Below, one piece after another: positions 1 through 64,000 of a stretch of 64,000 nt of DNA. The DNA comes from Minisyncoccia bacterium (GTDB taxonomy: Bacteria > Patescibacteriota > Minisyncoccia > Phycocordibacterales > UBA9973). The notes under the pieces are model-generated. The model was not told where the DNA came from and did not search any database. It worked only from the letters and a program-made list of their open reading frames with translations. Each line of letters opens with the position of its first letter. Within the stretch, counting starts at the first letter, position 1. Location of the stretch: contig JBAQNN010000001.1 in assembly GCA_049303835.1 (NCBI GenBank), positions 1,762 through 65,761 of the forward strand, read 5' to 3'. The translations under genes were made by a program, and so were the position numbers.

Positions 1-2847
1 TTAGTAAAGACGGATACGGCTCCGGAGAGTATTTTGGCTCTGACTTACACCACTGCGGGTGTCATCTCTATGCGGAAGCGGCTTTTGGAAACGATAGGGG
101 ACAGAGCTTACAGGGTAAATATTTTTACTTTTCATGCATTTTGTGAGCATATCATAAAAGAATTTTCTTTTTATTTTGAAAGCTTGGAAGGAGCCAGGGT
201 GATAGATGACCTGGAGAGAGTTGAAATTATAGAATCTATCATCAAAAAAAATAGATTTGAACACCTTGTTTCTTTTCATGATGAATTTTCTTTTTTGAAT
301 AAGATAGTAAGTAGTATTTTGGCGATAAAAAAGGAAGGCCTATCTCCTTTAGAATTTATTAAAAAATTACCGGACTGGAAAAAAGATCTCCTGGCTGAAG
401 ACAGTTTGTACTACAAAAAGGATTATGGAGAATATAAAAAAGGTGATATCAAGCCGGCGGAAAAAGAGAAAATAAATAAAAAAATAGGCAAGGCAGAAGA
501 ATTGGGCACCATATTTTCACTTTATCAGGAAGAATTAAAGAAGCGCGTATTGTATGATTTTTCAGATATGATTTTGTATGTGTTGGAGGCGCTTTCCGAG
601 AATCAAGAACTAAAAGCTGATGTACAAGAAAAATACCAATATTTTTTGATAGACGAGCATCAAGATACAAACGAAGGGCAAAACAGGTTGATAGAATATT
701 TGACCGACGCTCCTCATCTGGAAGGCAAGCCGAATCTTTTTACGGTGGGAGATGAGAAACAGTCTATCTATAGATTCCAAGGCGCCAGTGCAGAGACTTT
801 TTCACGTTTTCAAAATATATATAAAGGCATACACACTATCACCCTCAAAGACAATTATCGCTCAACTCAAAACATCTTGGACGGGGCACATAGTTTAATC
901 ATCAAAACTCCCGGGCTGGAAGATAGTGTTCGCCTAGAGGCAAATTCAAAAAACAAAAATGAAAAAATAAATGTACGAGATTTTTCAAATTACAAGTTTG
1001 AGCTTTTGTATTTGGCCGAAGATATCAAGTCAAAAATTGAAAAAGGTATCAAGCCTAGGGAGATAGCGGTCCTGTATCGTGCTAACAAGAATGTCTCCGA
1101 CATCAAGACGATTTTTGATTTTTATAAAATTCCCTACACTATCTTTTCCAAAGATAGAATATTGGATGATCCGAATATCGCGAACTTAATAAATATTTTA
1201 AGAGTAATTGCCAATCCGAATGATGATCATCACTTCGGAAAAGTTTTATTTGCTAACTTCTTAAAATTGGATGCCTATGATTCGGTTAGGATTTTGGATA
1301 AATTTAAATCTTTACGCAAAGAGGAAAAGAAACATCTCTTTGCGATCATGGAAGATAAAAAAACTCTGAAAGAAATTGGAGTAAAGACAGTAGATAATTT
1401 TTCCGCTTTAATCAATACTCTCAAAGAGTTAAAAATTGAATCAAACAACCAGAGTTTCCCCGATTTTTTTAAAGTGTTTTTGGAAAAAATTGGGTATTTG
1501 AAATATATGATTTCGTCAGTTGACAGCCGTATCCAGTTGGTCAAACTGGATAAATTTTTGGACGAAATAAAAAAACAAAATGAGACAAAAAAGAATTACG
1601 ACACTACTGATTTTATTTACTTTATTGATTCATTTATCAAATATAATCTAGACATCAAAAGTACCGATCCGGAGATTATAGAAGGAGTATCTTTGATGAC
1701 AGCTCATGGGTCAAAAGGCAGGGAATTTGAACATGTTTATATCATTAATGCGACGAGAAAGTCTTGGGAAAGTCGCAGGGGAGAAAATAATATTTCTCTG
1801 CCTATTTATCAATATGATGGTGATATAAAAGACGAAAGGAGGCTCTTTTATGTTGCCATGACCAGAGCCAAGCATACCTTGAGTATTTCTTTTGGGAGGA
1901 CAGACAACGACGGCAAGGAACACGAAGAATCGGAGTTTGTGAAAGAAATTGAAGAAATTTTCAAAAAAGAAGAAAAAATGAAAGACTTTGAAAAAGAAAA
2001 CATAGACAAACTCGCCTCTTTTATGAATTTTGAAAGGCGCTCAGCTTCTTTGTTTGATCCGGAGTATGTGCGTCAGCTATTTTTCAGTAGGGGGTTGAAC
2101 GTTTCTGCGCTTAATAATTATATAGATTGTCCCAAGAAATATTTATATAAGAATCTGATTCGGATTCCGGATATATATTCTCCAAGCTTAAAATACGGAA
2201 GTATCATTGATCATGCTCTAAATAAATTTTTTGAAAAATCTAAAAAAGAGGCATGTATTTTGTCCAAAGAAATTCTTTTAACGGAATTTGATAAAGCACT
2301 AAGTAAATTCAATTTACCGGAAAAGGATGAAGAGAAATTTAGAGAAAGAGGAGAGAAGGCTCTCTCGGAATACTATGATGAATACTCCAAAAGCTGGACC
2401 TACAAGGTAGATATGCAATTTCATATTGAGAGAGATTTTGCCCTCAACAATAAAGAGGTTTTAAAAATCAGTGGTACCCTGGACAAGATAGAATACGTAG
2501 ATGATTTATTTTCCGCCAACATCAATGTCATTGACCATAAGACAGGCAGAGCTTTTTCTGAAAAGACCAAAGAACAAAAAGAAAATTATGAAAGGCAGTT
2601 GGTCTTTTATAAATTACTGCTCACAGATTATGACAAAAAAGAATTTATTATAAACAAAAGCGTACTGGATTTTATTGAAAAGAATAAAAAGGGTAAATTT
2701 GAGCAATATTCCCTGGACATAACCAAAGAACATTTGGATAAGTTGAAAGATGAAATCAATAATTGTGCGGAAGATGTTCTCTCTATGGAATTTCTAAAAA
2801 AAGGTTGCAATAAGAAAGATTGCGAATGGTGCCAATTTGAAAAGTAG
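1..2847 (+). CDS. UvrD/PcrA-type superfamily-1 DNA helicase with C-terminal RecB-like PD-(D/E)xK nuclease and 4-Cys cluster (AddA-like); 5'-partial, reading frame is open from position 1
   Basis: Frame is open upstream of the TTG at 34 and reads 'ILALTYTTAG', resembling helicase motif Ia. 'LIDEHQDTN' is a DExx motif II and 'MTAHGSKGREFEHVYI' a motif VI-like box. C-terminus has 'IDHKTGR' and 'QLVFYKLL' RecB-nuclease motifs and 'CNKKDCEWC'. Confidence 0.8.
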   Translation, partial: LVKTDTAPESILALTYTTAGVISMRKRLLETIGDRAYRVNIFTFHAFCEHIIKEFSFYFESLEGARVIDDLERVEIIESIIKKNRFEHLVSFHDEFSFLNKIVSSILAIKKEGLSPLEFIKKLPDWKKDLLAEDSLYYKKDYGEYKKGDIKPAEKEKINKKIGKAEELGTIFSLYQEELKKRVLYDFSDMILYVLEALSENQELKADVQEKYQYFLIDEHQDTNEGQNRLIEYLTDAPHLEGKPNLFTVGDEKQSIYRFQGASAETFSRFQNIYKGIHTITLKDNYRSTQNILDGAHSLIIKTPGLEDSVRLEANSKNKNEKINVRDFSNYKFELLYLAEDIKSKIEKGIKPREIAVLYRANKNVSDIKTIFDFYKIPYTIFSKDRILDDPNIANLINILRVIANPNDDHHFGKVLFANFLKLDAYDSVRILDKFKSLRKEEKKHLFAIMEDKKTLKEIGVKTVDNFSALINTLKELKIESNNQSFPDFFKVFLEKIGYLKYMISSVDSRIQLVKLDKFLDEIKKQNETKKNYDTTDFIYFIDSFIKYNLDIKSTDPEIIEGVSLMTAHGSKGREFEHVYIINATRKSWESRRGENNISLPIYQYDGDIKDERRLFYVAMTRAKHTLSISFGRTDNDGKEHEESEFVKEIEEIFKKEEKMKDFEKENIDKLASFMNFERRSASLFDPEYVRQLFFSRGLNVSALNNYIDCPKKYLYKNLIRIPDIYSPSLKYGSIIDHALNKFFEKSKKEACILSKEILLTEFDKALSKFNLPEKDEEKFRERGEKALSEYYDEYSKSWTYKVDMQFHIERDFALNNKEVLKISGTLDKIEYVDDLFSANINVIDHKTGRAFSEKTKEQKENYERQLVFYKLLLTDYDKKEFIINKSVLDFIEKNKKGKFEQYSLDITKEHLDKLKDEINNCAEDVLSMEFLKKGCNKKDCEWCQFEK

Positions 2848-2872
2848 TTTTAGGCTATAGTAGTCTATTTTT

Positions 2873-4018
2873 CTAACGAATCATGCCTCCAAAGATTTTA
2901 GTGGTTTCAGATTCTATTTTTTTATGTATTTTATCTATTTCTTCTGCTGTGAGGGTTCTGTCTAACGAACGGTAGGTGATACGATAGGCATAACTTATTT
3001 TTCCTGCCCCGAATTTTTCCGTATTTTCATATTTGTCCAGAAGCTCTACTTCTTCAACGATGCCAGGAGCGGTCTCTCTTACGAAATCAAAATAATCATT
3101 TGGGACAAAATCATTTTTTACCACAAAAGATATATCTCTCACTATCGGCGGATATTTGCTTACTTCTATAAACTTATGATCAAGTTGTAGTTGTTTTTTT
3201 ACCCTCTCATCTTCGCTCCAAAGAAGGCGAATATCCGGAAGGGACATACTCACAATCGCAAGTCTTTCCAAGCCGAATCCGAAAGCCCAACCGGTATAAT
3301 TTGAAGAATCTACTCCCAACTTTTCAAGTACGCTTCCTTTGACTACTCCGCATCCGACGACTTCCACCCAAGCACCGTCTATCTCAACTTCCATTTCAAG
3401 TGATGGGTCAGTATAAGGGAAAGTGTCTTTGTTTAAGCGATATTTTACATCAGGGCCGAATACAGCCTTGGCGATACTTCCCAATGCTTCCTCTAGATCT
3501 TTTTGTCCTATAATTTTTTCAGTTTTGGGTGCCAGAAACCATCCGTCAATCTGATGAAAGACATTCATATGTTTTCTATCCACTTCATCTTTGCGATAAA
3601 CTTTTCCAAAAGAAAAGGCACCGACTGGTTTATTCTCATTGATTCTTTTTGTTACATCTTCGTTGTGGAGATAGTAATACCACATCACTGTAGTATGGGT
3701 GCGTAAAATATTTTTCTCATTAACATAATATGTGTCGGATTTGCTTCTGGCCGGATGATCGGCCGGAAAATCAAATAAATCAAAACTGATGTCGGCAGGA
3801 ACAACTTCGGGGGTTTCTATGGTGTCCAGGTCTTTAAAATATTGATTAGCCAGGATACGATCTACAATTTCCTTAATTGGACTGCCGCCGGTTCTGGAAA
3901 GATCTGGCATAGACAAATAGCGTTTCATGCGTGTTGCTTCAATATCTTTTCTTGATTCCAGTTCTTTTAATAATGTCTTTTCTTCTTCAAGGGAAACTTT
4001 GTAGTTTTCTCGTTTCAT
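2873..4018 (-). CDS. pheS: phenylalanine--tRNA ligase alpha subunit
   Basis: Class II aaRS core motifs: 'FRxE'-like 'YRKDEVDRKHMNVFHQIDG' and 'GWAFGFGLERLAIV'. Typical PheS length (381 aa). Confidence 0.9.
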   Translation of the reverse strand: MKRENYKVSLEEEKTLLKELESRKDIEATRMKRYLSMPDLSRTGGSPIKEIVDRILANQYFKDLDTIETPEVVPADISFDLFDFPADHPARSKSDTYYVNEKNILRTHTTVMWYYYLHNEDVTKRINENKPVGAFSFGKVYRKDEVDRKHMNVFHQIDGWFLAPKTEKIIGQKDLEEALGSIAKAVFGPDVKYRLNKDTFPYTDPSLEMEVEIDGAWVEVVGCGVVKGSVLEKLGVDSSNYTGWAFGFGLERLAIVSMSLPDIRLLWSEDERVKKQLQLDHKFIEVSKYPPIVRDISFVVKNDFVPNDYFDFVRETAPGIVEEVELLDKYENTEKFGAGKISYAYRITYRSLDRTLTAEEIDKIHKKIESETTKIFGGMIR

Positions 4019-4103
4019 TTTTCTAATATAAAGAAAATTTGCTTAAAAGTAAAGGTTTTTTGGGGAAAAGAGGGCTAGTGTTTTAAATAGTTTTTTGATA
4101 TAA

Positions 4104-6212
<2,109 letters not shown>

Positions 6213-6226
6213 TTGTTGATTTATGA

Positions 6227-6242
6227 GTTAACATATGTTAAC
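6227..6242. promoter_or_regulatory. 16-bp perfect palindrome GTTAACATATGTTAAC immediately upstream of the HTH/Doc operon start; candidate operator
   Basis: Read directly at 6227-6242. It lies 9 nt before the ATG at 6251, between a TTGATT -35-like hexamer (6215-6220) and a TATATAT box. There is no T-tract, so it is not a terminator. Confidence 0.35.
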
Positions 6243-6250
6243 CTATATAT

Positions 6251-6535
6251 ATGCTGAAAAATAAGCATGTTTTTGAAAAAGGAGATAAAAAATACTTTTC
6301 TGCGCCCGAAATAGCAAAATTATTGGGTATTTCTCGTACAGCTATTTTTAAAAAAATTAAATCTGGACAAATACATGCTGAAAAGATTGGCAGAAATTAC
6401 ATTATTCCGAAAGAAGAATATGAAGCTATACTAGGTATTTTTGTTCCAGAGCGACGAAAAAAAGCGATAGAAGATACTGTTGACCGAGTGTTCAAAAAAT
6501 ATGGTTCCGCGTTGCGCAAACTAGGTAAAGAATAA
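6251..6535 (+). CDS. helix-turn-helix (excisionase/MerR-like HTH_17) DNA-binding protein; putative antitoxin/regulator of the downstream Doc
   Basis: 'SAPEIAKLLGISRTAIFKKIKSGQIHAEKIG' is a typical HTH_17 signature. It is 9 nt upstream of and co-oriented with the Doc gene. Confidence 0.6.
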   Translation: MLKNKHVFEKGDKKYFSAPEIAKLLGISRTAIFKKIKSGQIHAEKIGRNYIIPKEEYEAILGIFVPERRKKAIEDTVDRVFKKYGSALRKLGKE

Positions 6536-6544
6536 AATTCTTTT

Positions 6545-6988
6545 ATGGCTCGCAAAACGATTAAAAGAATTAGTTTGGCCGATGTGGAGTATACGGCTTT
6601 TCAAATAGCTAAAAAATTTATGGAGTGGGAAGAACCAATTCCGGATTTTGAAACGCGATTCCCGGACAAATTAGAAAGCTGCATTGAAACACCATTTCAA
6701 ACCTTTGACAGAAAAAGTTTGTATGTAGGTCTCGTAGGAAAATCTGCGATGCTGTTCTATTTAATGATCAAGAATCACCCCTTTCAAAACGGCAACAAGA
6801 GAATTGCGATCACGACCTTAATTTTATTTCTTGTTCAAAACGGTAAATGGCTTTCAACTTCCAATGAAGGTATATATCAATTTGCGTGCAGGGTTGCTGA
6901 AAGTAAGCCAGAAGAAAGATTAAATACTATGATTTTGATAAAATCTTTTATTGAAGAAAATATTGAAAACTACGACGTGAATAAATAA
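6545..6988 (+). CDS. Fic/Doc family protein (Doc-type toxin)
   Basis: Doc signature 'HPFQNGNKRIA' (HxFx(D/N)GNKR), 147 aa. Confidence 0.75.
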   Translation: MARKTIKRISLADVEYTAFQIAKKFMEWEEPIPDFETRFPDKLESCIETPFQTFDRKSLYVGLVGKSAMLFYLMIKNHPFQNGNKRIAITTLILFLVQNGKWLSTSNEGIYQFACRVAESKPEERLNTMILIKSFIEENIENYDVNK

Positions 6989-6993
6989 TACTT

Positions 6994-7200
6994 TTAGGTT
7001 GTTGTCTGTTTGGCGATTTTCCTGGGAACGATGATGGCAGCGATGAGGTATCCGATAATAGCCGGAATAAAGGCTGTCAAAATCGCTATGAGCAGATAAG
7101 CTAGACGAAGCAAGGTGGGATCTATTTCAAAATATTCTCCGACTCCGCCAATTACTCCGGAGACAATTTTATTTGTATCACTCTTATATAATCTTTTCAT
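6994..7200 (-). CDS. PspC-domain membrane protein
   Basis: 'IVSGVIGGVGEYFEIDPTLLRLAYLL' PspC-like N-terminal domain followed by a TM helix. Confidence 0.6.
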   Translation of the reverse strand: MKRLYKSDTNKIVSGVIGGVGEYFEIDPTLLRLAYLLIAILTAFIPAIIGYLIAAIIVPRKIAKQTTT

Positions 7201-7204
7201 AAAA

Positions 7205-8950
7205 TTATTTTTTATTTTTAATTTCTTCTAAAAGCTTTGAGAGAAGTTCTTCTTTTGTTATTTGCCCGAGTGGACCGGTGTCTCTAGATTCCAAAGTTAT
7301 TTTATTTGCTTCTATTTCTTTGTCGCCGATGACTATCCAGTAGGGGAGTTTGTTGTTTTTGGCATCACGGACTTTCCCGCCGAGGTTTCCATTATTGTCA
7401 TCAAGATCAGCACGAATACCGCTTGCTTTCAATAGTTCAGAAACCTCTTTTGCATATTCATTATGGTTTTCTCTAACAGGGATGACTTTTACTTGCACCG
7501 GTGAGAGCCAGAGAGGGAAGGCGCCGGCATAGTGCTCAATCAGTACGCCCATAAACCTTTCAAAAGATCCGTATATGGCAACGTGGAGAACAACTGCACG
7601 GTGTTTTTTTCCATCTTCACCGGTATAATCCATTTCAAAATTTTCCGGCTGATTGAAATCTAGTTGTATCGTCGTTAACTGCCACTCTCTTCCTATTGAG
7701 TCTTTTACTTTTATATCAATCTTGGGACCATAGAAAGCTGCTTCACCTTCCTCTACGCTATAATTTAAACCCATTTTTTTTGCGGAACTTATCAAAATCT
7801 TTTCCGCTTTTTCCCATATAGCGTCATCCCCGAAATATTTCTTTTTATTTTGCGGATCACGAACAGACACTTCTACCTTGTAATTATCAAAGTTGAATAT
7901 TTTGTACACTTTTTGCATTAAACCAAAAATCATTTCAATTTCTGATTCTATTTGGTCTCCGCGGATAACGTGATGTGTGTCATCTTGGGTCAAGTTTTTT
8001 ACTCTCAGAAGTCCAGCTAACTCACCACTTTTTTCATTGCGATACACAGTAGTATTTTCGGCTATTCGGAAAGGCAGATCACGGTAGCTGTGAGGTTCTG
8101 CATTATATATTTCAAAATGGTGTGGACAATTCATGGCTTTCATGACAAATTCTTCACCATTTTCATCTGTCATTACTGGCATCATGGCGTCATATTTTCC
8201 CATGTGTCCGCTTTTTATATATAGTTCTTTTTTAGCTATGTGTGGAACCGAGACAAAAGAGTAACCCAATTTTTCCTTTTCTTTTCTTATAAAATTCTCT
8301 AATTCTGTTTTGATAATATTACCTTTTGGTAAAAGCATAGGTAATCCCTTACCGACTAATTCAGAAACAGTAAATAATCCTAACTCTTTCCCTAGTTTTT
8401 TATGGTCTCTCTTCTCTGCTTCTTCTCTCTGGGTTGTGTAAGTGTCCAGCTCTTCTTTGGTTAGAAATGCTAGTCCGTAAATACGGGTGAGCATCTTATT
8501 TTTTTCATCTCCGCGCCAGTATGCTCCAGCTACGCGGTCTAGTTTAAAACAATCAGGATTTATTTCTTGTGCGGGATGTTCCAAGTGTCCGCCCCGGCAT
8601 AAATCAGTAAATCCTCCGCAAGTATAAGTGGTTATTTTTTCTCCACGGTCGGCTATTTCATTGACTAATTCTTGCTTGTATTCATTTTTGAAAAAGTTGA
8701 TAGCCTCATCTTTGGAGATCTCTTTGTGTTCAAACTCCGTCCATTTTGGCAAAATTTTGCGCATCCTGTCTTCTATCTTTTTCAAATCAGCATCAGAGAT
8801 TTTTTCATCCCCGAAATCAATATCATAATAAAAACCATTCTCAATTGAAGGGCCTAGGGTGAGTTTGATTTTATCAAATTTATATATTTCCCCGACGGCT
8901 GCTGCGAGCAGGTGGGCCAAGGTATGCCTTAAATTGTGTAATTTCTCCAT
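7205..8950 (-). CDS. thrS: threonine--tRNA ligase
   Basis: N-terminal 'HTLAHLLAAAV' (HxxxH second-additional-domain motif), class II core and C-terminal anticodon-binding domain; 581 aa. Confidence 0.9.
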   Translation of the reverse strand: MEKLHNLRHTLAHLLAAAVGEIYKFDKIKLTLGPSIENGFYYDIDFGDEKISDADLKKIEDRMRKILPKWTEFEHKEISKDEAINFFKNEYKQELVNEIADRGEKITTYTCGGFTDLCRGGHLEHPAQEINPDCFKLDRVAGAYWRGDEKNKMLTRIYGLAFLTKEELDTYTTQREEAEKRDHKKLGKELGLFTVSELVGKGLPMLLPKGNIIKTELENFIRKEKEKLGYSFVSVPHIAKKELYIKSGHMGKYDAMMPVMTDENGEEFVMKAMNCPHHFEIYNAEPHSYRDLPFRIAENTTVYRNEKSGELAGLLRVKNLTQDDTHHVIRGDQIESEIEMIFGLMQKVYKIFNFDNYKVEVSVRDPQNKKKYFGDDAIWEKAEKILISSAKKMGLNYSVEEGEAAFYGPKIDIKVKDSIGREWQLTTIQLDFNQPENFEMDYTGEDGKKHRAVVLHVAIYGSFERFMGVLIEHYAGAFPLWLSPVQVKVIPVRENHNEYAKEVSELLKASGIRADLDDNNGNLGGKVRDAKNNKLPYWIVIGDKEIEANKITLESRDTGPLGQITKEELLSKLLEEIKNKK

Positions 8951-9011
8951 ATTTTCATATTATCACATTTTATTTTGCATTTCATCTTTAATATGCTAGG
9001 ATAAGTCTATT

Positions 9012-9242
9012 ATGGTAGTACGAATGAGACATACAAAATCGCATACGAAAAACAGACGCTCTCACCACGCTTTGGAGAGTACGAGTTTTACGAAGTGCGA
9101 AAATTGCAAAGCTTTAAAAAGACGTCATACAGTCTGTGTATCTTGCGGTTTTTACAGGGGCAAGAAAGTGATAGATTTGATTAAAAAGACCGAAAAGAAG
9201 CAAAAAAAACAAAAGGCAAAGAAGGCGGCAGACAGTAAGTAA
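9012..9242 (+). CDS. rpmF: 50S ribosomal protein L32 with Lys-rich C-terminal extension
   Basis: 'RHTKSHTKNRRSHHAL' and 'CENCKALKRRHTVCVSCGFYRGKKV' match the L32 zinc-ribbon pattern. Confidence 0.8.
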   Translation: MVVRMRHTKSHTKNRRSHHALESTSFTKCENCKALKRRHTVCVSCGFYRGKKVIDLIKKTEKKQKKQKAKKAADSK

Positions 9243-9343
9243 TTTATTATTGAGTGGCTGCGTTTTTTAAAATTTTTTCCTCCTGTGCCCGTAAGCGGGA
9301 CCCGCGGAGATAAAAAATTTCAAGAAACTCCGCTTCCAAACAA

Positions 9344-10270
9344 ATGGCAAATAGGCACCTTTCCAGATCAATAGTACTACAGACGCTTTTTGAGTGGGAT
9401 TTTAAATCTGACACAAAAAAAGATGACATCTCTGCCGAAGAAAAAATTAAAGACGCGCTAAAAAGAAATTTAAAAGAATTTGCTCCTGGATTTGAGGATG
9501 ACGCTTTTGTATTTTCCTTGATGGACAAGGTGTTAAAAAAACGCACAACGATTGATGAAATCATTGGAAAGGCAGCTCCTGATTGGCCTATAGATAAGAT
9601 TTCTTTCATAGATAGAAATATTTTGAGAATCGGTTTGACGGAACTTCTCTTTGGGGATAGGAATGAAGTTCCTCCAAAAGTAGCGATAAATGAAGCGATA
9701 GAATTGGCGAAAACTTTCGGTGGAGAAAACTCAGGAAAATTCGTCAACGGTGTTTTGGGTGCGGTTTACAAAGAAATAGGGGAACCGGGTAAAGAGCAAG
9801 TAAGTAAGACCAAAAAACACGAAGAAGAGACGGATATTACAAAATTGCCGATTGAGACATTGGGAGGTGCGCTGGTTTATACGATAAAGGATGGGAATAT
9901 TTTATTCGCTTTTGTACACGATGTGTTTGGTTACTGGACTTTGTCAAAAGGGAAGATGGAGCCAGGTGAAGATGTGATGACGGGTACCAAGAGGGCCATC
10001 AAGAAAGAAATCGGACTTGATATTGAGATAGAAAGAGAGCTGGGAAAAAATGAATATGTGGCGACACATCCGGAAAAAGGAAAAAGTTTAAAAAAAGTTG
10101 TTTATTTTTTAGCTAAAAGTGGAGATAAAGAACTTGAACTTGAAAAATCCGGAGGATTGGACGGAGCTCGTTGGTTTGAACTCTCCGCTATTCCAGAACT
10201 ACGTATTTATAATGATATTATTCCACTGATCAGCAAGGCGATAGAAATCCTAAGTAGCAAAAAATTATAA
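9344..10270 (+). CDS. nusB: NusB antitermination factor fused to a C-terminal NUDIX hydrolase domain
   Basis: N-terminal half has '[30 protein letters not shown]', closely matching the NusB C-terminal helix. C-terminal half has a Nudix-box-like '[23 protein letters not shown]'. Confidence 0.8.
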
Positions 10271-10286
10271 TATATAAATATAAGTT

Positions 10287-10982
10287 ATGATTAAATTTTC
10301 AGATTTTGAGAAAAAAACAAATATAGTTTTTAAAGATAAGAATTTATTAAAACAAGCTTTTACTCACCGTTCATATATAAATGAAAACGGGGCGTCCACT
10401 ACTTCTCACAATGAAAGGCTGGAATTCTTGGGAGATGCGGTGCTTGAACTTGTTGTGACTGATTTTCTTTACAAGAAATATCCACAATATACGGAAGGAG
10501 AACTGACAGCGGTACGATCCGCCTTGGTCAATGCCATCATAATCTCAGAAATAGCCGGGGAGATAGGAATGAATGATTACCTACTTTTATCCAAAGGCGA
10601 AGCAAAAGACAACGGTAAAGCCAGGCAGTATATTTTGGCAAACACCTATGAAGCGTTTATCGGGGCTATGTATTTGGACCAGGGGTATGAAATAGTAGAT
10701 AAATTTATCACCAAGACTCTTTTACCCAAAACGGAAGAAATAGTAAAGAAAAAACTCTGGCGTGATGCCAAGTCTTTGGTTCAAGAAAAAGCACAAGAAT
10801 TTGTGTCGGTCACTCCTTTGTATAAAGTTTTGCATGAAGCAGGACCGGATCACGATAAACACTTTACGGTTGGTGTTTATTTTGGAAAAGAATTAATTAC
10901 GGAAGGCAAAGGTAAATCAAAACAAGAGGCCGAACAAAGTGCCGCTCTGGCTGCATTAAAGTTAAAAAATTGGCTGGATTAG
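10287..10982 (+). CDS. rnc: ribonuclease III
   Basis: 'HNERLEFLGDAVLELVV' RNase III signature plus C-terminal dsRBD ('GKGKSKQEAEQSAALAAL'). Confidence 0.92.
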   Translation: MIKFSDFEKKTNIVFKDKNLLKQAFTHRSYINENGASTTSHNERLEFLGDAVLELVVTDFLYKKYPQYTEGELTAVRSALVNAIIISEIAGEIGMNDYLLLSKGEAKDNGKARQYILANTYEAFIGAMYLDQGYEIVDKFITKTLLPKTEEIVKKKLWRDAKSLVQEKAQEFVSVTPLYKVLHEAGPDHDKHFTVGVYFGKELITEGKGKSKQEAEQSAALAALKLKNWLD

Positions 10983-10997
10983 AGATACAGAAATATT

Positions 10998-13250
10998 ATG
11001 CGACTTAAATCACTTTCATTAAATGGTTTTAAATCTTTTGCACAAAAAACTGTTTTAGAGTTTGATAGTGCTATTGTTTCTATCGTAGGTCCGAATGGAT
11101 CAGGTAAATCAAATGTCGTAGAAGCTATTCGTTTTGTGTTGGGAGAACAGTCCATGAAGTCTATGCGTGGGAAGGGAGGTTCAGATCTAGTTTTTAAGGG
11201 ATCAAAAGATTTACCAAAAGGGTCCAGGGCGGCTGTGACTATTTATTTTGATAACACGGATAAGGTTTTTAAACTGACTAATGACGGAGGGGAGAATATC
11301 AATCTGGATTACGATGTTATCTCAATTTCTCGTGAAGTTTATTCAGATGGATTGAATAAATATATTTTAAATGGGACCGAAGTCAGGTTGAAAGATATTC
11401 ACAACTTACTCTCTTCGGTCAATATCGGTTCCTCTGGGCACCACATAATTTCTCAAGGCGAGGCAGATAGAATTTTAAATGCGAGTGCCAGGGACAGAAA
11501 GGAAATGGTAGAAGATGCACTCGGACTCCGAGTTTATCAATACAAAATAAAAGAATCCGAAAGAAAACTGGAAAGAACGAACGAAAACATGAAGGAGGTA
11601 GTGCTGTTAAGACGAGAAAACGCTCCGCACCTTTCTTTTTTAAAGAAACAAGTTGAAAAATTTGAAAAAACCAAAGAGATGCAAACAGAGCTCTCTCTTC
11701 TCTACGGAAAATACTTAAGAAAAGAAAATATTTATTTGGAACAAGAAGAGGTTAATTTAAAAACAGAAAAGGACAAACTACAAAATGAACTTACGGATAT
11801 CACCCGTAAAATTTCCGATACCGAAGATGATAATTCAGCCAAGAGCAATCCAAAGATTGAAGAACTACGAACCGTTGAACAAAAAATAAACTCTATTCGC
11901 GCTTTAAAGAGCGAAATGGAGCGTAAGCTAGGGCGCATAGAAGGAATGATAGAAATGGAAGAGAGAAGGGCCGAACAAAAGTCGGAAGTTATTGAAATTT
12001 CACAAGAAGAAATCAAAACTATCATTGATGATGTAAATGAGTCCATAGACTCCGCTTTTTCAAAAGAAAGTATTGGAGAAATAAGGCCTATTTTGGAGCG
12101 TATAAAGAATATTCTGAAGAAGTTTTCAAGGGAGGAAGGGAAAGAGACCAAGCAAAATTTTGAAATAGATAATTTAAGGGAAAATCAAAAAAGTATTTTG
12201 GAGGAAATGCGCGGGATAGGAGATCAGGAAAAAGAATTTATTTCTGTCATAGAAAAACTGAAAGAAGATTTAAATAAAGAGATGGAAGCCTTGCGTGATT
12301 TGGAGAGAGAAAAATTTGCTTTCAAGGTGAGACACCAAGAACTATCTTCTGCCCTGGAACTCGTTCTGATAAAAGAAAGTAATCTAAAAAGTCGTGGGGA
12401 AGCATTTTTGAATGAGATAAAAGAAGGAACTGCCTTGATTGGAGCTGATATTTTGTCTTACAAAAATAGAGAAGATTCTTCTTTGGAAGACGAAGAACAA
12501 TCTCCTGTAACCCAAGAAGAATTGAAGAAAAAAATTGAACGTATAAAAATAAAATTGGAAGATGCCGGGCTCGGTAATGGGGCAGAATTAACGAAAGAGT
12601 TTAAAGAGGTTTCTGACAGGGATGAATTTTTGGCTAAAGAGATGGAAGACATGGAAAAGAGCATAGAGTCGCTTCAAAAACTCATTTTAGATTTAAAAGA
12701 AAAAATAGATATAGAATTCAGGGAGGGTGTAAAGAAAATAAATGTTGAATTTCAAGAATTTTTCTCTCTGATGTTCGGTGGGGGACACGGGTCTCTGTCC
12801 GTAGTGGTTGAGAATAAAAAGAAAAGAAATCTCAAAGATTACGACGAAGAAGGAGGAGAAGAAATTGAATCCGAGGAAGAAGAAACCACCCCAGAACAGG
12901 GGATAGAAATAAATGTCTCTCTGCCACACAAAAAAGTAAAAGAACTCCATGCTTTTTCCGGAGGCGAGAGATCTCTCACTTCCATTGCGCTTCTTTTCGC
13001 TATGTCTCAAGTTAATCCTCCGCCCTTTTTAGTCTTGGATGAGACGGATGCCGCCTTGGATGAGGCAAACTCACGCAAATACGGGGATATGCTGGAGAAA
13101 CTTTCCAAACATTCACAGCTCATCGTCGTCACCCACAATCGCGAGACCATGTCCCGCGCTGGAATATTATACGGTGTTACCATAGGCTCAAATGAAGCCT
13201 CCAAACTCCTCTCTGTGAAGTTTGAAGAAGCCACCCAGATAGCTAAATAA
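10998..13250 (+). CDS. smc: SMC-like chromosome-partition ATPase (short, 750 aa, no obvious hinge)
   Basis: N-terminal 'LKSLSLNGFKSFAQ...IVGPNGSGKSNVVEAIRFVLGE' (SMC head with Walker A). Long coiled-coil (E/K-rich). C-terminal 'LSGGERSLTSIALLFA...LVLDETDAALDEAN' signature and Walker B. Confidence 0.7.
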   Translation: MRLKSLSLNGFKSFAQKTVLEFDSAIVSIVGPNGSGKSNVVEAIRFVLGEQSMKSMRGKGGSDLVFKGSKDLPKGSRAAVTIYFDNTDKVFKLTNDGGENINLDYDVISISREVYSDGLNKYILNGTEVRLKDIHNLLSSVNIGSSGHHIISQGEADRILNASARDRKEMVEDALGLRVYQYKIKESERKLERTNENMKEVVLLRRENAPHLSFLKKQVEKFEKTKEMQTELSLLYGKYLRKENIYLEQEEVNLKTEKDKLQNELTDITRKISDTEDDNSAKSNPKIEELRTVEQKINSIRALKSEMERKLGRIEGMIEMEERRAEQKSEVIEISQEEIKTIIDDVNESIDSAFSKESIGEIRPILERIKNILKKFSREEGKETKQNFEIDNLRENQKSILEEMRGIGDQEKEFISVIEKLKEDLNKEMEALRDLEREKFAFKVRHQELSSALELVLIKESNLKSRGEAFLNEIKEGTALIGADILSYKNREDSSLEDEEQSPVTQEELKKKIERIKIKLEDAGLGNGAELTKEFKEVSDRDEFLAKEMEDMEKSIESLQKLILDLKEKIDIEFREGVKKINVEFQEFFSLMFGGGHGSLSVVVENKKKRNLKDYDEEGGEEIESEEEETTPEQGIEINVSLPHKKVKELHAFSGGERSLTSIALLFAMSQVNPPPFLVLDETDAALDEANSRKYGDMLEKLSKHSQLIVVTHNRETMSRAGILYGVTIGSNEASKLLSVKFEEATQIAK

Positions 13251-13263
13251 ATTTTATTTTTTA

Positions 13264-15198
13264 CTAAGTTGATATCTCTTCTAGTTTTATTGTTTCTTCT
13301 TTGCCCGGAGTTATTTTATCCAATTGAAAAGCGGAGTTTAGTTGGGTAGCGTTTTTCTGCACAACCATGGATCCGTCTCTGTTTAATTTTATTTCTAAAA
13401 TCATCCCTTGCATGGTGGGTTTACTCCAAGACTGGTCAAAAATAAAATTGCCGAGCGAGTAAGCGATGAAGCCATTTTTATAAGTTTCAGTATCTTGTAC
13501 TACGTGCGGATGGTGTCCTATCACTATCTTTGCTCCGTTATCTATGGCTCTATGCGCTAGAGTTTCTTGCCTTTGATTGTGTATATTTTTATATTCATCT
13601 CCAAAGTGGAAAGAAACTATCAAGTAGTCCACTTGTTTTGATGCGGTGCTTATAATCTCATCAAAACGTGGATTATTAGCGAGAAGTAAGCCGGCTTTTT
13701 CAACTCCTGCTTCCATCCAATTTGGCCCGACATCCGAGAAGGCGAGATAGCCGATTTTCATTCCATATTTTTCAATAATAACAGGAGTTTCGGACTCTGT
13801 TTTATTTTGCCCTCCGCCAGTGTAAAGAATTTCATTTTCTTTTAAACGAGAGAGGGTATCGGCATAAGCGAGTCTACCCCAGTCTCCGACATGATTGTTT
13901 GCGACCGATAGGACACTTAGCCCGGCTCCCCTCAATGCCGGAATGACAGATGGATCCATTCTGAAAGAATAAAGATTTTTTTGATCAGCTCCTTGGTCAG
14001 AAGCGGGGCCTTCTAAGTTTGCGAAAGCGATGTCTGCTTTTGTAAATATTTCAGATAATTTTTTTGGCTCGCCCGTAGGGCTATGCCCGAGGGCTTTTTC
14101 AAAAAGCATAGAGTAGTTGCCTCCAAAATTTTTAATAACAGAATTTTCCACTCCGCGGTCAAGCATGATATCGCCCGCAAAAGCTAACAGCACAAAGTTT
14201 GGATCCTTTATACTCGGTATTCCTACTTTTTCCTCAACCCAGTCCGTGTTTGCATCAGCTTTCCCCCCATAATATATATTTTTTTCCAAATATTTTAAAA
14301 TGTTTTCCACATCTCTTTTTCTGTCAGTGCTACCGAGCAAAGTGATGGCGATGGGGCGACTGGTATTTTGTCCTAAGGGCAGAGAAAAGAGAGAAACGAC
14401 AGTTTGTCTGGCAGCATCAGTGTATCCACTCTTTCCTCCAATGTAGCCATCTTTGCTTAAAAATTGGCTGATGTTTGACCAACTGTGTTTTTTGTTGGAA
14501 TAGCTTCTTTTGGTTGTGATATCAAACAAGTCTGGTAACTGTTTGGTTATATATCCTGTCAATTTAAATATATCTGAAACGGTTGATTGATTGTTTGGAG
14601 AAAGACCGCTCGGGTCTTCAAAAAAAGTACTGGACATTTTCAATCCATCCGCCTTTTGGTTCATTTTAGAAATAAAATCATCTCTGTCAAAATACAAAGC
14701 GACTGCCTCCGCTGCGTCATTGCTTGATTCCAAAAGAAGGGGATACAATAAATCTGCTATCTTTATCTTTTCTCCCAATTTTAGTGCGCCATTTGTTCCA
14801 TAGGTGGCTAGGGCTTTTTTGCTTATGGCCGTAGTATCTTCCGGTTTTGCTATTTCCGTAGCGACTACTGCGGTCATCAGTTTGGAGACAGAAGCCAGTG
14901 GCAGTTTTTTATCTTGATTTTTGGACACGATCACTTCTCCGGTATCCAAATCACCCACCAAAAAAGCCTTGGCCGAGACCTTCGGACCAGTGGTTGCTTC
15001 TTTGTTTGTATAAAAATATTGAAATTTTTCTTCTTTGGGATTGATTACTTCTATGAGCGATGCTTGGCTGTTTTTTGATTCTATCGCACCCCTGTTCTCA
15101 AATATTGAAAACAAGAATGATGAAAAAATAAGTCCAGTTAATACTGAAAATATTATAAAAAACACCATTTTTATTTTAGCTTTAGCTACCATTTTCAT
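13264..15198 (-). CDS. fusion protein: N-terminal D-Ala-D-Ala carboxypeptidase (peptidase S11) plus C-terminal CapA/PGA_cap metallophosphatase-like domain
   Basis: TM/signal then 'LASVSKLMTAVVA' (SxxK) and 'LESSNDAAEA' (SxN). C-terminal 'IVSFHFGDEY...KIVIGHHPHVVQ' is typical of the CapA family. Confidence 0.7.
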   Translation of the reverse strand: MKMVAKAKIKMVFFIIFSVLTGLIFSSFLFSIFENRGAIESKNSQASLIEVINPKEEKFQYFYTNKEATTGPKVSAKAFLVGDLDTGEVIVSKNQDKKLPLASVSKLMTAVVATEIAKPEDTTAISKKALATYGTNGALKLGEKIKIADLLYPLLLESSNDAAEAVALYFDRDDFISKMNQKADGLKMSSTFFEDPSGLSPNNQSTVSDIFKLTGYITKQLPDLFDITTKRSYSNKKHSWSNISQFLSKDGYIGGKSGYTDAARQTVVSLFSLPLGQNTSRPIAITLLGSTDRKRDVENILKYLEKNIYYGGKADANTDWVEEKVGIPSIKDPNFVLLAFAGDIMLDRGVENSVIKNFGGNYSMLFEKALGHSPTGEPKKLSEIFTKADIAFANLEGPASDQGADQKNLYSFRMDPSVIPALRGAGLSVLSVANNHVGDWGRLAYADTLSRLKENEILYTGGGQNKTESETPVIIEKYGMKIGYLAFSDVGPNWMEAGVEKAGLLLANNPRFDEIISTASKQVDYLIVSFHFGDEYKNIHNQRQETLAHRAIDNGAKIVIGHHPHVVQDTETYKNGFIAYSLGNFIFDQSWSKPTMQGMILEIKLNRDGSMVVQKNATQLNSAFQLDKITPGKEETIKLEEIST

Positions 15199-17177
15199 AC
15201 CAATGTATAATCAATTGTTTTTCTTTCTAAATCAATCCCTTTGACTTTTATTTTAACACGGTGTCCGAGACGATATGTTTTTTTCTTTTTTTGCCCGACC
15301 AGCTCCAGTTTCTTTTCATTGAAAACATAAAAATCATCTTCCATGTCTCGCATCCGGACTAGTCCTTCGCACTTTGTTTCTATTTCTTCCACATACATAC
15401 CCCATTCTGTCATACCGCTAACCACTCCATCAAAAATTTTACCCAAACGTTTTCCCATGTATTCTACTTGTTTATATTTGATAGAAGCTCGTTCTGCATC
15501 GGAGGCGCGTTTCTCTTGTTCGGAAGAGACCAGTGCCATCTTTTCATACTCAACAAATTTATCTTTGCTGATTTTCTTCTTCTCCAGATAATTAGAGAGA
15601 AGTCTATGGATCATAATGTCCGGGTATCGTCTGATTGGGGAAGTGAAGTGAGTATAATACTTAAAAGCGAGCCCGTAGTGTCCGATATTTTTTGTGGAAT
15701 AAATTGCTTTGGCCATAGACCTGATCACCGCTCTGTTTACAGTGTCTTCTTCATTTTTTCCCTCCAGACTTTCTAATAATTTGTTTATTTCATGGCTGGG
15801 AATGATACCATCTCGGAGGGATACCTTGTGCCCTAAACTGCGCAAGAAGAATGCCAAGTCAGCCATTTTTTCTTTGCTTGGCAAATCGTGCACTCTGTAA
15901 ATTGATATCCCTTCGTTTTCTTTTGCATTTTTTACACCCCTTCCATTCTTAGGGGAGAGAACTTCTGCCACTTTTTTATTTGCTAGCAACATAAATTCTT
16001 CTATCAATTTATTTGAATCTCCACGTTCTTTTTTTATCACTTTTATAGGCACTCCATTTGCATCCAAGACAAATTTTACTTCGTCTTGTTCTAATGATAT
16101 TGCTCCTTGGGCAAATCTTTCTTTGGTTAATTTTTTTGCTAAATCATTTAAGATAGCTAGCTCTTTGTGTAGAGGAGAGCCTGCTTTTTTTATGGAAATT
16201 TCTGCTTCTTCATAAGTAAATCTTTTTTGTGAATGTATCACTGTCCTACCGAACCATTCACTTTTTACTTTTGCATTTTTATCAATGATAAAAATAGCAC
16301 TCATGGTGAGTCGGTCTTTATTTGGTACCAGACTACACAGGTCGTTGGAAAGAACTTCCGGAAGCATCGGTATAGTTCTATCTACTAAATAAACAGAAGT
16401 TCCTCGTTCGCGTGCTTCAGCATCCAAAGCACTTCCGGGCTTTACATAATAGGAGACGTCGGCGATGTGGATGCCTATTTCATACTCACCGTTTGTGATT
16501 TCCTTGAAAGAAATGGCGTCATCAAAATCCTTGGCATCCGAGGGATCAATGGTGAAGGTCAAAGTTTTTCTCATATCTCTGCGTCCTTCATAATCAGCAC
16601 TTTTTATTCCATCTTGTTTTATTTTTTTGGCCTCAAGCTCTACTTTGTCCGGTAGCTCCGAATCAAAACCTTTTTCTATCGCTATGGCATGCATCTCGGC
16701 ATTGTTGTCGCCCGGTCTGCCCAATATTTTTATTACTTTTCCTTCCGGGGCTTTTCGGGAATCTGCCCAAGAAATTATTTCAACAAAAACTTTTTGTCCC
16801 ATCTTAGCACCATTCAAATACTCTTTTGGAATCAGAATGTCCGTGTACATTTTCGTATCATCCGGCTTTAAGAAAAATATATTGTTTCTTGCCCCGTCTT
16901 TGGCGGGGTCTGTCTCCAGCACTCCGGTAAAACGAGTTTTGGCACGAGAAATAATTTTAGAAACTTCCGCTGTCTGCCGTCCAAATTTTTTGGGATGCAA
17001 GATTATCTCTACCGTATCCCCGTGTAGGGCAGTGCCGAGATGTTTGAAGTCAATTTCTGGGTCTTGGCCCGGTTCTTTAATTCCTTCAATAGCTACGTAT
17101 CCTGTACCTTTAGCTGAAATAGAGATTATGCCCTTTAAGGTAGCTTTATTTTTTAAGTGTTTCATTTTTTTAAGCAT
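15195..17177 (-). CDS. rnr: ribonuclease R (RNB family 3'-5' exoribonuclease)
   Basis: 'RRDMRKTLTFTIDPSDAKDFDDAISF' RNB catalytic motif, N-terminal OB/cold-shock domain, C-terminal S1; 660 aa. Confidence 0.9.
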   Translation of the reverse strand: MLKKMKHLKNKATLKGIISISAKGTGYVAIEGIKEPGQDPEIDFKHLGTALHGDTVEIILHPKKFGRQTAEVSKIISRAKTRFTGVLETDPAKDGARNNIFFLKPDDTKMYTDILIPKEYLNGAKMGQKVFVEIISWADSRKAPEGKVIKILGRPGDNNAEMHAIAIEKGFDSELPDKVELEAKKIKQDGIKSADYEGRRDMRKTLTFTIDPSDAKDFDDAISFKEITNGEYEIGIHIADVSYYVKPGSALDAEARERGTSVYLVDRTIPMLPEVLSNDLCSLVPNKDRLTMSAIFIIDKNAKVKSEWFGRTVIHSQKRFTYEEAEISIKKAGSPLHKELAILNDLAKKLTKERFAQGAISLEQDEVKFVLDANGVPIKVIKKERGDSNKLIEEFMLLANKKVAEVLSPKNGRGVKNAKENEGISIYRVHDLPSKEKMADLAFFLRSLGHKVSLRDGIIPSHEINKLLESLEGKNEEDTVNRAVIRSMAKAIYSTKNIGHYGLAFKYYTHFTSPIRRYPDIMIHRLLSNYLEKKKISKDKFVEYEKMALVSSEQEKRASDAERASIKYKQVEYMGKRLGKIFDGVVSGMTEWGMYVEEIETKCEGLVRMRDMEDDFYVFNEKKLELVGQKKKKTYRLGHRVKIKVKGIDLERKTIDYTLV

Positions 17178-17207
17178 ACCATATAAAGCTAAATTACCAA
17201 ATTTAGC

Positions 17208-17236
17208 TTGACAATCATGTCATAATGTGCTATACT
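17208..17236 (+). promoter_or_regulatory. near-consensus sigma70-type promoter (TTGACA, 17-nt spacer, TATACT) followed by AGGAGG RBS (17246-17251)
   Basis: TTGACA at 17208-17213, TATACT at 17231-17236, Shine-Dalgarno AGGAGG 5 nt before the ATG at 17257. Confidence 0.6.
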
Positions 17237-17256
17237 TGTAGTTAAGGAGGTATACC

Positions 17257-17784
17257 ATGAACTTCAACCGTAGCCTCATCTCGCTCTTCGTCATCATGTT
17301 CGCCCTCGCAACCCTCGTTCTCACCGGCTGCACGACCTCGTTTACCATGTCGTCTATCAACACTCCTGGCGGGCCGATCCAGGCCCACGGGGACGTCACC
17401 GTCGTGGAAAGGACGACGGACACGACGTTCCAGTCCGCCATGTCGGTGGACATGGCCAAGCATCAGGAACGCTTGGCCAAGATACAGGCTCGCGTGGAAA
17501 TCGCGCGGGCCGAGGCCGAGGCGGATGCCGCCAAGGCGAAGGCTCGAGCCGAGAACCCGTGCGCGAGCTGGTTCATGGCCCCCAGCTACTGCTATGGGTA
17601 TAGCGGTGGCGGGGTCGGCTACTACTCGAACGGGTCCGGAGGGAGCAACAGTTACTTCCGGACTGGGGGCGGAAACTACACGAATCCGTCTCGCCGACCC
17701 GGAGGAAGCAATACCTCCTTCGGAGGAGGAAACCCTCCCGGCGGCAACACCGGAGGAAGTGGCAACACCGGAGGGGCGCACTAG
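17257..17784 (+). CDS. lipoprotein (lipobox LTGC), coiled-coil then Gly/Ser/Asn/Tyr-rich tail; encoded in a ~65% GC island
   Basis: Signal peptide 'MNFNRSLISLFVIMFALATLVLTGC'. GC content switches exactly at the start codon. The antisense ORF 17242..17817 is a high-GC shadow. Confidence 0.6.
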   Translation: MNFNRSLISLFVIMFALATLVLTGCTTSFTMSSINTPGGPIQAHGDVTVVERTTDTTFQSAMSVDMAKHQERLAKIQARVEIARAEAEADAAKAKARAENPCASWFMAPSYCYGYSGGGVGYYSNGSGGSNSYFRTGGGNYTNPSRRPGGSNTSFGGGNPPGGNTGGSGNTGGAH

Positions 17785-17788
17785 TCGT

Positions 17789-17868
17789 CCCTCAGCCGAG
17801 CAATGCTCGGCACACACATCAACGACGTCGTTATGGGAAATCCCAAGCGACGTCGTTTTTAATTTGCC
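17789..17868 (+). terminator. GC-rich compound intrinsic terminator (GCCGAGC-AAT-GCTCGGC hairpin, then paired AACGACGTCGTT palindromes, then T-tract)
   Basis: Perfect 7-bp stem at ~17798-17814. Two copies of the palindrome ACGACGTCGT flank a 'GGGAAATCCC' hairpin, followed by TTTTT at 17863-17867. Confidence 0.5.
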
Positions 17869-17897
17869 TTTTTAATAATTTATGTTAAACTCTTTTT

Positions 17898-18206
17898 ATG
17901 TTAAAAATAAGACTTCAGAGAATTGGTAGGAAGAATGACCCGTCGTTTCGGGCCGTTTTGACTGATTCAAAAAACAGTACCAAGAGCGGAAAGTTTTTGG
18001 AAATTTTAGGCACTTACAATCCAAAGGCCGGAGAGAAGAATTTGATGGCTGACAGGATAAAATATTGGATGGGGAAGGGCGCAAAGTGCTCTGACACCAT
18101 GCACAACTTTTTAGTGCACGATAAAGTCATCTCTGGTAAGAAAATAAACGTTTTGCCAAAAAAGAAGCCTACCGTGAAAAGAAAAGAGTTGAAAGCCAAG
18201 AAATAA
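17898..18206 (+). CDS. rpsP: 30S ribosomal protein S16
   Basis: 'MLKIRLQRIGRKNDPSFRAVLTDS...GTYNP' is the canonical S16 N-terminus. Confidence 0.92.
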   Translation: MLKIRLQRIGRKNDPSFRAVLTDSKNSTKSGKFLEILGTYNPKAGEKNLMADRIKYWMGKGAKCSDTMHNFLVHDKVISGKKINVLPKKKPTVKRKELKAKK

Positions 18207-18292
18207 TATCCTATAATTACAGCAAAGCAGTGTCGGTCGTAAACTGCCAAAAAAGTTTTTTTAATTAAAAATATAAACAATTCTGAAACACT

Positions 18293-18652
18293 ATGGAAGA
18301 ACACGATAAGATATTTCTAGAATATGTGGTGAAGGCTCTCGTAGACAACCCGAACGATGTGAAAATTGATCGTACGGTGGACGAGATGGGTGTATTGATC
18401 ACTCTCACCGTCAATCCTGCCGACATGGGCAAGATAATCGGAAGAATGGGAAACACCGCCAAAGCTATCCGCACCTTGCTTCGCATCATCGGTATGAAGA
18501 ACAACGCTCGCGTTAATCTGAAGATCAATGAACCAGCAGGAAGCATGAGACCGGAGAGACCTATGATGGGTTCTACTGGTAGCGGACTAGGAGCTGCTCC
18601 TTCAACGCTAAAGACTGTGGATGAAGCGATGGAAGATTTGAAAGGAATCTAG
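18293..18652 (+). CDS. KH-domain RNA-binding protein (UPF0109 family, S16-operon associated)
   Basis: 'DMGKIIGRMGNTAKAIRTLLRI' KH GxxG-type motif. Position after rpsP is conserved in bacteria. Confidence 0.8.
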   Translation: MEEHDKIFLEYVVKALVDNPNDVKIDRTVDEMGVLITLTVNPADMGKIIGRMGNTAKAIRTLLRIIGMKNNARVNLKINEPAGSMRPERPMMGSTGSGLGAAPSTLKTVDEAMEDLKGI

Positions 18653-18674
18653 TTTCAATAAAAAATAAACATTA

Positions 18675-18707
18675 ATACCCTCACCAAATGGGGGTATTTT
18701 TGTTTTT
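18675..18707 (+). terminator. intrinsic terminator (ATACCC / GGGTAT stem plus T-tract)
   Basis: ATACCC 18675-18680, loop, GGGTAT 18692-18697, then TTTTTGTTTTT. Confidence 0.6.
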
Positions 18708-18784
18708 GACTTTTTTCATGAAGTATGATGTACTGAGAAAGAATTTAAGTACACCTGAAAGGGTCTTGAAAAGGAGAAGGTGAA

Positions 18785-18979
18785 ATGGCGGAAGACTTTC
18801 CCGTGGAGGTCGTCCTGACGACCCACCCAGAGGAAGATTCGTATCTCTCTCAGCGACGGAGGATTCTTCCCGGAGAGAAGTCCAAGAAGGATTTCCTCTT
18901 TCGCCCTCGTACCTGCAGATATTGTAGGAGGATGATGGTCGGATCTCTGTTCTGCCAGAGCTGTGGGCTCAGGCAGTAA
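18785..18979 (+). CDS. small (64 aa) zinc-ribbon protein (CxxC-x9-CxxC) encoded in a ~55-60% GC segment
   Basis: 'CRYCRRMMVGSLFCQSCG', AAGGAG RBS 8 nt upstream, codon usage (CCC/GTC/CTG/ACG) unlike neighbours. Sits where rimM is normally found. Confidence 0.4.
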   Translation: MAEDFPVEVVLTTHPEEDSYLSQRRRILPGEKSKKDFLFRPRTCRYCRRMMVGSLFCQSCGLRQ

Positions 18980-19079
18980 GGGCTGAGGACCCTTAAACCC
19001 TCGCGGCCGGTGGTGCTTTATATTAAGTGCCCCGGCCTTCCTTATTTAAAGTAGATAATTTTCGTGCGATAATACACAT

Positions 19080-19760
19080 ATGCGTTTTCATATCATTACA
19101 ATTTTCCCAGAGATGTTTGACTCTTATTTAAGAGAGTCTATTTTAGGGCGAGCGATCAAAGAAAAGAAAATTTCCATAAAATTCTATAATCCCAGAGATT
19201 TTATAAAACCTGTCCGCCGTGGCGGGGTGACCAAAAAAGATAATGGCTACAGACCCGTAGATAACCGGCCATATGGCGGAGGGCCGGGAATGGTCATGCG
19301 AGCTGAACCGATTTTGAAAGCAGTGGAAGCATCTTTGAAAAAAATTAAAGATAAAAAAGCGAAAACTCTGGTTATCAATTTTATCCCGAGCGCGGAAAAA
19401 TTTACTACTACTTTTGCTAAAACGTTTTCTAAAAAATATACAGATGTTGTTTTAATCTGTGGAAGATACGAGGGGATAGACGCGCGGGTAGATAAAATTT
19501 TAAGGACTAAAAAATTCTCCATCGGGGATTATGTTTTAACCGGGGGCGAACTTCCGGCCATGATTATCATAGATTCCATTTCTCGCCAGATTCCCGGAGT
19601 GCTCGGCAAATATGAGTCTTTGGAAGAAGAGCGTGTTTCAAGTAGTGAAGTTTATACCCGTCCGGAAGTTTTGAAATACAAAGGGAAAAATTACAAAGTG
19701 CCGAAAGTTTTACTCTCCGGCAACCATAAAAAAATAGAAGAATGGAAAAGAGAAAAGTAA
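19080..19760 (+). CDS. trmD: tRNA (guanine37-N1)-methyltransferase
   Basis: 'MRFHIITIFPEMF', 'GGGPGMVM', 'ICGRYEGIDARV', 'GDYVLTGGELPAM' are the SPOUT TrmD motifs. Confidence 0.93.
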   Translation: MRFHIITIFPEMFDSYLRESILGRAIKEKKISIKFYNPRDFIKPVRRGGVTKKDNGYRPVDNRPYGGGPGMVMRAEPILKAVEASLKKIKDKKAKTLVINFIPSAEKFTTTFAKTFSKKYTDVVLICGRYEGIDARVDKILRTKKFSIGDYVLTGGELPAMIIIDSISRQIPGVLGKYESLEEERVSSSEVYTRPEVLKYKGKNYKVPKVLLSGNHKKIEEWKREK

Positions 19761-19814
19761 TTTATAATCTATTTTAGAATTTTCTTTTCAGCTTGATTTT
19801 GCTATACTTTTGTT

Positions 19815-20087
19815 ATGGATATAAAGGATGTAGAAAAGCTGGCTGAACTGGCAAAAATAGAGCTTGGAGAAGATGAAAAAAAGAAAATTCTTTCCGACAT
19901 GGAGGGTATTTTGGAATATGTGAAAGTTGTGGAACAAGTAGAAGTAGAGGATACAAATGTTCAACACTCGGTGTTTAATATTTGGAGAGAGGATGAAATT
20001 AAGACTTCCGTTTTTTCTGATGATTTAATTATCAAACAATTTCCAGATGCACAAGATGATTTTCTTAAGGTTAAAAAAATTTTGTAA
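19815..20087 (+). CDS. gatC: Asp/Glu-tRNA(Asn/Gln) amidotransferase subunit C
   Basis: 'IKDVEKLAELAKIELGEDEKKK...EDEIK' GatC pattern, directly upstream of gatA. Confidence 0.85.
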   Translation: MDIKDVEKLAELAKIELGEDEKKKILSDMEGILEYVKVVEQVEVEDTNVQHSVFNIWREDEIKTSVFSDDLIIKQFPDAQDDFLKVKKIL

Positions 20088-20090
20088 ATT

Positions 20091-21512
20091 ATGATTGATG
20101 TAAAAAATCTCACAATAGAAAAAGCGTATGAGCTGATGAAGAATGGAGAACTGACTTCCGTGGAGCTGGTGTCAGCTTGTCTTCAAAATATTAAAGAAAA
20201 GAATACCGAGCTCAATGTTTTTTTGGAAGTTTTTTCTGGATCCGCCTATGGAGGAGATGATGCCTTGGCTCAAGCAAAAAATGCTGATGAAATAATAAAA
20301 AGTGGAAAGGGGACAAAGCTCACAGGTATGCCTATCGCCATCAAAGATAATATTTTGATAACGGGTAAGAAAAATAGTTCCGGTTCCAAAATGCTAGAAA
20401 ATTATATAGCTAGTTACGATGCTTTTGTTATAAAAAAATTAAAAGAAGCCGGGGCAGTTTTGATTGGCCGTACCAACATGGATGAATTTGCTATGGGTTC
20501 TTCTACAGAAAACTCTGCGTACGGACCAGTCAAAAATCCTTTTGATGCATCTAGGGTTCCAGGAGGTTCTTCGGGGGGTTCGGCGGCGGCAGTAGCCTCC
20601 GGGATGGCTCTGGCAGCTCTGGGGTCGGATACAGGGGGTTCAATACGACAACCGGCATCTTTTTGTGGTTTGGTGGGGATGAAACCCACATATGGAGCAG
20701 TCTCTAGATCCGGACTCACTGCTATGTCTTCATCACTTGATCAGATAGGGCCTTTTGCTAAAACTGGGGAAGACGCAAAAATAATTTTTGATTGTATTTC
20801 GGGTAAAGATGAAATGGATTCAACTTCTGTCGGTCTTGTCGCCCCCAAATCAGGTTTGGAGGCCAAAGTCATCGGCATACCACGTGATTTTTTGAAAGAA
20901 GGAGTTGGCCCCGAAGTTTTGCAAAATTTTGAGGAGACAGTAAAAAAATTAGAAAAAAGGGGATATAAAATAAAGAATATAGAGATGCAGTATTTAAAAT
21001 ATTCTTTACCTGTTTATTACATCATCATGCCGGCAGAGGTTTCTACCAACCTATCTAGGCTGGACGGGGTAAGATATGGGTTGAGGAAAGAAGGGGAGAA
21101 TGTTTTTGATAGTTATAAAAAAAGCAGATCAGCTGGTTTTGGTATTGAGACAAGGAGAAGAATAATCTTGGGGACTTATGTATTGTCTCACGGATATTAT
21201 GATGCTTATTACAACAAAGCATGGAAAGTTCGCAGGGCGATCATGAAAGAATACGAAGAAATATTTAGAGAGGTTGATTTTGTGATGACACCTACGACTC
21301 CGACGACAGCATTTAAATTCGGAGAAAAAAAAGATCCGGTGCAGATGTATTTGTCGGACATTTTTACTGTTTCAGCCAACCTGGCGGGGCTTCCGGCTAT
21401 ATCTATTCCGTCTGGTATTGACGACTCCGGTCTGCCTATCGGTGTTCAGTTTACCGGACCACTATTTTCTGACGAATCATTATTTACCTTAGATAAAGAT
21501 TTAAGAGAGTAA
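20091..21512 (+). CDS. gatA: Asp/Glu-tRNA(Asn/Gln) amidotransferase subunit A (amidase signature family)
   Basis: 'GGSSGGSAAAVASG' amidase signature, Ser-cisSer-Lys triad context, 473 aa. Confidence 0.93.
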   Translation: MIDVKNLTIEKAYELMKNGELTSVELVSACLQNIKEKNTELNVFLEVFSGSAYGGDDALAQAKNADEIIKSGKGTKLTGMPIAIKDNILITGKKNSSGSKMLENYIASYDAFVIKKLKEAGAVLIGRTNMDEFAMGSSTENSAYGPVKNPFDASRVPGGSSGGSAAAVASGMALAALGSDTGGSIRQPASFCGLVGMKPTYGAVSRSGLTAMSSSLDQIGPFAKTGEDAKIIFDCISGKDEMDSTSVGLVAPKSGLEAKVIGIPRDFLKEGVGPEVLQNFEETVKKLEKRGYKIKNIEMQYLKYSLPVYYIIMPAEVSTNLSRLDGVRYGLRKEGENVFDSYKKSRSAGFGIETRRRIILGTYVLSHGYYDAYYNKAWKVRRAIMKEYEEIFREVDFVMTPTTPTTAFKFGEKKDPVQMYLSDIFTVSANLAGLPAISIPSGIDDSGLPIGVQFTGPLFSDESLFTLDKDLRE

Positions 21513-21531
21513 TAAGATATATGATATAATT

Positions 21532-22173
21532 TTGTATATGGAAACAGCAGCGGAAGATAATCTATTGGGTGGCACTGTTTTTGATTCTCAGTATTTTAAT
21601 CCAGAATATTTGTTCAATCAGGGGATGATATGGGCTAGAGAATTTATACAGTACATTACTAGCGATCAAGCCATAAATATCGGGAAAACTATCCTCTTCT
21701 TTCTCGCTATGTTTTTTTTGACGATTATTTCTTATGTTATCGTTCGTATGTTGGAAATCAGGAAAAAAGAACATGACCATTTACATCATGAGATACACGA
21801 ATATGCTCACAATAAGGCAGAGTATGAAAAAAGATTGCATGAAGAAGTCGGAGGTTCAAAAAACGAGCATTGGGGGACGGTTTTGAGTTATCTTTTTTCC
21901 CAACACAAGAGCGACTGGAAACTCGCCATCATTGAAGCGGATACCATGTTGGACGGATTGATGGACCAACTCGGTTTTCATGGGGAGAGTTTGGGAGATA
22001 AATTGAAATTGGCCAATCAAGAAAATTTTCCACAACTTACTACTGCTTGGGAGGTGCATACTGTCAGAAATAAGATAGCGCACGAAGGGCTTGCCTTTGA
22101 ACTTTCGCAACATGAAGCAAAAAGAATCATCGCTCTATACGAGCAGATTTTTCATACCTATGGATATATTTAA
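21532..22173 (+). CDS. hypothetical membrane protein (one TM helix, His-rich linker)
   Basis: ORF with TM 'ILFFLAMFFLTIISYVIV'. No recognisable motif. Confidence 0.4.
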   Translation: MYMETAAEDNLLGGTVFDSQYFNPEYLFNQGMIWAREFIQYITSDQAINIGKTILFFLAMFFLTIISYVIVRMLEIRKKEHDHLHHEIHEYAHNKAEYEKRLHEEVGGSKNEHWGTVLSYLFSQHKSDWKLAIIEADTMLDGLMDQLGFHGESLGDKLKLANQENFPQLTTAWEVHTVRNKIAHEGLAFELSQHEAKRIIALYEQIFHTYGYI

Positions 22174-22252
22174 TTTCCAAGTTTGCTTTTTTTACAATTT
22201 AAGGTAAAATTGATAAGTGCCGTAGAAGGCATTTTTTAATGTTTTTTAACAA

Positions 22253-22278
22253 ATAGCGGGGTAGAGAAGAGGCATCTC
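22253..22278 (+). repeat. 26-nt direct repeat: duplicated 5' end (acceptor plus D-arm) of the downstream tRNA(CAT) gene
   Basis: 'ATAGCGGGGTAGAGAAGAGGCATCTC' occurs at 22253-22278 and again at 22337-22362. The upstream copy is followed by an unrelated inverted repeat (TCTCCAAAA...TTTTGGAGA). Confidence 0.7.
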
Positions 22279-22338
22279 CAAAAGGACTAATAGCGCGAAT
22301 AACTTTAAGGTTTTGGAGATTAATGTTTATTGCTTCAT

Positions 22339-22409
22339 AGCGGGGTAGAGAAGAGGCATCTCGTAAGGCTCATAACCTTAAGACTCACGTTCGATTCGTG
22401 ACCCCGCAA
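22339..22409 (+). tRNA. tRNA-Met/Ile2-type (anticodon CAT)
   Basis: Manual fold. Acceptor AGCGGGG/CCCCGCA (1:72 mismatch), D-arm GAGA-AGAGGCA-TCTC, anticodon arm TAAGG-CTCATAA-CCTTA, T-arm TCACG-TTCGATT-CGTGA. No encoded CCA. Confidence 0.7.
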
Positions 22410-22462
22410 CAAGTCCGGCCAAGTGACATGGCATGTCTAATTGTCGGATATAGTGTATAATT

Positions 22463-22535
22463 GTCGGCGTAGCTCAGTTAGTAGAGCACGGGACTCATAA
22501 GCCCGGGGTCGCAGGCGCACTCCCTGCCGCCGACA
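22463..22535 (+). tRNA. GC-rich tRNA with anticodon CAT, unusual D-loop (no GG) and T-loop (CGCACTC, no TTC)
   Basis: Manual fold. Acceptor GTCGGCG/CGCCGAC (perfect 7 bp), D-arm GCTC-AGTTAGTA-GAGC, anticodon arm CGGGA-CTCATAA-GCCCG, T-arm GCAGG-CGCACTC-CCTGC, discriminator A. A 9-nt duplicate 'AATTGTCGG' lies 15 nt upstream. Confidence 0.55.
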
Positions 22536-22561
22536 CCCTCAAAAAAGAGGAAGTGTTTAAA

Positions 22562-22584
22562 GAAAATTGTTTGCGATTGTAGCT
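22562..22584 (+). repeat. direct repeat: duplicated 5' end of tRNA-Asp plus its 5' leader
   Basis: 'AAAATTGTTTGCGATTGTAGCTG' at 22562 and 'AAAATTGTTTGCGATCGTAGCTC' at 22637 (the real tRNA start). Confidence 0.65.
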
Positions 22585-22646
22585 GTTTTGGCTAGTCTAA
22601 AACTAACAGGTCGCGATAGTAGTGTTCTTTGTTTTAAAAATTGTTT

Positions 22647-22720
22647 GCGATCGTAGCTCAACTGGTTAGAGCACTCGCCTGTCACGCGAGAGGTTGGCGG
22701 TTCAAATCCGCTCGGTCGCG
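22647..22720 (+). tRNA. tRNA-Asp (anticodon GTC)
   Basis: Manual fold. Acceptor GCGATCG/CGGTCGC, D-arm GCTC-AACTGGTTA-GAGC, anticodon arm CTCGC-CTGTCAC-GCGAG, T-arm GGCGG-TTCAAAT-CCGCT, discriminator G. Confidence 0.85.
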
Positions 22721-24343
22721 CAACATGAGATTAATTCTCTCAAATGACTTTTGAGCTTTACTGCCATTAGCTTTTTCCAGTTCCCACCCTGCGATAGCGG
22801 CCTCAATGGTATTCTTCTCTTTTGCAATCGGTTTTAGCCATTTCATACTGTCAATACTGAGTATTTTGTCTTTTACCACGCAGTTCCCACCCAGAGCTAA
22901 AAATATTTCTTTTTTAGTTTGAATGTCGCCTGCAATGAATCGTTCTCTGGCTGTTGAAGCAAAATTAAACGTCTTTTCAGTTAATTCTAGCCACTTATCA
23001 GCTCTGTTTTCTGTCTCACGAGCATTTTGTCTGAGTATTGCAATCTGCCCTTTTAGTTTCGTTTTTTCACTCAAAAACTGCTCATCATCAATGAGGTCTC
23101 GGTATCGCATTTGCGTTAATCGATCCAGTTGGCTTTGTGTTTCGTCAAGAGTTTTTTGTTGGGTGTTGGCTACTGCTGTTCTATCGCTGATTTCCTGATC
23201 ATTACTTCTTTTGATTATATCTATGGCCCAGTCTCTGAATTCGGGAGTAATGGTAATTTTTTCAAGTTCAGTTTTTATCTGACCTTCTAGCGATTTGCCG
23301 GTAGTGTAGTTATTTTGGCCACACTTACTACCCTTGTTTCTTCGCATACAATAATAATATTCGAAGGTGGCAAGCTTGCCAGTGCTTTTGATAATTTTCG
23401 TTTTTACAATCGCCGTCATACTTCCACCGCATTCACCGCAACGAATACAGCCAGTGAAAGCATGTTGATGCTTTTGAGGACGAGGCTTGCCTTTTTTGCC
23501 TAGGATTATCTGCGCTTTGTCGAATTCTTCCAGTGTGATCATCGGCTTATGGGTTCCTTCGTGCCATTCTCCTCGATATTTAAACATTCCAGTATAAAAG
23601 GCATTGGAAAAAAGCTCAAAGATACTACTGTGTCCGATTGGACCTTCGCCTCTTTTCTTTGTCTTTCGTGTTCTGAAACCCCAGACATTATTCATCATTT
23701 CAAGTATCTGAGTGGGGGAGTAGGCTTCAGAAAGAAGCATGTCCCAGGCTTTTCTGACTAAATCGAAACGATCTGGATCTACCTTGATGTAATTCTCGCC
23801 TCTGTTTTCGAATTTAGTATTTAAGTAGCCTAGTGGCGCAAGAAGCGGAGCCAGCCCTTTTGCAATCTTGCTGTTCACGCCTCTTCTGACATTTTTCTTC
23901 ATGTCTCGGATAAACTGATTAGCAGATCCAGTTTCAACACTGAGAATAAGGGCATTGTCATCTGGCAAATACTCTCGGCTCATTGTTTGGATTGATTTAA
24001 CAACTTCTTCTTGAAGTAACCATTGAATTGTCCCGCCGTCTACCGGATTGCGTGATAGTCGATTAATTTCCCAACACAAAATACCATCTGCTTCACCCGT
24101 CTTGATTCTTCGTATCATATCTTCAAAAACTTTACGCTTGAATGGTGCTTTTGCTGATTTTGATTCAAAAAGAATATCAACAATGTTAAGACCTTCATCC
24201 TTTGCCAAAATCTTTAAACTATTTATTTGATCGTCGATAGACTGGACCTGCCTTTCCGATGATTCGGAACTTTTTCTAGCATACAGGAAATATTTAATTT
24301 TACTAATTTCATTTTTCATATTATTTTCGATTAAACTTAACAT
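22682..24343 (-). CDS. large serine recombinase (phage-integrase-type resolvase/invertase family)
   Basis: N-terminal 'YLYARKSSESSERQVQSIDDQ' (catalytic Ser context Y-x-R-x-S), recombinase domain, zinc ribbon 'CIRCGECGG...YYYCMRRNKGSKCG', C-terminal coiled-coil. The last 13 codons are antisense to tRNA-Asp positions 22682-22720. Confidence 0.85.
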   Translation of the reverse strand: MLSLIENNMKNEISKIKYFLYARKSSESSERQVQSIDDQINSLKILAKDEGLNIVDILFESKSAKAPFKRKVFEDMIRRIKTGEADGILCWEINRLSRNPVDGGTIQWLLQEEVVKSIQTMSREYLPDDNALILSVETGSANQFIRDMKKNVRRGVNSKIAKGLAPLLAPLGYLNTKFENRGENYIKVDPDRFDLVRKAWDMLLSEAYSPTQILEMMNNVWGFRTRKTKKRGEGPIGHSSIFELFSNAFYTGMFKYRGEWHEGTHKPMITLEEFDKAQIILGKKGKPRPQKHQHAFTGCIRCGECGGSMTAIVKTKIIKSTGKLATFEYYYCMRRNKGSKCGQNNYTTGKSLEGQIKTELEKITITPEFRDWAIDIIKRSNDQEISDRTAVANTQQKTLDETQSQLDRLTQMRYRDLIDDEQFLSEKTKLKGQIAILRQNARETENRADKWLELTEKTFNFASTARERFIAGDIQTKKEIFLALGGNCVVKDKILSIDSMKWLKPIAKEKNTIEAAIAGWELEKANGSKAQKSFERINLMLRDRADLNRQPLA

Positions 24344-24370
24344 AATAATTATAGCACTTTATCTGTGGAG

Positions 24371-26365
24371 CTAGAAAGGCAAATCTTTCTGCTCCGGTGG
24401 TTGTTCTGGTAATTTTGGGGGAGTATTATCAACAACCTTTTTATCTTTTTCGACCTCTAGACCCAAACTGTCAATAAAACTATCAAGTCTAGTTTTAGGA
24501 GTATCCCCAAGATGCCTTGCTTGTTCCAAGGCGCCCACTTCTTTAAGCTGGGCATCTTCGGTGTTGAGGGCACCTTCGGGAAGTTTCCACTCCCAAAAAC
24601 CGTCTTTAAATGAAGAAGATTTTTTTGATTTAATGCCTAATTTTCCACGAGCATCTCTCAATGGTTTCGAGGTAATGCCAATTCTTTGAGCTTCCTTGAT
24701 CGCTTCGTCTGCCTTGGCTGGTCCTTCCGCTAAAAGATCAATCAAAAAATTGACAGCTTCATCGGTGGCAGTGTGTTGCTCTGTTGATTGAGAGAACGCA
24801 AGAGCTTCTTCCGTTGTAATTTCTACTGGTTCAGATTCCCAGGCAATTACGGGTTGTCCATTTTCTGCTTCAACAATAGAATAAGCAAGTCCAGTTTTAT
24901 CTTTTGCGATATTGTTTTTCAAAGGCATCAACAATCGACGCTCTGGATTTTCTTTGTCCTTCGTAACTATATAAGCAGTTCGGACAGCAGCGGTAAAGGC
25001 TAGTGAACCCATAACTCGATACGATGCATTACCTCCACTGTTTTTGTTAAGATGACTTACTAGAACAATCGCGACTTTGTGTTTTGATGCTAGTTCTGCT
25101 AAAGGTGCCAGTAGGCCTCGTATATCAGAATTATTATTACTATCTGCGCTATCCAAATACGCAGATATTGGATCAATAATAACTAGCTTACAATCTGGTA
25201 GGCTAGATAATAAATCTCCAAGCGTTGCGATGTCGCGCTTGAATGAAAACATATGCTGAGTTGATTCACTTTCAGAATCTATTATCTCTTCCTGTATTGC
25301 TTCCACTACGTGAATACGAGCACAGTCAGCCCCTGCTGCTTCAAGACGGGGCTTAATTGTATCCGCTGGATCATCCTCTGCCGATATCAATATTATGTCT
25401 CCAGTTGGAGGTATTGATTGATCAACTGGCCAAGCGTAACCTTTAGAAACATGAGCTGCCAAAGTGGCAGTAACTAGGCTTTTTCCAAGTCCTGGATCTC
25501 CTGCAACCATAGTAAGTTTTCCAAGAGCTATTCGTCCCTGCCATAACCAGCTAATCGGGACCGACTGTATATCAGTAAAGCATTTTACTATGGCTTTACC
25601 TTTACTATATTTTACCTGCGATGTATTTCTTGCTTGTATTTTGTTACTTTGAACATGCAGTCTTTTAATGCTGTCCCAAGTACTCCTTAGTTCTCTGATT
25701 GCAAGAGGTTTTGGATTTTTAGTATTCCAGATTTGCAATTGTTCCCAACCTAAAATCTCCCACAATTCTGAATCCGTAGAACTTAGAATCTTGCCTGCCA
25801 TAGAGGCCGCTGTGTCGTTTCTGGAGCCTTCAGCGACACCATTTTTACCTAATAACCACTTCTTTTCGATCTTTTCTTCTGCATTTGCTGTTTTGGTAAT
25901 CCAAGTTGGCCACTCCGAAAAATCTGAATCAGACGGGGATATTTGCCACTCGTACTCTCCCTTGTCACTTACAGATGGAGCAGCTAAAACATAACCGCCG
26001 TCTCCGCGAATATCTGTTAACTCTTTAACTCTTGTGCCATTTGGAACCTCGTAACCAGGGTGTTTGTAGTAGAGGTGAATCCCATCGCCTCCTGTTTTTG
26101 CTGTAACGGTTGGAGGATAGCCTTGACTGTTTCCACCCTTTTCGATGTCCACCACAACTATGCCAGAAATCTTTCCTGTCACTATTGCAATATTCATCGC
26201 TGGATATTTTTCAATCCACTCCTTAATTTCCTCCGGAGTTGCTCGTTTGTTTTGATACTCCTTCCAGTTGATTAATGGTTTCTTGTCTGCACCGACTGGA
26301 ATCACCGAAAATCCTCTTGCCTCATAATCTAACGCTGAATCTAAAACATTTTTCATATTTTCCAT
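24371..26365 (-). CDS. bifunctional primase-polymerase (Prim-Pol N-terminal domain) fused to AAA_25/RepA-like P-loop ATPase
   Basis: 'RGFSVIPVGADKKPLINWKEYQ' and 'VVVDIEKGG' in the Prim-Pol domain. 'LTMVAGDPGLGKSLVTATLAAH' is a Walker A, with 'ILISAEDD' downstream. Confidence 0.75.
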   Translation of the reverse strand: MENMKNVLDSALDYEARGFSVIPVGADKKPLINWKEYQNKRATPEEIKEWIEKYPAMNIAIVTGKISGIVVVDIEKGGNSQGYPPTVTAKTGGDGIHLYYKHPGYEVPNGTRVKELTDIRGDGGYVLAAPSVSDKGEYEWQISPSDSDFSEWPTWITKTANAEEKIEKKWLLGKNGVAEGSRNDTAASMAGKILSSTDSELWEILGWEQLQIWNTKNPKPLAIRELRSTWDSIKRLHVQSNKIQARNTSQVKYSKGKAIVKCFTDIQSVPISWLWQGRIALGKLTMVAGDPGLGKSLVTATLAAHVSKGYAWPVDQSIPPTGDIILISAEDDPADTIKPRLEAAGADCARIHVVEAIQEEIIDSESESTQHMFSFKRDIATLGDLLSSLPDCKLVIIDPISAYLDSADSNNNSDIRGLLAPLAELASKHKVAIVLVSHLNKNSGGNASYRVMGSLAFTAAVRTAYIVTKDKENPERRLLMPLKNNIAKDKTGLAYSIVEAENGQPVIAWESEPVEITTEEALAFSQSTEQHTATDEAVNFLIDLLAEGPAKADEAIKEAQRIGITSKPLRDARGKLGIKSKKSSSFKDGFWEWKLPEGALNTEDAQLKEVGALEQARHLGDTPKTRLDSFIDSLGLEVEKDKKVVDNTPPKLPEQPPEQKDLPF

Positions 26366-26387
26366 ATAATTTTAATTTAATAATTGC

Positions 26388-26918
26388 TTATAAGTTTCTA
26401 TCCTCCGGTTCGACATAGGACATACCTATCAGCCGGAATAACTCTGCTTCTTCGCGCAGTTCATATTTCTCGCCGTTACGGTATAAGTAACCGCCCGAAC
26501 TATTAAATCCATTTCGGACCCAACCATTCGCTAAAACGTAGTGGCTGTAATCCGCTGAGCCAGTTCTAATTGCCAACACAGATCCCCAATTTCCTTCTTC
26601 TGCAAAGAACAAATCGAGTTTTATTCCTTCCGGTAAAACGCGCTGAGTGTATTTACAGGGAAGTTCTCCTTTAATTTTCTTCCATTTATTAACGACACTA
26701 GCGATGCCATCTTCCAAAAGCCCCACTGAATATGGTTTTGGAATTGCCACGATTTCTATATCTTTGACCTCTGACTTTTGTCTTCGAATACTTCCAGCAA
26801 TTTCAGCGCGTATGCAATACGGCTTCAACTGCTCTAACACTTTTAACGCTATTGCTTGCGCCTCCGCTAAGGGATAGCGTTTTTCTACTACTTCATTTTT
26901 TACATTTTCTTGTTTCAT
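26388..26918 (-). CDS. minimal DNA polymerase beta-like (PolX family) nucleotidyltransferase, palm plus thumb only
   Basis: 'AGSIRRQKSEVKDIEIV' is the GS-x-RR...D-x-D/E Pol-beta signature. Third carboxylate in 'IKLDLFF'. C-terminus 'YVEPEDRNL' resembles the Pol-beta C-terminus '...REPKDRSE'. 176 aa. Confidence 0.65.
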   Translation of the reverse strand: MKQENVKNEVVEKRYPLAEAQAIALKVLEQLKPYCIRAEIAGSIRRQKSEVKDIEIVAIPKPYSVGLLEDGIASVVNKWKKIKGELPCKYTQRVLPEGIKLDLFFAEEGNWGSVLAIRTGSADYSHYVLANGWVRNGFNSSGGYLYRNGEKYELREEAELFRLIGMSYVEPEDRNL

Positions 26919-26943
26919 GTTTTTTATTTTTAAACTAATAATT

Positions 26944-27126
26944 TTATTGACGAGGAGAGTTTTGAGTTAAGTTAGACTCTTTCTCGACTAATGGTTTATA
27001 GACAATAGACACCAATCGCAAAAGCTTCCCGCCTTGATCAAGGGCATCCTCTCTGCTGATATTGATTCCAAAGATTTTTTTATAAAGCTCCTGGAATTTG
27101 GCTATGTCTTTGTCTGATAGGACCAT
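26944..27126 (-). CDS. small hypothetical protein (60 aa)
   Basis: ORF in operon position between PolX and the upstream gene. No motif. Confidence 0.3.
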   Translation of the reverse strand: MVLSDKDIAKFQELYKKIFGINISREDALDQGGKLLRLVSIVYKPLVEKESNLTQNSPRQ

Positions 27127-27303
27127 AATAAGTTTCTTATTTTTAATAAGTGAAACATTTCGACGGTGTTTCAGAAGATCCTTGGATTAAAGGGCCTCTA
27201 TAGATATATGGCGAAATTCACGGTATAGAAAAGCAAAATAAAAAACCTTTACAGATTAAAGGTTTTTTGAGGTTATTTATTAAGAATTTAAAAACTAAAT
27301 TCG

Positions 27304-28374
27304 CTAGTCGTCTTCATCTTCTCTGTACACATCTGGATATTGTTCATTCAAATATTCTTTTATTCCCAGAGGATCATCTTCATCTTCCTTTTCCTCAATA
27401 ACGGTGTTCTTTGATTTTTCTTTTTTAGATTCCACTAAATCTGGTGGTGGAATTAACGTGATTTTTATTCTAAAAGATTCCATTTCTCTTTTTTGATAAG
27501 TGAATTTTTTCATTTTTTTACTGTCGTAGTCTTTATAAGACTCTGTTCTGTTGTAAGGATAAAATGGATCATATTCAATCAAAAAATAATTTTCAAGGAC
27601 TTTCGATAATATTTCTTTCTGTTTTTTGTATGCAGTTTTTGCCTCCGGGTCTCGTATAGTAAGTTCACCGTTTCGTTTTGCTAACACTTTTAAGAACGCC
27701 CAAGCTACGCTTGGTTCAGGATTTTTACCTCGTCCAATAAAACCCATTTCTCTATAAGTGGCAGTACGTTCAAATTTAAATACTTTGATCAAAACACTTT
27801 CTTCATCCAAAAATTTGATAATAAAATTTTCCCATTTTGTCCCCCTGGGTAGCTTGTGTGGAAATCGATATTTCTCTTCTTCCTTGTCATTAATTATTAT
27901 TTCTGGAGAATTTTGTTTCGTTTGAGTAAGTTCTAATGTATTTATTAACCTCCTACCTTCGCCTATTATTTCTTCTATCTCTGGTATCGGGTCTTGCATG
28001 ACAGCTACTGCAAATTCTGAAAGTTCCTTGATTTTACCGTAATTATTAGTAACCTCCTTCCTTGCGTACTCAGCATCTTTACCTTGGTCTTGTAACTCCT
28101 TTTCTGCCACAAGTAAACTTGTAAAAAGTATATAATTCTTTGATAACTCTATTTCCTTTTTGGCTATCATGGCGTCTAAATGTAATTCTTTGACTAATTT
28201 TAGTATAGTTGGCTTCAGTTCGCGTATGTAAAAAATGTTTAAATTCTTAGTTGATGGATGGGTTGGTTTGTTTAAATAATTATAAATAACATCTTTATAT
28301 AATTCATAAATATGTAAAAGGGCGTTGAGTTTTTGCTTTTGTTTTGGCTGTTTAAGATAGGATAAATATGACAT
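27304..28374 (-). CDS. hypothetical protein (356 aa), acidic C-terminus
   Basis: Long ORF with host-like codon usage, divergent from the methyltransferase gene. No recognisable motif. Confidence 0.45.
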   Translation of the reverse strand: MSYLSYLKQPKQKQKLNALLHIYELYKDVIYNYLNKPTHPSTKNLNIFYIRELKPTILKLVKELHLDAMIAKKEIELSKNYILFTSLLVAEKELQDQGKDAEYARKEVTNNYGKIKELSEFAVAVMQDPIPEIEEIIGEGRRLINTLELTQTKQNSPEIIINDKEEEKYRFPHKLPRGTKWENFIIKFLDEESVLIKVFKFERTATYREMGFIGRGKNPEPSVAWAFLKVLAKRNGELTIRDPEAKTAYKKQKEILSKVLENYFLIEYDPFYPYNRTESYKDYDSKKMKKFTYQKREMESFRIKITLIPPPDLVESKKEKSKNTVIEEKEDEDDPLGIKEYLNEQYPDVYREDEDD

Positions 28375-28484
28375 TGTTTTATTGGGATATTTATAAAGCG
28401 GGGGGAAAGTTTTTCCCGTAATTAAATTATAACAGAGATTAACCCTCCTGTGTATCTACTATTGGTTCAATTTTAAAAACTGAC

Positions 28485-29558
28485 TTGCTGCAGATTTTTT
28501 TGTTTCTTGGTATAATATACATAATGCCTAAAATATTAACTACAATTGATCTTTTTGCCGGTATCGGCGGAATCCGTAAAGGATTTGAACGAGCCGGTTT
28601 TGAAACACTCTATGCTTCGGACATAGATAAAGGGTGCAAGGTCACTTATGATGCAAATTATAAAACTACGCCTCTTACTATGGAGAGCATAATTGATATC
28701 GTTCCAAAAACTCTCCCTGATTTTGATGTTTTGCTGTCGGGATTCCCATGCCAATCTTTTTCTATGGCTGGTGGTAAGGCAGGTTTTGCGGACAAGGGAA
28801 GGGGGGATCTCTTTTTTGAAATAATGAAAGTTCTTGAAGTAAAAAAGCCACGTGTGGTATTTCTTGAAAACGTCAAACATCTAGCTAAGCATGATCATGG
28901 CCGTACTTTTATTGTCATAAAAGAGCTTCTTGAGCGTTGTGGTTATTATGTAAAATTTGCAACGATGAACAGTGCTGAATATGGTAATGTTCCGCAAAAT
29001 AGGGACCGTATATATATTGTAGGATTTTTGGATCCAAAGGCTCGTGATGCTTTTGAATTTCCATCTAAAAAAATTCTTAAAAAATCAACTGCTGATTTGT
29101 TGGAAACAGATGTGCTAGAAAAATATTATTATAAAAAAGGCTGGCTATACGATCGCATAAAAGGGCTAGGTATGAAGCAGGGGCTTGTGTATCAATGGCG
29201 TAGGGTTTATTTAAGAGAAAACAAAAGCGGACTCTGTTCTACCTTGACCGCAAATATGGGAATGGGGGGTCATAATGTTCCTTTGATCCGAGACAAAAAA
29301 GGATTGAGGCGACTTACTCCCCGCGAATGTGCTCGTTTACAGGGATTTCCTGATAGTTTTAAATTGCCAGCATCGTTGCCGGATTCTCGTTTATACAAAC
29401 AGATTGGTAATTCTGTAACAATTCCCGTAGTGGAGCGTATCGCTCACAACATTAGCCTTGCGTTAGAGACAGTTGAGAAAACACATAAAGAATACATAAA
29501 TAAAAAATATATTATGAAGCGACACTCTGTAAAACAATTAGCTGAGTTTACTGTTTAA
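28485..29558 (+). CDS. DNA (cytosine-5)-methyltransferase
   Basis: Motif I 'LFAGIGGIRKGF', motif IV 'GFPCQSFSMAG', motif VI 'ENVKHL', motif X 'QIGNSVTIPV'. Confidence 0.9.
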   Translation: MLQIFLFLGIIYIMPKILTTIDLFAGIGGIRKGFERAGFETLYASDIDKGCKVTYDANYKTTPLTMESIIDIVPKTLPDFDVLLSGFPCQSFSMAGGKAGFADKGRGDLFFEIMKVLEVKKPRVVFLENVKHLAKHDHGRTFIVIKELLERCGYYVKFATMNSAEYGNVPQNRDRIYIVGFLDPKARDAFEFPSKKILKKSTADLLETDVLEKYYYKKGWLYDRIKGLGMKQGLVYQWRRVYLRENKSGLCSTLTANMGMGGHNVPLIRDKKGLRRLTPRECARLQGFPDSFKLPASLPDSRLYKQIGNSVTIPVVERIAHNISLALETVEKTHKEYINKKYIMKRHSVKQLAEFTV

Positions 29559-29635
29559 TTTATTAACACATGTCACTTGACAAGTGAGTAGTATGGTATA
29601 AACTATTGTAATAGTATCATGCCCTTGCTAAGGGT

Positions 29636-29869
29636 GTGGTGTATGATAACATGAAAACATTAAAACGCGCTAGATTTGAACGCCTTGCGGTATATCGCAC
29701 GAATGAAGTCCTAAAACGCTTAAAGGTTCTTGGAAATTGTGGTAATCGTAGCGCATATGAATATTCCGAGGAGGAAATAAATAAAATATTTACTGAAATA
29801 GAGCGACACGTTAAAGATGCACGTGCAAAATTTCATTTCCCAAAAGGTCGTAAAGAATTTCATCTATAA
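29636..29869 (+). CDS. small hypothetical protein (77 aa) immediately upstream of the GHKL ATPase gene
   Basis: ORF ends 2 nt before the next start. Basic/helical sequence, possible regulator. Confidence 0.35.
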   Translation: MVYDNMKTLKRARFERLAVYRTNEVLKRLKVLGNCGNRSAYEYSEEEINKIFTEIERHVKDARAKFHFPKGRKEFHL

Positions 29870-29871
29870 AT

Positions 29872-31770
29872 ATGGCCAATACTTCAAACAAAAATGAAAA
29901 CAATAAGATTTTAAGTTGGCATTTCCCAGCTCTTGATCACGCTGACACAGAAGGGTTGAATGATCCACTTCTTGGATACTTTAGTGGTGACTACAATCAA
30001 AATGTTGCAAGAGAAGTAATACAGAATTCTATAGATGCACGAAACGACAGTGAACATCCGGTGTTGGTTAAATTCGAAAAACTAAAGTTGCCCACAGCAG
30101 AAATTCCAGGAATAAAAGAGTTGCAAGAGCGAATAAAAATTTGTTTAGATCAAGCCAAAAGTGAAAAAAATGATAAGGCAGAGAAACATTATCATGAAGC
30201 ATTAGAAGCTACTAAGGCTTCTCATACTGTCATTCTTAGAGCTTCCGACTACAATACTTCTGGCTTGGATGGTAATGATGATGATAAAAAGGGTAAATGG
30301 CATCGCCTTGTGAAAGCAGTTGGAGAAAATCAACTCACAGGTGCTGGTGGCGGATCATATGGAATTGGAAAGGGTGCGCCATTTGTTGCTTCACTTATGA
30401 GGACAGTTTATTACTCAACAAAAAATTCATTAGGAGAAACCATATTCCAAGGAAAAGCACGACTTCTTAGTCATCAATGGGAAAGTAAAGATTATCGTGG
30501 AGTAGGTTCTTTTGGTATTGGTGGTTATAAGTCAGTAAGAGATGTAAATGATATACCGAATTTTTTTATACGAAATGAACAAGGAACAGATATTAATATT
30601 ATTGGATACAGCCCATCATTAGCGTGGAAGGATGAACTTGCAAAATCAGTTTTAGATAATTTTTGGATGGCTATACATGCTGGTGATCTTGAGGTTATTA
30701 TAAAAGAAGGGTTGATTGATATCCACATTGATCGAGCTAGCCTACTTGGTCTTTTAGAAAAATACAGCCGAAATGATGGTCTTATTTATTATCGTACTGT
30801 AATTAATCCAACGCGAACATTTAAAAAACAACTCCCGTTACTTGGTGCTTGCACTTATTATGTGCGTATTGAAGAAAAATTTCCTAGAGAAACAGTGTAT
30901 ATGCGTCGCCCTAAAATGTGTGTAAATAAATGGCGTTTTAATAAAACACTTCATGAACCTCACGCTGGTGTATTTATTTGTGAGGATGTAGAAGGAAGTA
31001 AATTATTACGAAACCTTGAACCACCAGAACATGATGATTGGAAAGCAACACTAGAACCCCTACAAGGTAAAGAAATTTTGGATATTGTAAGGTCGTGGAT
31101 AAAAGATAGTTTGCTTGAATTGGCGGCAGACGAAAGTAATGATTCGGAAGAAGTTCCCGGACTAGAACAGTTTTTGCCGTATGATGAAGATTCTGAAAAT
31201 ACATCTCTAAATAATAAAAATAAAAGTAAACCCACAGGTTCAGCAGAATTGGATGAAGGACCACTTGAAACTGGAGCTGAACGTGAGGAAGAAGTTGATG
31301 AGGTAGAAGACTATGTTAGAAAGCCATCAAGCCAAAGACCTTCAGGTGGTAGTGGACCAGGATTTAGCCATGGTGGTGGCAGTAATGGTGGAAGTGGTGG
31401 TGGTGATAGTATTGGTGGAGACAATGACGACAGGAACGAAAATATTAAACGAATTGATACATCTTCCGTAAAATTTAGAATAATTTACACTGGACAGTCA
31501 AAAAAGGGAAATGCAGAATATTGCCTAGTTGTTCAACCTCTTGCTGATGTAGAAGGGGGCATAGAAATTGTCGCTCTTGGTAATGATTCTACGGTATATC
31601 CAATTCCACTTGCTTATGTTGAACCGTGGGACAAAAGTAATGATTCTTTTCGTGCTGAGGGGTCCTATATAAACGGATTAAATTTTAAAAAAGGAAAAAC
31701 CCAACGCATTAAAATAGGTACAATGTCTAGGTCGAGGTATGCACTAGGAATAGAAAATTATGAAAGCTAA
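29872..31770 (+). CDS. GHKL-superfamily (MORC/MutL/Hsp90-like) ATPase with unknown C-terminal region containing an acidic/Gly-rich low-complexity linker
   Basis: Bergerat N-box 'AREVIQNSIDA' (ExxxNSxDA) near the N-terminus and a G2-box-like 'TGAGGGSYGIGKGAPFVAS'. The 3' end overlaps the next gene by 11 nt. Confidence 0.65.
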   Translation: MANTSNKNENNKILSWHFPALDHADTEGLNDPLLGYFSGDYNQNVAREVIQNSIDARNDSEHPVLVKFEKLKLPTAEIPGIKELQERIKICLDQAKSEKNDKAEKHYHEALEATKASHTVILRASDYNTSGLDGNDDDKKGKWHRLVKAVGENQLTGAGGGSYGIGKGAPFVASLMRTVYYSTKNSLGETIFQGKARLLSHQWESKDYRGVGSFGIGGYKSVRDVNDIPNFFIRNEQGTDINIIGYSPSLAWKDELAKSVLDNFWMAIHAGDLEVIIKEGLIDIHIDRASLLGLLEKYSRNDGLIYYRTVINPTRTFKKQLPLLGACTYYVRIEEKFPRETVYMRRPKMCVNKWRFNKTLHEPHAGVFICEDVEGSKLLRNLEPPEHDDWKATLEPLQGKEILDIVRSWIKDSLLELAADESNDSEEVPGLEQFLPYDEDSENTSLNNKNKSKPTGSAELDEGPLETGAEREEEVDEVEDYVRKPSSQRPSGGSGPGFSHGGGSNGGSGGGDSIGGDNDDRNENIKRIDTSSVKFRIIYTGQSKKGNAEYCLVVQPLADVEGGIEIVALGNDSTVYPIPLAYVEPWDKSNDSFRAEGSYINGLNFKKGKTQRIKIGTMSRSRYALGIENYES

Positions 31771-32590
31771 AAACATATCATATCCATATCCTGTTCTAGG
31801 CAATGACGATGATGTAGAGGGTAAACTCGACGCTTCTTTTAAACACATGCTCAAGCGAGATAATATAATTCTTAAATCTCGTTTTTCACTGAAAAATAAA
31901 ACTCTCGAAAAACTCATAAAAGAAAAAAAAGCTATATATACAGTGGAAGTAGAATGTCCTAGTACTTTTTTTAGAAAACTTTTTTCTACTTTTGAGCCAG
32001 AGGCAGATTTTGTATTACCTTCAACTATAGTACGAGAACATGTTTCGGTAGGATTTTTTATTCGTGCTACCGACAATATACCAAAATATGAAATAGTTGG
32101 TTGTCATTCTGATTATAAGGGATTTAAGTTTGATGTAGGACCTGGAGATGTTTTGGCGCTTGGTGGATTTACGTCTTTTATTGCAGAAAAAGATTTTGAT
32201 CCAATGCAACCCGCTGTTTCGTCTCTTATTGCAATTAAGCAAGGGAATAATGATACAGGACCCATGGAAATAGATTATTCACAAGACAAAATTTTTATTA
32301 AACTTTCTCATAAAGACCATAAAAACTATTCGCAAATAAAAGGACAAGCAACTATTGCCGGGGTTCTGCATTCTTCTATTGTGTTGCCTGTTTTAACTGA
32401 TGCTATTCGTTTAGTTAATGAAAATAATGAAGAAACACAGGATAGACACTGGTTTCGACGTCTTGAGGTGATTTTACGACAGCAGGAACTTTCAGATGAA
32501 GATCCACTTATTAGCTCACAGAAGATTTTGCGTAGTCCAATAGAACGTTGTTTAGCAGGTCTCGTCGAAACAACCGAAGCGGATGAATAA
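31760..32590 (+). CDS. hypothetical protein (276 aa), translationally coupled to the GHKL ATPase
   Basis: Overlapping start/stop with the upstream gene. No motif recognised. Confidence 0.45.
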   Translation: MKAKNISYPYPVLGNDDDVEGKLDASFKHMLKRDNIILKSRFSLKNKTLEKLIKEKKAIYTVEVECPSTFFRKLFSTFEPEADFVLPSTIVREHVSVGFFIRATDNIPKYEIVGCHSDYKGFKFDVGPGDVLALGGFTSFIAEKDFDPMQPAVSSLIAIKQGNNDTGPMEIDYSQDKIFIKLSHKDHKNYSQIKGQATIAGVLHSSIVLPVLTDAIRLVNENNEETQDRHWFRRLEVILRQQELSDEDPLISSQKILRSPIERCLAGLVETTEADE

Positions 32591-32599
32591 AAAACAAAT

Positions 32600-33391
32600 A
32601 TGACTAATCAAAATATTTTCAAACGGATGTATGTAGCAGAACTTCGAGATAAAATACGAAGCGGAGAATCTTTGTGTGATTATTTTAAAAAAGATGTTGA
32701 ATACCCCATAGAGACTTTAATTCAATCTACAATTAAAACAGATCCAGAGAAACTTAAACTAAAATATCGTGGTAAAAACGAATCAGCAAGTAACGATCTA
32801 GAAAACGCCATAGCTTTATATGAAGCATTTCCAGACTTAACTGAAACACAGGCTTCAGACCCTAGACTTTGGACATATCTTACCCACGTTACCCTGCGAG
32901 ATTATGTATTTGCTAGATGGCCGATCGGAGGTAGTTGTGAACAGATAAAAACTGATAGCAAACAGCAAGCTACTACCATTGATTTTATACTAAGTCACTG
33001 GTTTGCTTCTGGTGGCAACGATCGTTTACTCCGTCGTAACGCAGCAGCTCGTTTATGGTGGCCAGTACATCTCACACATGCTCCATGGTTACGTGAACCA
33101 GAATTTTTTGCAGATTTAAAAACAAATGACCCGTATCGTTTCACAAAAATATTACTTTCAATGGAAAGTATTTATGCAGAGGTGCTTGAACGGGGATTAG
33201 GTCGCGACAACCGTATACTCATAACAGTCTTGGAATTTTTTGAAGCAAACAAAAGTATTAAACGAGAGCAAATTCGTAGTTTTATGAAAGAACTAAATCT
33301 TTTTCTTTCTGTTAGAAATCTCTCTTTATTGTCGAGGAAAGAGATGAAGGAAACAATATTTGATATCGGTAACACAACTCTAAAAGAATAA
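32600..33391 (+). CDS. hypothetical protein (263 aa), Trp/Arg-rich
   Basis: 9-nt gap after the previous gene, same operon. 'RLWTYLTHVTLRDYVFARW' conserved-looking block. No motif recognised. Confidence 0.45.
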   Translation: MTNQNIFKRMYVAELRDKIRSGESLCDYFKKDVEYPIETLIQSTIKTDPEKLKLKYRGKNESASNDLENAIALYEAFPDLTETQASDPRLWTYLTHVTLRDYVFARWPIGGSCEQIKTDSKQQATTIDFILSHWFASGGNDRLLRRNAAARLWWPVHLTHAPWLREPEFFADLKTNDPYRFTKILLSMESIYAEVLERGLGRDNRILITVLEFFEANKSIKREQIRSFMKELNLFLSVRNLSLLSRKEMKETIFDIGNTTLKE

Positions 33392-33467
33392 AAATGCGTG
33401 ATAGTATAAATAAAAAAGCAGGTTACCGCTCGACTGCGCGTAACCTGCTCTGATATTTTGTATTCAA

Positions 33468-33701
33468 TTAGGACCAATTACCAACTGAATAATCATAGAT
33501 AGCATCGGTAGCTTCTATCGCTGTCATATTTTCCAATTGAGACAAACGAAGTTCTTGTTCCTCTTCTTGGAAGTTAGCACAGATTATTTCTGTAAGCGTG
33601 TTTCGTTGTCTGTCCGAAATCATTTTTTCCTCACCTAAATACTTAAGAGGCCAATAGTTTCGTGGCAACTCAAAGTCAGCTGTGATTGTTTTTGTAATCA
33701 T
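33468..33701 (-). CDS. conserved small protein (77 aa), copy 1 of element right-end module
   Basis: Homologous to 61773..62012 ('MISDRQRNTLTEII' vs 'MISEGQRRTLTNLI'). Confidence 0.55.
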   Translation of the reverse strand: MITKTITADFELPRNYWPLKYLGEEKMISDRQRNTLTEIICANFQEEEQELRLSQLENMTAIEATDAIYDYSVGNWS

Positions 33702-33715
33702 AATTTTATGTTAAG

Positions 33716-34258
33716 TTAGTAATTTTTCACAAAAGATTGAATTTTTTCAGAGGCCTCATCCTTTGTGAGCAGATTAATTTGCGCCTCCCAATATTTGCGT
33801 TTACTTTCGTCAAAAACATTTGAGCGAATGAGTTCTCGGAGGTAATTTTTTTGACGATCGGAAGCGAGGTCAACTCCAATTGTTTCTTGAGTTAAAACTT
33901 CACCATTATCTTTAAGATAAAGAACGTCTAATGCTTTGACTGATTGAATAATGGAGTCAATAATTGAAGCGTTGAGCGTATAACGAACTGACCTATCTAC
34001 CCACTTATTAATTTTGCTTAAGATATTGCTACCTCTACCAATACCAAGAACTTGCGCTCCTTTCCGGATAGTGCATTTATAAGCAATGACGGGACCAGGT
34101 AGATCTTTAAGTTGAAGTACGGTTTCTTTGTCCTCCTCGATTAATAGTTCAAGGTTTAACTTGCACTCGTTTGCCTTTATGGCTTCTTGAACTGGATCTA
34201 GTTTCTGTTTCGTTTGAAATGGAGATGGAATCTCATTTTTATACATTGTTTTATTCAT
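33716..34258 (-). CDS. conserved hypothetical protein (180 aa), copy 1 of element right-end module
   Basis: Homologous to 62036..62707 ('AYKCTIRKGAQVLGIGRGSNI' vs 'AYRCILKKNGVLCGEGRGSASI'). Confidence 0.55.
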   Translation of the reverse strand: MNKTMYKNEIPSPFQTKQKLDPVQEAIKANECKLNLELLIEEDKETVLQLKDLPGPVIAYKCTIRKGAQVLGIGRGSNILSKINKWVDRSVRYTLNASIIDSIIQSVKALDVLYLKDNGEVLTQETIGVDLASDRQKNYLRELIRSNVFDESKRKYWEAQINLLTKDEASEKIQSFVKNY

Positions 34259-34425
34259 TGTTTTTTAATTTAGTGATAAGAATTTTATTTCGGGAATATT
34301 GGACTTTTATTTTTGTGCCTTCTGGAAACCCGAACTTTTCAAGAAGATGATTAGCAATAACAAGTTTACTAGTCATAGGCCTATTACCTCGATATTGATA
34401 ACTTACTGTCATTAATCGTTCCATC

Positions 34426-34749
34426 TTATTTTTTTGCTAATTCAGTGACTTGTCTATAATGGAATAGATAAACACTCTTGATTCTTTTAACAATTTTAGT
34501 CGGATCCTTTTTGTCACGTGTTTCTAACACAACAAAAGAACGGATAGCATGCTCACCTTTTTTAGGGATCATATTAAATTTCAAAATCCAATTTTTCGCC
34601 GTAAGAGTTGAGCGTAACGGATCGTAGTTACGTAATTCACTTTTGCCCCACCTGCGGCAAATTTCATCCTCAACTATAGATCTCGTTTTGGATGACCCAC
34701 TAAAATTACTTATCTCAGGACCTTCTAATATTTCTTTTATAGATTTCAT
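34426..34749 (-). CDS. conserved hypothetical protein (107 aa), copy 1 of element right-end module
   Basis: Homologous to 62893..63207 ('MKSIKEILEGPEISNFSGSSKTR' vs 'MIQSIKEILAGPKVSNWHGSEKTR'). Confidence 0.55.
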   Translation of the reverse strand: MKSIKEILEGPEISNFSGSSKTRSIVEDEICRRWGKSELRNYDPLRSTLTAKNWILKFNMIPKKGEHAIRSFVVLETRDKKDPTKIVKRIKSVYLFHYRQVTELAKK

Positions 34750-35010
34750 AACCTTAAATAGTTAACTAATAATTCATGACGACCAACATGTTGTGAAGCT
34801 TTTGTTATTAATAATTGCTTCACTTAAATAGTTTTGAATATTTTGTTATTAGGTATTTTAAATAAAGGGTATGGGGGGGTTGTTGATTTGTGGATGTTTA
34901 GGATTGGCTGGATGTAGTGAAACGTACCCGTTTATGTTTTTTGGTGGAATTTTGGATTTCAAAACAAAAGGCTCAAAAAAAATTCTAAAAAAAATTTCAA
35001 CTTTTTGTCA

Positions 35011-35039
35011 TTGCTAAACTTTTTTTTAGGTGTATAGTT
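35011..35039 (+). promoter_or_regulatory. conserved extended -10 promoter (TTGCTA, 16 nt, TG-TATAGT) driving the non-coding RNA candidate
   Basis: Matches the paralogous promoter at 63468-63495 (TTGCTT, 16 nt, TG-TATAAT). Confidence 0.5.
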
Positions 35040-35045
35040 TTGATA

Positions 35046-35200
35046 TAACTTAATAACGAAGAGAGTAGCCTAAACCTTTAGAAATAAAGGCATGGTGAAG
35101 AAAACATTTCACAGTATCAAGCTCCTAGTCAGAGCACTGTGAAATGTCGTATTCCGAAAGGTCTACGGGTCTCGCAAGAGATCGCTGGCTAGGAGCTTTA
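35046..35200 (+). ncRNA. candidate structured non-coding RNA (copy 1), unknown family
   Basis: Conserved 5' block 'AGTAGCCTAAACCTTTAGAAATAAAGGCATGGTGAAG'. Hairpin CATTTCACAGT/ACTGTGAAATG, long-range GCTCCTAGTCAG/CTGGCTAGGAGC, GNRA hairpin TCTC-GCAA-GAGA. No ORF. Its paralogue at 63.5 kb shows compensatory base changes. Confidence 0.5.
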
Positions 35201-35262
35201 TGTTCTCGGTTGGCGAACTTGAAAGCTTGACATTTTATTTAATTATAGTATAATTGATTATT

Positions 35263-38200
35263 ATGAAATTAAAAAAGTTGAGTTCATTTGTCGTAGTTGT
35301 TTTAACCTTTTCCATTGCGCTTGGCAGTTTTAACTCACCTGTCTTTGCATATGAAAAAAGTAGTGTTAATTTACAGCAAGTTAAAACCTTATCTGATAAT
35401 AGTGAAACTATTTTAAATAAATTAGATTCTATATCTAAGCCAACTAGCACCCTTTCACAAGATTTATCTAATAAAAAACAAAATTTATCAGAATCCAAAA
35501 AGAAACTAGGTACAGATTTATTGAGATTGATCGATAGTAATTTCTTATTACCAAATCAAAATCGTACCCAGGTTATATCTGAAATGAAAGGATTAAAACA
35601 GTTTGTTGCAAGTGCTGATTCTGTAAAAACTGTAGACAAAAGAGTAACCAACAAAATACATAATGATTTAGTTTATGTTTATGTAAATCTTCAACCAACA
35701 ACTTCAACTTTCGTAATTGATTCTATTGCATGGAAAGTAACTGATAGAGATGAAAAAAATCATTTAGCAGTTGCTTTAGTCGAGGTTAATAAATTAGAAA
35801 CACTTGCTTCGTTAAAGGGAGTAAAATCAGTTAGTTTAGTTTTGCCACCGGTTACTAGAAGTGGCTCTGTTGTTACAGAAGGAGATTTAATTCATCAAAC
35901 TGATGATGTTCGAAATACTTATTCTCAAGGAGGAGCTGGAATGAAAATTGGAGTTATTTCTGACGGGGTTGATAATCTCGCTTCTGCACAAACTAGTGGT
36001 GATTTGCCACCAGCTGTAACGGTTCTTAGTAATTTTGAGGGAGGTGATGAAGGTACTGCGATGTTAGAGATTATTCACGATATGGTACCAAATGCCAGTC
36101 TTTATTTTCATGATGCTGGTAGTAATGTGATAGCCTTTAACTCCGCTATTGACGCTTTAATTGCGGCAGGTGCCAATGTTATTGTTGATGATGTTGGCTG
36201 GATAACCGAACCATTTTTTGAAGATGGGACAGTAGCTTCGCATGTTGCCTCTGTGTTGGCGGTAAATAATATTGTTTATGTTTCATCTGCTGGGAATAAC
36301 GCCGAAGAACACTATCAAGGAATTTTTAATGACAATGGAAGTGGATGGCATGATTTTAGTGCAGGTTTGAATCAGGTTCTTTTGGTCTCTGTGCCCAACG
36401 GAGGTTCTATAATACCTATTTTGCAGTGGAATGATAGTTTTGGATCGTCTTCAAATGATTACGATTTATATTTAGTCAACCAATCTTCAGGAGCCCTTTT
36501 GGATGCAAGTGAAAGCGTCCAGAACGGTGATGACGACCCTTTTGAAGGAGTTATATATACAAATATAAGCGGAAGCACAATTCCAGTGGGTATTTATGTT
36601 AATAAATTTTCTGGTGTTGCAAAAACCCTAGAATTATTTATAAATCCAAAAGATGGTGCAGTTGTTAGTCCAACCAATATAACGGGCGTAGACTCTATTT
36701 TTGGTCATGCAGCAGTACCAGGAGTAATAACAGTAGGAGCTATTAATGCTAACGATCCTGGTAATGATACGATAGAACCTTTTTCTTCGCAGGGTCCTGT
36801 AACTATAATTGGTCAAGCTCAAAGAGCAAAAACAGACATAACAGGTATTGATTGTGTATCAACTTCTGCAGCAATACCTATTGCAACAGGATTACATCCT
36901 TTTTGTGGCACAAGTGCGGCTGCCCCTGCGGTGGCTGCTATTGTTGCTCAATTATGGGGACAATACCCTACAGCAACGGGTACTCAAATAAAAAATCACA
37001 TATTAAATTCAGCAGTAGAATTAGGTACAGCTGGGACCGATTCTATCTTTGGACACGGACGAGCTGATTCGCTTCTTTCTTTTCAAACTGGTCCGACAAT
37101 TGCTTCATTTAATTTTACAACCCCAGCAGTCACAGGTGTTATTAATGAAAATGCAAAAACAATTTCACTAACTGTACCTTACGGAACTAATATCACTGCC
37201 CTTGTACCAACGATTGCAGTTTCTGCTGGGACTTCAGTTGGTCCACTTTCTGGTGTAGCTCAAGATTTTTCTAGTCCTGTAATTTATACAGCCACTTCTG
37301 TGGATGGTTTAATTAAGTCTTATACAGTAACAGTTACAGTCACTCCTAATCCTGCAAAAGCAATCACTTCTTTTGATTTTACAGCTCCAACCGCAACAGG
37401 AGTTATTGATGAGAGTGCTAAAACGATTTCTTTGACAGTACCTTTTGGAACTAATGTAACTGCACTTGTTCCAACAATAGAAATTACTGGAGCATCAATT
37501 GTTCCTAATACTGGAATAGCTAATAATTTTACAACTCTACAAACTTATACAGTTACTGCTTTGGATAGTTCAACTCAAGCTTATGTAGTAACTGTAGCTT
37601 TTGATACTGATCCAGACATTGCCAAAGTGGCTACTGACAAAGCTGCACTAGTGGATAGTTTAATTCAAGGGGCAAACGCTGATTTATCAAATATAACAAC
37701 AACACTTACAAGTCCATTACCAGCTCTTGGAACTATTAATGGTTCAACAATAACATGGGCATCAAATACTCCTTCTGTTGTTTCAAATGATGGACAAACA
37801 GTAGTGAGACCAGCTTTTGGAAATGCAAATGCCACAGTAATTTTAACCGCAACAATAACTAAAGGTGTTGTAACCGATACAAAAACATTTACACTAACAG
37901 TGCTTGCAGAAACACTAAACCCAGATATTGCATTTGTTGCTTCTGACAAAGCATCTTTAGTAGATGATTCTATTAAAGGAGGAAATTCTGATTTATCAAA
38001 TATTGAAGTAGCTCTTACAGATCCATTACCATCACTTGGAGCTAATGGTTCAACTATCACTTGGTTATCAAGTGATTCAGCTGTTGTTTCAAACAATGGA
38101 CAGACAATCAATAGGCCAGCTTTTGCAGATGGAAATGCAACTATTACTATGACTGCCACTATCACAAAAGGTGTCATTACTGATACGAAAGTATTCACAT

Positions 38201-40659
38201 TAACGGTATTAAAATTACCAGCAAGCACCGTAACAACAATAACTTCTTCAACTTATACAGTAGGCGCTAATACAATTAGTAATGTTACATTTAACACATC
38301 AAAAACTGATTTCTTAGCTGCTTTAACAAAAGGAGAATTAAATCAAACTTGGAATGATGCAGGAATAAATAATCCAGTCGTTACAGGAAATACTTTAGTT
38401 GTTACTGCTCAAGATGGTATAACCACGGTAGCTTATACAGTGACTGTTAATGCAGAACCCGACACCACTGCTCCAATCATCACCCTTAATGGAATTACTC
38501 CAGACATTGAAGTTGGTGGTTCTTATACTGAACTCGGAGCAACTGCTACCGACGCTGTAGATGGTTTATTTGCAGCTACACCTTCTGGTTCGGTTGATAC
38601 TAATGTTGTTGGTACTTACACAATTACTTATACTGCCACTGACGTGGCAGGAAATATTGCCACTCCGGTAATAAGAACAATTAATGTTGTTGCAGTACCA
38701 ATAGTATTAAATAGTATTGAAATAACAACTCCCGCAACGAAACTCTCTTATACAGTTGGTGAGTCACTAGATATTACAGGATTAGTAGTTACTGGAACAT
38801 ATTCAGATTCTTCTACCCAAATAGAAACAATTACAAACAGTAACATAACTGGTTTTGATAGTTTAGTACCAATAGTTGGTCAAATTTTAACAATTACAGT
38901 TAATGGAAAAACGACAACTTATACAGTTGACATTATTGCTCTTCCAGAACCAGATACAACTGCTCCAGTCATCACCCTTAATGGTACCAATCCTACAGAA
39001 CTGACAGTTGGTGATACCTTTACTGATCCCGTCACTGCTTCTGATAATATTGATGGAGACATTACTGCGAACATTATAAAAACTGGAACCTTCATTAATT
39101 CTTCAGTAGCTGGAACATACACAATTATTTACAATGTTTCTGATGCAGCTGATAATCCAGCGACAGAAGTTACTAGAACAGTGAATGTAAATGAAGTTGT
39201 TCCAGATACTATACCTCCTATTATTGAATCTCATGATACTGTTACAGCTGAGGCAACTTCAAGTGCTGGTGCTGTTGTAAATTACACATCTCCAAATGCA
39301 ACAGACAACGTAGATGCAACAGAACCCGCAGTTTGTCTTCCAGCTTCTGGAATATTATTTATAATTGGCACTTCAGAAATAACTTGTAATAAAACAGATA
39401 CAGCTGGAAATATAGCTACACCAACAACTTTTAATGTAATAGTACAAGACACAACACCACCAGAGATTACATTAAATGGTGATACTGTTATAAATCTTAT
39501 AGTTGGTGATTCCTATGCGGATGCAGGAGCTACCGCTTCAGATATTGTTGATGGAGACTTAACTGGAAACATAATACAGGGAGGTGATGTCGTAAATACT
39601 TCACAACCTGGTTCTTATATTATTACTTATAACGTAGCTGATGCTGTCGGTAATCCTGCAACACAAACAACAAGAACAGTTAATGTTTCTGACACAGAAG
39701 CCCCAACTATTAATAGTACTTCAGATATTACTACAGAAGCAACCAGCGCTAGTGGGGCAATAGTAATTTATGATGAAAGTACTTTAACTGCTACTGATGA
39801 TATTGACGGTGTCATTTCTGTAGATGCAGGGTCCTGTATTCCTGCATCCGGCTCTATTTTTGCGCTTAGAACAACTCCTGTCTCATGTTCAGCTACTGAT
39901 TCTTCTGGAAATGAAGGCAATGGGGTAGCATTCTCTGTAATTATTGAAGATACAACTATTCCAACAATTACTATGTTGGGTTCAACTCCTATTGAACTAA
40001 CTGTTGGTGATTCCTATACGGATGCAGGAGCTACCGCTTCAGATATTGTTGATGGAGATATTACAGATAATATTATCAAGGGTGGAACTTTTGTAAATAC
40101 TACAGTTGCAGGAACATATACAATTACTTATGATGTTTCTGATATGACTGGTAATAATGCTGTTCAAGTTACAAGAACTGTTATTGTTGGTACTCCTCTA
40201 CCAGATACAACTCTTCCCGTTATTACTCTTACAGGAAGTTCAACTATGAACCTTGTAATTGGGCAGACTTTTTCAGATCCAGGTGCAACCGCTTCTGATA
40301 ATGTTGATGGAAACATTACCGCTAACATTGTAGTCGGAGGAGACACAGTAAATACCGCTAATGCCGGAACGTATATCATTACTTACAATGTTTCTGATGT
40401 CGCAACTAATGCCGCCATTGAAGTAACACGCACAGTTATTGTCACTACTCCTCCTCCAAGTGGAGGTGGTGGAGGAGGATCTACGCCACCAGCAACTAAA
40501 AAAGGTGATGCTAATAAAGATGGTAAAGTTGATAAATATGATTTTGCTTTGATAATGGCTAATTGGGGCAAGACCGGAACAAGCGATTCAGATTTTAATG
40601 GTGACAACAAAGTTGATAAATATGATTTTGCATTATTAATGTCGAACTGGGGATTATAA
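35263..40659 (+). CDS. giant secreted surface protein: signal peptide, subtilisin-like (S8) protease, tandem Ig-like/HYR-like repeats, C-terminal dockerin repeats (ORF opens at TTG 35254; ATG 35263 likelier start)
   Basis: Signal 'MKLKKLSSFVVVVLTFSIALGSF'. S8 triad context 'GVISDGVD', 'HGT', 'GTSAAAPAVAAIVAQL'. Two ~105-aa tandem repeats at ~37606-38220. Five ~85-aa repeats 'PDTTAPVITLNG...AGTYTITY.VSD..GN.A..VTRTV.V' at ~38455-40440. Dockerin-like 'GDANKDGKVDKYDFALIMANWG' and 'DFNGDNKVDKYDFALLMSNWG'. Own promoter TTGACA 35227-32 / TATAAT 35249-54. Confidence 0.8.
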   Translation: MKLKKLSSFVVVVLTFSIALGSFNSPVFAYEKSSVNLQQVKTLSDNSETILNKLDSISKPTSTLSQDLSNKKQNLSESKKKLGTDLLRLIDSNFLLPNQNRTQVISEMKGLKQFVASADSVKTVDKRVTNKIHNDLVYVYVNLQPTTSTFVIDSIAWKVTDRDEKNHLAVALVEVNKLETLASLKGVKSVSLVLPPVTRSGSVVTEGDLIHQTDDVRNTYSQGGAGMKIGVISDGVDNLASAQTSGDLPPAVTVLSNFEGGDEGTAMLEIIHDMVPNASLYFHDAGSNVIAFNSAIDALIAAGANVIVDDVGWITEPFFEDGTVASHVASVLAVNNIVYVSSAGNNAEEHYQGIFNDNGSGWHDFSAGLNQVLLVSVPNGGSIIPILQWNDSFGSSSNDYDLYLVNQSSGALLDASESVQNGDDDPFEGVIYTNISGSTIPVGIYVNKFSGVAKTLELFINPKDGAVVSPTNITGVDSIFGHAAVPGVITVGAINANDPGNDTIEPFSSQGPVTIIGQAQRAKTDITGIDCVSTSAAIPIATGLHPFCGTSAAAPAVAAIVAQLWGQYPTATGTQIKNHILNSAVELGTAGTDSIFGHGRADSLLSFQTGPTIASFNFTTPAVTGVINENAKTISLTVPYGTNITALVPTIAVSAGTSVGPLSGVAQDFSSPVIYTATSVDGLIKSYTVTVTVTPNPAKAITSFDFTAPTATGVIDESAKTISLTVPFGTNVTALVPTIEITGASIVPNTGIANNFTTLQTYTVTALDSSTQAYVVTVAFDTDPDIAKVATDKAALVDSLIQGANADLSNITTTLTSPLPALGTINGSTITWASNTPSVVSNDGQTVVRPAFGNANATVILTATITKGVVTDTKTFTLTVLAETLNPDIAFVASDKASLVDDSIKGGNSDLSNIEVALTDPLPSLGANGSTITWLSSDSAVVSNNGQTINRPAFADGNATITMTATITKGVITDTKVFTLTVLKLPASTVTTITSSTYTVGANTISNVTFNTSKTDFLAALTKGELNQTWNDAGINNPVVTGNTLVVTAQDGITTVAYTVTVNAEPDTTAPIITLNGITPDIEVGGSYTELGATATDAVDGLFAATPSGSVDTNVVGTYTITYTATDVAGNIATPVIRTINVVAVPIVLNSIEITTPATKLSYTVGESLDITGLVVTGTYSDSSTQIETITNSNITGFDSLVPIVGQILTITVNGKTTTYTVDIIALPEPDTTAPVITLNGTNPTELTVGDTFTDPVTASDNIDGDITANIIKTGTFINSSVAGTYTIIYNVSDAADNPATEVTRTVNVNEVVPDTIPPIIESHDTVTAEATSSAGAVVNYTSPNATDNVDATEPAVCLPASGILFIIGTSEITCNKTDTAGNIATPTTFNVIVQDTTPPEITLNGDTVINLIVGDSYADAGATASDIVDGDLTGNIIQGGDVVNTSQPGSYIITYNVADAVGNPATQTTRTVNVSDTEAPTINSTSDITTEATSASGAIVIYDESTLTATDDIDGVISVDAGSCIPASGSIFALRTTPVSCSATDSSGNEGNGVAFSVIIEDTTIPTITMLGSTPIELTVGDSYTDAGATASDIVDGDITDNIIKGGTFVNTTVAGTYTITYDVSDMTGNNAVQVTRTVIVGTPLPDTTLPVITLTGSSTMNLVIGQTFSDPGATASDNVDGNITANIVVGGDTVNTANAGTYIITYNVSDVATNAAIEVTRTVIVTTPPPSGGGGGGSTPPATKKGDANKDGKVDKYDFALIMANWGKTGTSDSDFNGDNKVDKYDFALLMSNWGL
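38455..40440 (+). repeat. five tandem ~255-bp coding repeats (Ig-like/HYR-type modules) inside the surface-protein gene
   Basis: Repeated peptide block beginning 'PDTTAPVITLNG'/'TEAPTINS'/'TIPTITM'/'PDTTLPVITLTG' with shared 'GATASD.VDGD.T.NII.GG..VNT...G.Y.ITY.V.D..GN.A' core. Confidence 0.7.
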
Positions 40660-40674
40660 AAATTAATTAAAAAA

Positions 40675-41397
40675 ATGAAAAATATTAAAATAAAAATTAT
40701 ATTATCAGCAATTATACTTTTATCAGTTATGAGTTTTATTGGTACAGTACATGCTGCGAGTTCTTCCTTGTATGTTTCCCCAGCAAGTCTTACTAAAACC
40801 GCTGGAGATGTTTTTAACGCTTCTGTGGGATTTAATGCTTCTGGTAATAAAGTTTGTGCAGTTGAAGGAACGTTAAATTTTAAGAATTTGTCTTGTCAAA
40901 GTATAACTGTTGCAAGTGGCGTTATGACTCAAACGACTCCTACCTGTTCTAACCCTTACTTTATGATCGGTATCCCAAATTGTACTACAGCAGATAAGGT
41001 ATTATTTACGACATCGGTTAAGGCAGGAAGTGCTGGACCAGCCTCTATTGGTTTTACTAGTGTTGATGTAATAGGAGAAGGTGCATCAGTCGGTTCAGCT
41101 TCAATAAGTGGAAATTACACAATTAATGCTGTTCCAGTACCAATTACGCCAAAAGTAAATACTGAAACAACAACTCCTAAAACAACTAAACAAGCCGTTC
41201 AACCAATTGAGCAAGTAACTCAGAAGACTGAAGTTCCTGTTCAAGAGACAGCTCCAGAAAATAATCTAGTAGCAAATGCAGGAGCAACTGACATAACACC
41301 AACTGGTTCTAATTGGTTTAATTATTTTGCAATAGCATTAGTTATTTTGATTGCTCTTTATGGTATTTATTACTTTTTAAAGAGAAAAAAAATATAA
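40675..41397 (+). CDS. membrane-anchored secreted protein with cohesin-like beta-sandwich domain and C-terminal TM anchor (possible docking partner for the upstream dockerin protein)
   Basis: Signal peptide, then 'SLYVSPASLTKTAGDVFNASVGF...LNFKNLSCQSITVASGVM', a Thr/Pro-rich linker, and TM 'FAIALVILIALYGIYYFLKRKK'. Cohesin assignment is by pattern only. Confidence 0.4.
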   Translation: MKNIKIKIILSAIILLSVMSFIGTVHAASSSLYVSPASLTKTAGDVFNASVGFNASGNKVCAVEGTLNFKNLSCQSITVASGVMTQTTPTCSNPYFMIGIPNCTTADKVLFTTSVKAGSAGPASIGFTSVDVIGEGASVGSASISGNYTINAVPVPITPKVNTETTTPKTTKQAVQPIEQVTQKTEVPVQETAPENNLVANAGATDITPTGSNWFNYFAIALVILIALYGIYYFLKRKKI

Positions 41398-41418
41398 ATT
41401 TAATATAAAAATAAAAAG

Positions 41419-41453
41419 CAGTGTGCATTACTTGCATGCTGTTTTTTATTTTT
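41419..41453 (+). terminator. intrinsic terminator
   Basis: CAGTGTGCA-TTACT-TGCATGCTG stem (two G-U pairs) followed by TTTTTTATTTTT. Confidence 0.6.
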
Positions 41454-41490
41454 AACTCAGTAGTTTTAGGTACTAGCGTATAATATAGGT

Positions 41491-42078
41491 ATGAAAACAT
41501 TAAAAGAATCATGCTTTGCGCTAAGTACAAAACTATTGAGAAAGGGTCTACAGAAAGCTAGAAATAAAGAACTAGTGGAGGAAGAATATTTAAATTTTAT
41601 ACATAACGGTAAACCGTCTGTTCTTTTCTACTCCATAGAGGATAGTTTTGATGGGAATACCTATCTTGTAATTAACTTTAATGCAGAACCGCAGAAAATA
41701 CTTTTATCTGATCGAGAATTAACCTATGGTACAAGAACTTATTTAACCTGCCTTTGTGGACACAAAACCAATGCCTTATACCTCAAAAACACCCCAGGAA
41801 GCACGTTCTTTGCCTGTTTCAAGTGTCATAGCCTTCGTTATAAATCTACTACGATTAATAGCAGGAGTGATCATGGCCGAATGCTTTATCAACAAAGCAA
41901 GAGGTTGGCTCTCCTTGATATGCGCGAAAGCATTCCACGACCTCTGTATAAATCTAAATGGACCAAGCGTTTTCAACGTTTCTTGAAACTCTGTAATCAA
42001 TCGGGATTGTTTAACCAAGTAAGAGATGCTCAGACAACAACGGAAACGATAAAAGCCTTTCAGTCTCAACAGATTTAG
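41491..42078 (+). CDS. hypothetical protein (195 aa) with Cys/His cluster 'CLCGHK...CFKCH'
   Basis: ORF with TATAAT box at 41477-41482. Followed by hairpin TACCACC/GGTGGTA plus T-tract at 42260-42288. Confidence 0.4.
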   Translation: MKTLKESCFALSTKLLRKGLQKARNKELVEEEYLNFIHNGKPSVLFYSIEDSFDGNTYLVINFNAEPQKILLSDRELTYGTRTYLTCLCGHKTNALYLKNTPGSTFFACFKCHSLRYKSTTINSRSDHGRMLYQQSKRLALLDMRESIPRPLYKSKWTKRFQRFLKLCNQSGLFNQVRDAQTTTETIKAFQSQQI

Positions 42079-42299
42079 ACGAATGCAATACTTTTGCGAT
42101 TTTTTTAGAAGCTGTTCGTGCGGTGGGGGATTTTCTAGTAATCCACAGTTGCCCTTGCTTAATGGACTTTTCATAATATTTTTGCTATATTATAGATGTG
42201 CTTGTGGGGCGTCAGCCCTATTCGGCTAATTCATAAGCCGAAGGCAGGCATAACAAAGCTACCACCTTAATCGGTGGTATTTTTGTTTCTAGTTCATAT

Positions 42300-42779
42300 T
42301 TAGTCTTCATCCGGACTACCTTTCATCGTTGTATAAAACTTAGCATCCCGATATTTGTTTGTTGTCCACGCAGGCACAATACTCCAAAAGTGCATCGCTC
42401 CACCATCTCCAATTTGTCTCAATATTACTTTAATTTTTCTGCTATCAATAATGGCAATGATACCCCAATATCTTACAGGTTTTGATTTTCTAATTCTTTT
42501 CTTGTGGCTTTTAACTTCAAATTCTTTCAGAGTTTCTTCAAATTCCTGATGAGTGGTAGAGAGCTTAACCAATTTTACAGCGAGGTGCAAAAGCTTAAAG
42601 CGCAACATTTGAGACGGTCTTTCTCTTTCAGATCGTGAGCCTTTGAAAATGATATGATTGAAGCCCTCTGAGTTGAAATAGATGTCCTGGTTTAGAGCCG
42701 GGGAAAAGGCTTTGTGAACATTGTTATAAAAATTTTGCGCGTCTTCTTTTAGTTTTTCGTAATTGGATAAATCTTCCAT
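42300..42779 (-). CDS. hypothetical protein (159 aa)
   Basis: ORF adjacent to the second serine recombinase. No motif. Confidence 0.4.
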   Translation of the reverse strand: MEDLSNYEKLKEDAQNFYNNVHKAFSPALNQDIYFNSEGFNHIIFKGSRSERERPSQMLRFKLLHLAVKLVKLSTTHQEFEETLKEFEVKSHKKRIRKSKPVRYWGIIAIIDSRKIKVILRQIGDGGAMHFWSIVPAWTTNKYRDAKFYTTMKGSPDED

Positions 42780-42788
42780 AAAAATATA

Positions 42789-44468
42789 TTAGCATATTTG
42801 CGCCGATGATTGAAAGGTCGGAATATAGATTGTAGTATCATTTACAAGCTCAAACGCAGTTCTAACATCGTCCAATAGTCCGCGCAACAGTGAACGAAGA
42901 TGAGGAAAGTCATAAATCGTCTTTTGTTTACAAGCTAGTTCTGGTTCAGTACTAGCCAACTGCTCTCTTAGTGAAGAGTAGGCTTTTTGAATGTGGAAAT
43001 ACCATTCGAAGGCTTTAATATTGACTATTTTGTCTTTTATCTCTCGGTTCATACCCAGACTCTTGATGATTTCTTTTCGGGTTCTTTTGTCCCCATTTTT
43101 AAGAGCAATCAAGGCATAAGTAGAATAATAGAATGCTTTCTCAGTTAATTCCATAAGATTTTCATTCTTGTCAGCTTCAACCTCAGTTAATTGGGTTTTT
43201 AGGCTATTTATTGTCTTGTCTAACTCTGCTCTAGATTCTTTGAATTCATCATCTGAAAGTAACCCCCTAGATGCCATTAGGATCAACTTCTTTAATTCTT
43301 CCTGCTTAGTTTCTACGGTCTTTGATACATTTTCTTTTACATCTTTCTCCGTTACCGTTTCTAGAACATTATTGTCTTTCAGTACTTCAAGTGTCCAACT
43401 TAAGAAAGCAGAATCAATTGTATATTTTTGGATTTCAGCCTCTATTTGTTCCTCTACCTTGGTTTCGTTAATATTGTATTTCTGGCTGCAGTAAACTACA
43501 CTCTTTTTATGACCACAGAGATAAAATACATAAACTTTTGTTTCTTTAGTACTTTTTATAAATTTAATCTTCTCAATCCCAACGAATGAACGATTGCACT
43601 CGCCACACATAAAAGTTCCACAACCATAGGCAAATTCATGGGTTTTTGCTCTTGGTTTACCATGTTCTTTAAGGAGCGTCTGTACGCGGTCAAATTCTGC
43701 CATAGTTATCATTGGTTTATGATCTCCTTTATACATTTTACCTTTATACATAAAGTATCCAGTGTAAAACATATTGGTAAACATGCCGTAAGCGCTAGTA
43801 TAGCCAATCTTTCCTCCACCAACTTTTTTCTTTTTGGGAGTAAGTAAGCCCCACTCTTTTGTAGCAATCTCTCGCACTTGGGGGACACTATAGTTTCCAG
43901 TTAGTAATAAATCCCACATTTTACGAACAAGAGGGAATCGTTCTACATCTTCCATTATTTTATTTTCTCCTCGTGTTGCTAATTTTGTATTATAATAACC
44001 AACTGGTGCTAGGCATGGCATTCTCCCCATACTTAATTTATCGCCTAATCCACGTTTTACATCAACACCAAGTTTGGAAGAATAATATTGTGAATCTGAA
44101 AGAGCGTTTTGTAGGTGTTTTATTCCATCTGGTGTATTTTCAAAAGTGTAACTTACAAATTTTAAATCTTTAATTAGATTTTTTCTTATAGAATAGGTAA
44201 TATCTCCAGCTTCTTTTTCATTTCTTGAGAGGCGATCTGGGTGCCAAGCTATTATTCCATGCAACTCACCACTTAATGCCATATTAAGCATTCTTACAAA
44301 TTCTGGTCTATTGTTGGGTTCAAAGGCACTACGACTTTCTTCAAACCAGACAATGTCGAAGTCTGGAAATTTATTTTTGATTGCTTCCTTTTGCGAGGCA
44401 ATTGAAAGCGCTTGTTTTTCTTTTGCTTCACTCGATTTACGTATATACCCTCCATATTTATATTTCAT
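42789..44468 (-). CDS. large serine recombinase (paralogue of 22682..24343)
   Basis: 'GGYIRKSSEAKEKQALSIASQ' catalytic Ser motif. Zinc ribbon 'CGTFMCGECNRSF...FYLCGHKKSVVYCSQ'. Aligns along its length with the element-1 recombinase. Confidence 0.85.
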   Translation of the reverse strand: MKYKYGGYIRKSSEAKEKQALSIASQKEAIKNKFPDFDIVWFEESRSAFEPNNRPEFVRMLNMALSGELHGIIAWHPDRLSRNEKEAGDITYSIRKNLIKDLKFVSYTFENTPDGIKHLQNALSDSQYYSSKLGVDVKRGLGDKLSMGRMPCLAPVGYYNTKLATRGENKIMEDVERFPLVRKMWDLLLTGNYSVPQVREIATKEWGLLTPKKKKVGGGKIGYTSAYGMFTNMFYTGYFMYKGKMYKGDHKPMITMAEFDRVQTLLKEHGKPRAKTHEFAYGCGTFMCGECNRSFVGIEKIKFIKSTKETKVYVFYLCGHKKSVVYCSQKYNINETKVEEQIEAEIQKYTIDSAFLSWTLEVLKDNNVLETVTEKDVKENVSKTVETKQEELKKLILMASRGLLSDDEFKESRAELDKTINSLKTQLTEVEADKNENLMELTEKAFYYSTYALIALKNGDKRTRKEIIKSLGMNREIKDKIVNIKAFEWYFHIQKAYSSLREQLASTEPELACKQKTIYDFPHLRSLLRGLLDDVRTAFELVNDTTIYIPTFQSSAQIC

Positions 44469-44480
44469 AATTTTTTTATA

Positions 44481-44738
44481 TTAATTAATAATCGAGACTT
44501 TCTTAGTTTTAAGAAACATCTTTTTAGCCAGAGCATGGGAATAATCGGATATACTTACTGGCTGATAAAGAATTGCTATTGTTCGGAGTAGTGTTTCTGC
44601 TCGTGTGAGTGCTTCTGGTTCCGATAATGTTACACCAGTTTTTGCTTTAAAGAGATTTATAAACTGCAGAAGTCTTTTGTTAGAAATATTCATGCTGGTT
44701 AAGTTCATCCTATTAAATTTATTTGTAATTTTATCCAT
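44481..44738 (-). CDS. small hypothetical protein (85 aa)
   Basis: ORF between recombinase and prim-pol. Confidence 0.3.
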   Translation of the reverse strand: MDKITNKFNRMNLTSMNISNKRLLQFINLFKAKTGVTLSEPEALTRAETLLRTIAILYQPVSISDYSHALAKKMFLKTKKVSIIN

Positions 44739-44927
44739 TTTTTTATTTGGATTAGTAATTTTTCTAGTTTAGACAAACTAAAAGGACGGTTCTGGCTGTC
44801 CAATACATTTTCTCCAAAATAGGATAGATATAATGGCAGAACCGCCCTTTCAGGGTCATTATACCTATTTATTCCTATTATCTTTGTATTAGACAGCATA
44901 TGAATTATAGCACTTTAATCTCGACAT

Positions 44928-46955
44928 CTAAAATGGTGGATTATCAATGCCATCTTCGTCTCTTTCGACCTCTTCACATTCAAACGATTCTTTATAATCT
45001 TCCTGTTTTCCTGCCTCTATATAGGATACGGAAGCAGGAAGATCATCAACTTGGGTAATTTTGATAGGAGAAAGTATCCAAGGGAGGCGGTAGTGTGCCT
45101 TTTTGCGGTTTTCTTTTGGTACTTCTCCTTTTGGAACTCTTTCAATCTTTTCATCATCTTCTGCTAGTTTTATTCCTCGGTCTATAACATCTCTACCGTA
45201 ATCATCTTCAAAAAATTCAAGAATTTCTGAACGACTTTTCATTTCTTCTCCTAGAAATGACACTAAAGCTGTTCCTACTTCTTCGGCTTTCTTCTTCTTT
45301 TCATCGTGATCACCAGCATATTCAAATCCAGATGGACCCGATTCGCTTTTAATGATGTTGATTTCAAACGGTGACAACAATTCACCTTGACGTAATTTCG
45401 TTTGTCGGAGAATAAGGCGATCTTCGTTCTCGTTTTTCTTCTCAATAGTCATATGACAATCTACCGCTGCTAAAATATCTGATGAACCTCGCATACTTTG
45501 GCCAGGATTATTTGACCCTTGTCCTTTTTGTTGTTTTCTGTGGTGGTGAGTAAAGAGGATAGATGCTCCCTCGGTAATTATTTTTTGGAGATTACTAAAC
45601 ACCTTTGCCATACCACCTGCATCATTTTCATCTTGTCCATGAACTCGAACAAGAGAATCAAGTATGACTAGTTTTATATTTTTTTCTTTAACAATCCCTA
45701 GTATCATGTCGCGGACTTCTTCCATATCCACTTTAATACCACTCTGTGATAGATAATGAATATTATCAGTTTCTTTTGCACCAAGTAATTCCAAACGCTT
45801 TTGTAATAGTCGTATGTGATCTTCTTCGTCTATTATCAATACACCTCCCTGTGATGCCTTGAATTTACCAAAGACAGGAAGATTGCGTGATACACAAAGT
45901 GCAATATGAATAGTCACCCAAGTTTTGAAGTCTCCAGGGTTACCAGAGAGTGCCATCATGCCTTGTTTGGATATTAATGAATCTACAAGCCATTCCTCCT
46001 CTCCAAAGTCTTGCTCTAGAATTTCCCCAATCGTCCATAAGCGAGGTCTGTTTGTGGAGGACATTCTGGCTTTCATTTCAGTTTCTCTATCTTTTACTTT
46101 AAGTTTAAGTATCCCTTCGAAAGTGTTATCTAATTCTTGTTTACGTTCCTCAAATCGTTCTTTTGATCCTACGATTTTTTGATCCCATGCGTAATAATTC
46201 ATTCTGGCAGTTTCAACCTTTTCTGCGGTGTCTGCATGTTTAAGAAGAAGACCTGCTATCTGTGCTAATGCTCCATGTCGTAGACCTTTACCTATTGGTA
46301 CGCCTTTAAGCAACAATTCCATTGCAGGAGTTTTAGTGTTAACTTCATCGTCAGAATATTTTGGGACCATTGCATCCAGCTCTTCAAGTGTACATCTTGC
46401 TTCTGGCTTATATGACACAATTTTAATTTCAAAAGGATTATTAGGATCTTTTAAGTGTAGTGTATAAGGCAAACGAAGCACTCGTGATGGATCAATGGGA
46501 TTTTTGTCACCATTAAAACACTGCACTAGTCTTTTCTGTACAGCTCTCCATTTCATGATGTTTTCTAATGTAGGTTTAAGAGATTCTGGAAAAAGCCAAA
46601 TGAGATGAGTTCCTTTTTGAGTACGGTTAATTATCGTTGGAGTTGGCACACCAGTTTCTAGGCCTGACATAAGAGTTTCTTGAATCAATCTGTCTTTTTC
46701 TTCTTGGGGTAGTCTGACCTCTACATCAAAATCAACATAGTTACCATTTAAAGATAGCAACTGTGATTGGTCTGCCTTACCAGTAGGAGGAAATCCATTG
46801 ACTGTGAAAAAGATGCCGTACCCTTTTTTATTCCACGATAGATCAAGTACACTGCTTCCTTGTATGGCTAATCCATTTGTTGAGTCATGTATATAGCGGA
46901 ATCGAGTGTTGGGGAAGAGCGCTATAAACTCTTCTTGTGTTAGTTTTTCTTGCAT
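44928..46955 (-). CDS. prim-pol-like primase fused to AAA_25/RepA-like ATPase (paralogue of 24371..26365)
   Basis: Same position as in element 1. P-loop region 'ALSGNPGDFKTWVT...VLIIDEEDH'. N-terminal region diverged. Confidence 0.6.
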   Translation of the reverse strand: MQEKLTQEEFIALFPNTRFRYIHDSTNGLAIQGSSVLDLSWNKKGYGIFFTVNGFPPTGKADQSQLLSLNGNYVDFDVEVRLPQEEKDRLIQETLMSGLETGVPTPTIINRTQKGTHLIWLFPESLKPTLENIMKWRAVQKRLVQCFNGDKNPIDPSRVLRLPYTLHLKDPNNPFEIKIVSYKPEARCTLEELDAMVPKYSDDEVNTKTPAMELLLKGVPIGKGLRHGALAQIAGLLLKHADTAEKVETARMNYYAWDQKIVGSKERFEERKQELDNTFEGILKLKVKDRETEMKARMSSTNRPRLWTIGEILEQDFGEEEWLVDSLISKQGMMALSGNPGDFKTWVTIHIALCVSRNLPVFGKFKASQGGVLIIDEEDHIRLLQKRLELLGAKETDNIHYLSQSGIKVDMEEVRDMILGIVKEKNIKLVILDSLVRVHGQDENDAGGMAKVFSNLQKIITEGASILFTHHHRKQQKGQGSNNPGQSMRGSSDILAAVDCHMTIEKKNENEDRLILRQTKLRQGELLSPFEINIIKSESGPSGFEYAGDHDEKKKKAEEVGTALVSFLGEEMKSRSEILEFFEDDYGRDVIDRGIKLAEDDEKIERVPKGEVPKENRKKAHYRLPWILSPIKITQVDDLPASVSYIEAGKQEDYKESFECEEVERDEDGIDNPPF

Positions 46956-47272
46956 ATAATTTGCTCTACTTTAACCACTTTATTAATGCCCGACTTATCC
47001 GTATTCATTTTTGCTTTTTTCTCTGCTCCAGGAGGTGTAATACCGTCATTTTTCGTACGGTTAAGGGGTGAATTTAGGAGATAGATATATTCGAGAATCT
47101 GCTTCTTCTCTGATCTGTCATACTCTTCTTTGTCGACCAAAAGATTGAACCATCTCGCGATTCTGTCGCGAGAGAAGTTCTTTCCACTTACTATGCGATT
47201 GAATATGATAACTGAACCCAAATTAGGGTTTTCTTTAGACACTTTATCAAACAATCTTTTAATGCTCTTCAT
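46940..47272 (-). CDS. small hypothetical protein (110 aa)
   Basis: ORF overlapping the prim-pol start by 16 nt. Confidence 0.35.
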   Translation of the reverse strand: MKSIKRLFDKVSKENPNLGSVIIFNRIVSGKNFSRDRIARWFNLLVDKEEYDRSEKKQILEYIYLLNSPLNRTKNDGITPPGAEKKAKMNTDKSGINKVVKVEQIICKKN

Positions 47273-47300
47273 AAATTATTTCATTCATTTTAATAATTGC

Positions 47301-47828
47301 TTATAAGTTTCTGTATTCTGGTTCGACAAACGGAATACCAATTAATTTGAATAAATCTTTTTCTTCTCGAATCTCGTATCTTTCACCATCTCTGAATAGA
47401 TATCCGCCCTCGCTTTTGAATCCTTGTCGGACCCAACCGTTGGCTAATACTTTATGGCTGTAGTTTGCTGAGCCAGTTCTAATTGCAAAGACAGATCCCC
47501 AATTTCCTTCTTCGGCGAAAAATAAATCAAGCTTTATTCCTTCTGGCAATATACGTTGAGTGTATTTGGTTTTTTCGTATTCCATTTCTCCCTTTATTTT
47601 TGGCCATTTATTGACAACACTTGCGATTCCGTCTTCCAAAAGTCCCGTTGAATAGGGGAGAGGAATTGCCACAATTTCTACATCACCACAATCCGCTTTC
47701 TTTCTGCGGATGCTTCCCGCAATCTCGGCACGTATACAATACGGTTTCAATTGCTCTAACACTTTTAACGCTATCGCCTCGGCTTCTGCTAATGGATAAC
47801 GTTTTTCTTTTATTGTTTTATTTGTCAT
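47301..47828 (-). CDS. minimal DNA polymerase beta-like (PolX family) nucleotidyltransferase (paralogue of 26388..26918)
   Basis: 'AGSIRRKKADCGDVEIVAIP', 'IKLDLFFAEE', C-terminal 'FVEPEYRNL'. 175 aa; clearly alignable throughout with the element-1 copy. Confidence 0.65.
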   Translation of the reverse strand: MTNKTIKEKRYPLAEAEAIALKVLEQLKPYCIRAEIAGSIRRKKADCGDVEIVAIPLPYSTGLLEDGIASVVNKWPKIKGEMEYEKTKYTQRILPEGIKLDLFFAEEGNWGSVFAIRTGSANYSHKVLANGWVRQGFKSEGGYLFRDGERYEIREEKDLFKLIGIPFVEPEYRNL

Positions 47829-47906
47829 GTAATTTTTTTTAAACTTTTAATAATTGCAGGATGTTCCTTGCCTACTTTTCGCAGGCAAGGTGATCCCACA
47901 TAGTCT

Positions 47907-48083
47907 CTATTTAATTTTTTTACTGCTACATTCTGCACAAAATGAAGCATCACGAAGAACATCCATTGCGCGAAAAACGTTTTTCATGAGCACTTCGCAC
48001 ACGTCGTCCAATAGGACAACTTCCAAGTGAAGATTCTTTTCTTCTTTCTTGGATGTCTTAGGAGCTTTTGCTTTTTTTGACAT
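47907..48083 (-). CDS. unlisted small ORF (58 aa), Lys-rich N-terminus, paired Cys (CEV...CAEC)
   Basis: Hand-translated 'MSKKAKAPKTSKKEEKNLHLEVVLLDDVCEVLMKNVFRAMDVLRDASFCAECSSKKIK'. Below the ORF-track threshold. Confidence 0.25.
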   Translation of the reverse strand: MSKKAKAPKTSKKEEKNLHLEVVLLDDVCEVLMKNVFRAMDVLRDASFCAECSSKKIK

Positions 48084-48295
48084 ATTATTTTTTAAAACTT
48101 AATTCTAATAATCTACGACCAATCACTTTCTTTTATCTAAATTTTTTTTATAAATAAAATTGTGATATTGTGAGTTTATAACATTACGCAAATAAACACG
48201 ACTTCTGTCGTGAGTCAAGTGACTCACGGTGAGTAAAAGAAAAACAGCCCATATTTTAAGGGTTGTTTGGAATTTTTTATGTATAGTTTAAAAAG

Positions 48296-49117
48296 TTATA
48301 GAATCCACCGAACGTTATTTTCTACTGAAAAAATATCAGTTTCAAAATTTTCTTCCAAGCGAGATTTTTTATTTACACCATTTAATGAGTCGAGAATCGC
48401 TTTTCTTGTAATGAGCGTTTGGTTACCCCAGTCATTACCATATCTGGTATATGTAAGGATTTTTTGAAGAAGATTTATATCAACTGAATCACCCCTTTTG
48501 TAATTAGAGTCAGCTTCTCCTATGTCGTATTTTTTACAAAAGGAATCTATAGATACAATTTTCCTTGGAAGTCGGATATTTTCGCCTGCAAGTAAGAGTA
48601 TAAGATATGGTGCAATCGGAAGACGGGAAAGACTTCTTCTGTGTGTTTCCATTGTTTTTTCTCCAACAGAAATTGAAACTCCACCGTTTGTGATAGCAAC
48701 AACAGAGACAGCTCCAAGTTTTCTTTTCAATGCCTCTGTGCGTTTTCTAAGTTCTTTTTGATATATTTCCAAATTTTTACTAGTGCATCCAATTCTTACT
48801 TCAACATTATTTCTAAAGTTTTCTAAAAATAATTCTAGAGTTTCAAAATTGAGTATTTCAATAACATTTTGTTTTCCACTTTCAGTTATAATGGTCTCGG
48901 TGCTTAACCCATATAATTCAGTTTTGATTTTTTTCATTTCTTCTTCTTCATTACCGCTATGCTCAAAAATATTAGCTAATTCATTAATACGAAAAGATAG
49001 GGGTCTATTAAGACCTCTTCCCTCAGCTGAATACTTTTTTTGCAATAAAAAATCACACAATCTGTATATTGGCTCTTTGTAAATGTCTATCTCTGTAATT
49101 TCGGCTAGCTCTGGCAT
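48296..49117 (-). CDS. hypothetical protein (273 aa)
   Basis: ORF divergent from 49201..50862. No motif. Confidence 0.4.
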   Translation of the reverse strand: MPELAEITEIDIYKEPIYRLCDFLLQKKYSAEGRGLNRPLSFRINELANIFEHSGNEEEEMKKIKTELYGLSTETIITESGKQNVIEILNFETLELFLENFRNNVEVRIGCTSKNLEIYQKELRKRTEALKRKLGAVSVVAITNGGVSISVGEKTMETHRRSLSRLPIAPYLILLLAGENIRLPRKIVSIDSFCKKYDIGEADSNYKRGDSVDINLLQKILTYTRYGNDWGNQTLITRKAILDSLNGVNKKSRLEENFETDIFSVENNVRWIL

Positions 49118-49200
49118 TTGATATATTTTACTATTTTTAACGGGAAAATACTACTCAAAAAGCACTTTCAAAATTAAGCCTAAAATGCTATTTTTAAATT

Positions 49201-50862
49201 ATGAATGATGATCAAAATGATTCCCCATTTCCCCAAAAAATTCTTTGGTGCGATAGTGATATAGGAGCCTTAAAAGAGATAGGAAAAGGTGAGGGTAATC
49301 TTACTGAGGAACAACTAAAAGAGGTTTTGCGTAGATATAATTTACGAGATGGCTTGATTGCCTTGGGTCAAGTATCTAATCTTGCCTTTAATAATAATGG
49401 TAAATATCGTGTAGGAAGGAGCGCTTTTCGAGATTCCAATACTGGTGTTTTTGTTACTGAGTTTGCTCTTGCTTATTTAGCAAATGTTCTTATTGCTTCT
49501 GGTGCAAACGATTATAAATCAAAACAAATTAATAATAAACAGAATCTTCTCACATTATTAAATATTTACAGCAATGATTTGGTGGCTCCCGAATTAGTAC
49601 GTGATCGTAGTGTTACTTTTACCCACAAAGATATGCTTTCAACTATGGTTCGGATGCATTTTGAACAGTTTGAATATCAATTTGATTATCTTCACTTGGT
49701 TGCAAGAAATCTTATTATCTTTAATGAAATAATTGATCTTGTCATTCCTAGAAAATTTGAGTCACTGAAAATAATATTTGAAAGAGAGACAGGATTAACT
49801 TTTCAACATTATTTTTTCTTAGTAATGGCTGTTTGGGCTGTATCTCAGAAAACAGCTACCTTTAGAAAAGAAGCACTAACAGAAGCGATAATACCATCAA
49901 TGCAGTCGAGCTTAACGGATGAAAAAGTTACGAACTTTTTAAATATACTTTCGGCTGATTACAAAACATTTAGAGAAGTAGATAATAATGCAAATATGAA
50001 CATGGAATCTGTATTTACGAAATACCGTTTTAATCCCTTGCTTATATACCCAGTTATAAAAACTGATAAAGGCAGCACAGATCCCTATGTTATTCCCAAT
50101 ACACTCTCGTTTTTTAAAAGGGGTTTTGGTGGATTATATTGGTGGTTTCATCGCCATTTTGAAATAGATAATACGCACAAAAATTTTAGAGATTATTTCG
50201 GTGAAGTATTTGAAATGTACGTAGGAAGAATTTTAAAACAAGCATATGGCACGGCGAATGTACATCCAGAAATAATATATTCAAAAGATAAAAAGAAGTT
50301 TATCGATTGGTGGGTTGAGCATAAATCAACAATATATCTTTTTGAAGTAAAATCATACCAATTTGCCTTACCAACTAAACAGACAGGTGATCTTGAGCTT
50401 ATACTTAAAGAAGTTAAATCTAAAATTATTGAATCTATTGAACAGGTTTATAAAAGAATGTCAGAAATTGAAAAATATGATGAACTTGCGATTTTTCGAG
50501 GCAGAAAGATAGTACCACTCATCGTCTTTATGGAAATACCTCTTATTTCAGGACAACTCTATAAAGAAATGATAGCTGAGGAGCTAGAACATTTAGAGAA
50601 AAATGGTTTAGTGGGAATAAAAAATGCAAAGATACATCTTTTAAATATTGAAGAATTAGAATTATATACTGATGTAATGGATAAAATTCCACTAGAGGAG
50701 GTTTTTGCAAAATATGAAAATAATTTAGCTGATGGATTTCTTTCTATTATTCAAAAAGAAATAGGCAAAAAACCTGTAAATAAATACTTAGATGGTGTTT
50801 ATAAGGATTTTTGGAAAGATATGAGTGGTGGTACAATACCACTTGAAGGCGATGAGAAATAA
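49201..50862 (+). CDS. hypothetical protein (553 aa) with C-terminal PD-(D/E)xK-like motif
   Basis: 'FIDWWVEHKSTIYLFEVKSYQ' (D...E-V-K) suggests a restriction-endonuclease-fold nuclease domain. The rest is unrecognised. Confidence 0.4.
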   Translation: MNDDQNDSPFPQKILWCDSDIGALKEIGKGEGNLTEEQLKEVLRRYNLRDGLIALGQVSNLAFNNNGKYRVGRSAFRDSNTGVFVTEFALAYLANVLIASGANDYKSKQINNKQNLLTLLNIYSNDLVAPELVRDRSVTFTHKDMLSTMVRMHFEQFEYQFDYLHLVARNLIIFNEIIDLVIPRKFESLKIIFERETGLTFQHYFFLVMAVWAVSQKTATFRKEALTEAIIPSMQSSLTDEKVTNFLNILSADYKTFREVDNNANMNMESVFTKYRFNPLLIYPVIKTDKGSTDPYVIPNTLSFFKRGFGGLYWWFHRHFEIDNTHKNFRDYFGEVFEMYVGRILKQAYGTANVHPEIIYSKDKKKFIDWWVEHKSTIYLFEVKSYQFALPTKQTGDLELILKEVKSKIIESIEQVYKRMSEIEKYDELAIFRGRKIVPLIVFMEIPLISGQLYKEMIAEELEHLEKNGLVGIKNAKIHLLNIEELELYTDVMDKIPLEEVFAKYENNLADGFLSIIQKEIGKKPVNKYLDGVYKDFWKDMSGGTIPLEGDEK

Positions 50863-51006
50863 TCCTTCTTTTGCTAAGAGATTTTTAAAGAGTAGCATTT
50901 AAAAACTGACCTTTTTATATGATACTTTTAAGAGTTTTATTAGTTATTCATAGACACATTGACTTGACTAATACCCCCAAGGGGTATATACTTATACAGT
51001 AATCTT

Positions 51007-51429
51007 ATGAAGCGTTTACTTACATTTATTTTAATAGTTAGTTTTGTCGGGATAGCTTTTTTTGGCTTTACCGTTTTTGCTCATGGGATGAATAGTTCCG
51101 ACAATAATTGTGTTACTTCTCCCATAGATGGAACAGTATGCCCGACCAGCATTGTGGCTATGACATTACATCATATTTCTTCTCTGCAAACACTCCTAAC
51201 ATCAGTAACCCCATCGATGTCTAGCTTGCTTATGTTGCTTGCATTTATACTTCTTGTTTCGGTTTCAATATTTCAATTATATAAAAATCTACTATTTCCA
51301 AAGCTAGAGCTGTTACGAAAACGCTTACATGATCTAGAAACCAATCTTTCTTATAGTAAACAAAAAATCATTTCTTGGCTTTCTTTGTTTGAGAATAGCC
51401 CTTCCTTTTCATATGTAAGGCATAGCTAA
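51007..51429 (+). CDS. membrane protein (2 TM)
   Basis: Hydrophobic segments. No motif. Confidence 0.35.
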   Translation: MKRLLTFILIVSFVGIAFFGFTVFAHGMNSSDNNCVTSPIDGTVCPTSIVAMTLHHISSLQTLLTSVTPSMSSLLMLLAFILLVSVSIFQLYKNLLFPKLELLRKRLHDLETNLSYSKQKIISWLSLFENSPSFSYVRHS

Positions 51430-51508
51430 TTATTTTGTCGTAAAATTTTTAGCTATGTCTTCTGAATCCTTCACAAGAGGATTTTTTACTATTTAACTTC
51501 TAAAAATT

Positions 51509-52075
51509 ATGAAAGACAAAAACAAAATTATTATATTCATCACTATCATCGTTTTTCTTTTTATCGGACTCTTCTTTTTTTCAAAACCCGATCAAAATGG
51601 AAACAACGCAAGTAATATTAAAGAAGGTACTCAGGAGTTAGCAAATTCAAATACAGCTTCGATAAACAACACTCTCACGACTCTCGAAAAATTCTATGAC
51701 TTTGGAACAATATCTATGAAAAATGGAAATGTCAGTAAGATATTTAAGGTTACTAATTCTGGAACCGAAGATATTAATTTGACCAATGTTAGTACTTCCT
51801 GTATGTGTACTGCGGCTTACATCGTTAAAAATGACGGTAGCAAGCTCGGGCCCTTTGGTATGCCTGGACATGGGGGCGCAGGTGACATGCCAGGTCATGG
51901 CAATGGCAAGGCAGGAGAAATAATTCCCGCAGGAGAATCACGAGATATTGAAGTGGTTTATGATCCTAACGCGCATGGCCCAGCTGGGGTCGGAAAGATT
52001 GATAGGTTTGTTTATCTTGAAGATGAAAATGGAAACAAACTTCAAATTGAAATTAAGGCGAATGTAACTCCGTAA
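51509..52075 (+). CDS. DUF1573-like secreted/membrane-anchored protein
   Basis: N-terminal TM, 'FYDFGTISMKNGNVSKIFKVTNSGTEDINLTNVSTSCMCT' resembles the DUF1573 beta-sandwich with SCxCT motif. Confidence 0.5.
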   Translation: MKDKNKIIIFITIIVFLFIGLFFFSKPDQNGNNASNIKEGTQELANSNTASINNTLTTLEKFYDFGTISMKNGNVSKIFKVTNSGTEDINLTNVSTSCMCTAAYIVKNDGSKLGPFGMPGHGGAGDMPGHGNGKAGEIIPAGESRDIEVVYDPNAHGPAGVGKIDRFVYLEDENGNKLQIEIKANVTP

Positions 52076-52082
52076 AAATTAT

Positions 52083-52862
52083 ATGAAAAAAATTATAATT
52101 GCAATTAGTGTTTTACTTATTGCCATAGTCGGCATAGTAATACTTAAGAACAATCCAGCAACTTCAGAAATTATCTGGAGTATGAGCAAAGGTGGCACAT
52201 GGCTATTACCACTTGTTTTAGTGGCTGCTGTCTTAGACAGCGTGCATCCTTGTTCATTCTCAATTCTTCTTATTACTATTGCATTTCTTTTTGGAATGCA
52301 ATTAAGTCGAAGAAAAATTCTTCAATTGGGTGGTACATATATTGCCGGAATATTCACAGCGTATTTTTTGATTGGGCTTGGAATATTGAAAGTTCTGCAC
52401 CTCTTCAACACTCCCCATTTTATGGGAAAGTTGGGAGCAACATTACTTATCAGCTTTGGTGTGCTAAATCTTATTAGCCGATTTTTTCCAGCATTCCCAA
52501 TAAAACTCAAAATACCTAGTATGGTAAAAGGTCCAATAGCTAAACTAATGGATAAAGCATCCTTTCCAGCTGTATTTGGTTTAGGATTGCTTGTTGGTAT
52601 TTGTCAGTTCCCATGTATGGGTGGACCGTACCTTATGGTTATTGGGCTTCTACGGGATCAAATGACTTATATAAGTGGATTTAACTATCTTCTGCTCTAC
52701 AATTTCATTCTGATTATTCCATTAGTAGCAGTATTGTTCATATCTGCCGATAAACTATTGGTTGATAAAGTGCAAATATGGAAGCGCGACAACATAGGAG
52801 GATTAAAACTTTGGACTGGCATCGCAATGATTATTATTGGTATCTTAATATTCTTTATCTAA
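52083..52862 (+). CDS. DsbD/CcdA-family thiol-disulfide transporter-like membrane protein
   Basis: Multi-TM with Cys in 'VHPCSFSIL' and 'ICQFPCMGGPYLM', consistent with DsbD_2-type proteins. Confidence 0.5.
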   Translation: MKKIIIAISVLLIAIVGIVILKNNPATSEIIWSMSKGGTWLLPLVLVAAVLDSVHPCSFSILLITIAFLFGMQLSRRKILQLGGTYIAGIFTAYFLIGLGILKVLHLFNTPHFMGKLGATLLISFGVLNLISRFFPAFPIKLKIPSMVKGPIAKLMDKASFPAVFGLGLLVGICQFPCMGGPYLMVIGLLRDQMTYISGFNYLLLYNFILIIPLVAVLFISADKLLVDKVQIWKRDNIGGLKLWTGIAMIIIGILIFFI

Positions 52863-52863
52863 C

Positions 52864-53355
52864 ATGAATAAAATAATAACGATAGATGAATTTATGAAGA
52901 AAATAGATTCATTAAAAGAAAATAGCGGAGTTGACTTATCAACCACTGAGGATCTAAGTGTCGCAGTGATGAATCTGATTAGTTTAGAAGAGCATTTCTT
53001 CTTTACCGGTGTTAAAACAAAGAAAGATGAGTACTTTGACACCATACTAGAGATACGTGAAATGAGGAAAGGTTTATTGGCTAAACTAATGCCAAATAAT
53101 GAAGGGGAAACTTGGTGTATTTCAAAGCATCTTTTGTCTGCAACCATGCGACTTATAGAAGTTGGTAATAAACTTAATTCCGAAAGCAAAAAAGATAAAG
53201 CAAAAGAAATGTTTGGAAAAGCATACCAAATATATTCTATATTTTGGGCGCTCAAATTGAAATTAATTTCCGGAGAAAAAATAAAGCAAACAGCAAAAGA
53301 GAGTTCACAACTTGAAGATCTAGTGACTAAATTGGCTAATTGTTGTGATGAGTAG
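52864..53355 (+). CDS. hypothetical protein (163 aa)
   Basis: ORF only. Confidence 0.35.
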   Translation: MNKIITIDEFMKKIDSLKENSGVDLSTTEDLSVAVMNLISLEEHFFFTGVKTKKDEYFDTILEIREMRKGLLAKLMPNNEGETWCISKHLLSATMRLIEVGNKLNSESKKDKAKEMFGKAYQIYSIFWALKLKLISGEKIKQTAKESSQLEDLVTKLANCCDE

Positions 53356-53392
53356 ACCAAGAAAATGTAATTATTAATTAATAATTAAAAAA

Positions 53393-54379
53393 ATGGAAAA
53401 CGAAAAACCTGAAGAAAAAATAATAAAAAAAGATAGTCCGTATGCGACGCCAATAGCTATTGTTATTGTTGGGGTGATGTTATCTGGAGCTGTGTTTTAT
53501 GGTTTACGAAATCCTTCAAAAGAAACACCTTTACAGAAAGCGCAATCACAAGTTTCTGCACTTGAAGAAGCTGTCTTACCATCTAAGGGTGTGGTTTTGC
53601 CCGCATCATGGGGTAATCTTGGTGTGCAACTTGTGGATAGTGGTGCTATTGATGCAGATAAATTTAAAGCTATCTATGAGCAAAGAGGAGCTTTCACTGA
53701 CGAATATAAAAATTTATTACTTGGGGATAATAATGGTAAAATCAAAATTACTAGAGAAAATTCAGGGTATTATCTTAATCTTTTTTGGGCACTTGGTCTT
53801 GCAAATAAAAATCCTATTTTAGACACAGGTGAAATGGTAGATCCAAGATATGGTGGAGCAGGTAATTTTGCCTCTACTGGCGGATGGACAATCGCAAAAG
53901 GTAAACCAATGGACCACTATAGTAAGCACGCATTCATTACACTAACACCAGAACAGCAAGCTTTAGTCGACAAAGTATCACGTGGAATATATAGACCATG
54001 CTGTGGTAATTCAGTTCATTTTCCAGATTGTAATCATGGAATGGCAATGCTTGGGCTTTTGGAGTTAATGGCTTCACAGGGTGCTAGTGAACAAGATATG
54101 TGGAAAACAGCTTTAGTAGTTAATTCTTATTGGTTTCCTGATACATATCTTACAATAGCAACCTATATGAAAGATAAAGGAATTGAATGGAAAAATGTAA
54201 ATCCACAAGAAATGCTTGGGGCTAATTATTCTAGTAGTCAAGGGTTTGCAAAAATTGCAGCGCAAGTAACTAAACCAGCTAGTTCTCAAAGTGCAGGTGG
54301 ATGTGGGGTTGACACAGGGGGAGCACACGCAAACGATTCTGCTCCAGCTCCAAAACAACAAAGTGGATGTGGAATATAA
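53393..54379 (+). CDS. secreted Cys-rich protein (328 aa), possible metal-binding
   Basis: N-terminal TM anchor, 'CCGNSVHFPDCNHG', C-terminal 'GGCGVD...SGCGI'. Confidence 0.4.
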   Translation: MENEKPEEKIIKKDSPYATPIAIVIVGVMLSGAVFYGLRNPSKETPLQKAQSQVSALEEAVLPSKGVVLPASWGNLGVQLVDSGAIDADKFKAIYEQRGAFTDEYKNLLLGDNNGKIKITRENSGYYLNLFWALGLANKNPILDTGEMVDPRYGGAGNFASTGGWTIAKGKPMDHYSKHAFITLTPEQQALVDKVSRGIYRPCCGNSVHFPDCNHGMAMLGLLELMASQGASEQDMWKTALVVNSYWFPDTYLTIATYMKDKGIEWKNVNPQEMLGANYSSSQGFAKIAAQVTKPASSQSAGGCGVDTGGAHANDSAPAPKQQSGCGI

Positions 54380-54467
54380 GTGCTCATAACAAATGTTTGA
54401 CAAATAGGGGGTGGGGGTATAGAGTATAGGTAAGGTCGAGCTTATACTAATAACTAATAAAATATAT

Positions 54468-54740
54468 ATGTTAGATCAAAAACTAAAAAAGAAAGCGCTC
54501 CATAGAGCAAGAATAATTCGTGGACAGGCCGAAGGATTAATAAAAGCGATAGAAGAAGAAAAATACTGTATTGATTTAATAACACAGTCGAGATCAATAC
54601 AACTTTCACTCAAAAGTATGGATAGAGTTCTTTTGGCAAACCATCTTAGTAGTCATGTAAAGCACATGCTTAATGATACGAAACAGGAAGGCAAAGCCAT
54701 TAAAGAACTTGTAGATCTGTACGCATTATCAAATAAATAA
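54468..54740 (+). CDS. CsoR/RcnR-family metal-sensing transcriptional repressor
   Basis: 'RARIIRGQAEGLIKAIEEEKYCIDLITQ...LANHLSSHVKH' matches the DUF156/CsoR fold pattern. Confidence 0.7.
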   Translation: MLDQKLKKKALHRARIIRGQAEGLIKAIEEEKYCIDLITQSRSIQLSLKSMDRVLLANHLSSHVKHMLNDTKQEGKAIKELVDLYALSNK

Positions 54741-54748
54741 AATAAATT

Positions 54749-54988
54749 ATGATGTACGGAATATATAATGGATGGGGTTGGGGAAATATGATGGGATGGT
54801 TTGGTGGTGGAATCATGATGATTCTATTCTGGGCAGCAGTTATTTATTTCATTGTTTGGTTAGTTCGTAATAATAGAACAAGTGGAGCTGAAGACAAAAA
54901 AGCCCTTGATATTCTAAAAGAACGATACGCTAAAGGTGAAATTGATAAAAATGAATTTGAGGAAAAGAAAAAGGATTTAACTTCTTAA
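54749..54988 (+). CDS. SHOCT-domain membrane protein
   Basis: TM then '[22 protein letters not shown]' SHOCT motif. Confidence 0.6.
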
Positions 54989-54993
54989 AATAT

Positions 54994-55554
54994 ATGAATT
55001 ACAGCATCAAAAAACAAGTTAATTATTCTTTCACTGGTGCAGTTTCAAAAACCAAAGCCGTATTAGCGGAAGAAGGATTTGGAATTCTGACGGAGATTGA
55101 TATTAAAGCAACTCTAAAAAATAAGCTGGATGTTGAGTGGGATAATTATGTTATTTTGGGAGTTTGTAATCCAAGTTTGGCTTATCAAGCTTTGCAAGAA
55201 GAAAAAGAAATTGGGTTATTTCTGCCTTGTAATGTGATTGTGTACGAAGATAAAGGGAAGGTTTTTGTGTCGGCTATTATTCCAACTGTGGCTATGAAAA
55301 TGATAGAAAATAAATCATTAAATAAGGTCGCTAGCCAAGCAGAAGAAAAACTAAAAAAAGTCATGGATAAAATATCTAGTAAAAATCAAGACGAAAAACC
55401 AAGAAAGGTGTTTGATCTTGTGTGTGGTATGGAACTTAATATGAGTGATGTCACACATGCCTTTGAACATGAAGGTAAAGAGTATTACTTCTGTTCTAGT
55501 ACGTGTAAGGGTCATTTTGTGAGTGATCCTGATATGTATATAGGAGAAAATTAA
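54994..55554 (+). CDS. DUF302 domain protein with C-terminal YHS/TRASH metal-binding domain
   Basis: 'EEGFGILTEIDIKATLKNKL' (DUF302). 'DLVCGMELNMSD...YYFCSSTCKGHF' (YHS). Confidence 0.65.
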   Translation: MNYSIKKQVNYSFTGAVSKTKAVLAEEGFGILTEIDIKATLKNKLDVEWDNYVILGVCNPSLAYQALQEEKEIGLFLPCNVIVYEDKGKVFVSAIIPTVAMKMIENKSLNKVASQAEEKLKKVMDKISSKNQDEKPRKVFDLVCGMELNMSDVTHAFEHEGKEYYFCSSTCKGHFVSDPDMYIGEN

Positions 55555-55572
55555 TAAATTAATTAAAAAAAT

Positions 55573-55791
55573 ATGAATCATAATCATAGTAATGAACAAA
55601 AAAGTACTTGTACGCATGGGTGTTGCGATGGTGACAAGACCACATGCAGTGTTCATGGGTGTTGTGGTGAGAACGATACTGTCGCAGTAATGGATGCAAC
55701 TTCATATACTTGCTCAATGCATCCCAATATAAGACAGAATAATCCTGGCAAGTGTCCGGAGTGTGGAATGGACCTTATTCCAGTTAAATAA
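55573..55791 (+). CDS. small heavy-metal-binding domain protein (CopA-N-terminus-like)
   Basis: 'YTCSMHPNIRQNNPGKCPECGMDLIPV' matches the 'TCPMHPE...CP.CGM.L' domain. Cys-rich N-terminus. Confidence 0.6.
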   Translation: MNHNHSNEQKSTCTHGCCDGDKTTCSVHGCCGENDTVAVMDATSYTCSMHPNIRQNNPGKCPECGMDLIPVK

Positions 55792-55823
55792 AAAGGTCAA
55801 TATTATCAATTAATTAAAAAAAT

Positions 55824-56450
55824 ATGAATGACAAAATTGCGTTTGGAGCCGGAGGAATATTGATCGGGGCAGTCATTGTTTTGTTGTTAAGCTCTACGGG
55901 GCAATATAGATCGATGATGGGGGGAGTAAATAATTCAAACAATATAACCCCAGGCAGAACGGTTGGGATGATGAATAATATAGATGAGCATTTTATTGAG
56001 CAGATGATTCCGCATCACGATGGAGCCATCGAAATGGCAAAGCTTGCTTTACAAAAAGCAAAAAGACCAGAAATCAAAACTCTCGCTCAAAACATTATTA
56101 GTGCTCAAGAAAAAGAAGTAATAGAAATGCAAGGTTGGTATAAAAATTGGTTTGGAGGAGATGTCAAAACGGGAAATTCATACTCAATGATGGGTGGCAT
56201 GATGTCCTCTGGAGGAATGCATATGGTTGGAAACCAGGATAATACCCAGGCGTTAGAAAACGCATCAGATTTCGATAAAGCATTTATCGAAGCGATGATT
56301 CCGCATCATCAGTTGGCTATTATAATGGCGCAAATGTTAAAAGCTGGAACAAATAGACCAGAGATGTTAACTCTTGCTAACAATATTACTGAATCACAAT
56401 CAAAAGAAATAGGACAAATGCAGGAATGGTATAAGAGTTGGTATAAATAA
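55824..56450 (+). CDS. DUF305 family protein (duplicated HH-motif domain)
   Basis: 'FIEQMIPHHDGAIEMA' and 'FIEAMIPHHQLAIIMAQ'. Confidence 0.7.
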   Translation: MNDKIAFGAGGILIGAVIVLLLSSTGQYRSMMGGVNNSNNITPGRTVGMMNNIDEHFIEQMIPHHDGAIEMAKLALQKAKRPEIKTLAQNIISAQEKEVIEMQGWYKNWFGGDVKTGNSYSMMGGMMSSGGMHMVGNQDNTQALENASDFDKAFIEAMIPHHQLAIIMAQMLKAGTNRPEMLTLANNITESQSKEIGQMQEWYKSWYK

Positions 56451-56492
56451 GTAATAAAAGATTAAAATTATTAGATTATTAAAAAATTTATT

Positions 56493-56714
56493 ATGAAATT
56501 ATCAAAATTAATGCATGTTGCTAGTGTTATCGTAGGGTTGGTTGGGGTAATCGTTTTCGCGGGTGCTGTTTTAAATGGGTCGGATAATCTTGTGTTTGGA
56601 ATTACAAAGGTCGATGCTTTGTTATGTTCCGCAATTCTTATTCTAATTGCAATTTGGCTTGCGATTGGAACAATTCATCACATGATGTTGGAGAAAAAAG
56701 GAGAAATTGTTTAA
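56493..56714 (+). CDS. small membrane protein
   Basis: Two TM helices. Confidence 0.35.
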   Translation: MKLSKLMHVASVIVGLVGVIVFAGAVLNGSDNLVFGITKVDALLCSAILILIAIWLAIGTIHHMMLEKKGEIV

Positions 56715-56731
56715 TAGATTAAAAAAATTAT

Positions 56732-57022
56732 ATGCATAATCATAATGGAGGAAATGGTAAGTCGATGATGTGGATGATGATTCCATGTCTTCTTCTGATA
56801 GCATTTGCACTTTTTGGTGGAGGTAGTTTAGCCTCGTCTAAATATCTTTGGTTGATTATCGTTGGTGTTTGTGTTGTTCCTCATGTCTGGATGATGTTTA
56901 AGGGACACGGAGGGCACGGTGATGATAATGGGGAAGATAAAACTAATGATGCTTCAGAAAAACAATTAGAGGCAAAAGAAAAATACAATAAATCTGGTCA
57001 CGGTGGTAGTTGTTGTCATTAA
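56732..57022 (+). CDS. membrane protein with His/Cys-rich C-terminus ('HGGHGDD...GHGGSCCH')
   Basis: Two TM helices then a metal-binding-like tail. Confidence 0.4.
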   Translation: MHNHNGGNGKSMMWMMIPCLLLIAFALFGGGSLASSKYLWLIIVGVCVVPHVWMMFKGHGGHGDDNGEDKTNDASEKQLEAKEKYNKSGHGGSCCH

Positions 57023-57031
57023 AATTACTTT

Positions 57032-57673
57032 ATGGAAAATTCTTACGGCCTCTGGCTATTAGTTATTATTAATTCTTTGGTTTTCATTATTTTTGCCTTT
57101 AGTTTTGTTAAACCAAAAACTTCTCGAGACTGGCGATCATTTGGCGGATTTTCGGCATTTCTTGTTGCACTTTTTGCCGAGATGTATGGTTTTCCCCTTA
57201 CCATATATCTTCTTTCCGGGTGGCTTTCATCAAAGTTCCCAAGTGTTGATTTTTTTGCGCATAACTCGGGACACTTACTTGAAGATTTCTTTGGCTGGGG
57301 CGGTGATCCTCATTTCGGACCATTTCACATCGCAAGTTATATCCTAATCTTTTATGGTTTCTTTCTTCTTTCCAAAGCATGGAAAGTGCTTTACAAGGCG
57401 CAAGTTGAACATACCCTAGCTACTGACGGTCCTTATTCTTACATTCGTCATCCGCAATACATTGGTTTTATACTGATTATGTTTGGATTTTTGTTGCAAT
57501 GGCCCACACTTCTTACCCTTGTAATGTTCCCAATTCTTGTTTGGATGTATACACGACTTGCTAAAAGTGAAGAGAAAGATTCTCAAAAAGAATTTGGAGA
57601 ATCATGGGATGAATACGCTAAAAGAACTCCAGCTTTTATTCCCCGACGAAAAAAATTAACAACTAATTCTTAA
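57032..57673 (+). CDS. isoprenylcysteine carboxyl methyltransferase (ICMT)/phospholipid methyltransferase-family membrane protein
   Basis: 'YIRHPQYIGFILIMFG' ICMT signature. Multi-TM. Confidence 0.65.
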   Translation: MENSYGLWLLVIINSLVFIIFAFSFVKPKTSRDWRSFGGFSAFLVALFAEMYGFPLTIYLLSGWLSSKFPSVDFFAHNSGHLLEDFFGWGGDPHFGPFHIASYILIFYGFFLLSKAWKVLYKAQVEHTLATDGPYSYIRHPQYIGFILIMFGFLLQWPTLLTLVMFPILVWMYTRLAKSEEKDSQKEFGESWDEYAKRTPAFIPRRKKLTTNS

Positions 57674-57678
57674 ATTAT

Positions 57679-57891
57679 ATGGAAAACAGAATTAAATCAT
57701 TAATTAAAAAATTAAGCAGGCTTGGCTATCACGTTAAGCCAAAAAATAAAGACCACATAGATCCTGTGTGCGGGATGAAAGTATCAAGTGATTTATTAAA
57801 GGCTGACTATCAAGGTGAAAGTTATTTTTTCTGTTCAGATCACTGTAAACAACAGTTTGAGAAAGATCCCGAGGCTTATATTGTAAAATAA
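57679..57891 (+). CDS. YHS/TRASH-domain metal-binding protein
   Basis: 'DPVCGMKVSSDLLKADYQGESYFFCSDHCKQQFEKDPEAY'. Confidence 0.7.
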   Translation: MENRIKSLIKKLSRLGYHVKPKNKDHIDPVCGMKVSSDLLKADYQGESYFFCSDHCKQQFEKDPEAYIVK

Positions 57892-57893
57892 TC

Positions 57894-58337
57894 ATGACTA
57901 ATAATATTGCAAAACCAGTTTTATATGGAATACTCGCAAGCTTAATCCTGCTAGGAGTTTATTTTGTGGTGCTTACCTTAGTTTCTGGTTGGAGCTTTAC
58001 AAAAGAGCAGTTCGTAGATTATTGGTATTTTGTTGTTAGCTTGGCTGTAGGTTTCGGAATTCAGATTGCACTTTACCAATATATTAAAAGTCTAGTGCAT
58101 AGTGGAAAAGGTATGGGTAAGATGGTTGGCGTATCCGGAACTACTTCTACAGCTGCCATGATTTCTTGTTGTGCTCACTATTTAGTGAATCTAGTGCCTA
58201 TTCTTGGAGTGACTGGACTTGCAACATTTGCAGCACAATATCAAGTTAAGTTATTTTGGGTGGGAATTTTCTTTAATGTCGTTGGCATTGTGTATATGGT
58301 AAATAGAATTATTAAATTTAAAAAAGATCATGAATAA
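57894..58337 (+). CDS. membrane protein (147 aa)
   Basis: 4 TM. No motif. Confidence 0.4.
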   Translation: MTNNIAKPVLYGILASLILLGVYFVVLTLVSGWSFTKEQFVDYWYFVVSLAVGFGIQIALYQYIKSLVHSGKGMGKMVGVSGTTSTAAMISCCAHYLVNLVPILGVTGLATFAAQYQVKLFWVGIFFNVVGIVYMVNRIIKFKKDHE

Positions 58338-58797
58338 TAAAACCTTAACAATACTTACATTAGTACTTGCTTTTCTGGGAGGTTTCCTCTTTTTTTATCG
58401 TGGTGGTCCAACGAAAGAATTAGTTCCTGTTGTTAATCAAGCAAACCAGAAAACAACCACTAAACAAACTTGGGAAACGAAGACAGAAGAGCAAGCGAAT
58501 GTAACGGTAGTCATTACTCCTATAGACTTATCATTGAATTCTAAAGAATGGAAGTTTGACGTTGTCATGGACACGCATTCAGTCGAACTAGATCAAGATA
58601 TGATAAAAATTGCTATCATCGTCGATGATCAAGGCAAAGAATATAAACCAATACGCTGGGAAGGTGCGGAAGCAGGAGGACATCACAGAGAAGGTGTGTT
58701 AATATTTAGTCAGATAACACCAACCCCAAAATCCGTTGAATTAAAAATTTCCAGCATAGGTGATGTTGTCAGAAGTTTTATTTGGCAACTTAAATAA
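58330..58797 (+). CDS. hypothetical secreted protein (155 aa)
   Basis: N-terminal TM/signal. Overlaps neighbours, in operon. Confidence 0.35.
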   Translation: MNNKTLTILTLVLAFLGGFLFFYRGGPTKELVPVVNQANQKTTTKQTWETKTEEQANVTVVITPIDLSLNSKEWKFDVVMDTHSVELDQDMIKIAIIVDDQGKEYKPIRWEGAEAGGHHREGVLIFSQITPTPKSVELKISSIGDVVRSFIWQLK

Positions 58798-59416
58798 TAT
58801 GTCAAAAGATTGTTGCGATATAGATGAACTAAAACTTAATAATAAAGAAAATGATAAGCTCAAGATAGTATTTTGGATAGTTCTTATCATTAACTTGTCG
58901 ATGTTTTTAACCGAGTTTATTTCTGGTACCTTGTCTCATTCTAATGCCCTGATTGCCGACTCGCTTGATATGCTAGCAGACACATTTGTCTACGGTATTA
59001 GTATTTATGCCATAACCAAAAAGCAAACTGTTAAAGCAAATGTTTCGTTAGTAAAAGGAGTAATTATGATGCTACTGGGTCTATATGTGGTCGTTGAAAT
59101 AATTTATAAAATTATTAATCCAATTATTCCAACAGCAGAAGTTATTTCAATCATTGGTATTATTGCTCTCTTGGCTAACGCTGTTTCTTTCTTGCTTTTA
59201 CTTAAATATAGAAATGGTGACATAAATGCGAGGTCTTCTTGGATTTGCTCTAGAAACGACATATGGGCAAATGTGGCTGTTATTATTGCAGGACTTCTTG
59301 TGGGTTATTTCAACTCAATTGTGCCTGATATTCTTGCAGGTTTGGGTATTGTCATTGTCGTGCTTTATTCATCATTTCATATTATCAAAGAGTCTCTTCA
59401 TTACAGAAGTCATTAA
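58760..59416 (+). CDS. cation diffusion facilitator (CDF) family transporter, TMD only
   Basis: 'ADSLDMLADTFVYGISIYA' is the CDF signature (cf. CzcD 'ADSLHMLSD'). 218 aa. Confidence 0.65.
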   Translation: MMLSEVLFGNLNNMSKDCCDIDELKLNNKENDKLKIVFWIVLIINLSMFLTEFISGTLSHSNALIADSLDMLADTFVYGISIYAITKKQTVKANVSLVKGVIMMLLGLYVVVEIIYKIINPIIPTAEVISIIGIIALLANAVSFLLLLKYRNGDINARSSWICSRNDIWANVAVIIAGLLVGYFNSIVPDILAGLGIVIVVLYSSFHIIKESLHYRSH

Positions 59417-59451
59417 ACTATGAGTTTTTAAAAAGTATTAAAATTTTTAAC

Positions 59452-61698
59452 ATGAATCAACATAATCACAACACAATACAAGAAAAAGAAAAAGTTATTT
59501 ATACCTGTCCTATGCATCCAGAGGTACAAAAAACTGCACCGGGCAAATGTCCAAAGTGTGGAATGGTACTTGTTAAAAAAGAGGAAACAAAAACAGACCA
59601 AAGTGTTCACTCGGGACATTCAATGGGAGATATGTCTAAAATGGGATTTTGGCAGAAATTTAAAATGAGCATGTCTATGACTATGGGAATGGACCATACT
59701 GGTCTCGCTGGACGAGAAATGGCTCGCCTTATGGAAATAGATATTCGCAATAAATTCTTTTTCTCACTTTTATTAACTATTCCAATTATCCTTTACTCAC
59801 CACTTGGAACAAATTTTCTTAAAATAAACCTTCCGTCACCGCTACCTATTCCATGGCTCCTTTTTATTTTAACTACACCAGTATTTTTTTATTCTGGCTG
59901 GATTTTTCTATACTCAACATATTTTGCTCTAAAAAATAAACTGCTTAATATGGCAGTGCTTATCGCTGTTGGCATTACCGCTGCTTATGGTTTTAGTATT
60001 CTGCTTACTTTGATTGGCAGTATGGATTCATACTATGAAGCAGCTGCTATGCTTATTACTTTTGTCTTATTTGGTCACTGGATGGAAATGAAATCTAGAC
60101 GTGGGACAACAGATGCTCTGCAAGCGCTTTTTAATCTCGTACCACCTCAAGCTAGAGTTTTTAAAGATGGTAAAGAGATACTTGTTTCAACTTCCGAAAT
60201 ACAACTCGGAGACATTATCATTCTTAAGCCAGGAGATAAAGTCCCTGTTGACGGAGAAATAGTAGAGGGCGAAACAGCTATTGATGAATCTTTAGTTACA
60301 GGAGAATCAATACCTACAGCTAAAAATATTGGAGATCAAGTAATCGGAGGATCAATCAATGTTACTGGTTCAGTAAAATTCAAGGCAACAAAAATCGGCA
60401 AAGATACTGCTCTGGCTCGAATCGTAGCGATGGTTGAACAAGCACAAAACTCAAAAGCACCAGGACAAAGATTGGCTGATAGATTTGCGAAGTACTTAGT
60501 CATTGCAGCAGTCGGATCAGGTCTTTTAGTATTTTTTATTTGGTATTTTGTAGCAGGCTCAACATTTCTATTAGCACTTTCTTTTGCAATAGCAACTGTT
60601 GTTATTGCTTGTCCTGATGCGCTTGGACTTGCTACACCGACAGCTGTGGCTGTGGGTACTGGACTTGGAGCAAAACACAATATTCTTATAAAGGATGCAC
60701 CAACCCTTGAGCAAGTTTCAAAAATAGAAGCGATTGTCATGGATAAAACTGGTACGCTCACTGAGGGAAAACCAAAAGTCACAGATGTGGTTGCCTTCAA
60801 TGGATTCACGGAAAAAGATATATTGAATTATGAAGCAAGTGTTGAAGCTAGTTCCAATCATCCATTAGCTAAAGCAATTATGGAAGAAGCGACAAAAAGA
60901 GGAGCAATACCGCTTGAATCAATCGAAAAATTTGAATCAGTTGCGGGTCATGGATTAAAAGCAATAATCAAAGGAAAAATTGTATTTGCTGGAAATGAAA
61001 AACTTCTTACTGATAATAAAATTGAAATTGGTAATGCTAGAGAAATATTGGACCGCTTGGCAAGCGAGGGAAAGACCTTAAGTTTAATTGCCGTAGATGG
61101 AAAATTGGCAGGAGTTGTGGCAGCAGCTGATACTATCAAACTTAATGCTAAAAAGGCAGTTCTTAGATTAAAACAACTTGGTATTGAAGTTGCTATGATT
61201 ACTGGGGATCATAAAAAAGTAGCTGAAGCTGTTGGTCGTGAACTTGGTATAGATAGAGTTTTTGCTGAAGTTTTACCTGAGGATAAAGCAAAATACGTTA
61301 AAAAACTTCAAGATGAAGGAAAATTTACGGCAATGGTTGGAGATGGAGTTAATGATGCGCCTGCACTTGCTCAATCAGATGTAGGAATTGCCATTGGTGC
61401 GGGTACAGATGTTGCTATAGAAACGGCTAAAGTTGTTCTTATGAAATCTGATCCGCTGGACATACTTCGGGCTATTACTTTAAGCAAGGCAACAGTTCGC
61501 AAAATGAAACAAAATCTTTTTTGGGCTTCAATTTATAACCTCTTGGCTATTCCTATTGCTGGTGGAATTCTATATCCAAACTTTGGTATTATGCTCCGTC
61601 CAGAATTTGCGGCTCTCCTTATGAGTATATCCTCAATAATAGTTGCAACAAATGCGGTGTTACTTAAGCGAGTCGAGAAAGATTTAATTGCTGTCTAA
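59452..61698 (+). CDS. P1B-type heavy-metal (probably Cu+) translocating P-type ATPase with N-terminal metal-binding domain; TM6 motif reads CPD rather than CPC
   Basis: 'YTCPMHPEVQKTAPGKCPKCGM', 'DKTGTLT', 'GDGVNDAPAL', 'IACPDALGLATP'. Confidence 0.85.
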   Translation: MNQHNHNTIQEKEKVIYTCPMHPEVQKTAPGKCPKCGMVLVKKEETKTDQSVHSGHSMGDMSKMGFWQKFKMSMSMTMGMDHTGLAGREMARLMEIDIRNKFFFSLLLTIPIILYSPLGTNFLKINLPSPLPIPWLLFILTTPVFFYSGWIFLYSTYFALKNKLLNMAVLIAVGITAAYGFSILLTLIGSMDSYYEAAAMLITFVLFGHWMEMKSRRGTTDALQALFNLVPPQARVFKDGKEILVSTSEIQLGDIIILKPGDKVPVDGEIVEGETAIDESLVTGESIPTAKNIGDQVIGGSINVTGSVKFKATKIGKDTALARIVAMVEQAQNSKAPGQRLADRFAKYLVIAAVGSGLLVFFIWYFVAGSTFLLALSFAIATVVIACPDALGLATPTAVAVGTGLGAKHNILIKDAPTLEQVSKIEAIVMDKTGTLTEGKPKVTDVVAFNGFTEKDILNYEASVEASSNHPLAKAIMEEATKRGAIPLESIEKFESVAGHGLKAIIKGKIVFAGNEKLLTDNKIEIGNAREILDRLASEGKTLSLIAVDGKLAGVVAAADTIKLNAKKAVLRLKQLGIEVAMITGDHKKVAEAVGRELGIDRVFAEVLPEDKAKYVKKLQDEGKFTAMVGDGVNDAPALAQSDVGIAIGAGTDVAIETAKVVLMKSDPLDILRAITLSKATVRKMKQNLFWASIYNLLAIPIAGGILYPNFGIMLRPEFAALLMSISSIIVATNAVLLKRVEKDLIAV

Positions 61699-61772
61699 AA
61701 ATATAAAAAGGAACACAAAGAAAGCGGTATTCTTGTAATAAGAAATACCGCTTAAGTTGTTTGTTCTATTCT

Positions 61773-62012
61773 CTATTTCCATCTCGCAAAACTGAAATCA
61801 AGTATACAATCTTCTGCTTCTGAGAATGACAAATCATCTAACTCCTTAATGCGAGCTTCTTGTTCACTTTCTCCTTGAATATATGTATAAATCAAGTTAG
61901 TGAGCGTGCGACGTTGTCCTTCAGAAATCATTCCTTCGTCTACATATTCCACAGGAAAAGAATAACCTCTTCTTGGACCTTCAAAACTAGCTACAGCTGT
62001 ATTATTTATCAT
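61773..62012 (-). CDS. conserved small protein (79 aa), copy 2 of element right-end module
   Basis: Paralogue of 33468..33701. Confidence 0.55.
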   Translation of the reverse strand: MINNTAVASFEGPRRGYSFPVEYVDEGMISEGQRRTLTNLIYTYIQGESEQEARIKELDDLSFSEAEDCILDFSFARWK

Positions 62013-62035
62013 GTTTTTTATTAAGTTAATAATAA

Positions 62036-62707
62036 TTATTTCATCGGCAGTAAACTAGAAATTAACTCCGAAGCATCGAACCGTGATAGGTAAGGCGAGT
62101 TCAACTGGGATAGGTATTCGTCTTTTGATGAAGTAGAACATTTCTCATTTATCAATTGCGCCAAGAAAGTTTTTTGCTTCTCAGTGGCAAATTTTGGCAA
62201 ATCTTCGTGATTGAATGAGGCAACTCTATCGCGACCTTCAAGATCTGGTTCAGATAAATTGTCTTCTGCCATAAAGTCTTGAGAGAACAGGAAAGACATA
62301 CCAGTAGCTCGCAATATTCCATCCACAAAAGCTGATTTCTGTGCAACTTTAATAGTGGAATTTATAGACTCGTCGTGGTCTTTAATTGAAGCGCTACCAC
62401 GTCCTTCGCCACAAAGCACACCGTTTTTCTTCAAAATGCAACGATAAGCAACTGTTCCGCTAGTATCGCCAAAGAAAGCTAAAGATTCCTTATCAGCCAC
62501 AAATTGAGCAGTAATAGAGTATATTTCTGCCAATCGTTCAGCACCTCCTTTACTTAGAACCTTTCTGCCATTGTCTGCGATAAAGTAATCCTGTCCTTCA
62601 ACTAAGGTAGGTAATATATTATCAAGAAAGAATCTGCGTTTTTCATTTAGCGTTTCTACTCCTTTTTTAACAGAATTTATATCTGTTTGGACCATTGTTT
62701 CAATCAT
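62036..62707 (-). CDS. conserved hypothetical protein (223 aa), copy 2
   Basis: Paralogue of 33716..34258. Confidence 0.55.
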   Translation of the reverse strand: MIETMVQTDINSVKKGVETLNEKRRFFLDNILPTLVEGQDYFIADNGRKVLSKGGAERLAEIYSITAQFVADKESLAFFGDTSGTVAYRCILKKNGVLCGEGRGSASIKDHDESINSTIKVAQKSAFVDGILRATGMSFLFSQDFMAEDNLSEPDLEGRDRVASFNHEDLPKFATEKQKTFLAQLINEKCSTSSKDEYLSQLNSPYLSRFDASELISSLLPMK

Positions 62708-62892
62708 AAGTTTGAATTAAGTTTAATAATAAGAGAGCCTTTAAGATATTCAACTGTAAATTTATCTCCAATCGAAAAACCACTCTCGGTTAGAAAGTGG
62801 TTTGCGATGACTATCTTGGGAACTGTTGAAAGATCTCCTCGAATTCCATGTCTATGCTGGTAATAAATCTTCATTTCTTTTCTCATAAAGGT

Positions 62893-63207
62893 TTATTCTA
62901 TAGGAACGACAGATCTATAATAAAAGAGGTTCACTTTTCTAGGATAGCGTTTGATAACATTTCCTTGAGCATCTTTGCGCTCAATGTACATTACACTCTT
63001 CAGAGCCTTACTCCCTTTTTTGGGACGGTATCCCAAAGAGGCCCAAACGGAAAATGGAAGGGCAGACTTTTCTGCTGAGTAATTAGCTAGTTCACTCTCA
63101 CCCCATATTTTCTTTATTTGCTCAGCTACCATGTCACGCGTTTTTTCTGACCCATGCCAATTGCTAACTTTAGGGCCAGCTAAGATTTCTTTTATACTTT
63201 GAATCAT
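62893..63207 (-). CDS. conserved hypothetical protein (104 aa), copy 2
   Basis: Paralogue of 34426..34749. Confidence 0.55.
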   Translation of the reverse strand: MIQSIKEILAGPKVSNWHGSEKTRDMVAEQIKKIWGESELANYSAEKSALPFSVWASLGYRPKKGSKALKSVMYIERKDAQGNVIKRYPRKVNLFYYRSVVPIE

Positions 63208-63467
63208 AGATAATAAATAGATTAAATTTATACAAGAGACTAACTTGTACTTAAAAGATACATCGACCTTTATCTTTATCTACATAGTTTTTAATGTTTG
63301 TGTTATTAAGTATTTTAAATAAGTGATCCAGGGGGGCAGTTCGGAAAGATATATACTGGCGGGTTCCTCTAGGGTTAAGGATGTTATTTGCGGTTTTTGA
63401 ATTTATTCTAGAATCTAAAATCAAAGGCTCAAAAAAATTTCAAAAAATTTTACAGAAATTACCCTCT

Positions 63468-63495
63468 TTGCTTAACCCTTTTATGGGTGTATAAT
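63468..63495 (+). promoter_or_regulatory. conserved extended -10 promoter (TTGCTT, 16 nt, TG-TATAAT), paralogue of 35011-35039
   Basis: Read directly. Same spacing and flanking 'AAAGGCTCAAAAAAA' block as copy 1. Confidence 0.5.
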
Positions 63496-63502
63496 TGAAG
63501 TA

Positions 63503-63665
63503 CAATTTAATAAATCAGTAGCCTAAACCTTTAGCAAAAAAGGCATGGTGAAAGAAATCTCGTCAGAGTCAAAAAACCTATCATATAGGGTTTACTCTGA
63601 CGAGTCATATCTGGAAACAGGTATGGAGGACGCAAGTTCTCACCTATGTGGTAGGTTTTTTGCGT
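63503..63665 (+). ncRNA. candidate structured non-coding RNA (copy 2)
   Basis: Same conserved 5' block 'AGTAGCCTAAACCTTTAGCAAAAAAGGCATGGTGAAAG'. Hairpin TCTCGTCAGAGT/ACTCTGACGAG (compensatory relative to copy 1), GCAA-capped hairpin GGAC-GCAA-GTTC, terminal hairpin ACCTA-TGTGG-TAGGT plus TTTTTT. Confidence 0.5.
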
Positions 63666-63859
63666 TTAGATTTGTAATTTGTAAAGAGAGGATGTTTGTT
63701 ACTAATCAAGATTTAGTAACATCTAAATATTAATTCGAATAATATTTGGAGGAACTATATATTAAAATTTCACTAGCCAGATTAGGCTTATCATTTTTAT
63801 TCCACATCCTCTCCTTTTAGATTATAAGTTTGTGATTAATATTTAAATTGAAAAATAAT

Positions 63860-64000
63860 ATGAATAATTTAATTAATAATAAACAAATAATTATAACTGT
63901 GGGAATTATATTTATTGCTTTAGTTGGATATAAAATAATTTCTTCCAGTATTCAAGAGAGTAAAGAAAAAGCAGTATTGCAAGAAAGGGCTCAGTTGGAT
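63860..64000 (+). CDS. 5' end of a membrane/secreted protein gene (runs off window)
   Basis: 'MNNLINNKQIIITVGIIFIALVGYKIISS' has a TM/signal-like start. Truncated by the window end. Confidence 0.3.
   Translation, partial: MNNLINNKQIIITVGIIFIALVGYKIISSSIQESKEKAVLQERAQLD

Follow-up and report, generated by a model that had tools for sequence, protein, structure and literature searches.

The mRNA of the E. coli lipoprotein Lpp is said to have been described in 1980 as rich in stable hairpins. Lpp itself reaches about 750,000 copies per cell, and the half-life of its mRNA is about 10 min (PMC5924895). The gene reported here, from a 64-kb window (the whole stretch of DNA analysed, 64,000 nucleotides) of a CPR bacterium, is like lpp in several respects; it is monocistronic, carries very strong expression signals and encodes a small lipobox protein with an Ala-rich helix, and the principle that we propose for it, by which an abundant envelope tether is made from a structured mRNA of long life, would be the same. 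The window protein nevertheless falls outside the Lpp family. The NCBIfam model Ala_zip_lipo (NF040598) has matches to three of 15 members of its family, all far below the cut-off (best E 0.0088), and none to the window protein itself. Whereas Lpp proteins are about 58-78 aa long, consist of the helix only and carry a C-terminal Lys for peptidoglycan, the window protein has 175 aa, about twice the size, ends in NTGGAH and possesses in addition a variable N-domain, a Cys-loop core and a Gly/Tyr tail. Moreover, its host is a CPR bacterium rather than a proteobacterium, and lpp is no GC island in its own genome.

The vls cassettes of Borrelia have a G+C content of 49% in a genome of 28.6%, and their elevated G+C is kept in every strain and species, which has been interpreted as strong selection (PMC11499132). 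As with vlsE/vls, we deal with a surface-lipoprotein locus that stands about 20 GC points above an AT-rich genome and has a hypervariable exposed region. Unlike vls, with its skew of about 0.52 and its G-runs of G4 potential, the lipoprotein gene has a skew of about zero and no coding-strand G4, and unlike the contiguous silent cassettes found on a plasmid or near a telomere, it is single-copy and chromosomal, between rnr and rpsP. GC is also raised locally in the rRNA and tRNA islands of AT-rich genomes because base-pairing needs GC, and some RNA viruses have, in their genome-scale ordered RNA structure (GORS), an excess of folding energy that is generic rather than due to one conserved structure. 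The present gene may resemble both, yet its transcript is a bacterial protein-coding mRNA. Finally, the gene shares with islets of horizontal transfer an atypical GC content and codon usage, sharp boundaries and a promoter and terminator of its own. Islets are expected to be patchy and to leave empty sites, whereas the position of this gene is the same from one examined relative to the next, every related locus that we recovered having it at the rnr/rpsP site, and our searches found neither amelioration (GC3* 0.79) nor a donor lineage.

The gene, its signals and its product

The lipoprotein gene and its surroundings comprise the following features.

15195..17177, minus strand: rnr (RNase R), divergent neighbour; Pfam RNB 4.4e-110
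17208..17236, plus strand: sigma-70-type promoter; -35 TTGACA (17208-17213), 17-nt spacer, TG-extended -10 TGcTATACT (17228-17236)
17242..17817, minus strand: antisense 191-codon ORF, an artefact and no gene
17244..17250, plus strand: Shine-Dalgarno AAGGAGG, 6 nt before ATG; leader of roughly 20 nt; conserved in the upstream-region alignment
17257..17784, plus strand: lipoprotein CDS, stop included; 175 aa, GC 0.63, GC3 0.79
17257..17331, plus strand: predicted signal peptide with lipobox L-T-G-C; Cys25 codon 17329-17331; GC3 0.88
17296..17475, plus strand: hypervariable segment, signal-peptide end and mature N-terminal domain; divergence valley or swapped module
17446..17553, plus strand: Ala/Glu/Lys-rich alpha-helix, residues 64-99; probable coiled-coil stalk, AF2 pLDDT about 85
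17554..17601, plus strand: conserved core NPCxSWFMAPSYCYGY with two invariant cysteines, C102 and C112; probable disulfide loop
17602..17781, plus strand: Gly/Ser/Asn/Tyr-rich tail; low confidence, probably disordered, pLDDT <50
17795..17811, plus strand: first 3'-UTR hairpin, 7-bp GC-rich stem GCCGAGC/GCUCGGC; conserved in L006
17821..17862, plus strand: intrinsic terminator, 12+4 bp stem-loop (17821-17857), then a T-run
17898..18206, plus strand: rpsP (ribosomal protein S16), downstream neighbour; Pfam Ribosomal_S16

The initial annotation had placed here, between rnr and rpsP, a GC-rich lipoprotein gene in AT-rich DNA, with an abrupt switch of composition, codon usage unlike that of every neighbour, a near-consensus host-style promoter, an AGGAGG ribosome-binding site and GC-rich terminator hairpins, and in each of these points the closer analysis bears it out. 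The 79-bp intergenic region between rnr and the lipoprotein gene holds the promoter, whose -10 hexamer TATACT lies at 17231-17236; 11 of 12 positions match the consensus and the TG is present. Because a -10 element of the same type, TGnTAnACT, recurs upstream of rpsP and of a small gene at 18785, the promoter is host-style. The cassette of promoter and Shine-Dalgarno is kept in nearly all orthologs, including the non-syntenic L018, and the strong set of promoter, Shine-Dalgarno and terminator as a whole is likewise conserved. Two GC-rich hairpins occupy the 3' UTR (17785-17872), together worth -37.5 kcal/mol (z = -7.4); a simple terminator scan overlooked the terminator at 17821..17862 owing to its long, structured loop. 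To judge only by its consensus signals, the gene is probably highly expressed. The antisense frame of 17242-17817 is co-aligned with the sense frame and is open only where sense TTA, CTA and TCA codons are lacking, and at least one such frame-breaking codon occurs in each of L009, L016 and L018. Beside the lipoprotein gene we noticed neither mobility genes nor a tRNA or flanking repeats.

Given that residues are conserved through different codons and that dN/dS is 0.26-0.41, the ORF is, on this comparative evidence, a real protein-coding gene. Its predicted product is a small secreted lipoprotein in which a lipid anchor at the N-terminus is followed by a variable N-domain, some 36 helical residues, an aromatic Cys loop and a tail, in agreement with the lipobox LTGC, Ala/Glu-rich helix and Gly/Ser/Asn/Tyr-rich tail seen at the outset. 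The N-terminus, MNFNR followed by SLISLFVIMFALATLVL, has the positively charged n-region and hydrophobic h-region that nearly all family members possess; a minority of distant clusters show an apparent signal-peptidase-I type signal sequence instead of the lipobox. The lipobox L22-T-G-C25 follows a hydrophobic helix (residues 3-24 in the AF2 model), and G24 and C25 are invariant in alignments of 15 family sequences, as are the columns N100, P101, C102, S110, C112 and Y113 in the family alignments. The aromatic loop of C102 and C112 is probably disulfide-bonded. The AF2 model as a whole has a pLDDT of 55 and just two helices, the second of which (residues 64-99) shows faint similarity, below threshold, to the Lpp/OprI alanine zipper and the b helices of ATP synthase. 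Neither Pfam nor NCBIfam yielded a match above cut-off for the protein, and a PDB sequence search returned ATP synthase b helices alone (E 0.015). The Gly/Ser/Asn/Tyr tail varies in length and is missing in P0006, P0009, P0010 and P0012. A frameshifted or relic tail downstream of the short orthologs was considered and rejected, the extra GC-rich DNA there being a REP/MITE-like palindrome. The protein probably functions in the envelope.

The ORF at 17257-17784 (+) has a GC content of 0.629 (GC1 0.52, GC2 0.57, GC3 0.79), against 0.370 for the whole window. When the 64 kb are read in 528-bp windows (mean 0.370, SD 0.040), the top one, 17301-17828, reaches 0.640, about 6.7 SD above the mean, and the second-highest peak is just 0.483, which leaves the lipoprotein ORF as the sole outlier of such high GC within 64 kb. 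Likewise, its GC3 has a z of 6.6 relative to the 53 other ORFs (mean 0.31, SD 0.07, max 0.52). The change is step-like; GC is 0.20-0.40 over the 120 nt upstream, at least 0.57 from 30 nt into the CDS, and returns to a low level about 90 nt past the stop codon, after the terminator, and the GC3 of rnr is without a gradient toward the lipoprotein gene (0.37, 0.42, 0.38 and so on). The codon preference is the reverse of that in the rest of the window, with a C fraction at NNY codons of 0.81 vs 0.29 and a G fraction at NNR codons of 0.74 vs 0.27, and the codons that the lipoprotein gene favours are without exception in the minority in the other 53 genes. At fourfold sites G and C are interchangeable (GCC 0.58/GCG 0.26, ACC 0.50/ACG 0.38, CCC 0.38/CCG 0.38), and the coding-strand GC skew is between -0.05 and +0.10 across 13 family genes, that is, G is about equal to C. 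The bias begins at codon 2, inside a signal peptide of GC3 0.88; each of the three segments signal peptide, N-domain and core has 0.87-0.88, and the tail 0.68. Amino-acid composition, in particular the Gly-rich tail, was therefore rejected as the cause of the high GC, since GC3 is highest in signal peptide, N-domain and core; a neighbouring gene with Gly/Ser/Tyr repeats in L024 also has a GC3 of only 0.36. The many similar GC-rich genes that would make the case unexceptional are not found within 64 kb; the only other GC-enriched gene, and only moderately so, is the small one at 18785-18979 (GC3 0.67-0.73 in three genomes). The local minimum of GC skew near 17.4 kb was also considered as a replication origin and rejected, as the skew tracks gene orientation and has several local minima.

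Conservation of the gene and turnover of its silent sites

The family is rare, with about 39 clusters among 1.84 billion representatives, and is apparently restricted to Nomurabacteria-like CPR. A scan of 185,579 species genomes gave one MAG and the JGI metagenome contigs gave L013 again, so that only CPR loci were found. Neither the 5.8 billion sequences nor the 1.84 billion cluster representatives searched contained a high-GC homolog, and a scan of IMG/VR viral sequences found no family relatives and no sign of phage carriage. In the literature on Patescibacteria and Nomurabacteria in combination with lipoprotein, GC or codon usage we found no specific prior description. DNA was available for 13 distinct loci of the family, counting the window, and at 12 of them the gene is divergent beside rnr and usually upstream of rpsP; L018 is the sole checked locus without rnr adjacency, and rnr and/or rpsP adjoin the gene in P0002-P0008, P0010, P0018, P0036 and the Nomurabacteria MAG copy. 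In all 13 the GC of the gene is 0.55-0.67 vs 0.36-0.46 in flanks or host loci, and in the nine loci long enough for the test, L018 among them, the z of GC3 is 4.2-8.2. These counts of GC and synteny refer to the 13 loci with DNA. Protein identity among positional orthologs goes down to 31-59%, and rpsP is 88-98% identical across the orthologous loci.

The protein, as its alignments indicate, is fast-evolving and mosaic, as expected of an exposed surface component. Between the window and L006, nucleotide identity is 0.82-1.00 in flanks, promoter and signal-peptide start, falls to 0.41-0.62 in the segment 17296-17475 and is 65-88% in the tail and 3'UTR; the window N-domain resembles the L013 type and the window tail the L006 type. 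The promoter is contiguous with host flanks at 93-95% identity. Divergence of the lipoprotein is uncorrelated with that of the flanks (Spearman 0.15), its tree disagrees with the flank tree, and its dN/dS of 0.26-0.41 is 5-10 times that of the flanks. The closest pair, L004/L016, co-diverges with its flanks (dS 0.40 vs 0.45-0.51), and in deeper pairs the lipoprotein dS is below the flank dS (0.54 vs 1.2-2.5).

Read from the substitutions among orthologs, the GC-richness is shown to be a long-standing, gene-specific equilibrium in which silent sites turn over at a GC3 of about 0.8, as opposed to about 0.3-0.4 in other genes. At fourfold sites in columns of identical residues, 47-66% of the sites differ from the window copy, and GC4 at these sites is 0.51-0.84 in the lipoprotein orthologs vs 0.22-0.52 in the flanks; synonymous sites are thus near saturation between orthologs and GC3 is still high. 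Polarised changes, 22 W>S and 37 S>W on 22 W and 137 S sites, give a GC3* of 0.79, against 0.35 in the flanks, and relative to the current 0.86 in this comparison there is no decay toward the host value of 0.35. S<->S changes are frequent among the polarised substitutions, and the in-situ substitutions of the closest pair give a GC3* of 0.80. Given that the gene is old, fixed in position and rich in GC and hairpins in every relative examined, something acts specifically on its silent sites.

Predicted folding of the coding sequence

All structures of the lipoprotein mRNA considered here are in silico minimum-free-energy predictions. By this measure, each of the 13 family coding sequences is more stable than its synonymous-codon shuffles (z -2.1 to -9.7), with dinucleotide shuffles giving similar results, and the MFE of the family is 12-23% more negative than that of the shuffles. 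For the window gene none of 400 shuffles was as stable, and both halves of the gene contribute. The same folding test on 44 other window genes gave a mean z of -0.37 (SD 1.0, minimum -2.8). In L009 and L012, where GC3 is relaxed (0.54 and 0.61), z is still about -4. Across the 13 genes predicted folding is stronger for the sense strand than for the reverse complement (mean z -4.24 vs -2.93, p 0.033), a modest difference seen in 9 of 13. The start region is predicted to be open (-2.8 kcal/mol per 40 nt) and the body folded (-11 to -14). GC enrichment can occur at the locus without excess folding, because the small gene at 18785-18979 presents this combination, its folding z being -1.5, -2.1 and +0.1, that is, no clear excess.

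A positionally conserved fold was not found when alifold was compared with codon-column shuffles (z -0.45 with 13 sequences, -1.1 with 10, -2.4 with 6 and -0.4 with 3). A common fold is kept only within a subgroup of 82% identity, with 156 pairs of which 21 show double changes. In the window the core motif can form a hairpin (AGCTGG/CCAGCT), but this was rejected as a conserved element, since the codon choice of the orthologs does not maintain the pairing. Since no fold is positionally conserved across subgroups, a mutational process generating inverted repeats might look like selection. Translating ribosomes unfold coding sequences, and CDS structure in bacteria is often negatively correlated with translation efficiency.

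Candidate explanations for the GC-rich silent sites

What maintains the silent sites of a single gene at such a composition? Our best reading, tentative and just short of an even call, is that selection favours extensive base-pairing and a long life in the mRNA of a surface lipoprotein that is abundant, fast-evolving and mosaic. Selection on the transcript would set GC-rich synonymous codons, through which the CDS would become densely paired, apart from an open stretch of about 40 nt at its start. Together with the consensus promoter, the perfect Shine-Dalgarno and the double-hairpin 3' end, the paired CDS would make for a nuclease-resistant, long-lived mRNA, and the long-lived mRNA for a high output of an abundant envelope protein. 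The gene would work on the same lines as E. coli lpp, but in an AT-rich genome, in which pairing cannot be stable unless GC is raised. A structured CDS with a flexible 5' end has been found to lead to a longer functional half-life and more protein (PMC6883848), and there is a report of genic G+C being selected independently of codon usage (PMC4478552). We consider it possible, if somewhat doubtful, that the silent sites have been held over deep time at a private equilibrium (GC3 about 0.8 vs about 0.35), the mRNA being selected for a generic, non-conserved foldedness. RNase R is an exonuclease specialised for structured RNA, and for this reason the foldedness may have a functional connection with RNase R, whose gene is invariably the neighbour.

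The same composition might have come from outside. With GC3 above GC2 and GC1, the composition and codons look like those of a gene from a genome of about 63% GC, and the region is the only such one in 64 kb, which is why a recent acquisition from a high-GC donor or an assembly chimera was suspected in the initial annotation. We now give either hardly any credence. Three separately assembled SRA runs (Logan contigs) encode the identical lipoprotein and are 100% identical across both junctions, and more than 10 independent JGI, ENA and Logan assemblies of related organisms have the same architecture; synteny is conserved, with a positional ortholog across the clade at 31-59% protein identity; GC3 has stayed high near synonymous saturation, with a GC3* of about 0.79 that is not falling toward 0.35; no family member occurs in a high-GC genome or viral contig among those searched, and the promoter is of host type. 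A repeated import of alleles or modules, with the promoter cassette, from a GC-rich reservoir into low-GC Nomurabacteria at the same locus, leaving no time to ameliorate, would account for a mosaic gene whose tree is incongruent with the flanks, for the same promoter-SD-gene cassette at a different locus in L018 and for the deeper pairs in which lipoprotein dS is 0.54 and flank dS 1.2-2.5, and the reservoir might be sought in the 25 or so clusters outside the 13 loci whose DNA context was examined. It is quite unlikely even so, as all 13 loci are in low-GC contexts (0.36-0.46) and none in a high-GC genome, the 185,579 species genomes and JGI metagenomes gave only CPR loci and the viral scan none, the host-type promoter runs on into host flanks of 93-95% identity, lipoprotein gene and flanks have diverged together in the closest pair, where in-situ substitutions give a GC3* of 0.80, and the excess folding would be left unexplained.

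Among processes within the clade, a recombination hotspot with GC-biased gene conversion, in which modules of a diversifying surface gene are exchanged and heteroduplex repair favours G and C, is unlikely, though the mosaic pattern relative to L006 (flanks and promoter 82-100%, N-domain 41-62%, tail and 3'UTR 65-88%), the Spearman coefficient of 0.15 between lipoprotein and flank divergence, the dN/dS of 5-10 times the flanks and the GC enrichment without excess folding of the variable small gene at 18785-18979 all speak for it. Such conversion has been proposed for bacteria (PMC4450053). Crossovers in the conserved flanks should, however, raise flank GC, whereas the boundaries are step-like and no GC3 gradient enters rnr; nor does gene conversion predict folding beyond composition-preserving shuffles or a sense-strand bias. 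Reported effects of biased gene conversion in bacteria amount to a few percent, far below a GC3 of 0.8 vs 0.3. That each preferred codon is a minority codon in 53 genes, and that the bias sets in at codon 2 of a signal peptide with GC3 0.88, would suit a pacing of elongation by rare GC-ending codons, for instance to keep translation in step with Sec export and lipidation or to draw on particular tRNAs or modifications. We regard pacing as improbable: the interchangeability of G and C at fourfold sites and the frequent S<->S changes point to GC content rather than specific codons, G34 tRNAs normally read NNC codons well, and pacing predicts neither excess folding nor parity of G and C. Least convincing of these processes, and very improbable, is an antigenic variation of the vls kind, with high GC serving programmed gene conversion from silent cassettes. 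A surface lipoprotein whose exposed domain is hypervariable and whose GC exceeds that of its AT-rich genome by some 25 points does have its precedent in Borrelia vls; but the skew is about zero in all 13 genes vs 0.52 in vls, there is no coding-strand G4 motif in the 13 family genes (one C-run motif occurs in L006), and the gene is single-copy in a housekeeping neighbourhood. No silent copies turned up in the window or in five other long loci (L004, L013, L015, L016, L018), where blastn and tblastn returned only the gene itself. One 30-bp internal inverted repeat in L016 was the exception.

The force that keeps bacterial GC above its AT-biased mutational equilibrium, be it selection, biased gene conversion or another cause, is a long-standing question, usually studied as small genome-wide shifts. 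Here, throughout the lineages of the clade, a single gene exceeds its genome by about 45 GC3 points, with silent sites that turn over and with sharp boundaries, which would make the force large, local and experimentally approachable. If selection for a base-paired mRNA is indeed responsible, the gene would be a bacterial single-gene analogue of GC-rich structural-RNA islands or viral GORS, and a natural experiment separating selection on G+C or RNA structure from mutation bias and codon adaptation. A foreign-looking gene can be ancient and native, and compositional detectors of horizontal transfer would misclassify it. For CPR biology, the locus presents an uncharacterised, probably abundant, fast-evolving mosaic surface lipoprotein, which may have a part in envelope architecture, attachment to the host or interaction with phages in yet-uncultured organisms. 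At the gathering threshold, Rfam places no RNA family in the lipoprotein gene of the 64-kb window; elsewhere in the window it matches two LOOT RNAs and three tRNAs.

A GC-rich lipoprotein gene between rnr and rpsP

The lipoprotein ORF (17257-17784, + strand, 175 codons) has a GC content of 0.629 (GC1 0.52, GC2 0.57, GC3 0.79) as compared with 0.370 for the 64-kb window, and 528-bp sliding windows (mean 0.370, SD 0.040) reach their maximum of 0.640 right over it, the next peak being 0.483, which confirms the GC-rich gene in AT-rich surroundings described by the initial annotation. Its GC3 lies 6.6 SD away from that of the 53 other ORFs of the window (mean 0.31, maximum 0.52). The change is abrupt, step-like rather than sloping: the final 120 nt upstream have a GC of 0.20-0.40, the CDS is at 0.57 or more once past its first 30 nt or so, and about 90 nt past the stop codon the value is down again to 0.13-0.33. 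Codon preference is inverted in pyrimidine-ending and purine-ending codons alike, with C making up 0.81 of NNY codons (0.29 in the rest) and G 0.74 of NNR codons (0.27 in the rest). Amino-acid composition is excluded as the cause, because GC3 peaks in the signal peptide, N-domain and core (0.87-0.88) and is lowest in the Gly-rich tail (0.68). Downstream of a distant family member (protein cluster P0036, locus L024), a gene at 1019-1351 (+) encodes a secreted protein of YGTGST/YRTGST repeats at a GC3 of 0.36; it is an internal control, indicating that Gly/Ser/Tyr-rich proteins there need no GC-rich codons. The promoter, RBS and 3' hairpins were also as first described:

17208-17236, +: promoter, TTGACA, 17-nt spacer and TG-extended TATACT (11/12 matches)
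6 nt before the ATG, +: ribosome binding site AAGGAGG
3' end of the lipoprotein gene: two GC-rich hairpins, T-run after the second (-37.5 kcal/mol, z -7.4)
15195-17177, -: RNase R gene (rnr), neighbour
17898-18206, +: ribosomal protein S16 gene (rpsP), other neighbour, with KhpA and TrmD next

The identical lipoprotein is encoded on contigs of three separately assembled runs (SRR28062879, SRR28062869 and SRR28062503). Each contig matches the window at 100% identity (16446-18442, 16600-18244 and 16880-17796), which takes in both junctions and, beyond them, stretches of rnr and rpsP. The feature is real and reproducible, and the assembly chimera offered earlier as one explanation is contradicted.

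On the other side of rnr, a gene at 13264-15198 (-) fuses a D-Ala-D-Ala carboxypeptidase (Peptidase_S11) domain to a PGA_cap capsule-synthesis domain. The start of this fusion gene and the stop of rnr share 4 nt, and the pair is kept in all long orthologous loci.

An old family at compositional equilibrium

The family is very small: among 5.8 billion sequences there are six proteins, 14 once a profile is used, and an exhaustive HMM search of 1.84 billion representatives brings in 39 clusters (E of 1e-3 or better). The sole named genome with a member is a Candidatus Nomurabacteria MAG, whose rpsP and khpA are 93% and 94% identical to those of the window, which therefore belongs in that CPR neighbourhood. 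Every fetched member but one occupies the same site, divergent from rnr and mostly upstream of rpsP-khpA-trmD, a site that also holds the distant HMM-search members P0018 and P0036. All are GC outliers at home (0.55-0.67 versus 0.36-0.46 for flanks or host loci), with a GC3 of 0.73-0.83 in most and 0.54-0.66 in L009, L012, L023 and L024; in the nine loci of testable length the GC3 z is 4.2-8.2. The gene is ancient, syntenic and apparently CPR-specific.

The exception to this synteny, P0014 (L018:5880-6422, also L019-L021), is the most divergent member with DNA and comes from a genome of about 45% GC. Its neighbours are an M23/LysM peptidase gene on one side and, on the other, a DUF5663 gene with a 1464-aa ORF behind it; a VKOR (disulfide-bond formation) gene lies about 5 kb upstream on this contig. 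As the TTGAC-N17-TGnTATACT-AGGAGG cassette and a GC3 of 0.79 are kept there, away from rnr, promoter and gene may have moved to this site as one unit. In some lineages only, a GC-rich REP/MITE-like palindrome (CCTCACCCCCAGCCCCTCTCCTTGACAAGGAGAGGGTGGC...CCGGGTGAGG), absent from the window, is inserted between the lipoprotein terminator and rpsP, and accounts for the extra GC-rich DNA behind short orthologs:

L006, ~1700-1760: palindrome
L010, ~960-1030: palindrome
L013, ~10470-10540: palindrome

Members share a lipobox signal peptide, a variable N-domain, an Ala/Lys/Glu helix, a core with the invariant N-P-C-x-S-W-F-M-A-P-S-Y-C-Y-G and its two cysteines, and a Gly/Tyr/Ser/Asn tail whose length varies. 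Judged by sequence, the protein fits the definition of a bacterial lipoprotein, and it is claimed by no curated family: Pfam gives no match, NCBIfam only sub-threshold lipoprotein or alanine-zipper matches, and a PDB sequence search only ATP synthase b helices (E 0.015). It is not a member of Lpp/OprI. The AlphaFold model (14-sequence alignment, mean pLDDT 55) has a signal helix and one confident helix at residues 64-99, the low-confidence remainder being probably disordered. The dN/dS is 0.26-0.41 versus 0.02-0.09 for neighbours. Compared with L006, the locus is 82-100% identical in its flanks, in the promoter and over roughly the first 40 nt of the CDS; in the mature N-domain (17296-17475) identity drops to 41-62%, and in the C-terminal half and the 3'UTR it is back at 65-88%. 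The window protein has an N-domain of the L013 type and a tail of the L006 type, and pairwise synonymous divergence of the lipoprotein gene is not correlated with flank divergence (Spearman 0.15). Modules have evidently been exchanged among relatives, as is typical of exposed surface proteins.

Silent sites speak against the recent transfer from a high-GC donor that the initial annotation proposed. Fourfold sites in identical-residue columns differ by 47-66% between the window gene and its orthologs, near saturation for such composition, yet GC4 in these columns is still 0.51-0.84 in the orthologs, as compared with 0.22-0.52 in rpsP, rnr and khpA of the same genome pairs. Synonymous third-position changes polarised within the subgroup L004/L016/L008/L015, with two outgroups in agreement, number 22 W>S and 37 S>W for 22 W and 137 S ancestral sites, implying an equilibrium GC3 of 0.79 (present value 0.86). 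This is probably an underestimate, because parsimony on biased sequences overcounts common-to-rare changes. The same procedure gives 0.35 (present 0.36) for five flanking genes, a rough value since the counts are partly saturated and rely on one outgroup only. The amelioration signature, a large per-site S>W excess, is absent from the polarised changes of the lipoprotein gene. In the closest pair, L004/L016, lipoprotein dS is 0.40 versus 0.45-0.51 for rnr, the carboxypeptidase gene and trmD; the substitutions therefore accumulated in place, within low-GC genomes. The high GC reflects an equilibrium and not a remnant, and tested as a recently acquired islet the gene fails. While the initial description was correct, its explanation by recent transfer or chimerism was wrong, and we consider a native gene at compositional equilibrium very probable.

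At a deeper pair (L004 or L016 versus L015), lipoprotein dS is 0.54-0.84, 2-5 times below that of rnr, carboxypeptidase, trmD and rpsP (1.0-2.5), khpA (0.39-0.46) being the exception among flanks; either silent-site constraint or later allele exchange could be responsible.

Excess RNA secondary structure

The private GC3 equilibrium of about 0.8 is kept in 36-46% GC genomes together with excess RNA secondary structure. The full transcript (17243-17866) folds at -293.7 kcal/mol versus -235.4 +/- 6.9 for dinucleotide shuffles (z -8.5). Under a stricter, CDS-only null, in which synonymous codons are permuted and both the protein and the gene's own codon usage are kept, all 13 family CDS (distinct loci, window gene included) are more stable than their permutations (z -2.1 to -9.7), and dinucleotide shuffles give similar z. 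Flanking-gene controls (n=9) range from +0.7 to -2.5. None of 400 shuffles is as stable as the window CDS (z -3.8), the most negative of 45 window genes, the 44 others (first 525 nt) having a mean z of -0.37 (SD 1.0, minimum -2.8). Both halves contribute, z being negative for 12 of 13 N-halves and 13 of 13 C-halves, and in L009 and L012, where GC3 is relaxed to 0.54 and 0.61, it is still about -4.

The sense strand folds more strongly than its reverse complement (mean z -4.24 versus -2.93, Wilcoxon p 0.033; lower MFE in 11 of 13), a modest asymmetry that fits the G-U pairing prediction for an RNA-level effect. Coding-strand G approximately equals C in 13/13 genes (skew -0.05 to +0.10), in keeping with extensive pairing within the strand. 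The least structured stretch is the 40 nt from the ATG, averaging -2.8 kcal/mol, and the body reaches -11 to -14, a layout of open start and folded body reported for well-expressed mRNAs (PMC2816680, PMC6883848). A common fold is kept within an 82%-identical subgroup (156 pairs, 21 with double-sided changes); across the deep subgroups the consensus energy does not surpass that of codon-column shuffles (z -0.45, -1.1, -2.4 and -0.4), and codon choice in other family members does not maintain the hairpin that covers the conserved core in the window. The folding is generic.

Proposed transcript selection and its rivals

Selection for mRNA structure or stability is the best-supported mechanism, because of the conserved cassette (consensus promoter, short leader, perfect SD, double-hairpin 3' end), a GC enrichment that starts and stops with the transcribed or translated unit, silent sites that take G and C alike, a stationary GC3 and slightly sense-biased excess folding; we hold it only tentatively, at somewhat below an even chance. 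Selection would act on the transcript for dense base-pairing, which in a 37% GC genome would be achievable only through higher GC, and would yield a compact mRNA that resists nucleases and lives long, coding for an abundant envelope lipoprotein. That the gene is highly expressed, that its mRNA persists and that the protein functions in the envelope is what we infer. The adjacency to rnr, whose product is an exonuclease degrading structured RNA, is suggestive and may point to a functional tie. The functional precedent is E. coli lpp, whose product is present at ~750,000 copies per cell and whose mRNA has a half-life of ~10 min (PMC5924895); though unrelated, the lipoprotein gene may behave at the mRNA level as lpp does. 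Experiments in another bacterium support a selection on genic G+C that does not depend on codon adaptation (PMC4478552), and in eukaryotic systems CDS structure raises functional half-life (PMC6883848).

Mosaicism fits GC-biased gene conversion at a recombination hotspot, which is also in line with the literature (PMC4450053), and repeated import out of a GC-rich reservoir. Conversion, however, predicts a spill-over into the flanks that is not seen and does not predict excess folding. The effect size needed is far above that in any bacterial report, to our knowledge. Import would in addition fit the cassette at a second locus and a lipoprotein dS that is low at the deeper pairs, but no family member with fetched DNA lies in a high-GC context and the close pair L004/L016 shows in-situ maintenance. 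Rare-codon pacing leaves both G/C interchangeability and folding unexplained. A vls-like conversion device (PMC11499132) fails in three of its four defining features, and the gene is not a vls-type locus. Like vls and structural RNAs, it would be a gene-specific compositional island maintained by selection, here in a new lipoprotein family and with an apparently different basis.

A caveat against transcript selection comes from a second small gene 1 kb downstream, between khpA and trmD, GC-enriched in three genomes (GC3 0.67-0.73) with no clear excess RNA folding (z -1.5, -2.1 and +0.1):

18785-18979, +: small gene, 64 aa, GC 0.55, GC3 0.67
L004:10293-10454 and L016:10674-10844: homologs, GC3 0.70-0.73

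The three ORFs have an 'LPGEK' motif in common. The window copy has a promoter-like site (TTGACT...TGATGTACT), an RBS (AAAGGAGAAGG) and a downstream hairpin, and the whole ~360-bp segment (18733-19091) is missing from the otherwise ~90% identical L006.

Elsewhere in the window, full-length LOOT RNA motifs (Rfam) lie at 35067-35183 (+), directly upstream of a 1801-codon ORF (35254-40659), and at 63520-63641 (+), with 82 and 87 bits against a gathering score of 46, and three tRNA genes (Rfam tRNA matches, 54-70 bits) cluster at 22339-22720 (+).

Follow-up and report, generated by a model that had tools for sequence, protein, structure and literature searches.

A large serine recombinase gene that ends in the antisense strand of a tRNA-Asp gene in a CPR bacterium

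Genes and RNAs at the locus

The window (that is, the whole 64-kb stretch of DNA analysed here) comes from a Parcubacteria-type (CPR) bacterium whose closest relative is a Ca. Nomurabacteria contig, and its features are collected in Table 1. Three tRNA genes form a cluster, one for tRNA-Met (CAT), one for a second tRNA with a CAT anticodon and one for tRNA-Asp (GTC). All three, proposed before from the letters alone, were detected by Rfam, and the first and the third also by ARAGORN; the second has an aberrant T-loop (CGCACTC) compared with the normal TTCGATT of its relatives. The cluster is followed, on the opposite strand, by the gene of a large serine recombinase (LSR), whose last 12 codons (RDRADLNRQPLA) and stop are the reverse complement of tRNA-Asp at 22682-22720, the stop TGA being antisense to TCA of the anticodon loop. 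The sequence-only reading had counted 13 antisense codons; the 12 codons and the stop stand, while the thirteenth (L, TTG) pairs with CAA at 22721-22723, just beyond the tRNA.

Table 1. Features of the window, in order of position.
Feature	Positions	Strand	Remarks
Repeat D1, copy 1: leader and first 24 nt of tRNA-Met 1	22236-22278	+	43 nt, 86%
tRNA-Met (CAT) 1	22339-22409	+	Rfam 54.8 bits, ARAGORN; A1/A72 mismatch
Short duplicate TGTCTAATTGTCGG of the TGTATAAT box and first bases of the second CAT tRNA	22434-22447	+	13/14 match
Second CAT-anticodon tRNA	22463-22535	+	Rfam 54.2 bits; missed by ARAGORN; T-loop CGCACTC
Pseudo-tRNA-Asp	22563-22615	+	Leader, 5' 23 nt and 3' GGTCGCG kept; middle of the tRNA gone
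tRNA-Asp (GTC), intact, host	22647-22720	+	Rfam 69.5 bits, ARAGORN; element target (attB, B arm)
Large serine recombinase	22682-24343	-	553 aa; probable start Met at 24319
attL core, crossover region CGCGCAA	22717-22723		tRNA nt 70-73 plus CAA; left end of the element
Prim-Pol/PriCT/AAA_25 primase-helicase (replication module)	24371-26365	-	Pfam; 89% identical in L001
176-aa Pol-beta-thumb protein (element core)	26388-26918	-	79% identical to copy at 47301-47828
C5 DNA methylase, 632-aa and 276-aa proteins, DUF6339 protein	28485-33391	+	Pfam
Conserved four-gene module (77, 180, ~57, 107 aa)	33468-34749	-	Homologues in L001, L019
LOOT RNA (RF03000)	35067-35183	+	82.2 bits
Earlier candidate attR	35208-35226	+	8-nt match, not above chance
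Second large serine recombinase, uninterrupted ORF	42789-44468	-	36% identical to the first
Second copy of the four-gene module	61773-63207	-
Second LOOT RNA	63520-63641	+

The assignment of the enzyme to the serine recombinases, already made from the sequence and a minority arrangement at a tRNA gene, is borne out by its Pfam domains, namely Resolvase (PF00239, the catalytic domain, at residues 19-163, E = 9e-15), Recombinase (PF07508, 192-281) and Zn_ribbon_recom (PF13408, 296-360). The motif R15-S17, the RLSRN motif and the zinc-ribbon cysteines C294, C297, C324 and C333 are invariant in the family alignment (A1). A search of solved structures with the single sequence gave no match and the family profile was needed, which matches the recombinases SPbeta SprA, A118 and TP901-1 (the catalytic domains of TP901-1, TnpX and SprA, and the C-terminal domain of the A118 integrase, 4kis). 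As the profile match ends at 474 of 546, the last ~70 residues, tail included, are family-specific. Enzymes of this class recombine a short attP with a short attB, the crossover being of 2 bp, and need no long homology. No domain of the Phage_integrase type was found by Pfam in the 20 long ORFs scanned between 20091 and 50862, where the two serine enzymes are the only recombinases. Exact-protein look-ups of the window recombinase (with two starts), GatA and a 195-aa protein matched no contig, and the protein search with the recombinase gave 4591 homologues at E <= 1e-20.

The site corresponds to attL, the left junction of an element that is integrative, plasmid-like and not phage-like. It comprises the recombinase, a Prim-Pol/AAA_25 primase-helicase, a small Pol-beta-like protein, the four-gene module, a LOOT RNA and variable cargo, such as the plus-strand block at 28485-33391, which has no DNA match in the relative L001 and hence varies between relatives. 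The LOOT RNA at 35067-35183 is probably part of the element; LOOT also lies within the elements of L016, L017 and L018. Searching PHROGs with the 10 element proteins to which Pfam assigned no function revealed no phage proteins, so the element is not a prophage. Neither a second Resolvase domain nor ParB or Mom was detected by Pfam in the 9 of 13 ORFs of at least 60 aa that were covered in the first element (22682-34749).

The boundary at tRNA-Asp and the partial tRNA copies

Three related loci in which the recombinase is absent (L003, L004 and L005) carry a tRNA-Asp identical to that of the window (74/74) and share with it the order gatA, 213-aa gene, tRNA-Met, tRNA-Met, after which the downstream DNA is unrelated; the homology of the window to them stops at 22721-22723. 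Two of them, L003 and L004, carry element relics and are not pristine empty sites; L005 alone looks clean and belongs to a different species, with a gatA region ~68% identical. Since the tRNA is identical, the upstream genes are the same and the similarity ends at 22721-22723, the entire tRNA is host DNA. The comparison with L001, which has a recombinase 96% identical to that of the window, gives 150/156 identical positions up to the core and 18/24 within the tRNA, the differences there including compensatory stem changes.

These comparisons show that the element entered a chromosomal tRNA-Asp (GTC) gene at its 3' terminus and left it intact, and they place the crossover within the core GCGCAA, that is, tRNA nt 71-73 plus a 3-nt trailer; the same core is present at both junctions of L018. 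A crossover within GCGCAA implies that the tRNA was neither split nor rebuilt and that the duplication is no longer than ~7 nt. Judged from the aligned loci, it is the host tRNA that supplies the last codons of the recombinase and not the reverse.

The proposal of an integrating element at tRNA-Asp is thereby supported. The sequence-only reading had gone further, likening the site to one where the element brings in the 3' portion of the tRNA, with a weak possible attR remnant at ~35208; as a model, this would put the crossover inside tRNA-Asp near the anticodon loop and the displaced host half near 35208. An integrase beside a tRNA gene and reading towards it does have the look of a classical tDNA island, and the serine recombinase of the Dehalococcoides ssrA islands uses a 20-bp repeat of the 3' end of its target (PMC3146451). 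Nonetheless, the relatives without the recombinase have the identical tRNA and put the boundary at its 3' tip, not inside it; identity to L001 is 96% up to the tRNA end and 75% from exactly there on, with the compensatory changes mentioned; the junctions of L018 share TGCGC only; and homologues with an uninterrupted ORF (see below) indicate that attP carries DNA coding for LVDDVRT, not half a tRNA. A displaced fragment is also missing: a 16-mer search allowing 2 mismatches found no other piece of tRNA-Asp in the 64-kb window, and the supposed attR remnant at 35208-35226 is an 8-nt match at chance level just 3' of the LOOT RNA, lying between it and a TTGACA/TATAAT-like hexamer pair upstream of a 1801-aa gene. 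A crossover within the tRNA, already largely refuted, is very improbable.

Each of the three tRNA genes had further been described as preceded, at 50-85 nt, by a repeat of its own 5' end. Of these repeats, the two long ones are real and far above chance: 22236-22278 versus 22320-22362 (D1, 43 nt at 86%, containing the 26-nt exact core reported before, and with a conserved block that reaches ~22302) and 22563-22595 versus 22637-22669 (33 nt at 82%). The short one, 22434-22447 versus 22454-22467 (14 nt at 93%), is spaced 20 nt, outside the range described; it is missing from L005 and is probably a real 20-nt tandem duplication. The first 50 nt of the D1 copy are identical in L005 (50/50), decayed in L004 and absent from L003, and the pseudo-tRNA-Asp is found in the window and not in L003-L005. 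Scanning 22100-22800 with the sigma-70 consensus found no promoter.

Had earlier integrations by this or similar recombinases left these copies as att remnants, as the idea of scars of repeated recombination supposed, one would expect the indels that vary between relatives and a cluster which in relatives is an insertion hotspot, and both are seen. However, a recombinase whose cut lies at the 3' tip and whose duplication does not exceed 7 nt cannot have made repeats of the 5' end; the copies hold leader and 5' end, not 3' end, and the 50/50 identity of the tRNA-Met fragment between window and L005 speaks for constraint or gene conversion more than for a decaying scar. An origin as att remnants is thus quite improbable; the partial 5' copies, which are not products of the window's recombinase, look like lineage-variable local duplications or pseudo-tRNA relics.

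As a separate observation, the tRNA cluster is a hotspot that attracts several kinds of selfish insertions: in relatives it contains LAGLIDADG genes, a 208-nt intervening sequence within tRNA-Asp and an insertion flanked by a 40-nt repeat of the 3' end of tRNA-Met.

Recombinase tails, the attachment site and the right end

The antisense overlap with a tRNA recurs in 10/10 integrated loci examined, window included: the recombinase ends in antisense tRNA-Asp in the window, L001, L002, L012, L015, L016, L018 and L019, and in antisense tRNA-His in L017 and L007. At least 62 of the 120 best homologues terminate in D[LS]N[PR], the signature of an antisense T-loop, and ~17 more variants were recognised by eye. 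The recombinase always enters the 3' end of the tRNA in the same frame, the last codon before the tRNA being W if the DNA encodes CCA and L if it encodes CAA, and the antisense tails range from 2 to ~18 codons among relatives (RG and a stop in L001 and L002, 12 codons in the window). About 10% of the homologues end instead in a conserved native tail, so that the uninterrupted protein reads ...LR/(G or D)LVDDVRT(x8-12)IYIP..., the slash marking here and below the point of divergence. The two kinds interleave, with up to 94% identity between them, and diverge exactly at LR/.

Both junctions are visible in L018, whose recombinase is 54% identical to that of the window. Its attL reads CCC TTA GTG CGC/AGC GGA CGG GAC TCG AAC (LVR/SGRDSN..., antisense tRNA-Asp), and its attR, 10.4 kb off on the same strand, consists of a terminator hairpin followed by CTG CGC/GAC CTA GTG GAC GAT GTT AGA ACC, translated as LR/DLVDDVRTEFEHKNDSALYIP, an orphaned native tail. 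TGCGC alone is common to the two, and the attP reconstructed from them shows imperfect dyad symmetry. A body fused to tRNA antisense at attL and a native tail at attR mean that attP lies inside the ORF and that integration gives the protein another C-terminus. In L013 the ORF is uninterrupted and followed by convergently oriented genes, the last of which is homologous (35% over 120 aa) to a ResIII gene that L016, an integrated element, has in its cargo block. In L003 and L004, tRNA-Asp has orphan tail fragments downstream of it, oriented as at an attR, and one of these adjoins CGCG and hairpins homologous to the DNA that follows the tRNA in L003. On these junctions, attP is shown to lie within the 3' end of the recombinase ORF in relatives. 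In the subfamily closest to the window (C-terminus ...INLMLR) no native-tail exemplar was found; DNA-pattern scans for its form of attP returned zero hits, then 18 chance hits without a recombinase. Scans of viral contigs gave two distant relatives only, L006 (native tail) and L007 (overlapping tRNA-His), and no attR was found in L016 between the cargo and the tRNA-Phe/tRNA-Arg genes.

The explanation that we consider probable is thus an insertion at the 3' tip of tRNA-Asp by an element whose attP lies in the recombinase ORF, so that the C-terminus is exchanged on integration. As the relatives show, integration cuts the ORF at LR/ and leaves the body at attL, from where it reads on into the antisense tRNA strand to the first stop (in the window, after 12 codons, in the anticodon loop), and the native tail fragment stays behind at attR. 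The recombinase gene would end by reading backwards through a tRNA because the attachment site lies in the gene itself. The element of the window presumably arrived by the same route as its relatives; if so, integrated and excised copies should make recombinases with different C-termini. Excision by serine integrases is controlled by a separate recombination directionality factor (RDF); RDFs are not known to share a sequence signature. The tail swap may bias the enzyme towards integration or excision, and it could equally be neutral. A full state switch, in which an episomal LVDDVRT...IYIP isoform and a tRNA-dictated one would differ in directionality or activity as a control independent of an RDF, with the conserved peptide motifs ALRP and VDDV doubling, in one frame, as the two attP half-sites and with LOOT as a component of the element, is a doubtful idea.

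At the right end of the first element, tblastn with nine tails, six-frame reading and regular expressions in the window, L001, L002 and L019 gave nothing convincing, either as a native-tail fragment or as a GCGC/TGCGC core, and the split of the ORF is therefore documented in relatives, not in this copy. No palindromic partner of the recombinase-side half-site was found. Two candidates were discarded: AAGGCTCAAAA at 34968 as half-site partner (a weak match, at chance level) and 35172-35182 (TCGCAAGAG) as a site like the attB of L005, which is the conserved GCAA loop region of LOOT and occurs in both LOOT copies. Might the copy in the window be a fixed fossil, with a right junction decayed or deleted, no excision and a tail without regulatory meaning? 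The lack of an attR core or tail fragment in 34846-35250 would fit, as would the spread of tails from 2 to ~18 codons among relatives, which argues against selection on the tail. Against it, the recombinase ORF is intact and, as said, close to that of L001, the replication module is intact too, and the true right end may lie farther right, possibly at the CGCGCAA at 42881; LOOT being inside the element in relatives, it is there that the end may have to be sought. We take the fossil to be possible, if somewhat unlikely.

The tail of the second recombinase is native (LLDDVRTAFELVNDTTIYIP, 42804-42884), and the core CGCGCAA lies at 42881-42887. Of the proteins looked up, this recombinase alone has an exact counterpart on record: L014 is 100% identical to the window over 42198-46976, and SRR28062879 contains a 4.8-kb stretch 100% identical to it. 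The DNA at 61773-63641 is probably the far part of this second element; in the hairpin region beside it (42200-42290), no tRNA-like RNA was detected by Rfam at E <= 5. A tandem array is a possible, if somewhat unlikely, reading, with element 1 spanning 22724-42887 and abutting element 2, and with the second recombinase composed of the body of element 2 and the tail of element 1. The two elements have the same architecture, CGCGCAA occurs at both 22717 and 42881, the cargo of relatives lies between LOOT and attR (the 1801-aa surface-protein block would then be cargo), and an equivalent case has been described for tandem Dehalococcoides islands by McMurdie et al. (PMC3146451). Yet the recurrence of the core is not independent evidence, because the conserved L-R-G codons dictate it; the tail-side half-site from 42888 fits the body side of recombinase 2 (12/21) better than that of recombinase 1 (9/20); and after the tail comes a 159-aa gene in the same direction, not seen at the other loci examined.

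With insertion at the 3' tip, the natural reading of an integrase next to a tRNA is corrected: what gets rewritten is the integrase gene, and the tRNA stays as it was. Antisense-T-loop tails and orphan LVDDVRT fragments could provide a simple call of integrated versus free copies in metagenomes, where the same marks could also date serial insertions. LSRs are genome-engineering tools, and a clade whose attB sites are small and predictable, at the 3' ends of tRNA genes, and which may encode a directionality cue of its own, could be useful. In addition, the orphan LOOT RNA gains a genomic home.

Comparison with known systems

The serine integrases of phages and ICEs (SPbeta SprA, A118/LI Int, TP901-1 Int and TnpX) have the same domain architecture as the LSR of the window. 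Large serine integrases that are well studied have protein-coding genes as their targets, and their attP lies outside the int ORF. An attP within the int gene is a property of the SSV-type integrases, archaeal tyrosine recombinases that target a tRNA gene and whose gene is partitioned by integration into two large parts and inactivated, whereas the family of the window exchanges only ~27 C-terminal residues.

In classical tDNA islands (Islander database, PMC4383910), a tyrosine integrase is used, the split target is restored by a 3' fragment borne by the element and the displaced tRNA fragment marks the far end. The integrase gene adjoins the tRNA gene at the island edge in both cases, but the window has neither a restoring nor a displaced fragment, and its enzyme is a serine recombinase. 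The tycheposons of Prochlorococcus (Hackl et al., bioRxiv 10.1101/2020.12.28.424599) are likewise small tRNA-associated elements with an integrase, a primase/helicase module and variable cargo; 27/937 of them carry a large serine recombinase, and they integrate serially at one tRNA, pushing older elements outwards. That likeness, serial integration included, is one of organisation only: tycheposons have mostly tyrosine recombinases, flanking partial copies of the tRNA and cyanobacterial hosts, the element of the window has no flanking partial tRNA repeats as att sites, and the text searched contains no description of a recombinase reading through into the tRNA.

The one published precedent, and the closest system, is that of the Dehalococcoides ssrA islands with their CcrB-like serine recombinase DsiB (McMurdie et al. 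2011, BMC Genomics 12:287, PMC3146451). There too an LSR lies at the island edge by attL and reads towards a tRNA-like gene, its ORF overlapping attL and its stop falling beyond the island, on the strand antisense to the target; tandem islands are found, and the authors suggest that a complete gene exists only in the circular form or where another island adjoins (PMC3146451). The DsiB target is the tmRNA (ssrA), with insertion in the T-loop and a 20-bp direct repeat of the target 3' end, whereas the family of the window uses tRNA-Asp or tRNA-His, with the crossover at the extreme 3' tip and a shared core of 5-7 nt. Besides DsiB, the islands encode a second, small serine recombinase (DsiA) together with ParB and Mom, where the element of the window has its Prim-Pol/AAA_25 module instead, and they are found in hosts of another phylum. 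That work reports neither a conserved native tail nor orphan fragments of one (PMC3146451). What appeared to be an oddity of Dehalococcoides, a serine recombinase ORF that spans attP and reads into its RNA-gene target, proves to be widespread in bacteria of the candidate phyla radiation.

The junction between element 1 and the host tRNA-Asp

The overlap between the tRNA cluster and the large serine recombinase of element 1, an integrative element at tRNA-Asp, is real, as the sequence-only reading had noticed. The last 12 codons of the recombinase (RDRADLNRQPLA), together with its TGA stop, lie antisense to tRNA-Asp and cover it from the 3' end to the anticodon loop; the thirteenth codon counted in that reading, the Leu preceding these residues, is antisense to the CAA just 3' of the tRNA and not to the tRNA itself. 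Homologues in the protein search begin at the ninth residue of the ORF, which puts the likely start at 24319, and the family profile gives matches to large serine recombinases of solved structure (SPbeta SprA, A118 integrase and TP901-1 integrase).

The same reading had proposed that the element supplied the 3' portion of tRNA-Asp, and comparison with relatives points the other way. Scanning metagenomes for the last 42 nt of tRNA-Asp retrieved three contigs (L003, L004 and L005) that share with the window the gene order gatA, 213-aa gene, tRNA-Met, tRNA-Met, tRNA-Asp, and whose tRNA-Asp, identical to that of the window at 74 of 74 positions, has no adjoining recombinase; their similarity to the window ends at 22721-22723, past the intact tRNA. 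The nearest relative of the element, on a Ca. Nomurabacteria contig (L001) with a 96% identical recombinase, matches the window at 150 of 156 nt through TGCGCG and at only 18 of 24 inside the tRNA, the differences there being compensatory stem changes, and no second tRNA-Asp fragment was found within the 64-kb window. The point where similarity to L003-L005 stops, the break in identity with L001 and the absence of a second fragment together indicate that the whole tRNA-Asp is chromosomal. These alignments show that the element sits at the 3' tip of a host tRNA-Asp that is itself intact and starts within GCGCAA (tRNA nt 71-73 plus CAA), and that the recombinase ORF spans the element/host junction. 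The direction is the opposite of that first proposed: the recombinase takes its end from the host tRNA, and the tRNA gets nothing from the element. The earlier mechanism is wrong in this central point, and the corrected one is well supported by the comparative evidence.

Overlap of this kind is common to the entire recombinase family. The protein search gave 4591 homologues at E <= 1e-20, the few named ones being from Parcubacteria-type CPR bacteria. At least 62 of the best 120 carry the C-terminus ...R(G/D/E)R.D(L/S)N(P/R)..P.., the peptide that results when the T-loop, universally conserved as GTTCRAATC, is translated from its antisense strand in a specific frame; about 17 more have variants of this signature (ESNP, DSNP, ESDP), as judged by eye, and about 26 end within a few codons of the junction, like those of L001 and L002 (RG, then stop). 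The register of the recombinase against the tRNA is constant (the codon preceding the tRNA is W if CCA is encoded and L if CAA is encoded), and a tRNA gene lies beneath the recombinase 3' end in every integrated relative with readable DNA, be it tRNA-Asp (L001, L002, L012, L015, L016, L018 and L019) or tRNA-His (L017 and L007). The majority of these relatives occupy the same ligA-gatCA-tRNA locus.

An attachment site within the recombinase gene

A different, conserved C-terminus, ...LR(G/D)LVDDVRT(x8-12)IYIP..., is found in about 11 of the best 120 homologues, in the second recombinase of the window and in L006, a 40%-identical IMG/VR relative. Forms with this native tail are interspersed with tRNA-tailed ones at up to 94% identity (homologues P0021 and P0011), and they diverge exactly after ...LR. 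At the DNA level (slashes mark the junction), P0021 reads TTG CGC/GAC TTA GTG AAC GAA GTT AGA, and P0014, 89% identical to it, reads TTG CGC/AGC GGA CGA GAC TTG AAC, which is antisense tRNA-Asp. Both junctions of one integrated element are visible in L018, a 664-kb scaffold: at the left one (attL) the recombinase body continues into tRNA-Asp (...PLVR/SGRDSNPQPPA, then stop), and at the right one (attR), on the same strand at a distance of 10.4 kb, a terminator hairpin is followed by CTG CGC/GAC CTA GTG GAC GAT GTT AGA ACC..., that is, LR/DLVDDVRTEFEHKNDSALYIPILSLP. The two have only TGCGC in common, and joining the attL body to the attR piece gives a full-length native recombinase ORF. Such alignments show that, in relatives, the attachment site of the free element falls within the recombinase ORF and the native C-terminal ~27 residues are left behind at the other junction. 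The contig of P0021 (L013) holds an uninterrupted native-tail ORF and then four convergently oriented genes; the last of these is truncated where the contig stops and shares 35% identity over 120 aa with a ResIII gene in the cargo block of the integrated element L016, a layout expected from circular permutation of such an element.

Orphan native-tail fragments (RNLVDDVRT, RDLVDGVRT, RGLVDEVRTAIRQHKGYIYIPDL) also lie downstream of tRNA-Asp in L003 and L004, on the opposite strand, in the orientation expected for old attR sites, and one of them adjoins CGCG and two hairpins homologous to the DNA directly 3' of tRNA-Asp in L003. These fragments are probably relics of earlier attR junctions and look like the result of serial integrations. 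The reconstructed site of the free element (attP) has dyad symmetry, CTTCGTYC...TGCG/CGGAC...GGACGATG, so that the conserved peptide motifs flanking the junction double as the two half-sites.

Element contents, right end and tRNA cluster

The core of element 1 reads leftwards on the minus strand, from the recombinase to the Prim-Pol/PriCT/AAA_25 and then the Pol-beta-thumb protein; PHROGs detected no phage proteins among the 10 element proteins lacking a Pfam-assigned function that were scanned. Element 2, related to it and provisionally extending over 42198-63641, has the same architecture, and the Logan contig L014 is identical (100%) to window 42198-46976; the strain is present in the source sample, SRR28062879. 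The identity between the Pol-beta-thumb proteins of the two elements (79%), against 36% for the recombinases and 23% for the primase-helicases, suggests that this module has been exchanged.

Features of the two elements, the tRNA cluster and related loci (window positions unless a contig is named)
Feature	Position	Strand	Remarks
tRNA-Met (CAT) 1	22339-22409	+	Rfam
Second CAT tRNA	22463-22535	+	Rfam; missed by ARAGORN
tRNA-Asp (GTC)	22647-22720	+	Rfam
Large serine recombinase ORF, 553 aa	22682-24343	-	Resolvase, Recombinase and Zn_ribbon_recom domains
Prim-Pol/PriCT/AAA_25 protein	24371-26365	-	element 1 core
176-aa Pol-beta-thumb protein	26388-26918		element 1 core
Gene block: C5 methylase, DUF6339 protein		+	element 1, beyond Pol-beta-thumb gene
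Four-gene module	33468-34749		element 1
LOOT RNA (RF03000)	35067-35183		probably element 1
Serine recombinase	42789-44468		element 2; 36% identical to that of element 1; uninterrupted native tail
AAA_25 primase-helicase			element 2; 23% identical to that of element 1
175-aa protein	47301-47828		element 2; 79% identical to Pol-beta-thumb protein of element 1
Metal-handling block: DUF302/YHS, DUF305, ICMT-like, P-type ATPase	59452-61698 (ATPase)	+	element 2
Four-gene module, second copy	61773-63207		element 2; followed by LOOT RNA
LOOT RNA 2	63520-63641		element 2
LOOT RNAs in relatives	L016 6367-6491; L017 4604-4736; L018 4447-4562
Orphan native-tail fragment	L003 2780-2815	-	encodes R.LVD.VRT...; genome without recombinase
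Orphan native-tail fragments	L004 282-362 and 764-802	+	encode R.LVD.VRT...; genome without recombinase
LAGLIDADG homing-endonuclease-like ORF	L002 11671-12390; L015 11875-12483 (-)		directly upstream of tRNA-Asp
Interrupted tRNA-Asp	L015 11884-11603	-	5' exon 11884-11849, 3' exon 11640-11603

Each of the five LOOT matches falls within an element of this recombinase family or at its border, where it is divergent from the core genes and heads the cargo block, and the host flanks of the scanned loci gave no match; LOOT RNAs may be carried by the elements. Since it lies within the elements of L016, L017 and L018, between core and cargo, and beside both four-gene modules of the window, the first LOOT RNA of the window probably belongs to element 1.

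Homology of element 1 stops near 34846 with L001 and near 35013 with L019. The attR remnant formerly proposed at 35208-35226 matches over just 8 nt, lies between the LOOT RNA and the DNA immediately upstream of a 1801-aa surface-protein gene, and has to be abandoned; no attR core or tail fragment was found between 33300 and 42600. The next CGCGCAA, at 42881, lies inside the uninterrupted second recombinase ORF, and element 1 may reach 42887, in tandem with element 2, the junction restoring a full recombinase ORF in the way McMurdie et al. (PMC3146451) proposed for Dehalococcoides; the tail-side half-site there resembles the body-side one of the second recombinase (12/21) more than that of the first (9/20), which speaks mildly against this. 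It is also possible that the right junction has decayed, or that the subfamily of element 1 (...INLMLR) has a short tail that escapes recognition.

The three direct repeats described in front of the tRNAs exist (43 nt at 86%, with 26 nt exact; 14 nt at 93%; 33 nt at 82%; spacings of 84, 20 and 74 nt), but they cannot be scars of the serine recombinase, because this enzyme works at the 3' end of the tRNA, where it duplicates no more than a few bases. Aligned with L003-L005, the fragment of the first tRNA-Met is present in the window and L005, decayed in L004 and absent in L003; the window alone has a pseudo-tRNA-Asp (5' 23 nt plus 3' GGTCGCG), whose leader resembles the L005 spacer, that of the real tRNA-Asp resembling the L003/L004 spacer; and the 20-nt duplication before the second CAT tRNA is absent from L005. 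Given this patchy occurrence, the 5' copies are lineage-variable indels, for which local duplication or relics of other insertions at the cluster are the likeliest origins. Relatives do carry other insertions there: the LAGLIDADG ORF of L002 and L015, whose last codons overlap the 5' end of tRNA-Asp and whose stop is the TAG of GTAGCTC in the D-arm; a 208-nt intervening sequence in the anticodon loop of the L015 tRNA-Asp, a gene missed by ARAGORN and without a group I intron by Rfam at the gathering threshold; and a GC-rich insert of ~140 nt between 40-nt direct repeats of a tRNA-Met 3' end and trailer (L015 ~12780-12600). In L002 (~12610-12540), the tRNA-Met 3' end and its inverted copy make a long hairpin.

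Three further observations concern the window. The first 50 nt of the tRNA-Met fragment (22253-22302) are 100% identical between the window and L005, against ~80% for the flanking intergenic DNA and ~68% for the gatA region, an unexpected conservation past the 26 nt common to the tRNA. The second CAT tRNA has CGCACTC as its T-loop where L003-L005 have the normal TTCGATT, a loss of the canonical T-loop seen only in the window genome, and may be a decaying or unusual tRNA. Window 17001-18000 has a GC of 0.51 (0.30-0.44 in the rest) and no Rfam match at the gathering threshold.

Probable tail exchange and known systems

Judging from its relatives, the element of the window would have integrated by recombining a core within the recombinase ORF with the GCGCAA that ends the tRNA, so that a free copy would encode a native-tail recombinase and an integrated copy a tail-swapped one. 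An influence of this swap on directionality is speculative. The tRNA-derived tails are 2 to ~18 residues long among recombinases, which argues against selection on the new tail itself; the loss of the native tail, as distinct from the new one, could nevertheless have an effect.

Neither of the two features that define classical tyrosine-integrase tDNA islands (PMC4383910) is seen in this element. Tycheposons (bioRxiv 10.1101/2020.12.28.424599) resemble it in their tRNA-adjacent integrase, primase-helicase, cargo and serial integration, and a small number of them have a large serine recombinase; unlike it, they are defined by partial tRNA flanks. No prior description of the recombinase/tRNA arrangement in CPR bacteria was found in the literature searched, whose coverage is incomplete; an arrangement of this kind, described once before, in Dehalococcoides, proves to be widespread in CPR bacteria, and it would gain importance should the exchange of tails turn out to govern directionality. 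That closest precedent, the Dehalococcoides ssrA genomic islands with the recombinase DsiB (PMC3146451), has its insertion point in the T-loop of tmRNA, shows a 20-bp repeat and includes DsiA, ParB and Mom, and its authors considered that the island recombinase might be fully functional only on the circle. In contrast, the system described here targets the extreme 3' end of tRNA genes through a core of 5-7 nt, and has a Prim-Pol replication module and a conserved native tail.

Follow-up and report, generated by a model that had tools for sequence, protein, structure and literature searches.

A large family of predicted minimal family X DNA polymerases carried by bacterial integrative elements and uncultivated phages

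The two closely related proteins that we call mini-PolX, encoded in the 64-kb window (the whole stretch of Minisyncoccia DNA that was analysed), belong to DNA polymerase family X as judged by their sequence and predicted fold. Each is predicted to be a minimal family X polymerase, made of a Pol-beta-type palm and a C-terminal thumb that would bind the nascent base pair, and of nothing else. Mini-PolX represents a new large clade within an enzyme family that is already known, has a minimal architecture that is known as well, and is not a new kind of enzyme. The large family to which it gives its name is carried by bacterial mobile elements and uncultivated phages and is apparently uncharacterised.

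Mini-PolX genes and the two elements of the window

The sequence-only reading had placed two ORFs at 26388..26918 and 47301..47828, and both were found at exactly those coordinates on the minus strand, encoding 176 and 175 amino acid residues. The two proteins are 79% identical in pairwise alignment. Between the copies dN was 0.14 and dS was ~1.8, a value near saturation, and dN/dS was ~0.08. A word-indexed protein search returned 3084 homologues at E<=1e-3 (90% clustering), nearly all of them 167-205 aa long. Because of these homologues, and because of the low dN compared with dS, the ORFs are not chance, and mini-PolX is a genuine gene on which purifying selection acts strongly. The protein of copy 1 is annotated as hypothetical in a Minisyncoccia (Patescibacteria/CPR) metagenome-assembled genome, and copy 2 lies on the same 68-kb contig. 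The features of the two elements are collected in Table 1.

Table 1. Features of the two integrative elements in the 64-kb window
Feature	Coordinates	Strand	Evidence and remarks
tRNA-Asp	22647..22721	plus	ARAGORN and Rfam; left edge of element 1
Large serine recombinase (integrase), element 1	22682..24343	minus	Pfam Resolvase, Recombinase and Zn_ribbon_recom
Primase-helicase, element 1, 664 aa	24371..26365	minus	Prim-Pol (AEP), PriCT_1 and AAA_25
Mini-PolX copy 1, 176 aa	26388..26918	minus	Predicted palm and thumb only; ORF, Pfam, PDB phmmer, AF2, Foldseek
Motif residues of copy 1			G42-S43, R45-R46, D53/E55/D102, R118-T119-G120-S121, E157, P171, R174
Conserved small protein, 60 aa	26944..27126	minus	Immediately upstream of PolX; jackhmmer
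Large serine recombinase (integrase), element 2	42789..44468	minus	Pfam
Paralogue of the 60-aa protein, element 2, 85 aa	44481..44738	minus	Between primase-helicase and integrase
Primase-helicase, element 2, 675 aa	44928..46955	minus	AAA_25 2e-25; N-terminal domain probably RepB'-like/AEP primase and PriCT_1-like
Conserved 110-aa ORF	46940..47272	minus	Between PolX and primase-helicase
Mini-PolX copy 2, 175 aa	47301..47828	minus	79% identical to copy 1

Element 1 starts at the tRNA-Asp gene, which is probably its integration target, and the 3' end of the serine recombinase gene overlaps this tRNA. No att-type direct repeats of tRNA-Asp were found at the far end of the element, as expected since the integrase is of the serine type. 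The minus-strand backbone consists of the serine recombinase, the primase-helicase, mini-PolX, the 60-aa ORF and a 356-aa ORF. Its plus-strand cargo encodes a C5 DNA methylase as well as PDC-M33 A/B/C, a candidate defence system called by PADLOC. Relatives of the 60-aa protein were detected with jackhmmer in both elements and at four loci in other genomes (L001, L006, L008 and L009). The primase-helicase matched Prim-Pol (5.8e-27), AAA_25 (6.4e-31) and PriCT_1 (1e-4) in Pfam, and DNA polymerase/primase families in PHROGs. Its start lies 22 nt downstream from the stop of PolX on the same strand, so that the two genes probably form one operon.

The 110-aa ORF of element 2, which overlaps the helicase gene, had no Pfam and no PHROG match, and its homologues occupy the same +1 position at L001, L006 and L009. 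The cargo of element 2 includes copper/heavy-metal genes. Both gene arrangements resemble operons. Identity between the two elements is 79% for PolX, 36% (blastp) for the integrases and 23% for the primase-helicases, the last figure covering the helicase part only.

The N-terminal domain of the element 2 primase-helicase gave no Pfam match to Prim-Pol. A profile of this domain matched the PrimPol AEP domain 6zp9 weakly in the PDB (E 0.057), and AEP-like DxD, H and D motifs could be seen in its alignment. One homologue of the element 2 partner (P0274, 56% identical) scored 26.0 bits with RepB_primase, where the cut-off is 24.3, and another (P0273) matched PriCT_1 at 7e-4. Aligned with hhalign to the Prim-Pol N-domain alignment, the domain reached a probability of 0.8%, which is not significant, and its AF2 model (pLDDT 46) was unusable. 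Taken at the level of sequence, the domain is probably a RepB'-like/AEP-superfamily primase with a PriCT_1-like region. It had been claimed that PolX lies beside prim-pol genes in both elements and two genes away from them. The first part stands for element 1, where Prim-Pol was matched at 5.8e-27; in element 2 there is no Pfam Prim-Pol match and the evidence, of the RepB' type, is weak. The distance has to be corrected, since PolX directly abuts the primase-helicase gene across the 22-nt gap in element 1 and is separated from it by the single 110-aa ORF in element 2.

Family assignment by sequence and fold

The Pol-beta (PolX) assignment of the sequence-only reading was upheld by sequence profiles and by the predicted fold. 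In Pfam, DNA_pol_B_thumb (PF14791) scored 27.8 bits with copy 1 and 28.5 bits with copy 2, above the gathering cut-off of 25 in both, while DNA_pol_B_palm (PF14792) scored 14.9 and 23.5 bits, below its cut-off of 25 in both. Despite these palm scores, the family profile aligned the whole palm to the PolX of Thermus thermophilus (Tth PolX) at E 2e-14. In NCBIfam the match of mini-PolX covered positions 151-314 of the 571-position PolX equivalog. A phmmer search of the PDB with the single sequence of copy 1 led to residues 154-312 of Tth PolX. With a profile built from 30 close homologues, Tth PolX, ASFV Pol X and Pol lambda, beta and mu were among the 60 PDB matches listed. A profile of 147 representatives found Tth PolX at 2e-14, Pol lambda at 1.5e-12, ASFV Pol X at 4.9e-12 and Pol beta at 1.6e-11. 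At E<=0.01 this profile matched 102 PDB sequences; the 60 listed all belong to family X.

An alignment-based AF2 model of mini-PolX reached a pLDDT of 89 and a pTM of 0.83. The top Foldseek match in the PDB was Tth PolX 3b0x, with a query-normalised TM (TMq) of 0.79 and E 2e-10. There were 330 matches at E<=1e-3, and the 50 listed, all at E<=2.3e-9, are family X polymerases without exception. In BFVD the named matches at E<=1e-3 were PolX proteins of giant viruses (Pithovirus, Catovirus and a 174-aa Harvfovirus protein) and a 603-residue entomopoxvirus protein called 'Probable AP endonuclease'; several others at this threshold are nameless.

The GS...DxD/E signature is general to the Pol-beta superfamily. 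A small protein bearing it, encoded in elements that carry defence cargo, might therefore be a non-polymerase minimal nucleotidyltransferase that resembles PolX only superficially: a partner in an MNT toxin/antitoxin pair, an antibiotic or protein nucleotidyltransferase, a CCA-adding-like enzyme or a signalling-nucleotide synthase. We consider this highly improbable, because the sequence and fold matches listed from the PDB (60 of 60 and 50 of 50) are DNA polymerases X, because the protein has a conserved thumb of the kind specific to PolX, complete with the C-terminal P..R motif, and because neither a HEPN partner nor a PADLOC match was found for either copy. Other nucleotidyltransferase families, NTP_transf_2 included, gave no Pfam match for either copy even at E<=1, and no MNT, CCA-adding or cGAS-like nucleotidyltransferase matched significantly among the listed PDB or BFVD entries. 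PHROGs contained no family for either copy at E<=0.01. Profile and fold searches for a non-polymerase nucleotidyltransferase family lacking a thumb were thus negative. The MNT/antitoxin and CCA-adding readings were rejected, given the lack of NTP_transf_2 or its kin in Pfam at E<=1 and the presence of the PolX thumb.

Domain anatomy and active site residues

Mini-PolX maps only to residues ~154-320 of Tth PolX and 147-334 of Pol beta, with ~15 residues ahead of the palm and none beyond the thumb. Aligned to these two enzymes, the 176-aa protein has no 8-kDa dRP-lyase, no fingers (HhH) and no PHP domain. The 8-kDa lyase and the fingers had already been called missing from the sequence; since the whole protein corresponds to Tth PolX ~154-320, the PHP domain is absent too.

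The motifs picked out earlier (GS-I-RR, D-[IV]-E, the carboxylate in IKLDLFF and YVEPEDRNL) all align to catalytic or C-terminal residues of PolX. In HMMER alignments G42-S43-I-R45-R46 falls on GSARR of Tth PolX and on 179GSFRR183 of Pol beta. D53, E55 and D102, the last within IKLDLFF, align with D198, D200 and D243 of Tth PolX, so that D53-I-E55 stands against D198-L-D200. I117-R118-T119-G120-S121 aligns with YLTGS of Tth PolX and 271YFTGS275 of Pol beta, and S125 corresponds to the Ser of Tth PolX that replaces N279 of Pol beta. At the C-terminus YVEPEDRNL aligns with the WIPPPLRE motif of Tth PolX and the YREPAERD motif of Pol lambda. We take E157, F161, P171 and R174 to be the counterparts of Pol beta E316, F320, P330 and R333. 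R45 and E157 are in this way the equivalents of the R182-E316 pair of Pol beta.

The family departs from other PolXs at a few positions. The second carboxylate is Glu in ~95% of members instead of Asp; D/E triads are counted as canonical in PolX (Prostova et al., PMC9226535). The aromatic pair Y271/F272 of Pol beta, which is H115/F116 in ASFV, is replaced by I117 and the invariant R118, and the equivalent of Pol beta R283 is L129. Template and minor-groove checking, and possibly the choice of substrate, may therefore differ.

These substitutions could also be read in another way, namely that mini-PolX works mainly as a terminal transferase that needs no template, or that it uses ribonucleotides or tails primers in the style of TdT or Pol mu, and would for example add nucleotides to 3' ends left by the primase or exposed at breaks. 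The pair that I117 and R118 replace contacts the primer terminus and the sugar in Pol beta, the Arg lost at L129 checks the template, and a truncation of Faustovirus PolX to palm and thumb only is reported to keep template-independent synthesis (PMC13252658). However, mini-PolX has no TdT/Pol mu-type Loop1-like insertion, its palm being as short as those of Tth and ASFV PolX, and ASFV Pol X, which has the same architecture, is template-directed. There is also no Ku or LigD gene nearby, so the context gives no hint of end joining. We regard such an activity as unlikely to be the main one and favour templated synthesis.

Conservation and distribution of the family

Conservation was counted in an alignment of 147 representatives that are mutually <=50% identical, with copy 1 as the numbering reference; the median length in this alignment is 176 aa. 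G42 was kept in 146 of the 147 sequences, S43 in 144, R45 in 143, R46 in 146 and D53 in 144. E55 was kept in 139, with Asp in a further 6, and D102 in 143, with Glu in a further 3. In the TGS region the counts were 143 for R118, 144 for T119, 146 for G120 and 123 for S121, and towards the C-terminus 146 for E157, 145 for P171 and 145 for R174. The putative metal triad, the predicted triphosphate-binding motif (G42-S43...R46), the TGS motif and the R45/E157 pair are thus almost invariant across a very large family.

These counts bear on whether mini-PolX is a polymerase at all. Among prokaryotic PolXs about 27% no longer have polymerase activity (PMC9226535), and the DxE in place of DxD together with the sub-threshold Pfam palm score could hint at divergence. 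As the gene is closely linked with genes of replication and integration, a polymerase-dead or non-polymerase derivative might act as a DNA-binding accessory of the primase-helicase or the integrase, for instance in recognition of the origin or of a 3' end. In the inactivated PolXs described, by contrast, the triad is scrambled and parts of the palm are deleted (PMC9226535), while the three carboxylates and both dNTP-binding motifs of mini-PolX are present in at least 94% of the 147 representatives. An accessory role of this kind seems to us improbable, more so than terminal transfer. The reading of mini-PolX as an inactivated PolX was rejected on the same retention of triad and dNTP motifs.

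An exhaustive profile search of 1.84 billion cluster representatives gave 7318 matches at E<=1e-3, a number that will include ordinary PolXs, 3587 at E<=1e-10 and 254 at E<=1e-30. The best 150 matches are mostly 156-190 aa long. Many members of the family are shorter than 174 aa, and predicted members go down to ~156 aa. In IMG/VR at least 192 contigs carry a confirmed member. A tblastn search of INPHARED returned a single weak match, the 252-aa PolX of E. coli phage vB_EcoM_IME392 (28% identity, E 1e-4), and the mini-PolX family is essentially absent from cultured phages. Our search of the literature, which was not exhaustive, found no description of a ~170-aa prokaryotic or phage PolX family. 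The assignment to PolX is already in plain view for some members, which the JGI pipeline labels 'DNA polymerase/3'-5' exonuclease PolX'.

Genomic context in other genomes and viral contigs

Gene neighbourhoods were compared at 38 genome loci and at 80 viral loci, the latter out of the 192 confirmed in IMG/VR. Most genome loci come from CPR bacteria (Paceibacterota, Nomura-, Moran- and Vogelbacteria, and MAGs labelled Saccharibacteria), and the non-CPR loci from Bacteroidota, Kiritimatiellae, Anaerolineae, Syntrophaceae, Woesearchaeota and more. In CPR the recurrent order is a protein of ~260-350 aa, a small protein, PolX, a small protein, a 630-884-aa protein, a small protein and a serine recombinase of ~520-580 aa. 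PolX, an optional small ORF, primase/helicase, an optional small ORF and serine recombinase follow one another in this order at L001, L003-L009, L012, L013 and L122. The mini-PolX gene sits in the replication/integration backbone of CPR integrative elements, co-directional with the primase-helicase and the serine integrase.

The partners were typed with Pfam on large neighbours within three genes of PolX; all-against-all BLAST clustering of the neighbours was too strict for the primase-helicase link, and jackhmmer searches from the proteins of the window recovered only some partners. Prim-Pol (AEP) partners were found at L004, L005, L007, L008, L009 and L013, with PriCT_1 in five of these six. 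The partner at L003, L012 and L122 has AAA_25, like that of element 2 in the window. At L022 it combines BT4734-like_N, PriCT_2 and DUF5906, at L014 it has DUF3987, and at L001 it has Toprim, a type to which L006 was assigned by identical length and position only. L002 has a 341-aa protein with AAA_25 only, and L031 a protein with HTH_36 and DnaA_N. Outside the window, a replication gene thus lies one to three genes from PolX in at least 15 loci: a primase-helicase in 13 of these, a stand-alone AAA_25 helicase-type ATPase in one (L002) and an initiator-like protein in one (L031). The partner is repeatedly swapped for a non-homologous protein, and PolX remains 65-90% identical. That the partner family changes while PolX barely changes argues against a specific protein-protein adaptor role, a form of the accessory reading above. 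Other contexts were also seen. A tyrosine integrase directly follows PolX at L120, where the cargo is an AlwI-type R-M system, and at L123 the neighbour of PolX is a diversity-generating retroelement.

On viral contigs, neighbours of at least 240 aa within five genes of PolX were scored. They include DNA methylases, SF2/SNF2 helicases, primase/helicase, DnaB, YqaJ exonuclease, ParB, terminase and portal, and the viral PolX locus is the replication/recombination-to-packaging junction of tailed phages. Neither a fixed prim-pol partner nor a recurrent ligase was found at the viral loci. The pairing of PolX with a primase is not obligatory, because many phage contexts and some genome contexts, such as L120, are without a primase partner. 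In the survey of co-occurrence with prim-pol genes that had been proposed, the link to a primase-helicase was borne out and extended to further loci: a primase-helicase of one of several unrelated families accompanies PolX at the 13 loci, and the phage contexts have no fixed partner. No ligase, AP endonuclease or nuclease is consistently adjacent to mini-PolX, so that a dedicated base excision repair (BER) module like that of ASFV is unsupported.

Comparison with known family X polymerases

ASFV Pol X (O174L; PDB 1JAJ, 5HRB) resembles mini-PolX in its size of ~174-176 aa and in having a palm and a thumb only, with no 8-kDa, fingers or exonuclease domain. The two are collinear from end to end, positions 24-172 of the profile aligning with ASFV residues 27-173 at E 4.9e-12, and they have in common GSxRR, three carboxylates, TG(S/P) and the C-terminal P..R. 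They differ in the triad, which is D-E-D in mini-PolX and D-D-D in ASFV Pol X, and at I117/R118 and L129, where ASFV has H115/F116 and R127. Mini-PolX is found in bacterial mobile elements and phages beside a primase-helicase and an integrase, whereas ASFV Pol X belongs to a eukaryotic giant virus and has an AP endonuclease and a ligase as genomic partners. ASFV Pol X is a repair gap-filler; as late as 2026 it was still called the smallest DNA polymerase known and given as the example of a PolX with palm and thumb only (PMC13252658). By profile E-values there is no specific closeness to ASFV Pol X, the scores of Tth PolX and Pol lambda being equal to or better than its own. The likeness that the sequence-only reading drew to ASFV Pol X accordingly holds for architecture, and ASFV Pol X is not the closest relative. 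Since mini-PolX is no closer to it than to bacterial PolX and Pol lambda, we treat mini-PolX as a separate minimal clade and not as an orthologue of the ASFV enzyme.

The best match in sequence and fold is PolX1 of bacteria and archaea (T. thermophilus, B. subtilis YshC; NCBIfam PRK08609). Its catalytic residues D198/D200/D243 correspond one to one to those of mini-PolX, and both have Ser at the position of Pol beta N279. At ~170 aa, compared with 570 aa for PolX1, mini-PolX is without the 8-kDa, fingers and PHP exonuclease/AP-endonuclease domains, and it is borne by mobile elements whereas PolX1 is a chromosomal repair gene. In the most recent survey of bacterial polymerases, PolX1 and PolX2 are the only PolX types given (PMC12926913). 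PolX2, also described there, is like mini-PolX in lacking the PHP and 8-kDa domains, in its conserved polymerase active site, in its occurrence across domains and viruses and in being experimentally unstudied. Set against PolX2 as described, mini-PolX differs in having no extra alpha-helical C-terminal domain, its sequence ending in ...RNL, and in having no fingers.

Among phages, the PolX of vB_EcoM_IME392 is longer than mini-PolX (252 aa) and its gene adjoins a DNA ligase gene. Phages of the SP15-like/YerA41 type encode family X polymerases, with PolX and ligase genes co-occurring in the genome, and the YerA41 PolX fills gaps together with the phage ligase in vitro (bioRxiv 10.1101/2025.03.26.645540). 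In contrast to the PolXs of IME392 and SP15-like phages, the mini-PolX family has no consistent ligase neighbour and no PHROG family.

Proposed role of mini-PolX

From gene order we infer the 'replication or repair toolkit' that the sequence-only reading had suggested. Within it, mini-PolX is moderately likely to be an active, distributive, template-directed polymerase without proofreading that fills short gaps on the DNA of the element. ASFV Pol X and the YerA41 phage PolX are precedents for such a gap-filling role. The primase-helicase would initiate replication of the excised element, and mini-PolX would finish it. Short gaps might arise after primase-initiated synthesis and removal of the primers, or in recombination or repair intermediates. 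Mini-PolX, having neither a lyase domain nor proofreading, could fill these gaps by templated synthesis. The nick would then be sealed by the host ligase, and bulk synthesis would be left to the host replisome.

A stronger proposal is that mini-PolX is the dedicated DNA-synthesis partner of the primase-helicases of mobile elements. The pair would form a minimal replication module, with the primase-helicase opening and priming the excised element and PolX carrying out extension and completion, and the element would be partly independent of the repair polymerases of the host. We consider this proposal doubtful, if somewhat less so than terminal transfer. If it were true, the family would be the main natural reservoir of polymerases with palm and thumb only, including predicted members of ~156 aa that are smaller than ASFV Pol X, and the minimal PolXs of giant viruses could derive from it or have arisen independently in parallel.

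The ASFV-type minimal architecture is found widely in mobile elements and phages of prokaryotes, where it is represented by thousands of sequences. Mini-PolX offers a tractable bacterial and phage model for a polymerase that would work without fingers or an 8-kDa domain, and a testable hypothesis on how small CPR integrative elements complete their replication. The family is also a pool of very small predicted polymerases of possible use in enzymatic DNA synthesis. A few of its members carry N-terminal extensions that, as judged by eye, resemble HNH, ASCH, DUF4326 or wHTH, and C-terminal extensions occur in only a few of 150 representatives.

Uneven conservation of the two elements

The genes shared by the two integrated elements differ in their conservation. 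Identity between element 1 and element 2 was 79% for the mini-PolX (the palm and thumb-only family X DNA polymerase), 36% for the integrase and 23% for the primase-helicase, the last over the helicase part only. The gene pairs compared, element 1 first, are 26388-26918 and 47301-47828 (mini-PolX), 22682-24343 and 42789-44468 (integrase), and 24371-26365 and 44928-46955 (primase-helicase). The excess conservation of the mini-PolX could result from strong constraint on the tiny enzyme or from cassette exchange of the gene.

Homologues of the mini-PolX were found elsewhere. At 8001-10165 of L123, a locus on one CPR contig outside the window, the homologue P0114 adjoins a diversity-generating retroelement composed of a reverse transcriptase (RVT_1) and bAvd, which takes the place of a primase-helicase as its neighbour. 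Some family members (P0178, P0152, P0196 and P0148) carry N-terminal extensions, which by eye look like HNH nuclease, ASCH/PUA-like, DUF4326-like and winged-helix domains.

Element boundaries

One LOOT RNA gene (Rfam RF03000) is located at the far end of each element. Each is separated by about 300 bp from a minus-strand gene of about 105 aa, with the RNA on the outer side, and the two small genes are homologous (41% identical). About 270 bp around the LOOT RNAs is conserved between element 1 and element 2. The LOOT RNA may be a passenger of this element family or a boundary marker for it.

Upstream of element 1 lies a tRNA cluster (22236-22540). It comprises tRNA-Met, a duplicate of the 5′ half of tRNA-Met (the stretch 22236-22278 is similar to 22320-22362) and a third tRNA, which was matched by Rfam and not called by ARAGORN. 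These features could be scars of past integrations.

Cargo and intervening gene

Element 1 cargo spans 28485-33391, where a C5 cytosine DNA methylase is followed by a complete PDC-M33 candidate defence system (A, B and C) detected by PADLOC. Among the element 2 cargo are copper/heavy-metal homeostasis genes (54994-61698). The 1801-aa surface protein encoded between the elements contains a subtilase domain, multiple Ig-like/HYR repeats and a dockerin domain at its C-terminal end. Its gene has internal tandem repeats (repeat families D2, D3 and D8), about 250 and 500 nt in size.

Features of the two elements and their surroundings
Feature	Coordinates	Strand	Location	Support
tRNA-Met	22339-22410		tRNA cluster
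Third tRNA	22463-22535		tRNA cluster	Rfam
C5 cytosine DNA methylase	28485-29558		Element 1 cargo
PDC-M33 A	29872-31770		Element 1 cargo	PADLOC, E 4e-119
PDC-M33 B	31760-32590		Element 1 cargo	PADLOC
PDC-M33 C (DUF6339)	32600-33391		Element 1 cargo	PADLOC
~105-aa gene	34426-34749	-	Element 1
LOOT RNA	35067-35183	+	Element 1, far end	82 bits (gathering score 46.4)
1801-aa surface protein	35254-40659		Between elements
DUF302+YHS	54994-55554		Element 2 cargo
DUF305	55824-56450		Element 2 cargo
ICMT-like methyltransferase	57032-57673		Element 2 cargo
P-type ATPase with heavy-metal-binding domain	59452-61698		Element 2 cargo
~105-aa gene	62893-63207	-	Element 2
LOOT RNA	63520-63641	+	Element 2, far end	87.5 bits (gathering score 46.4)
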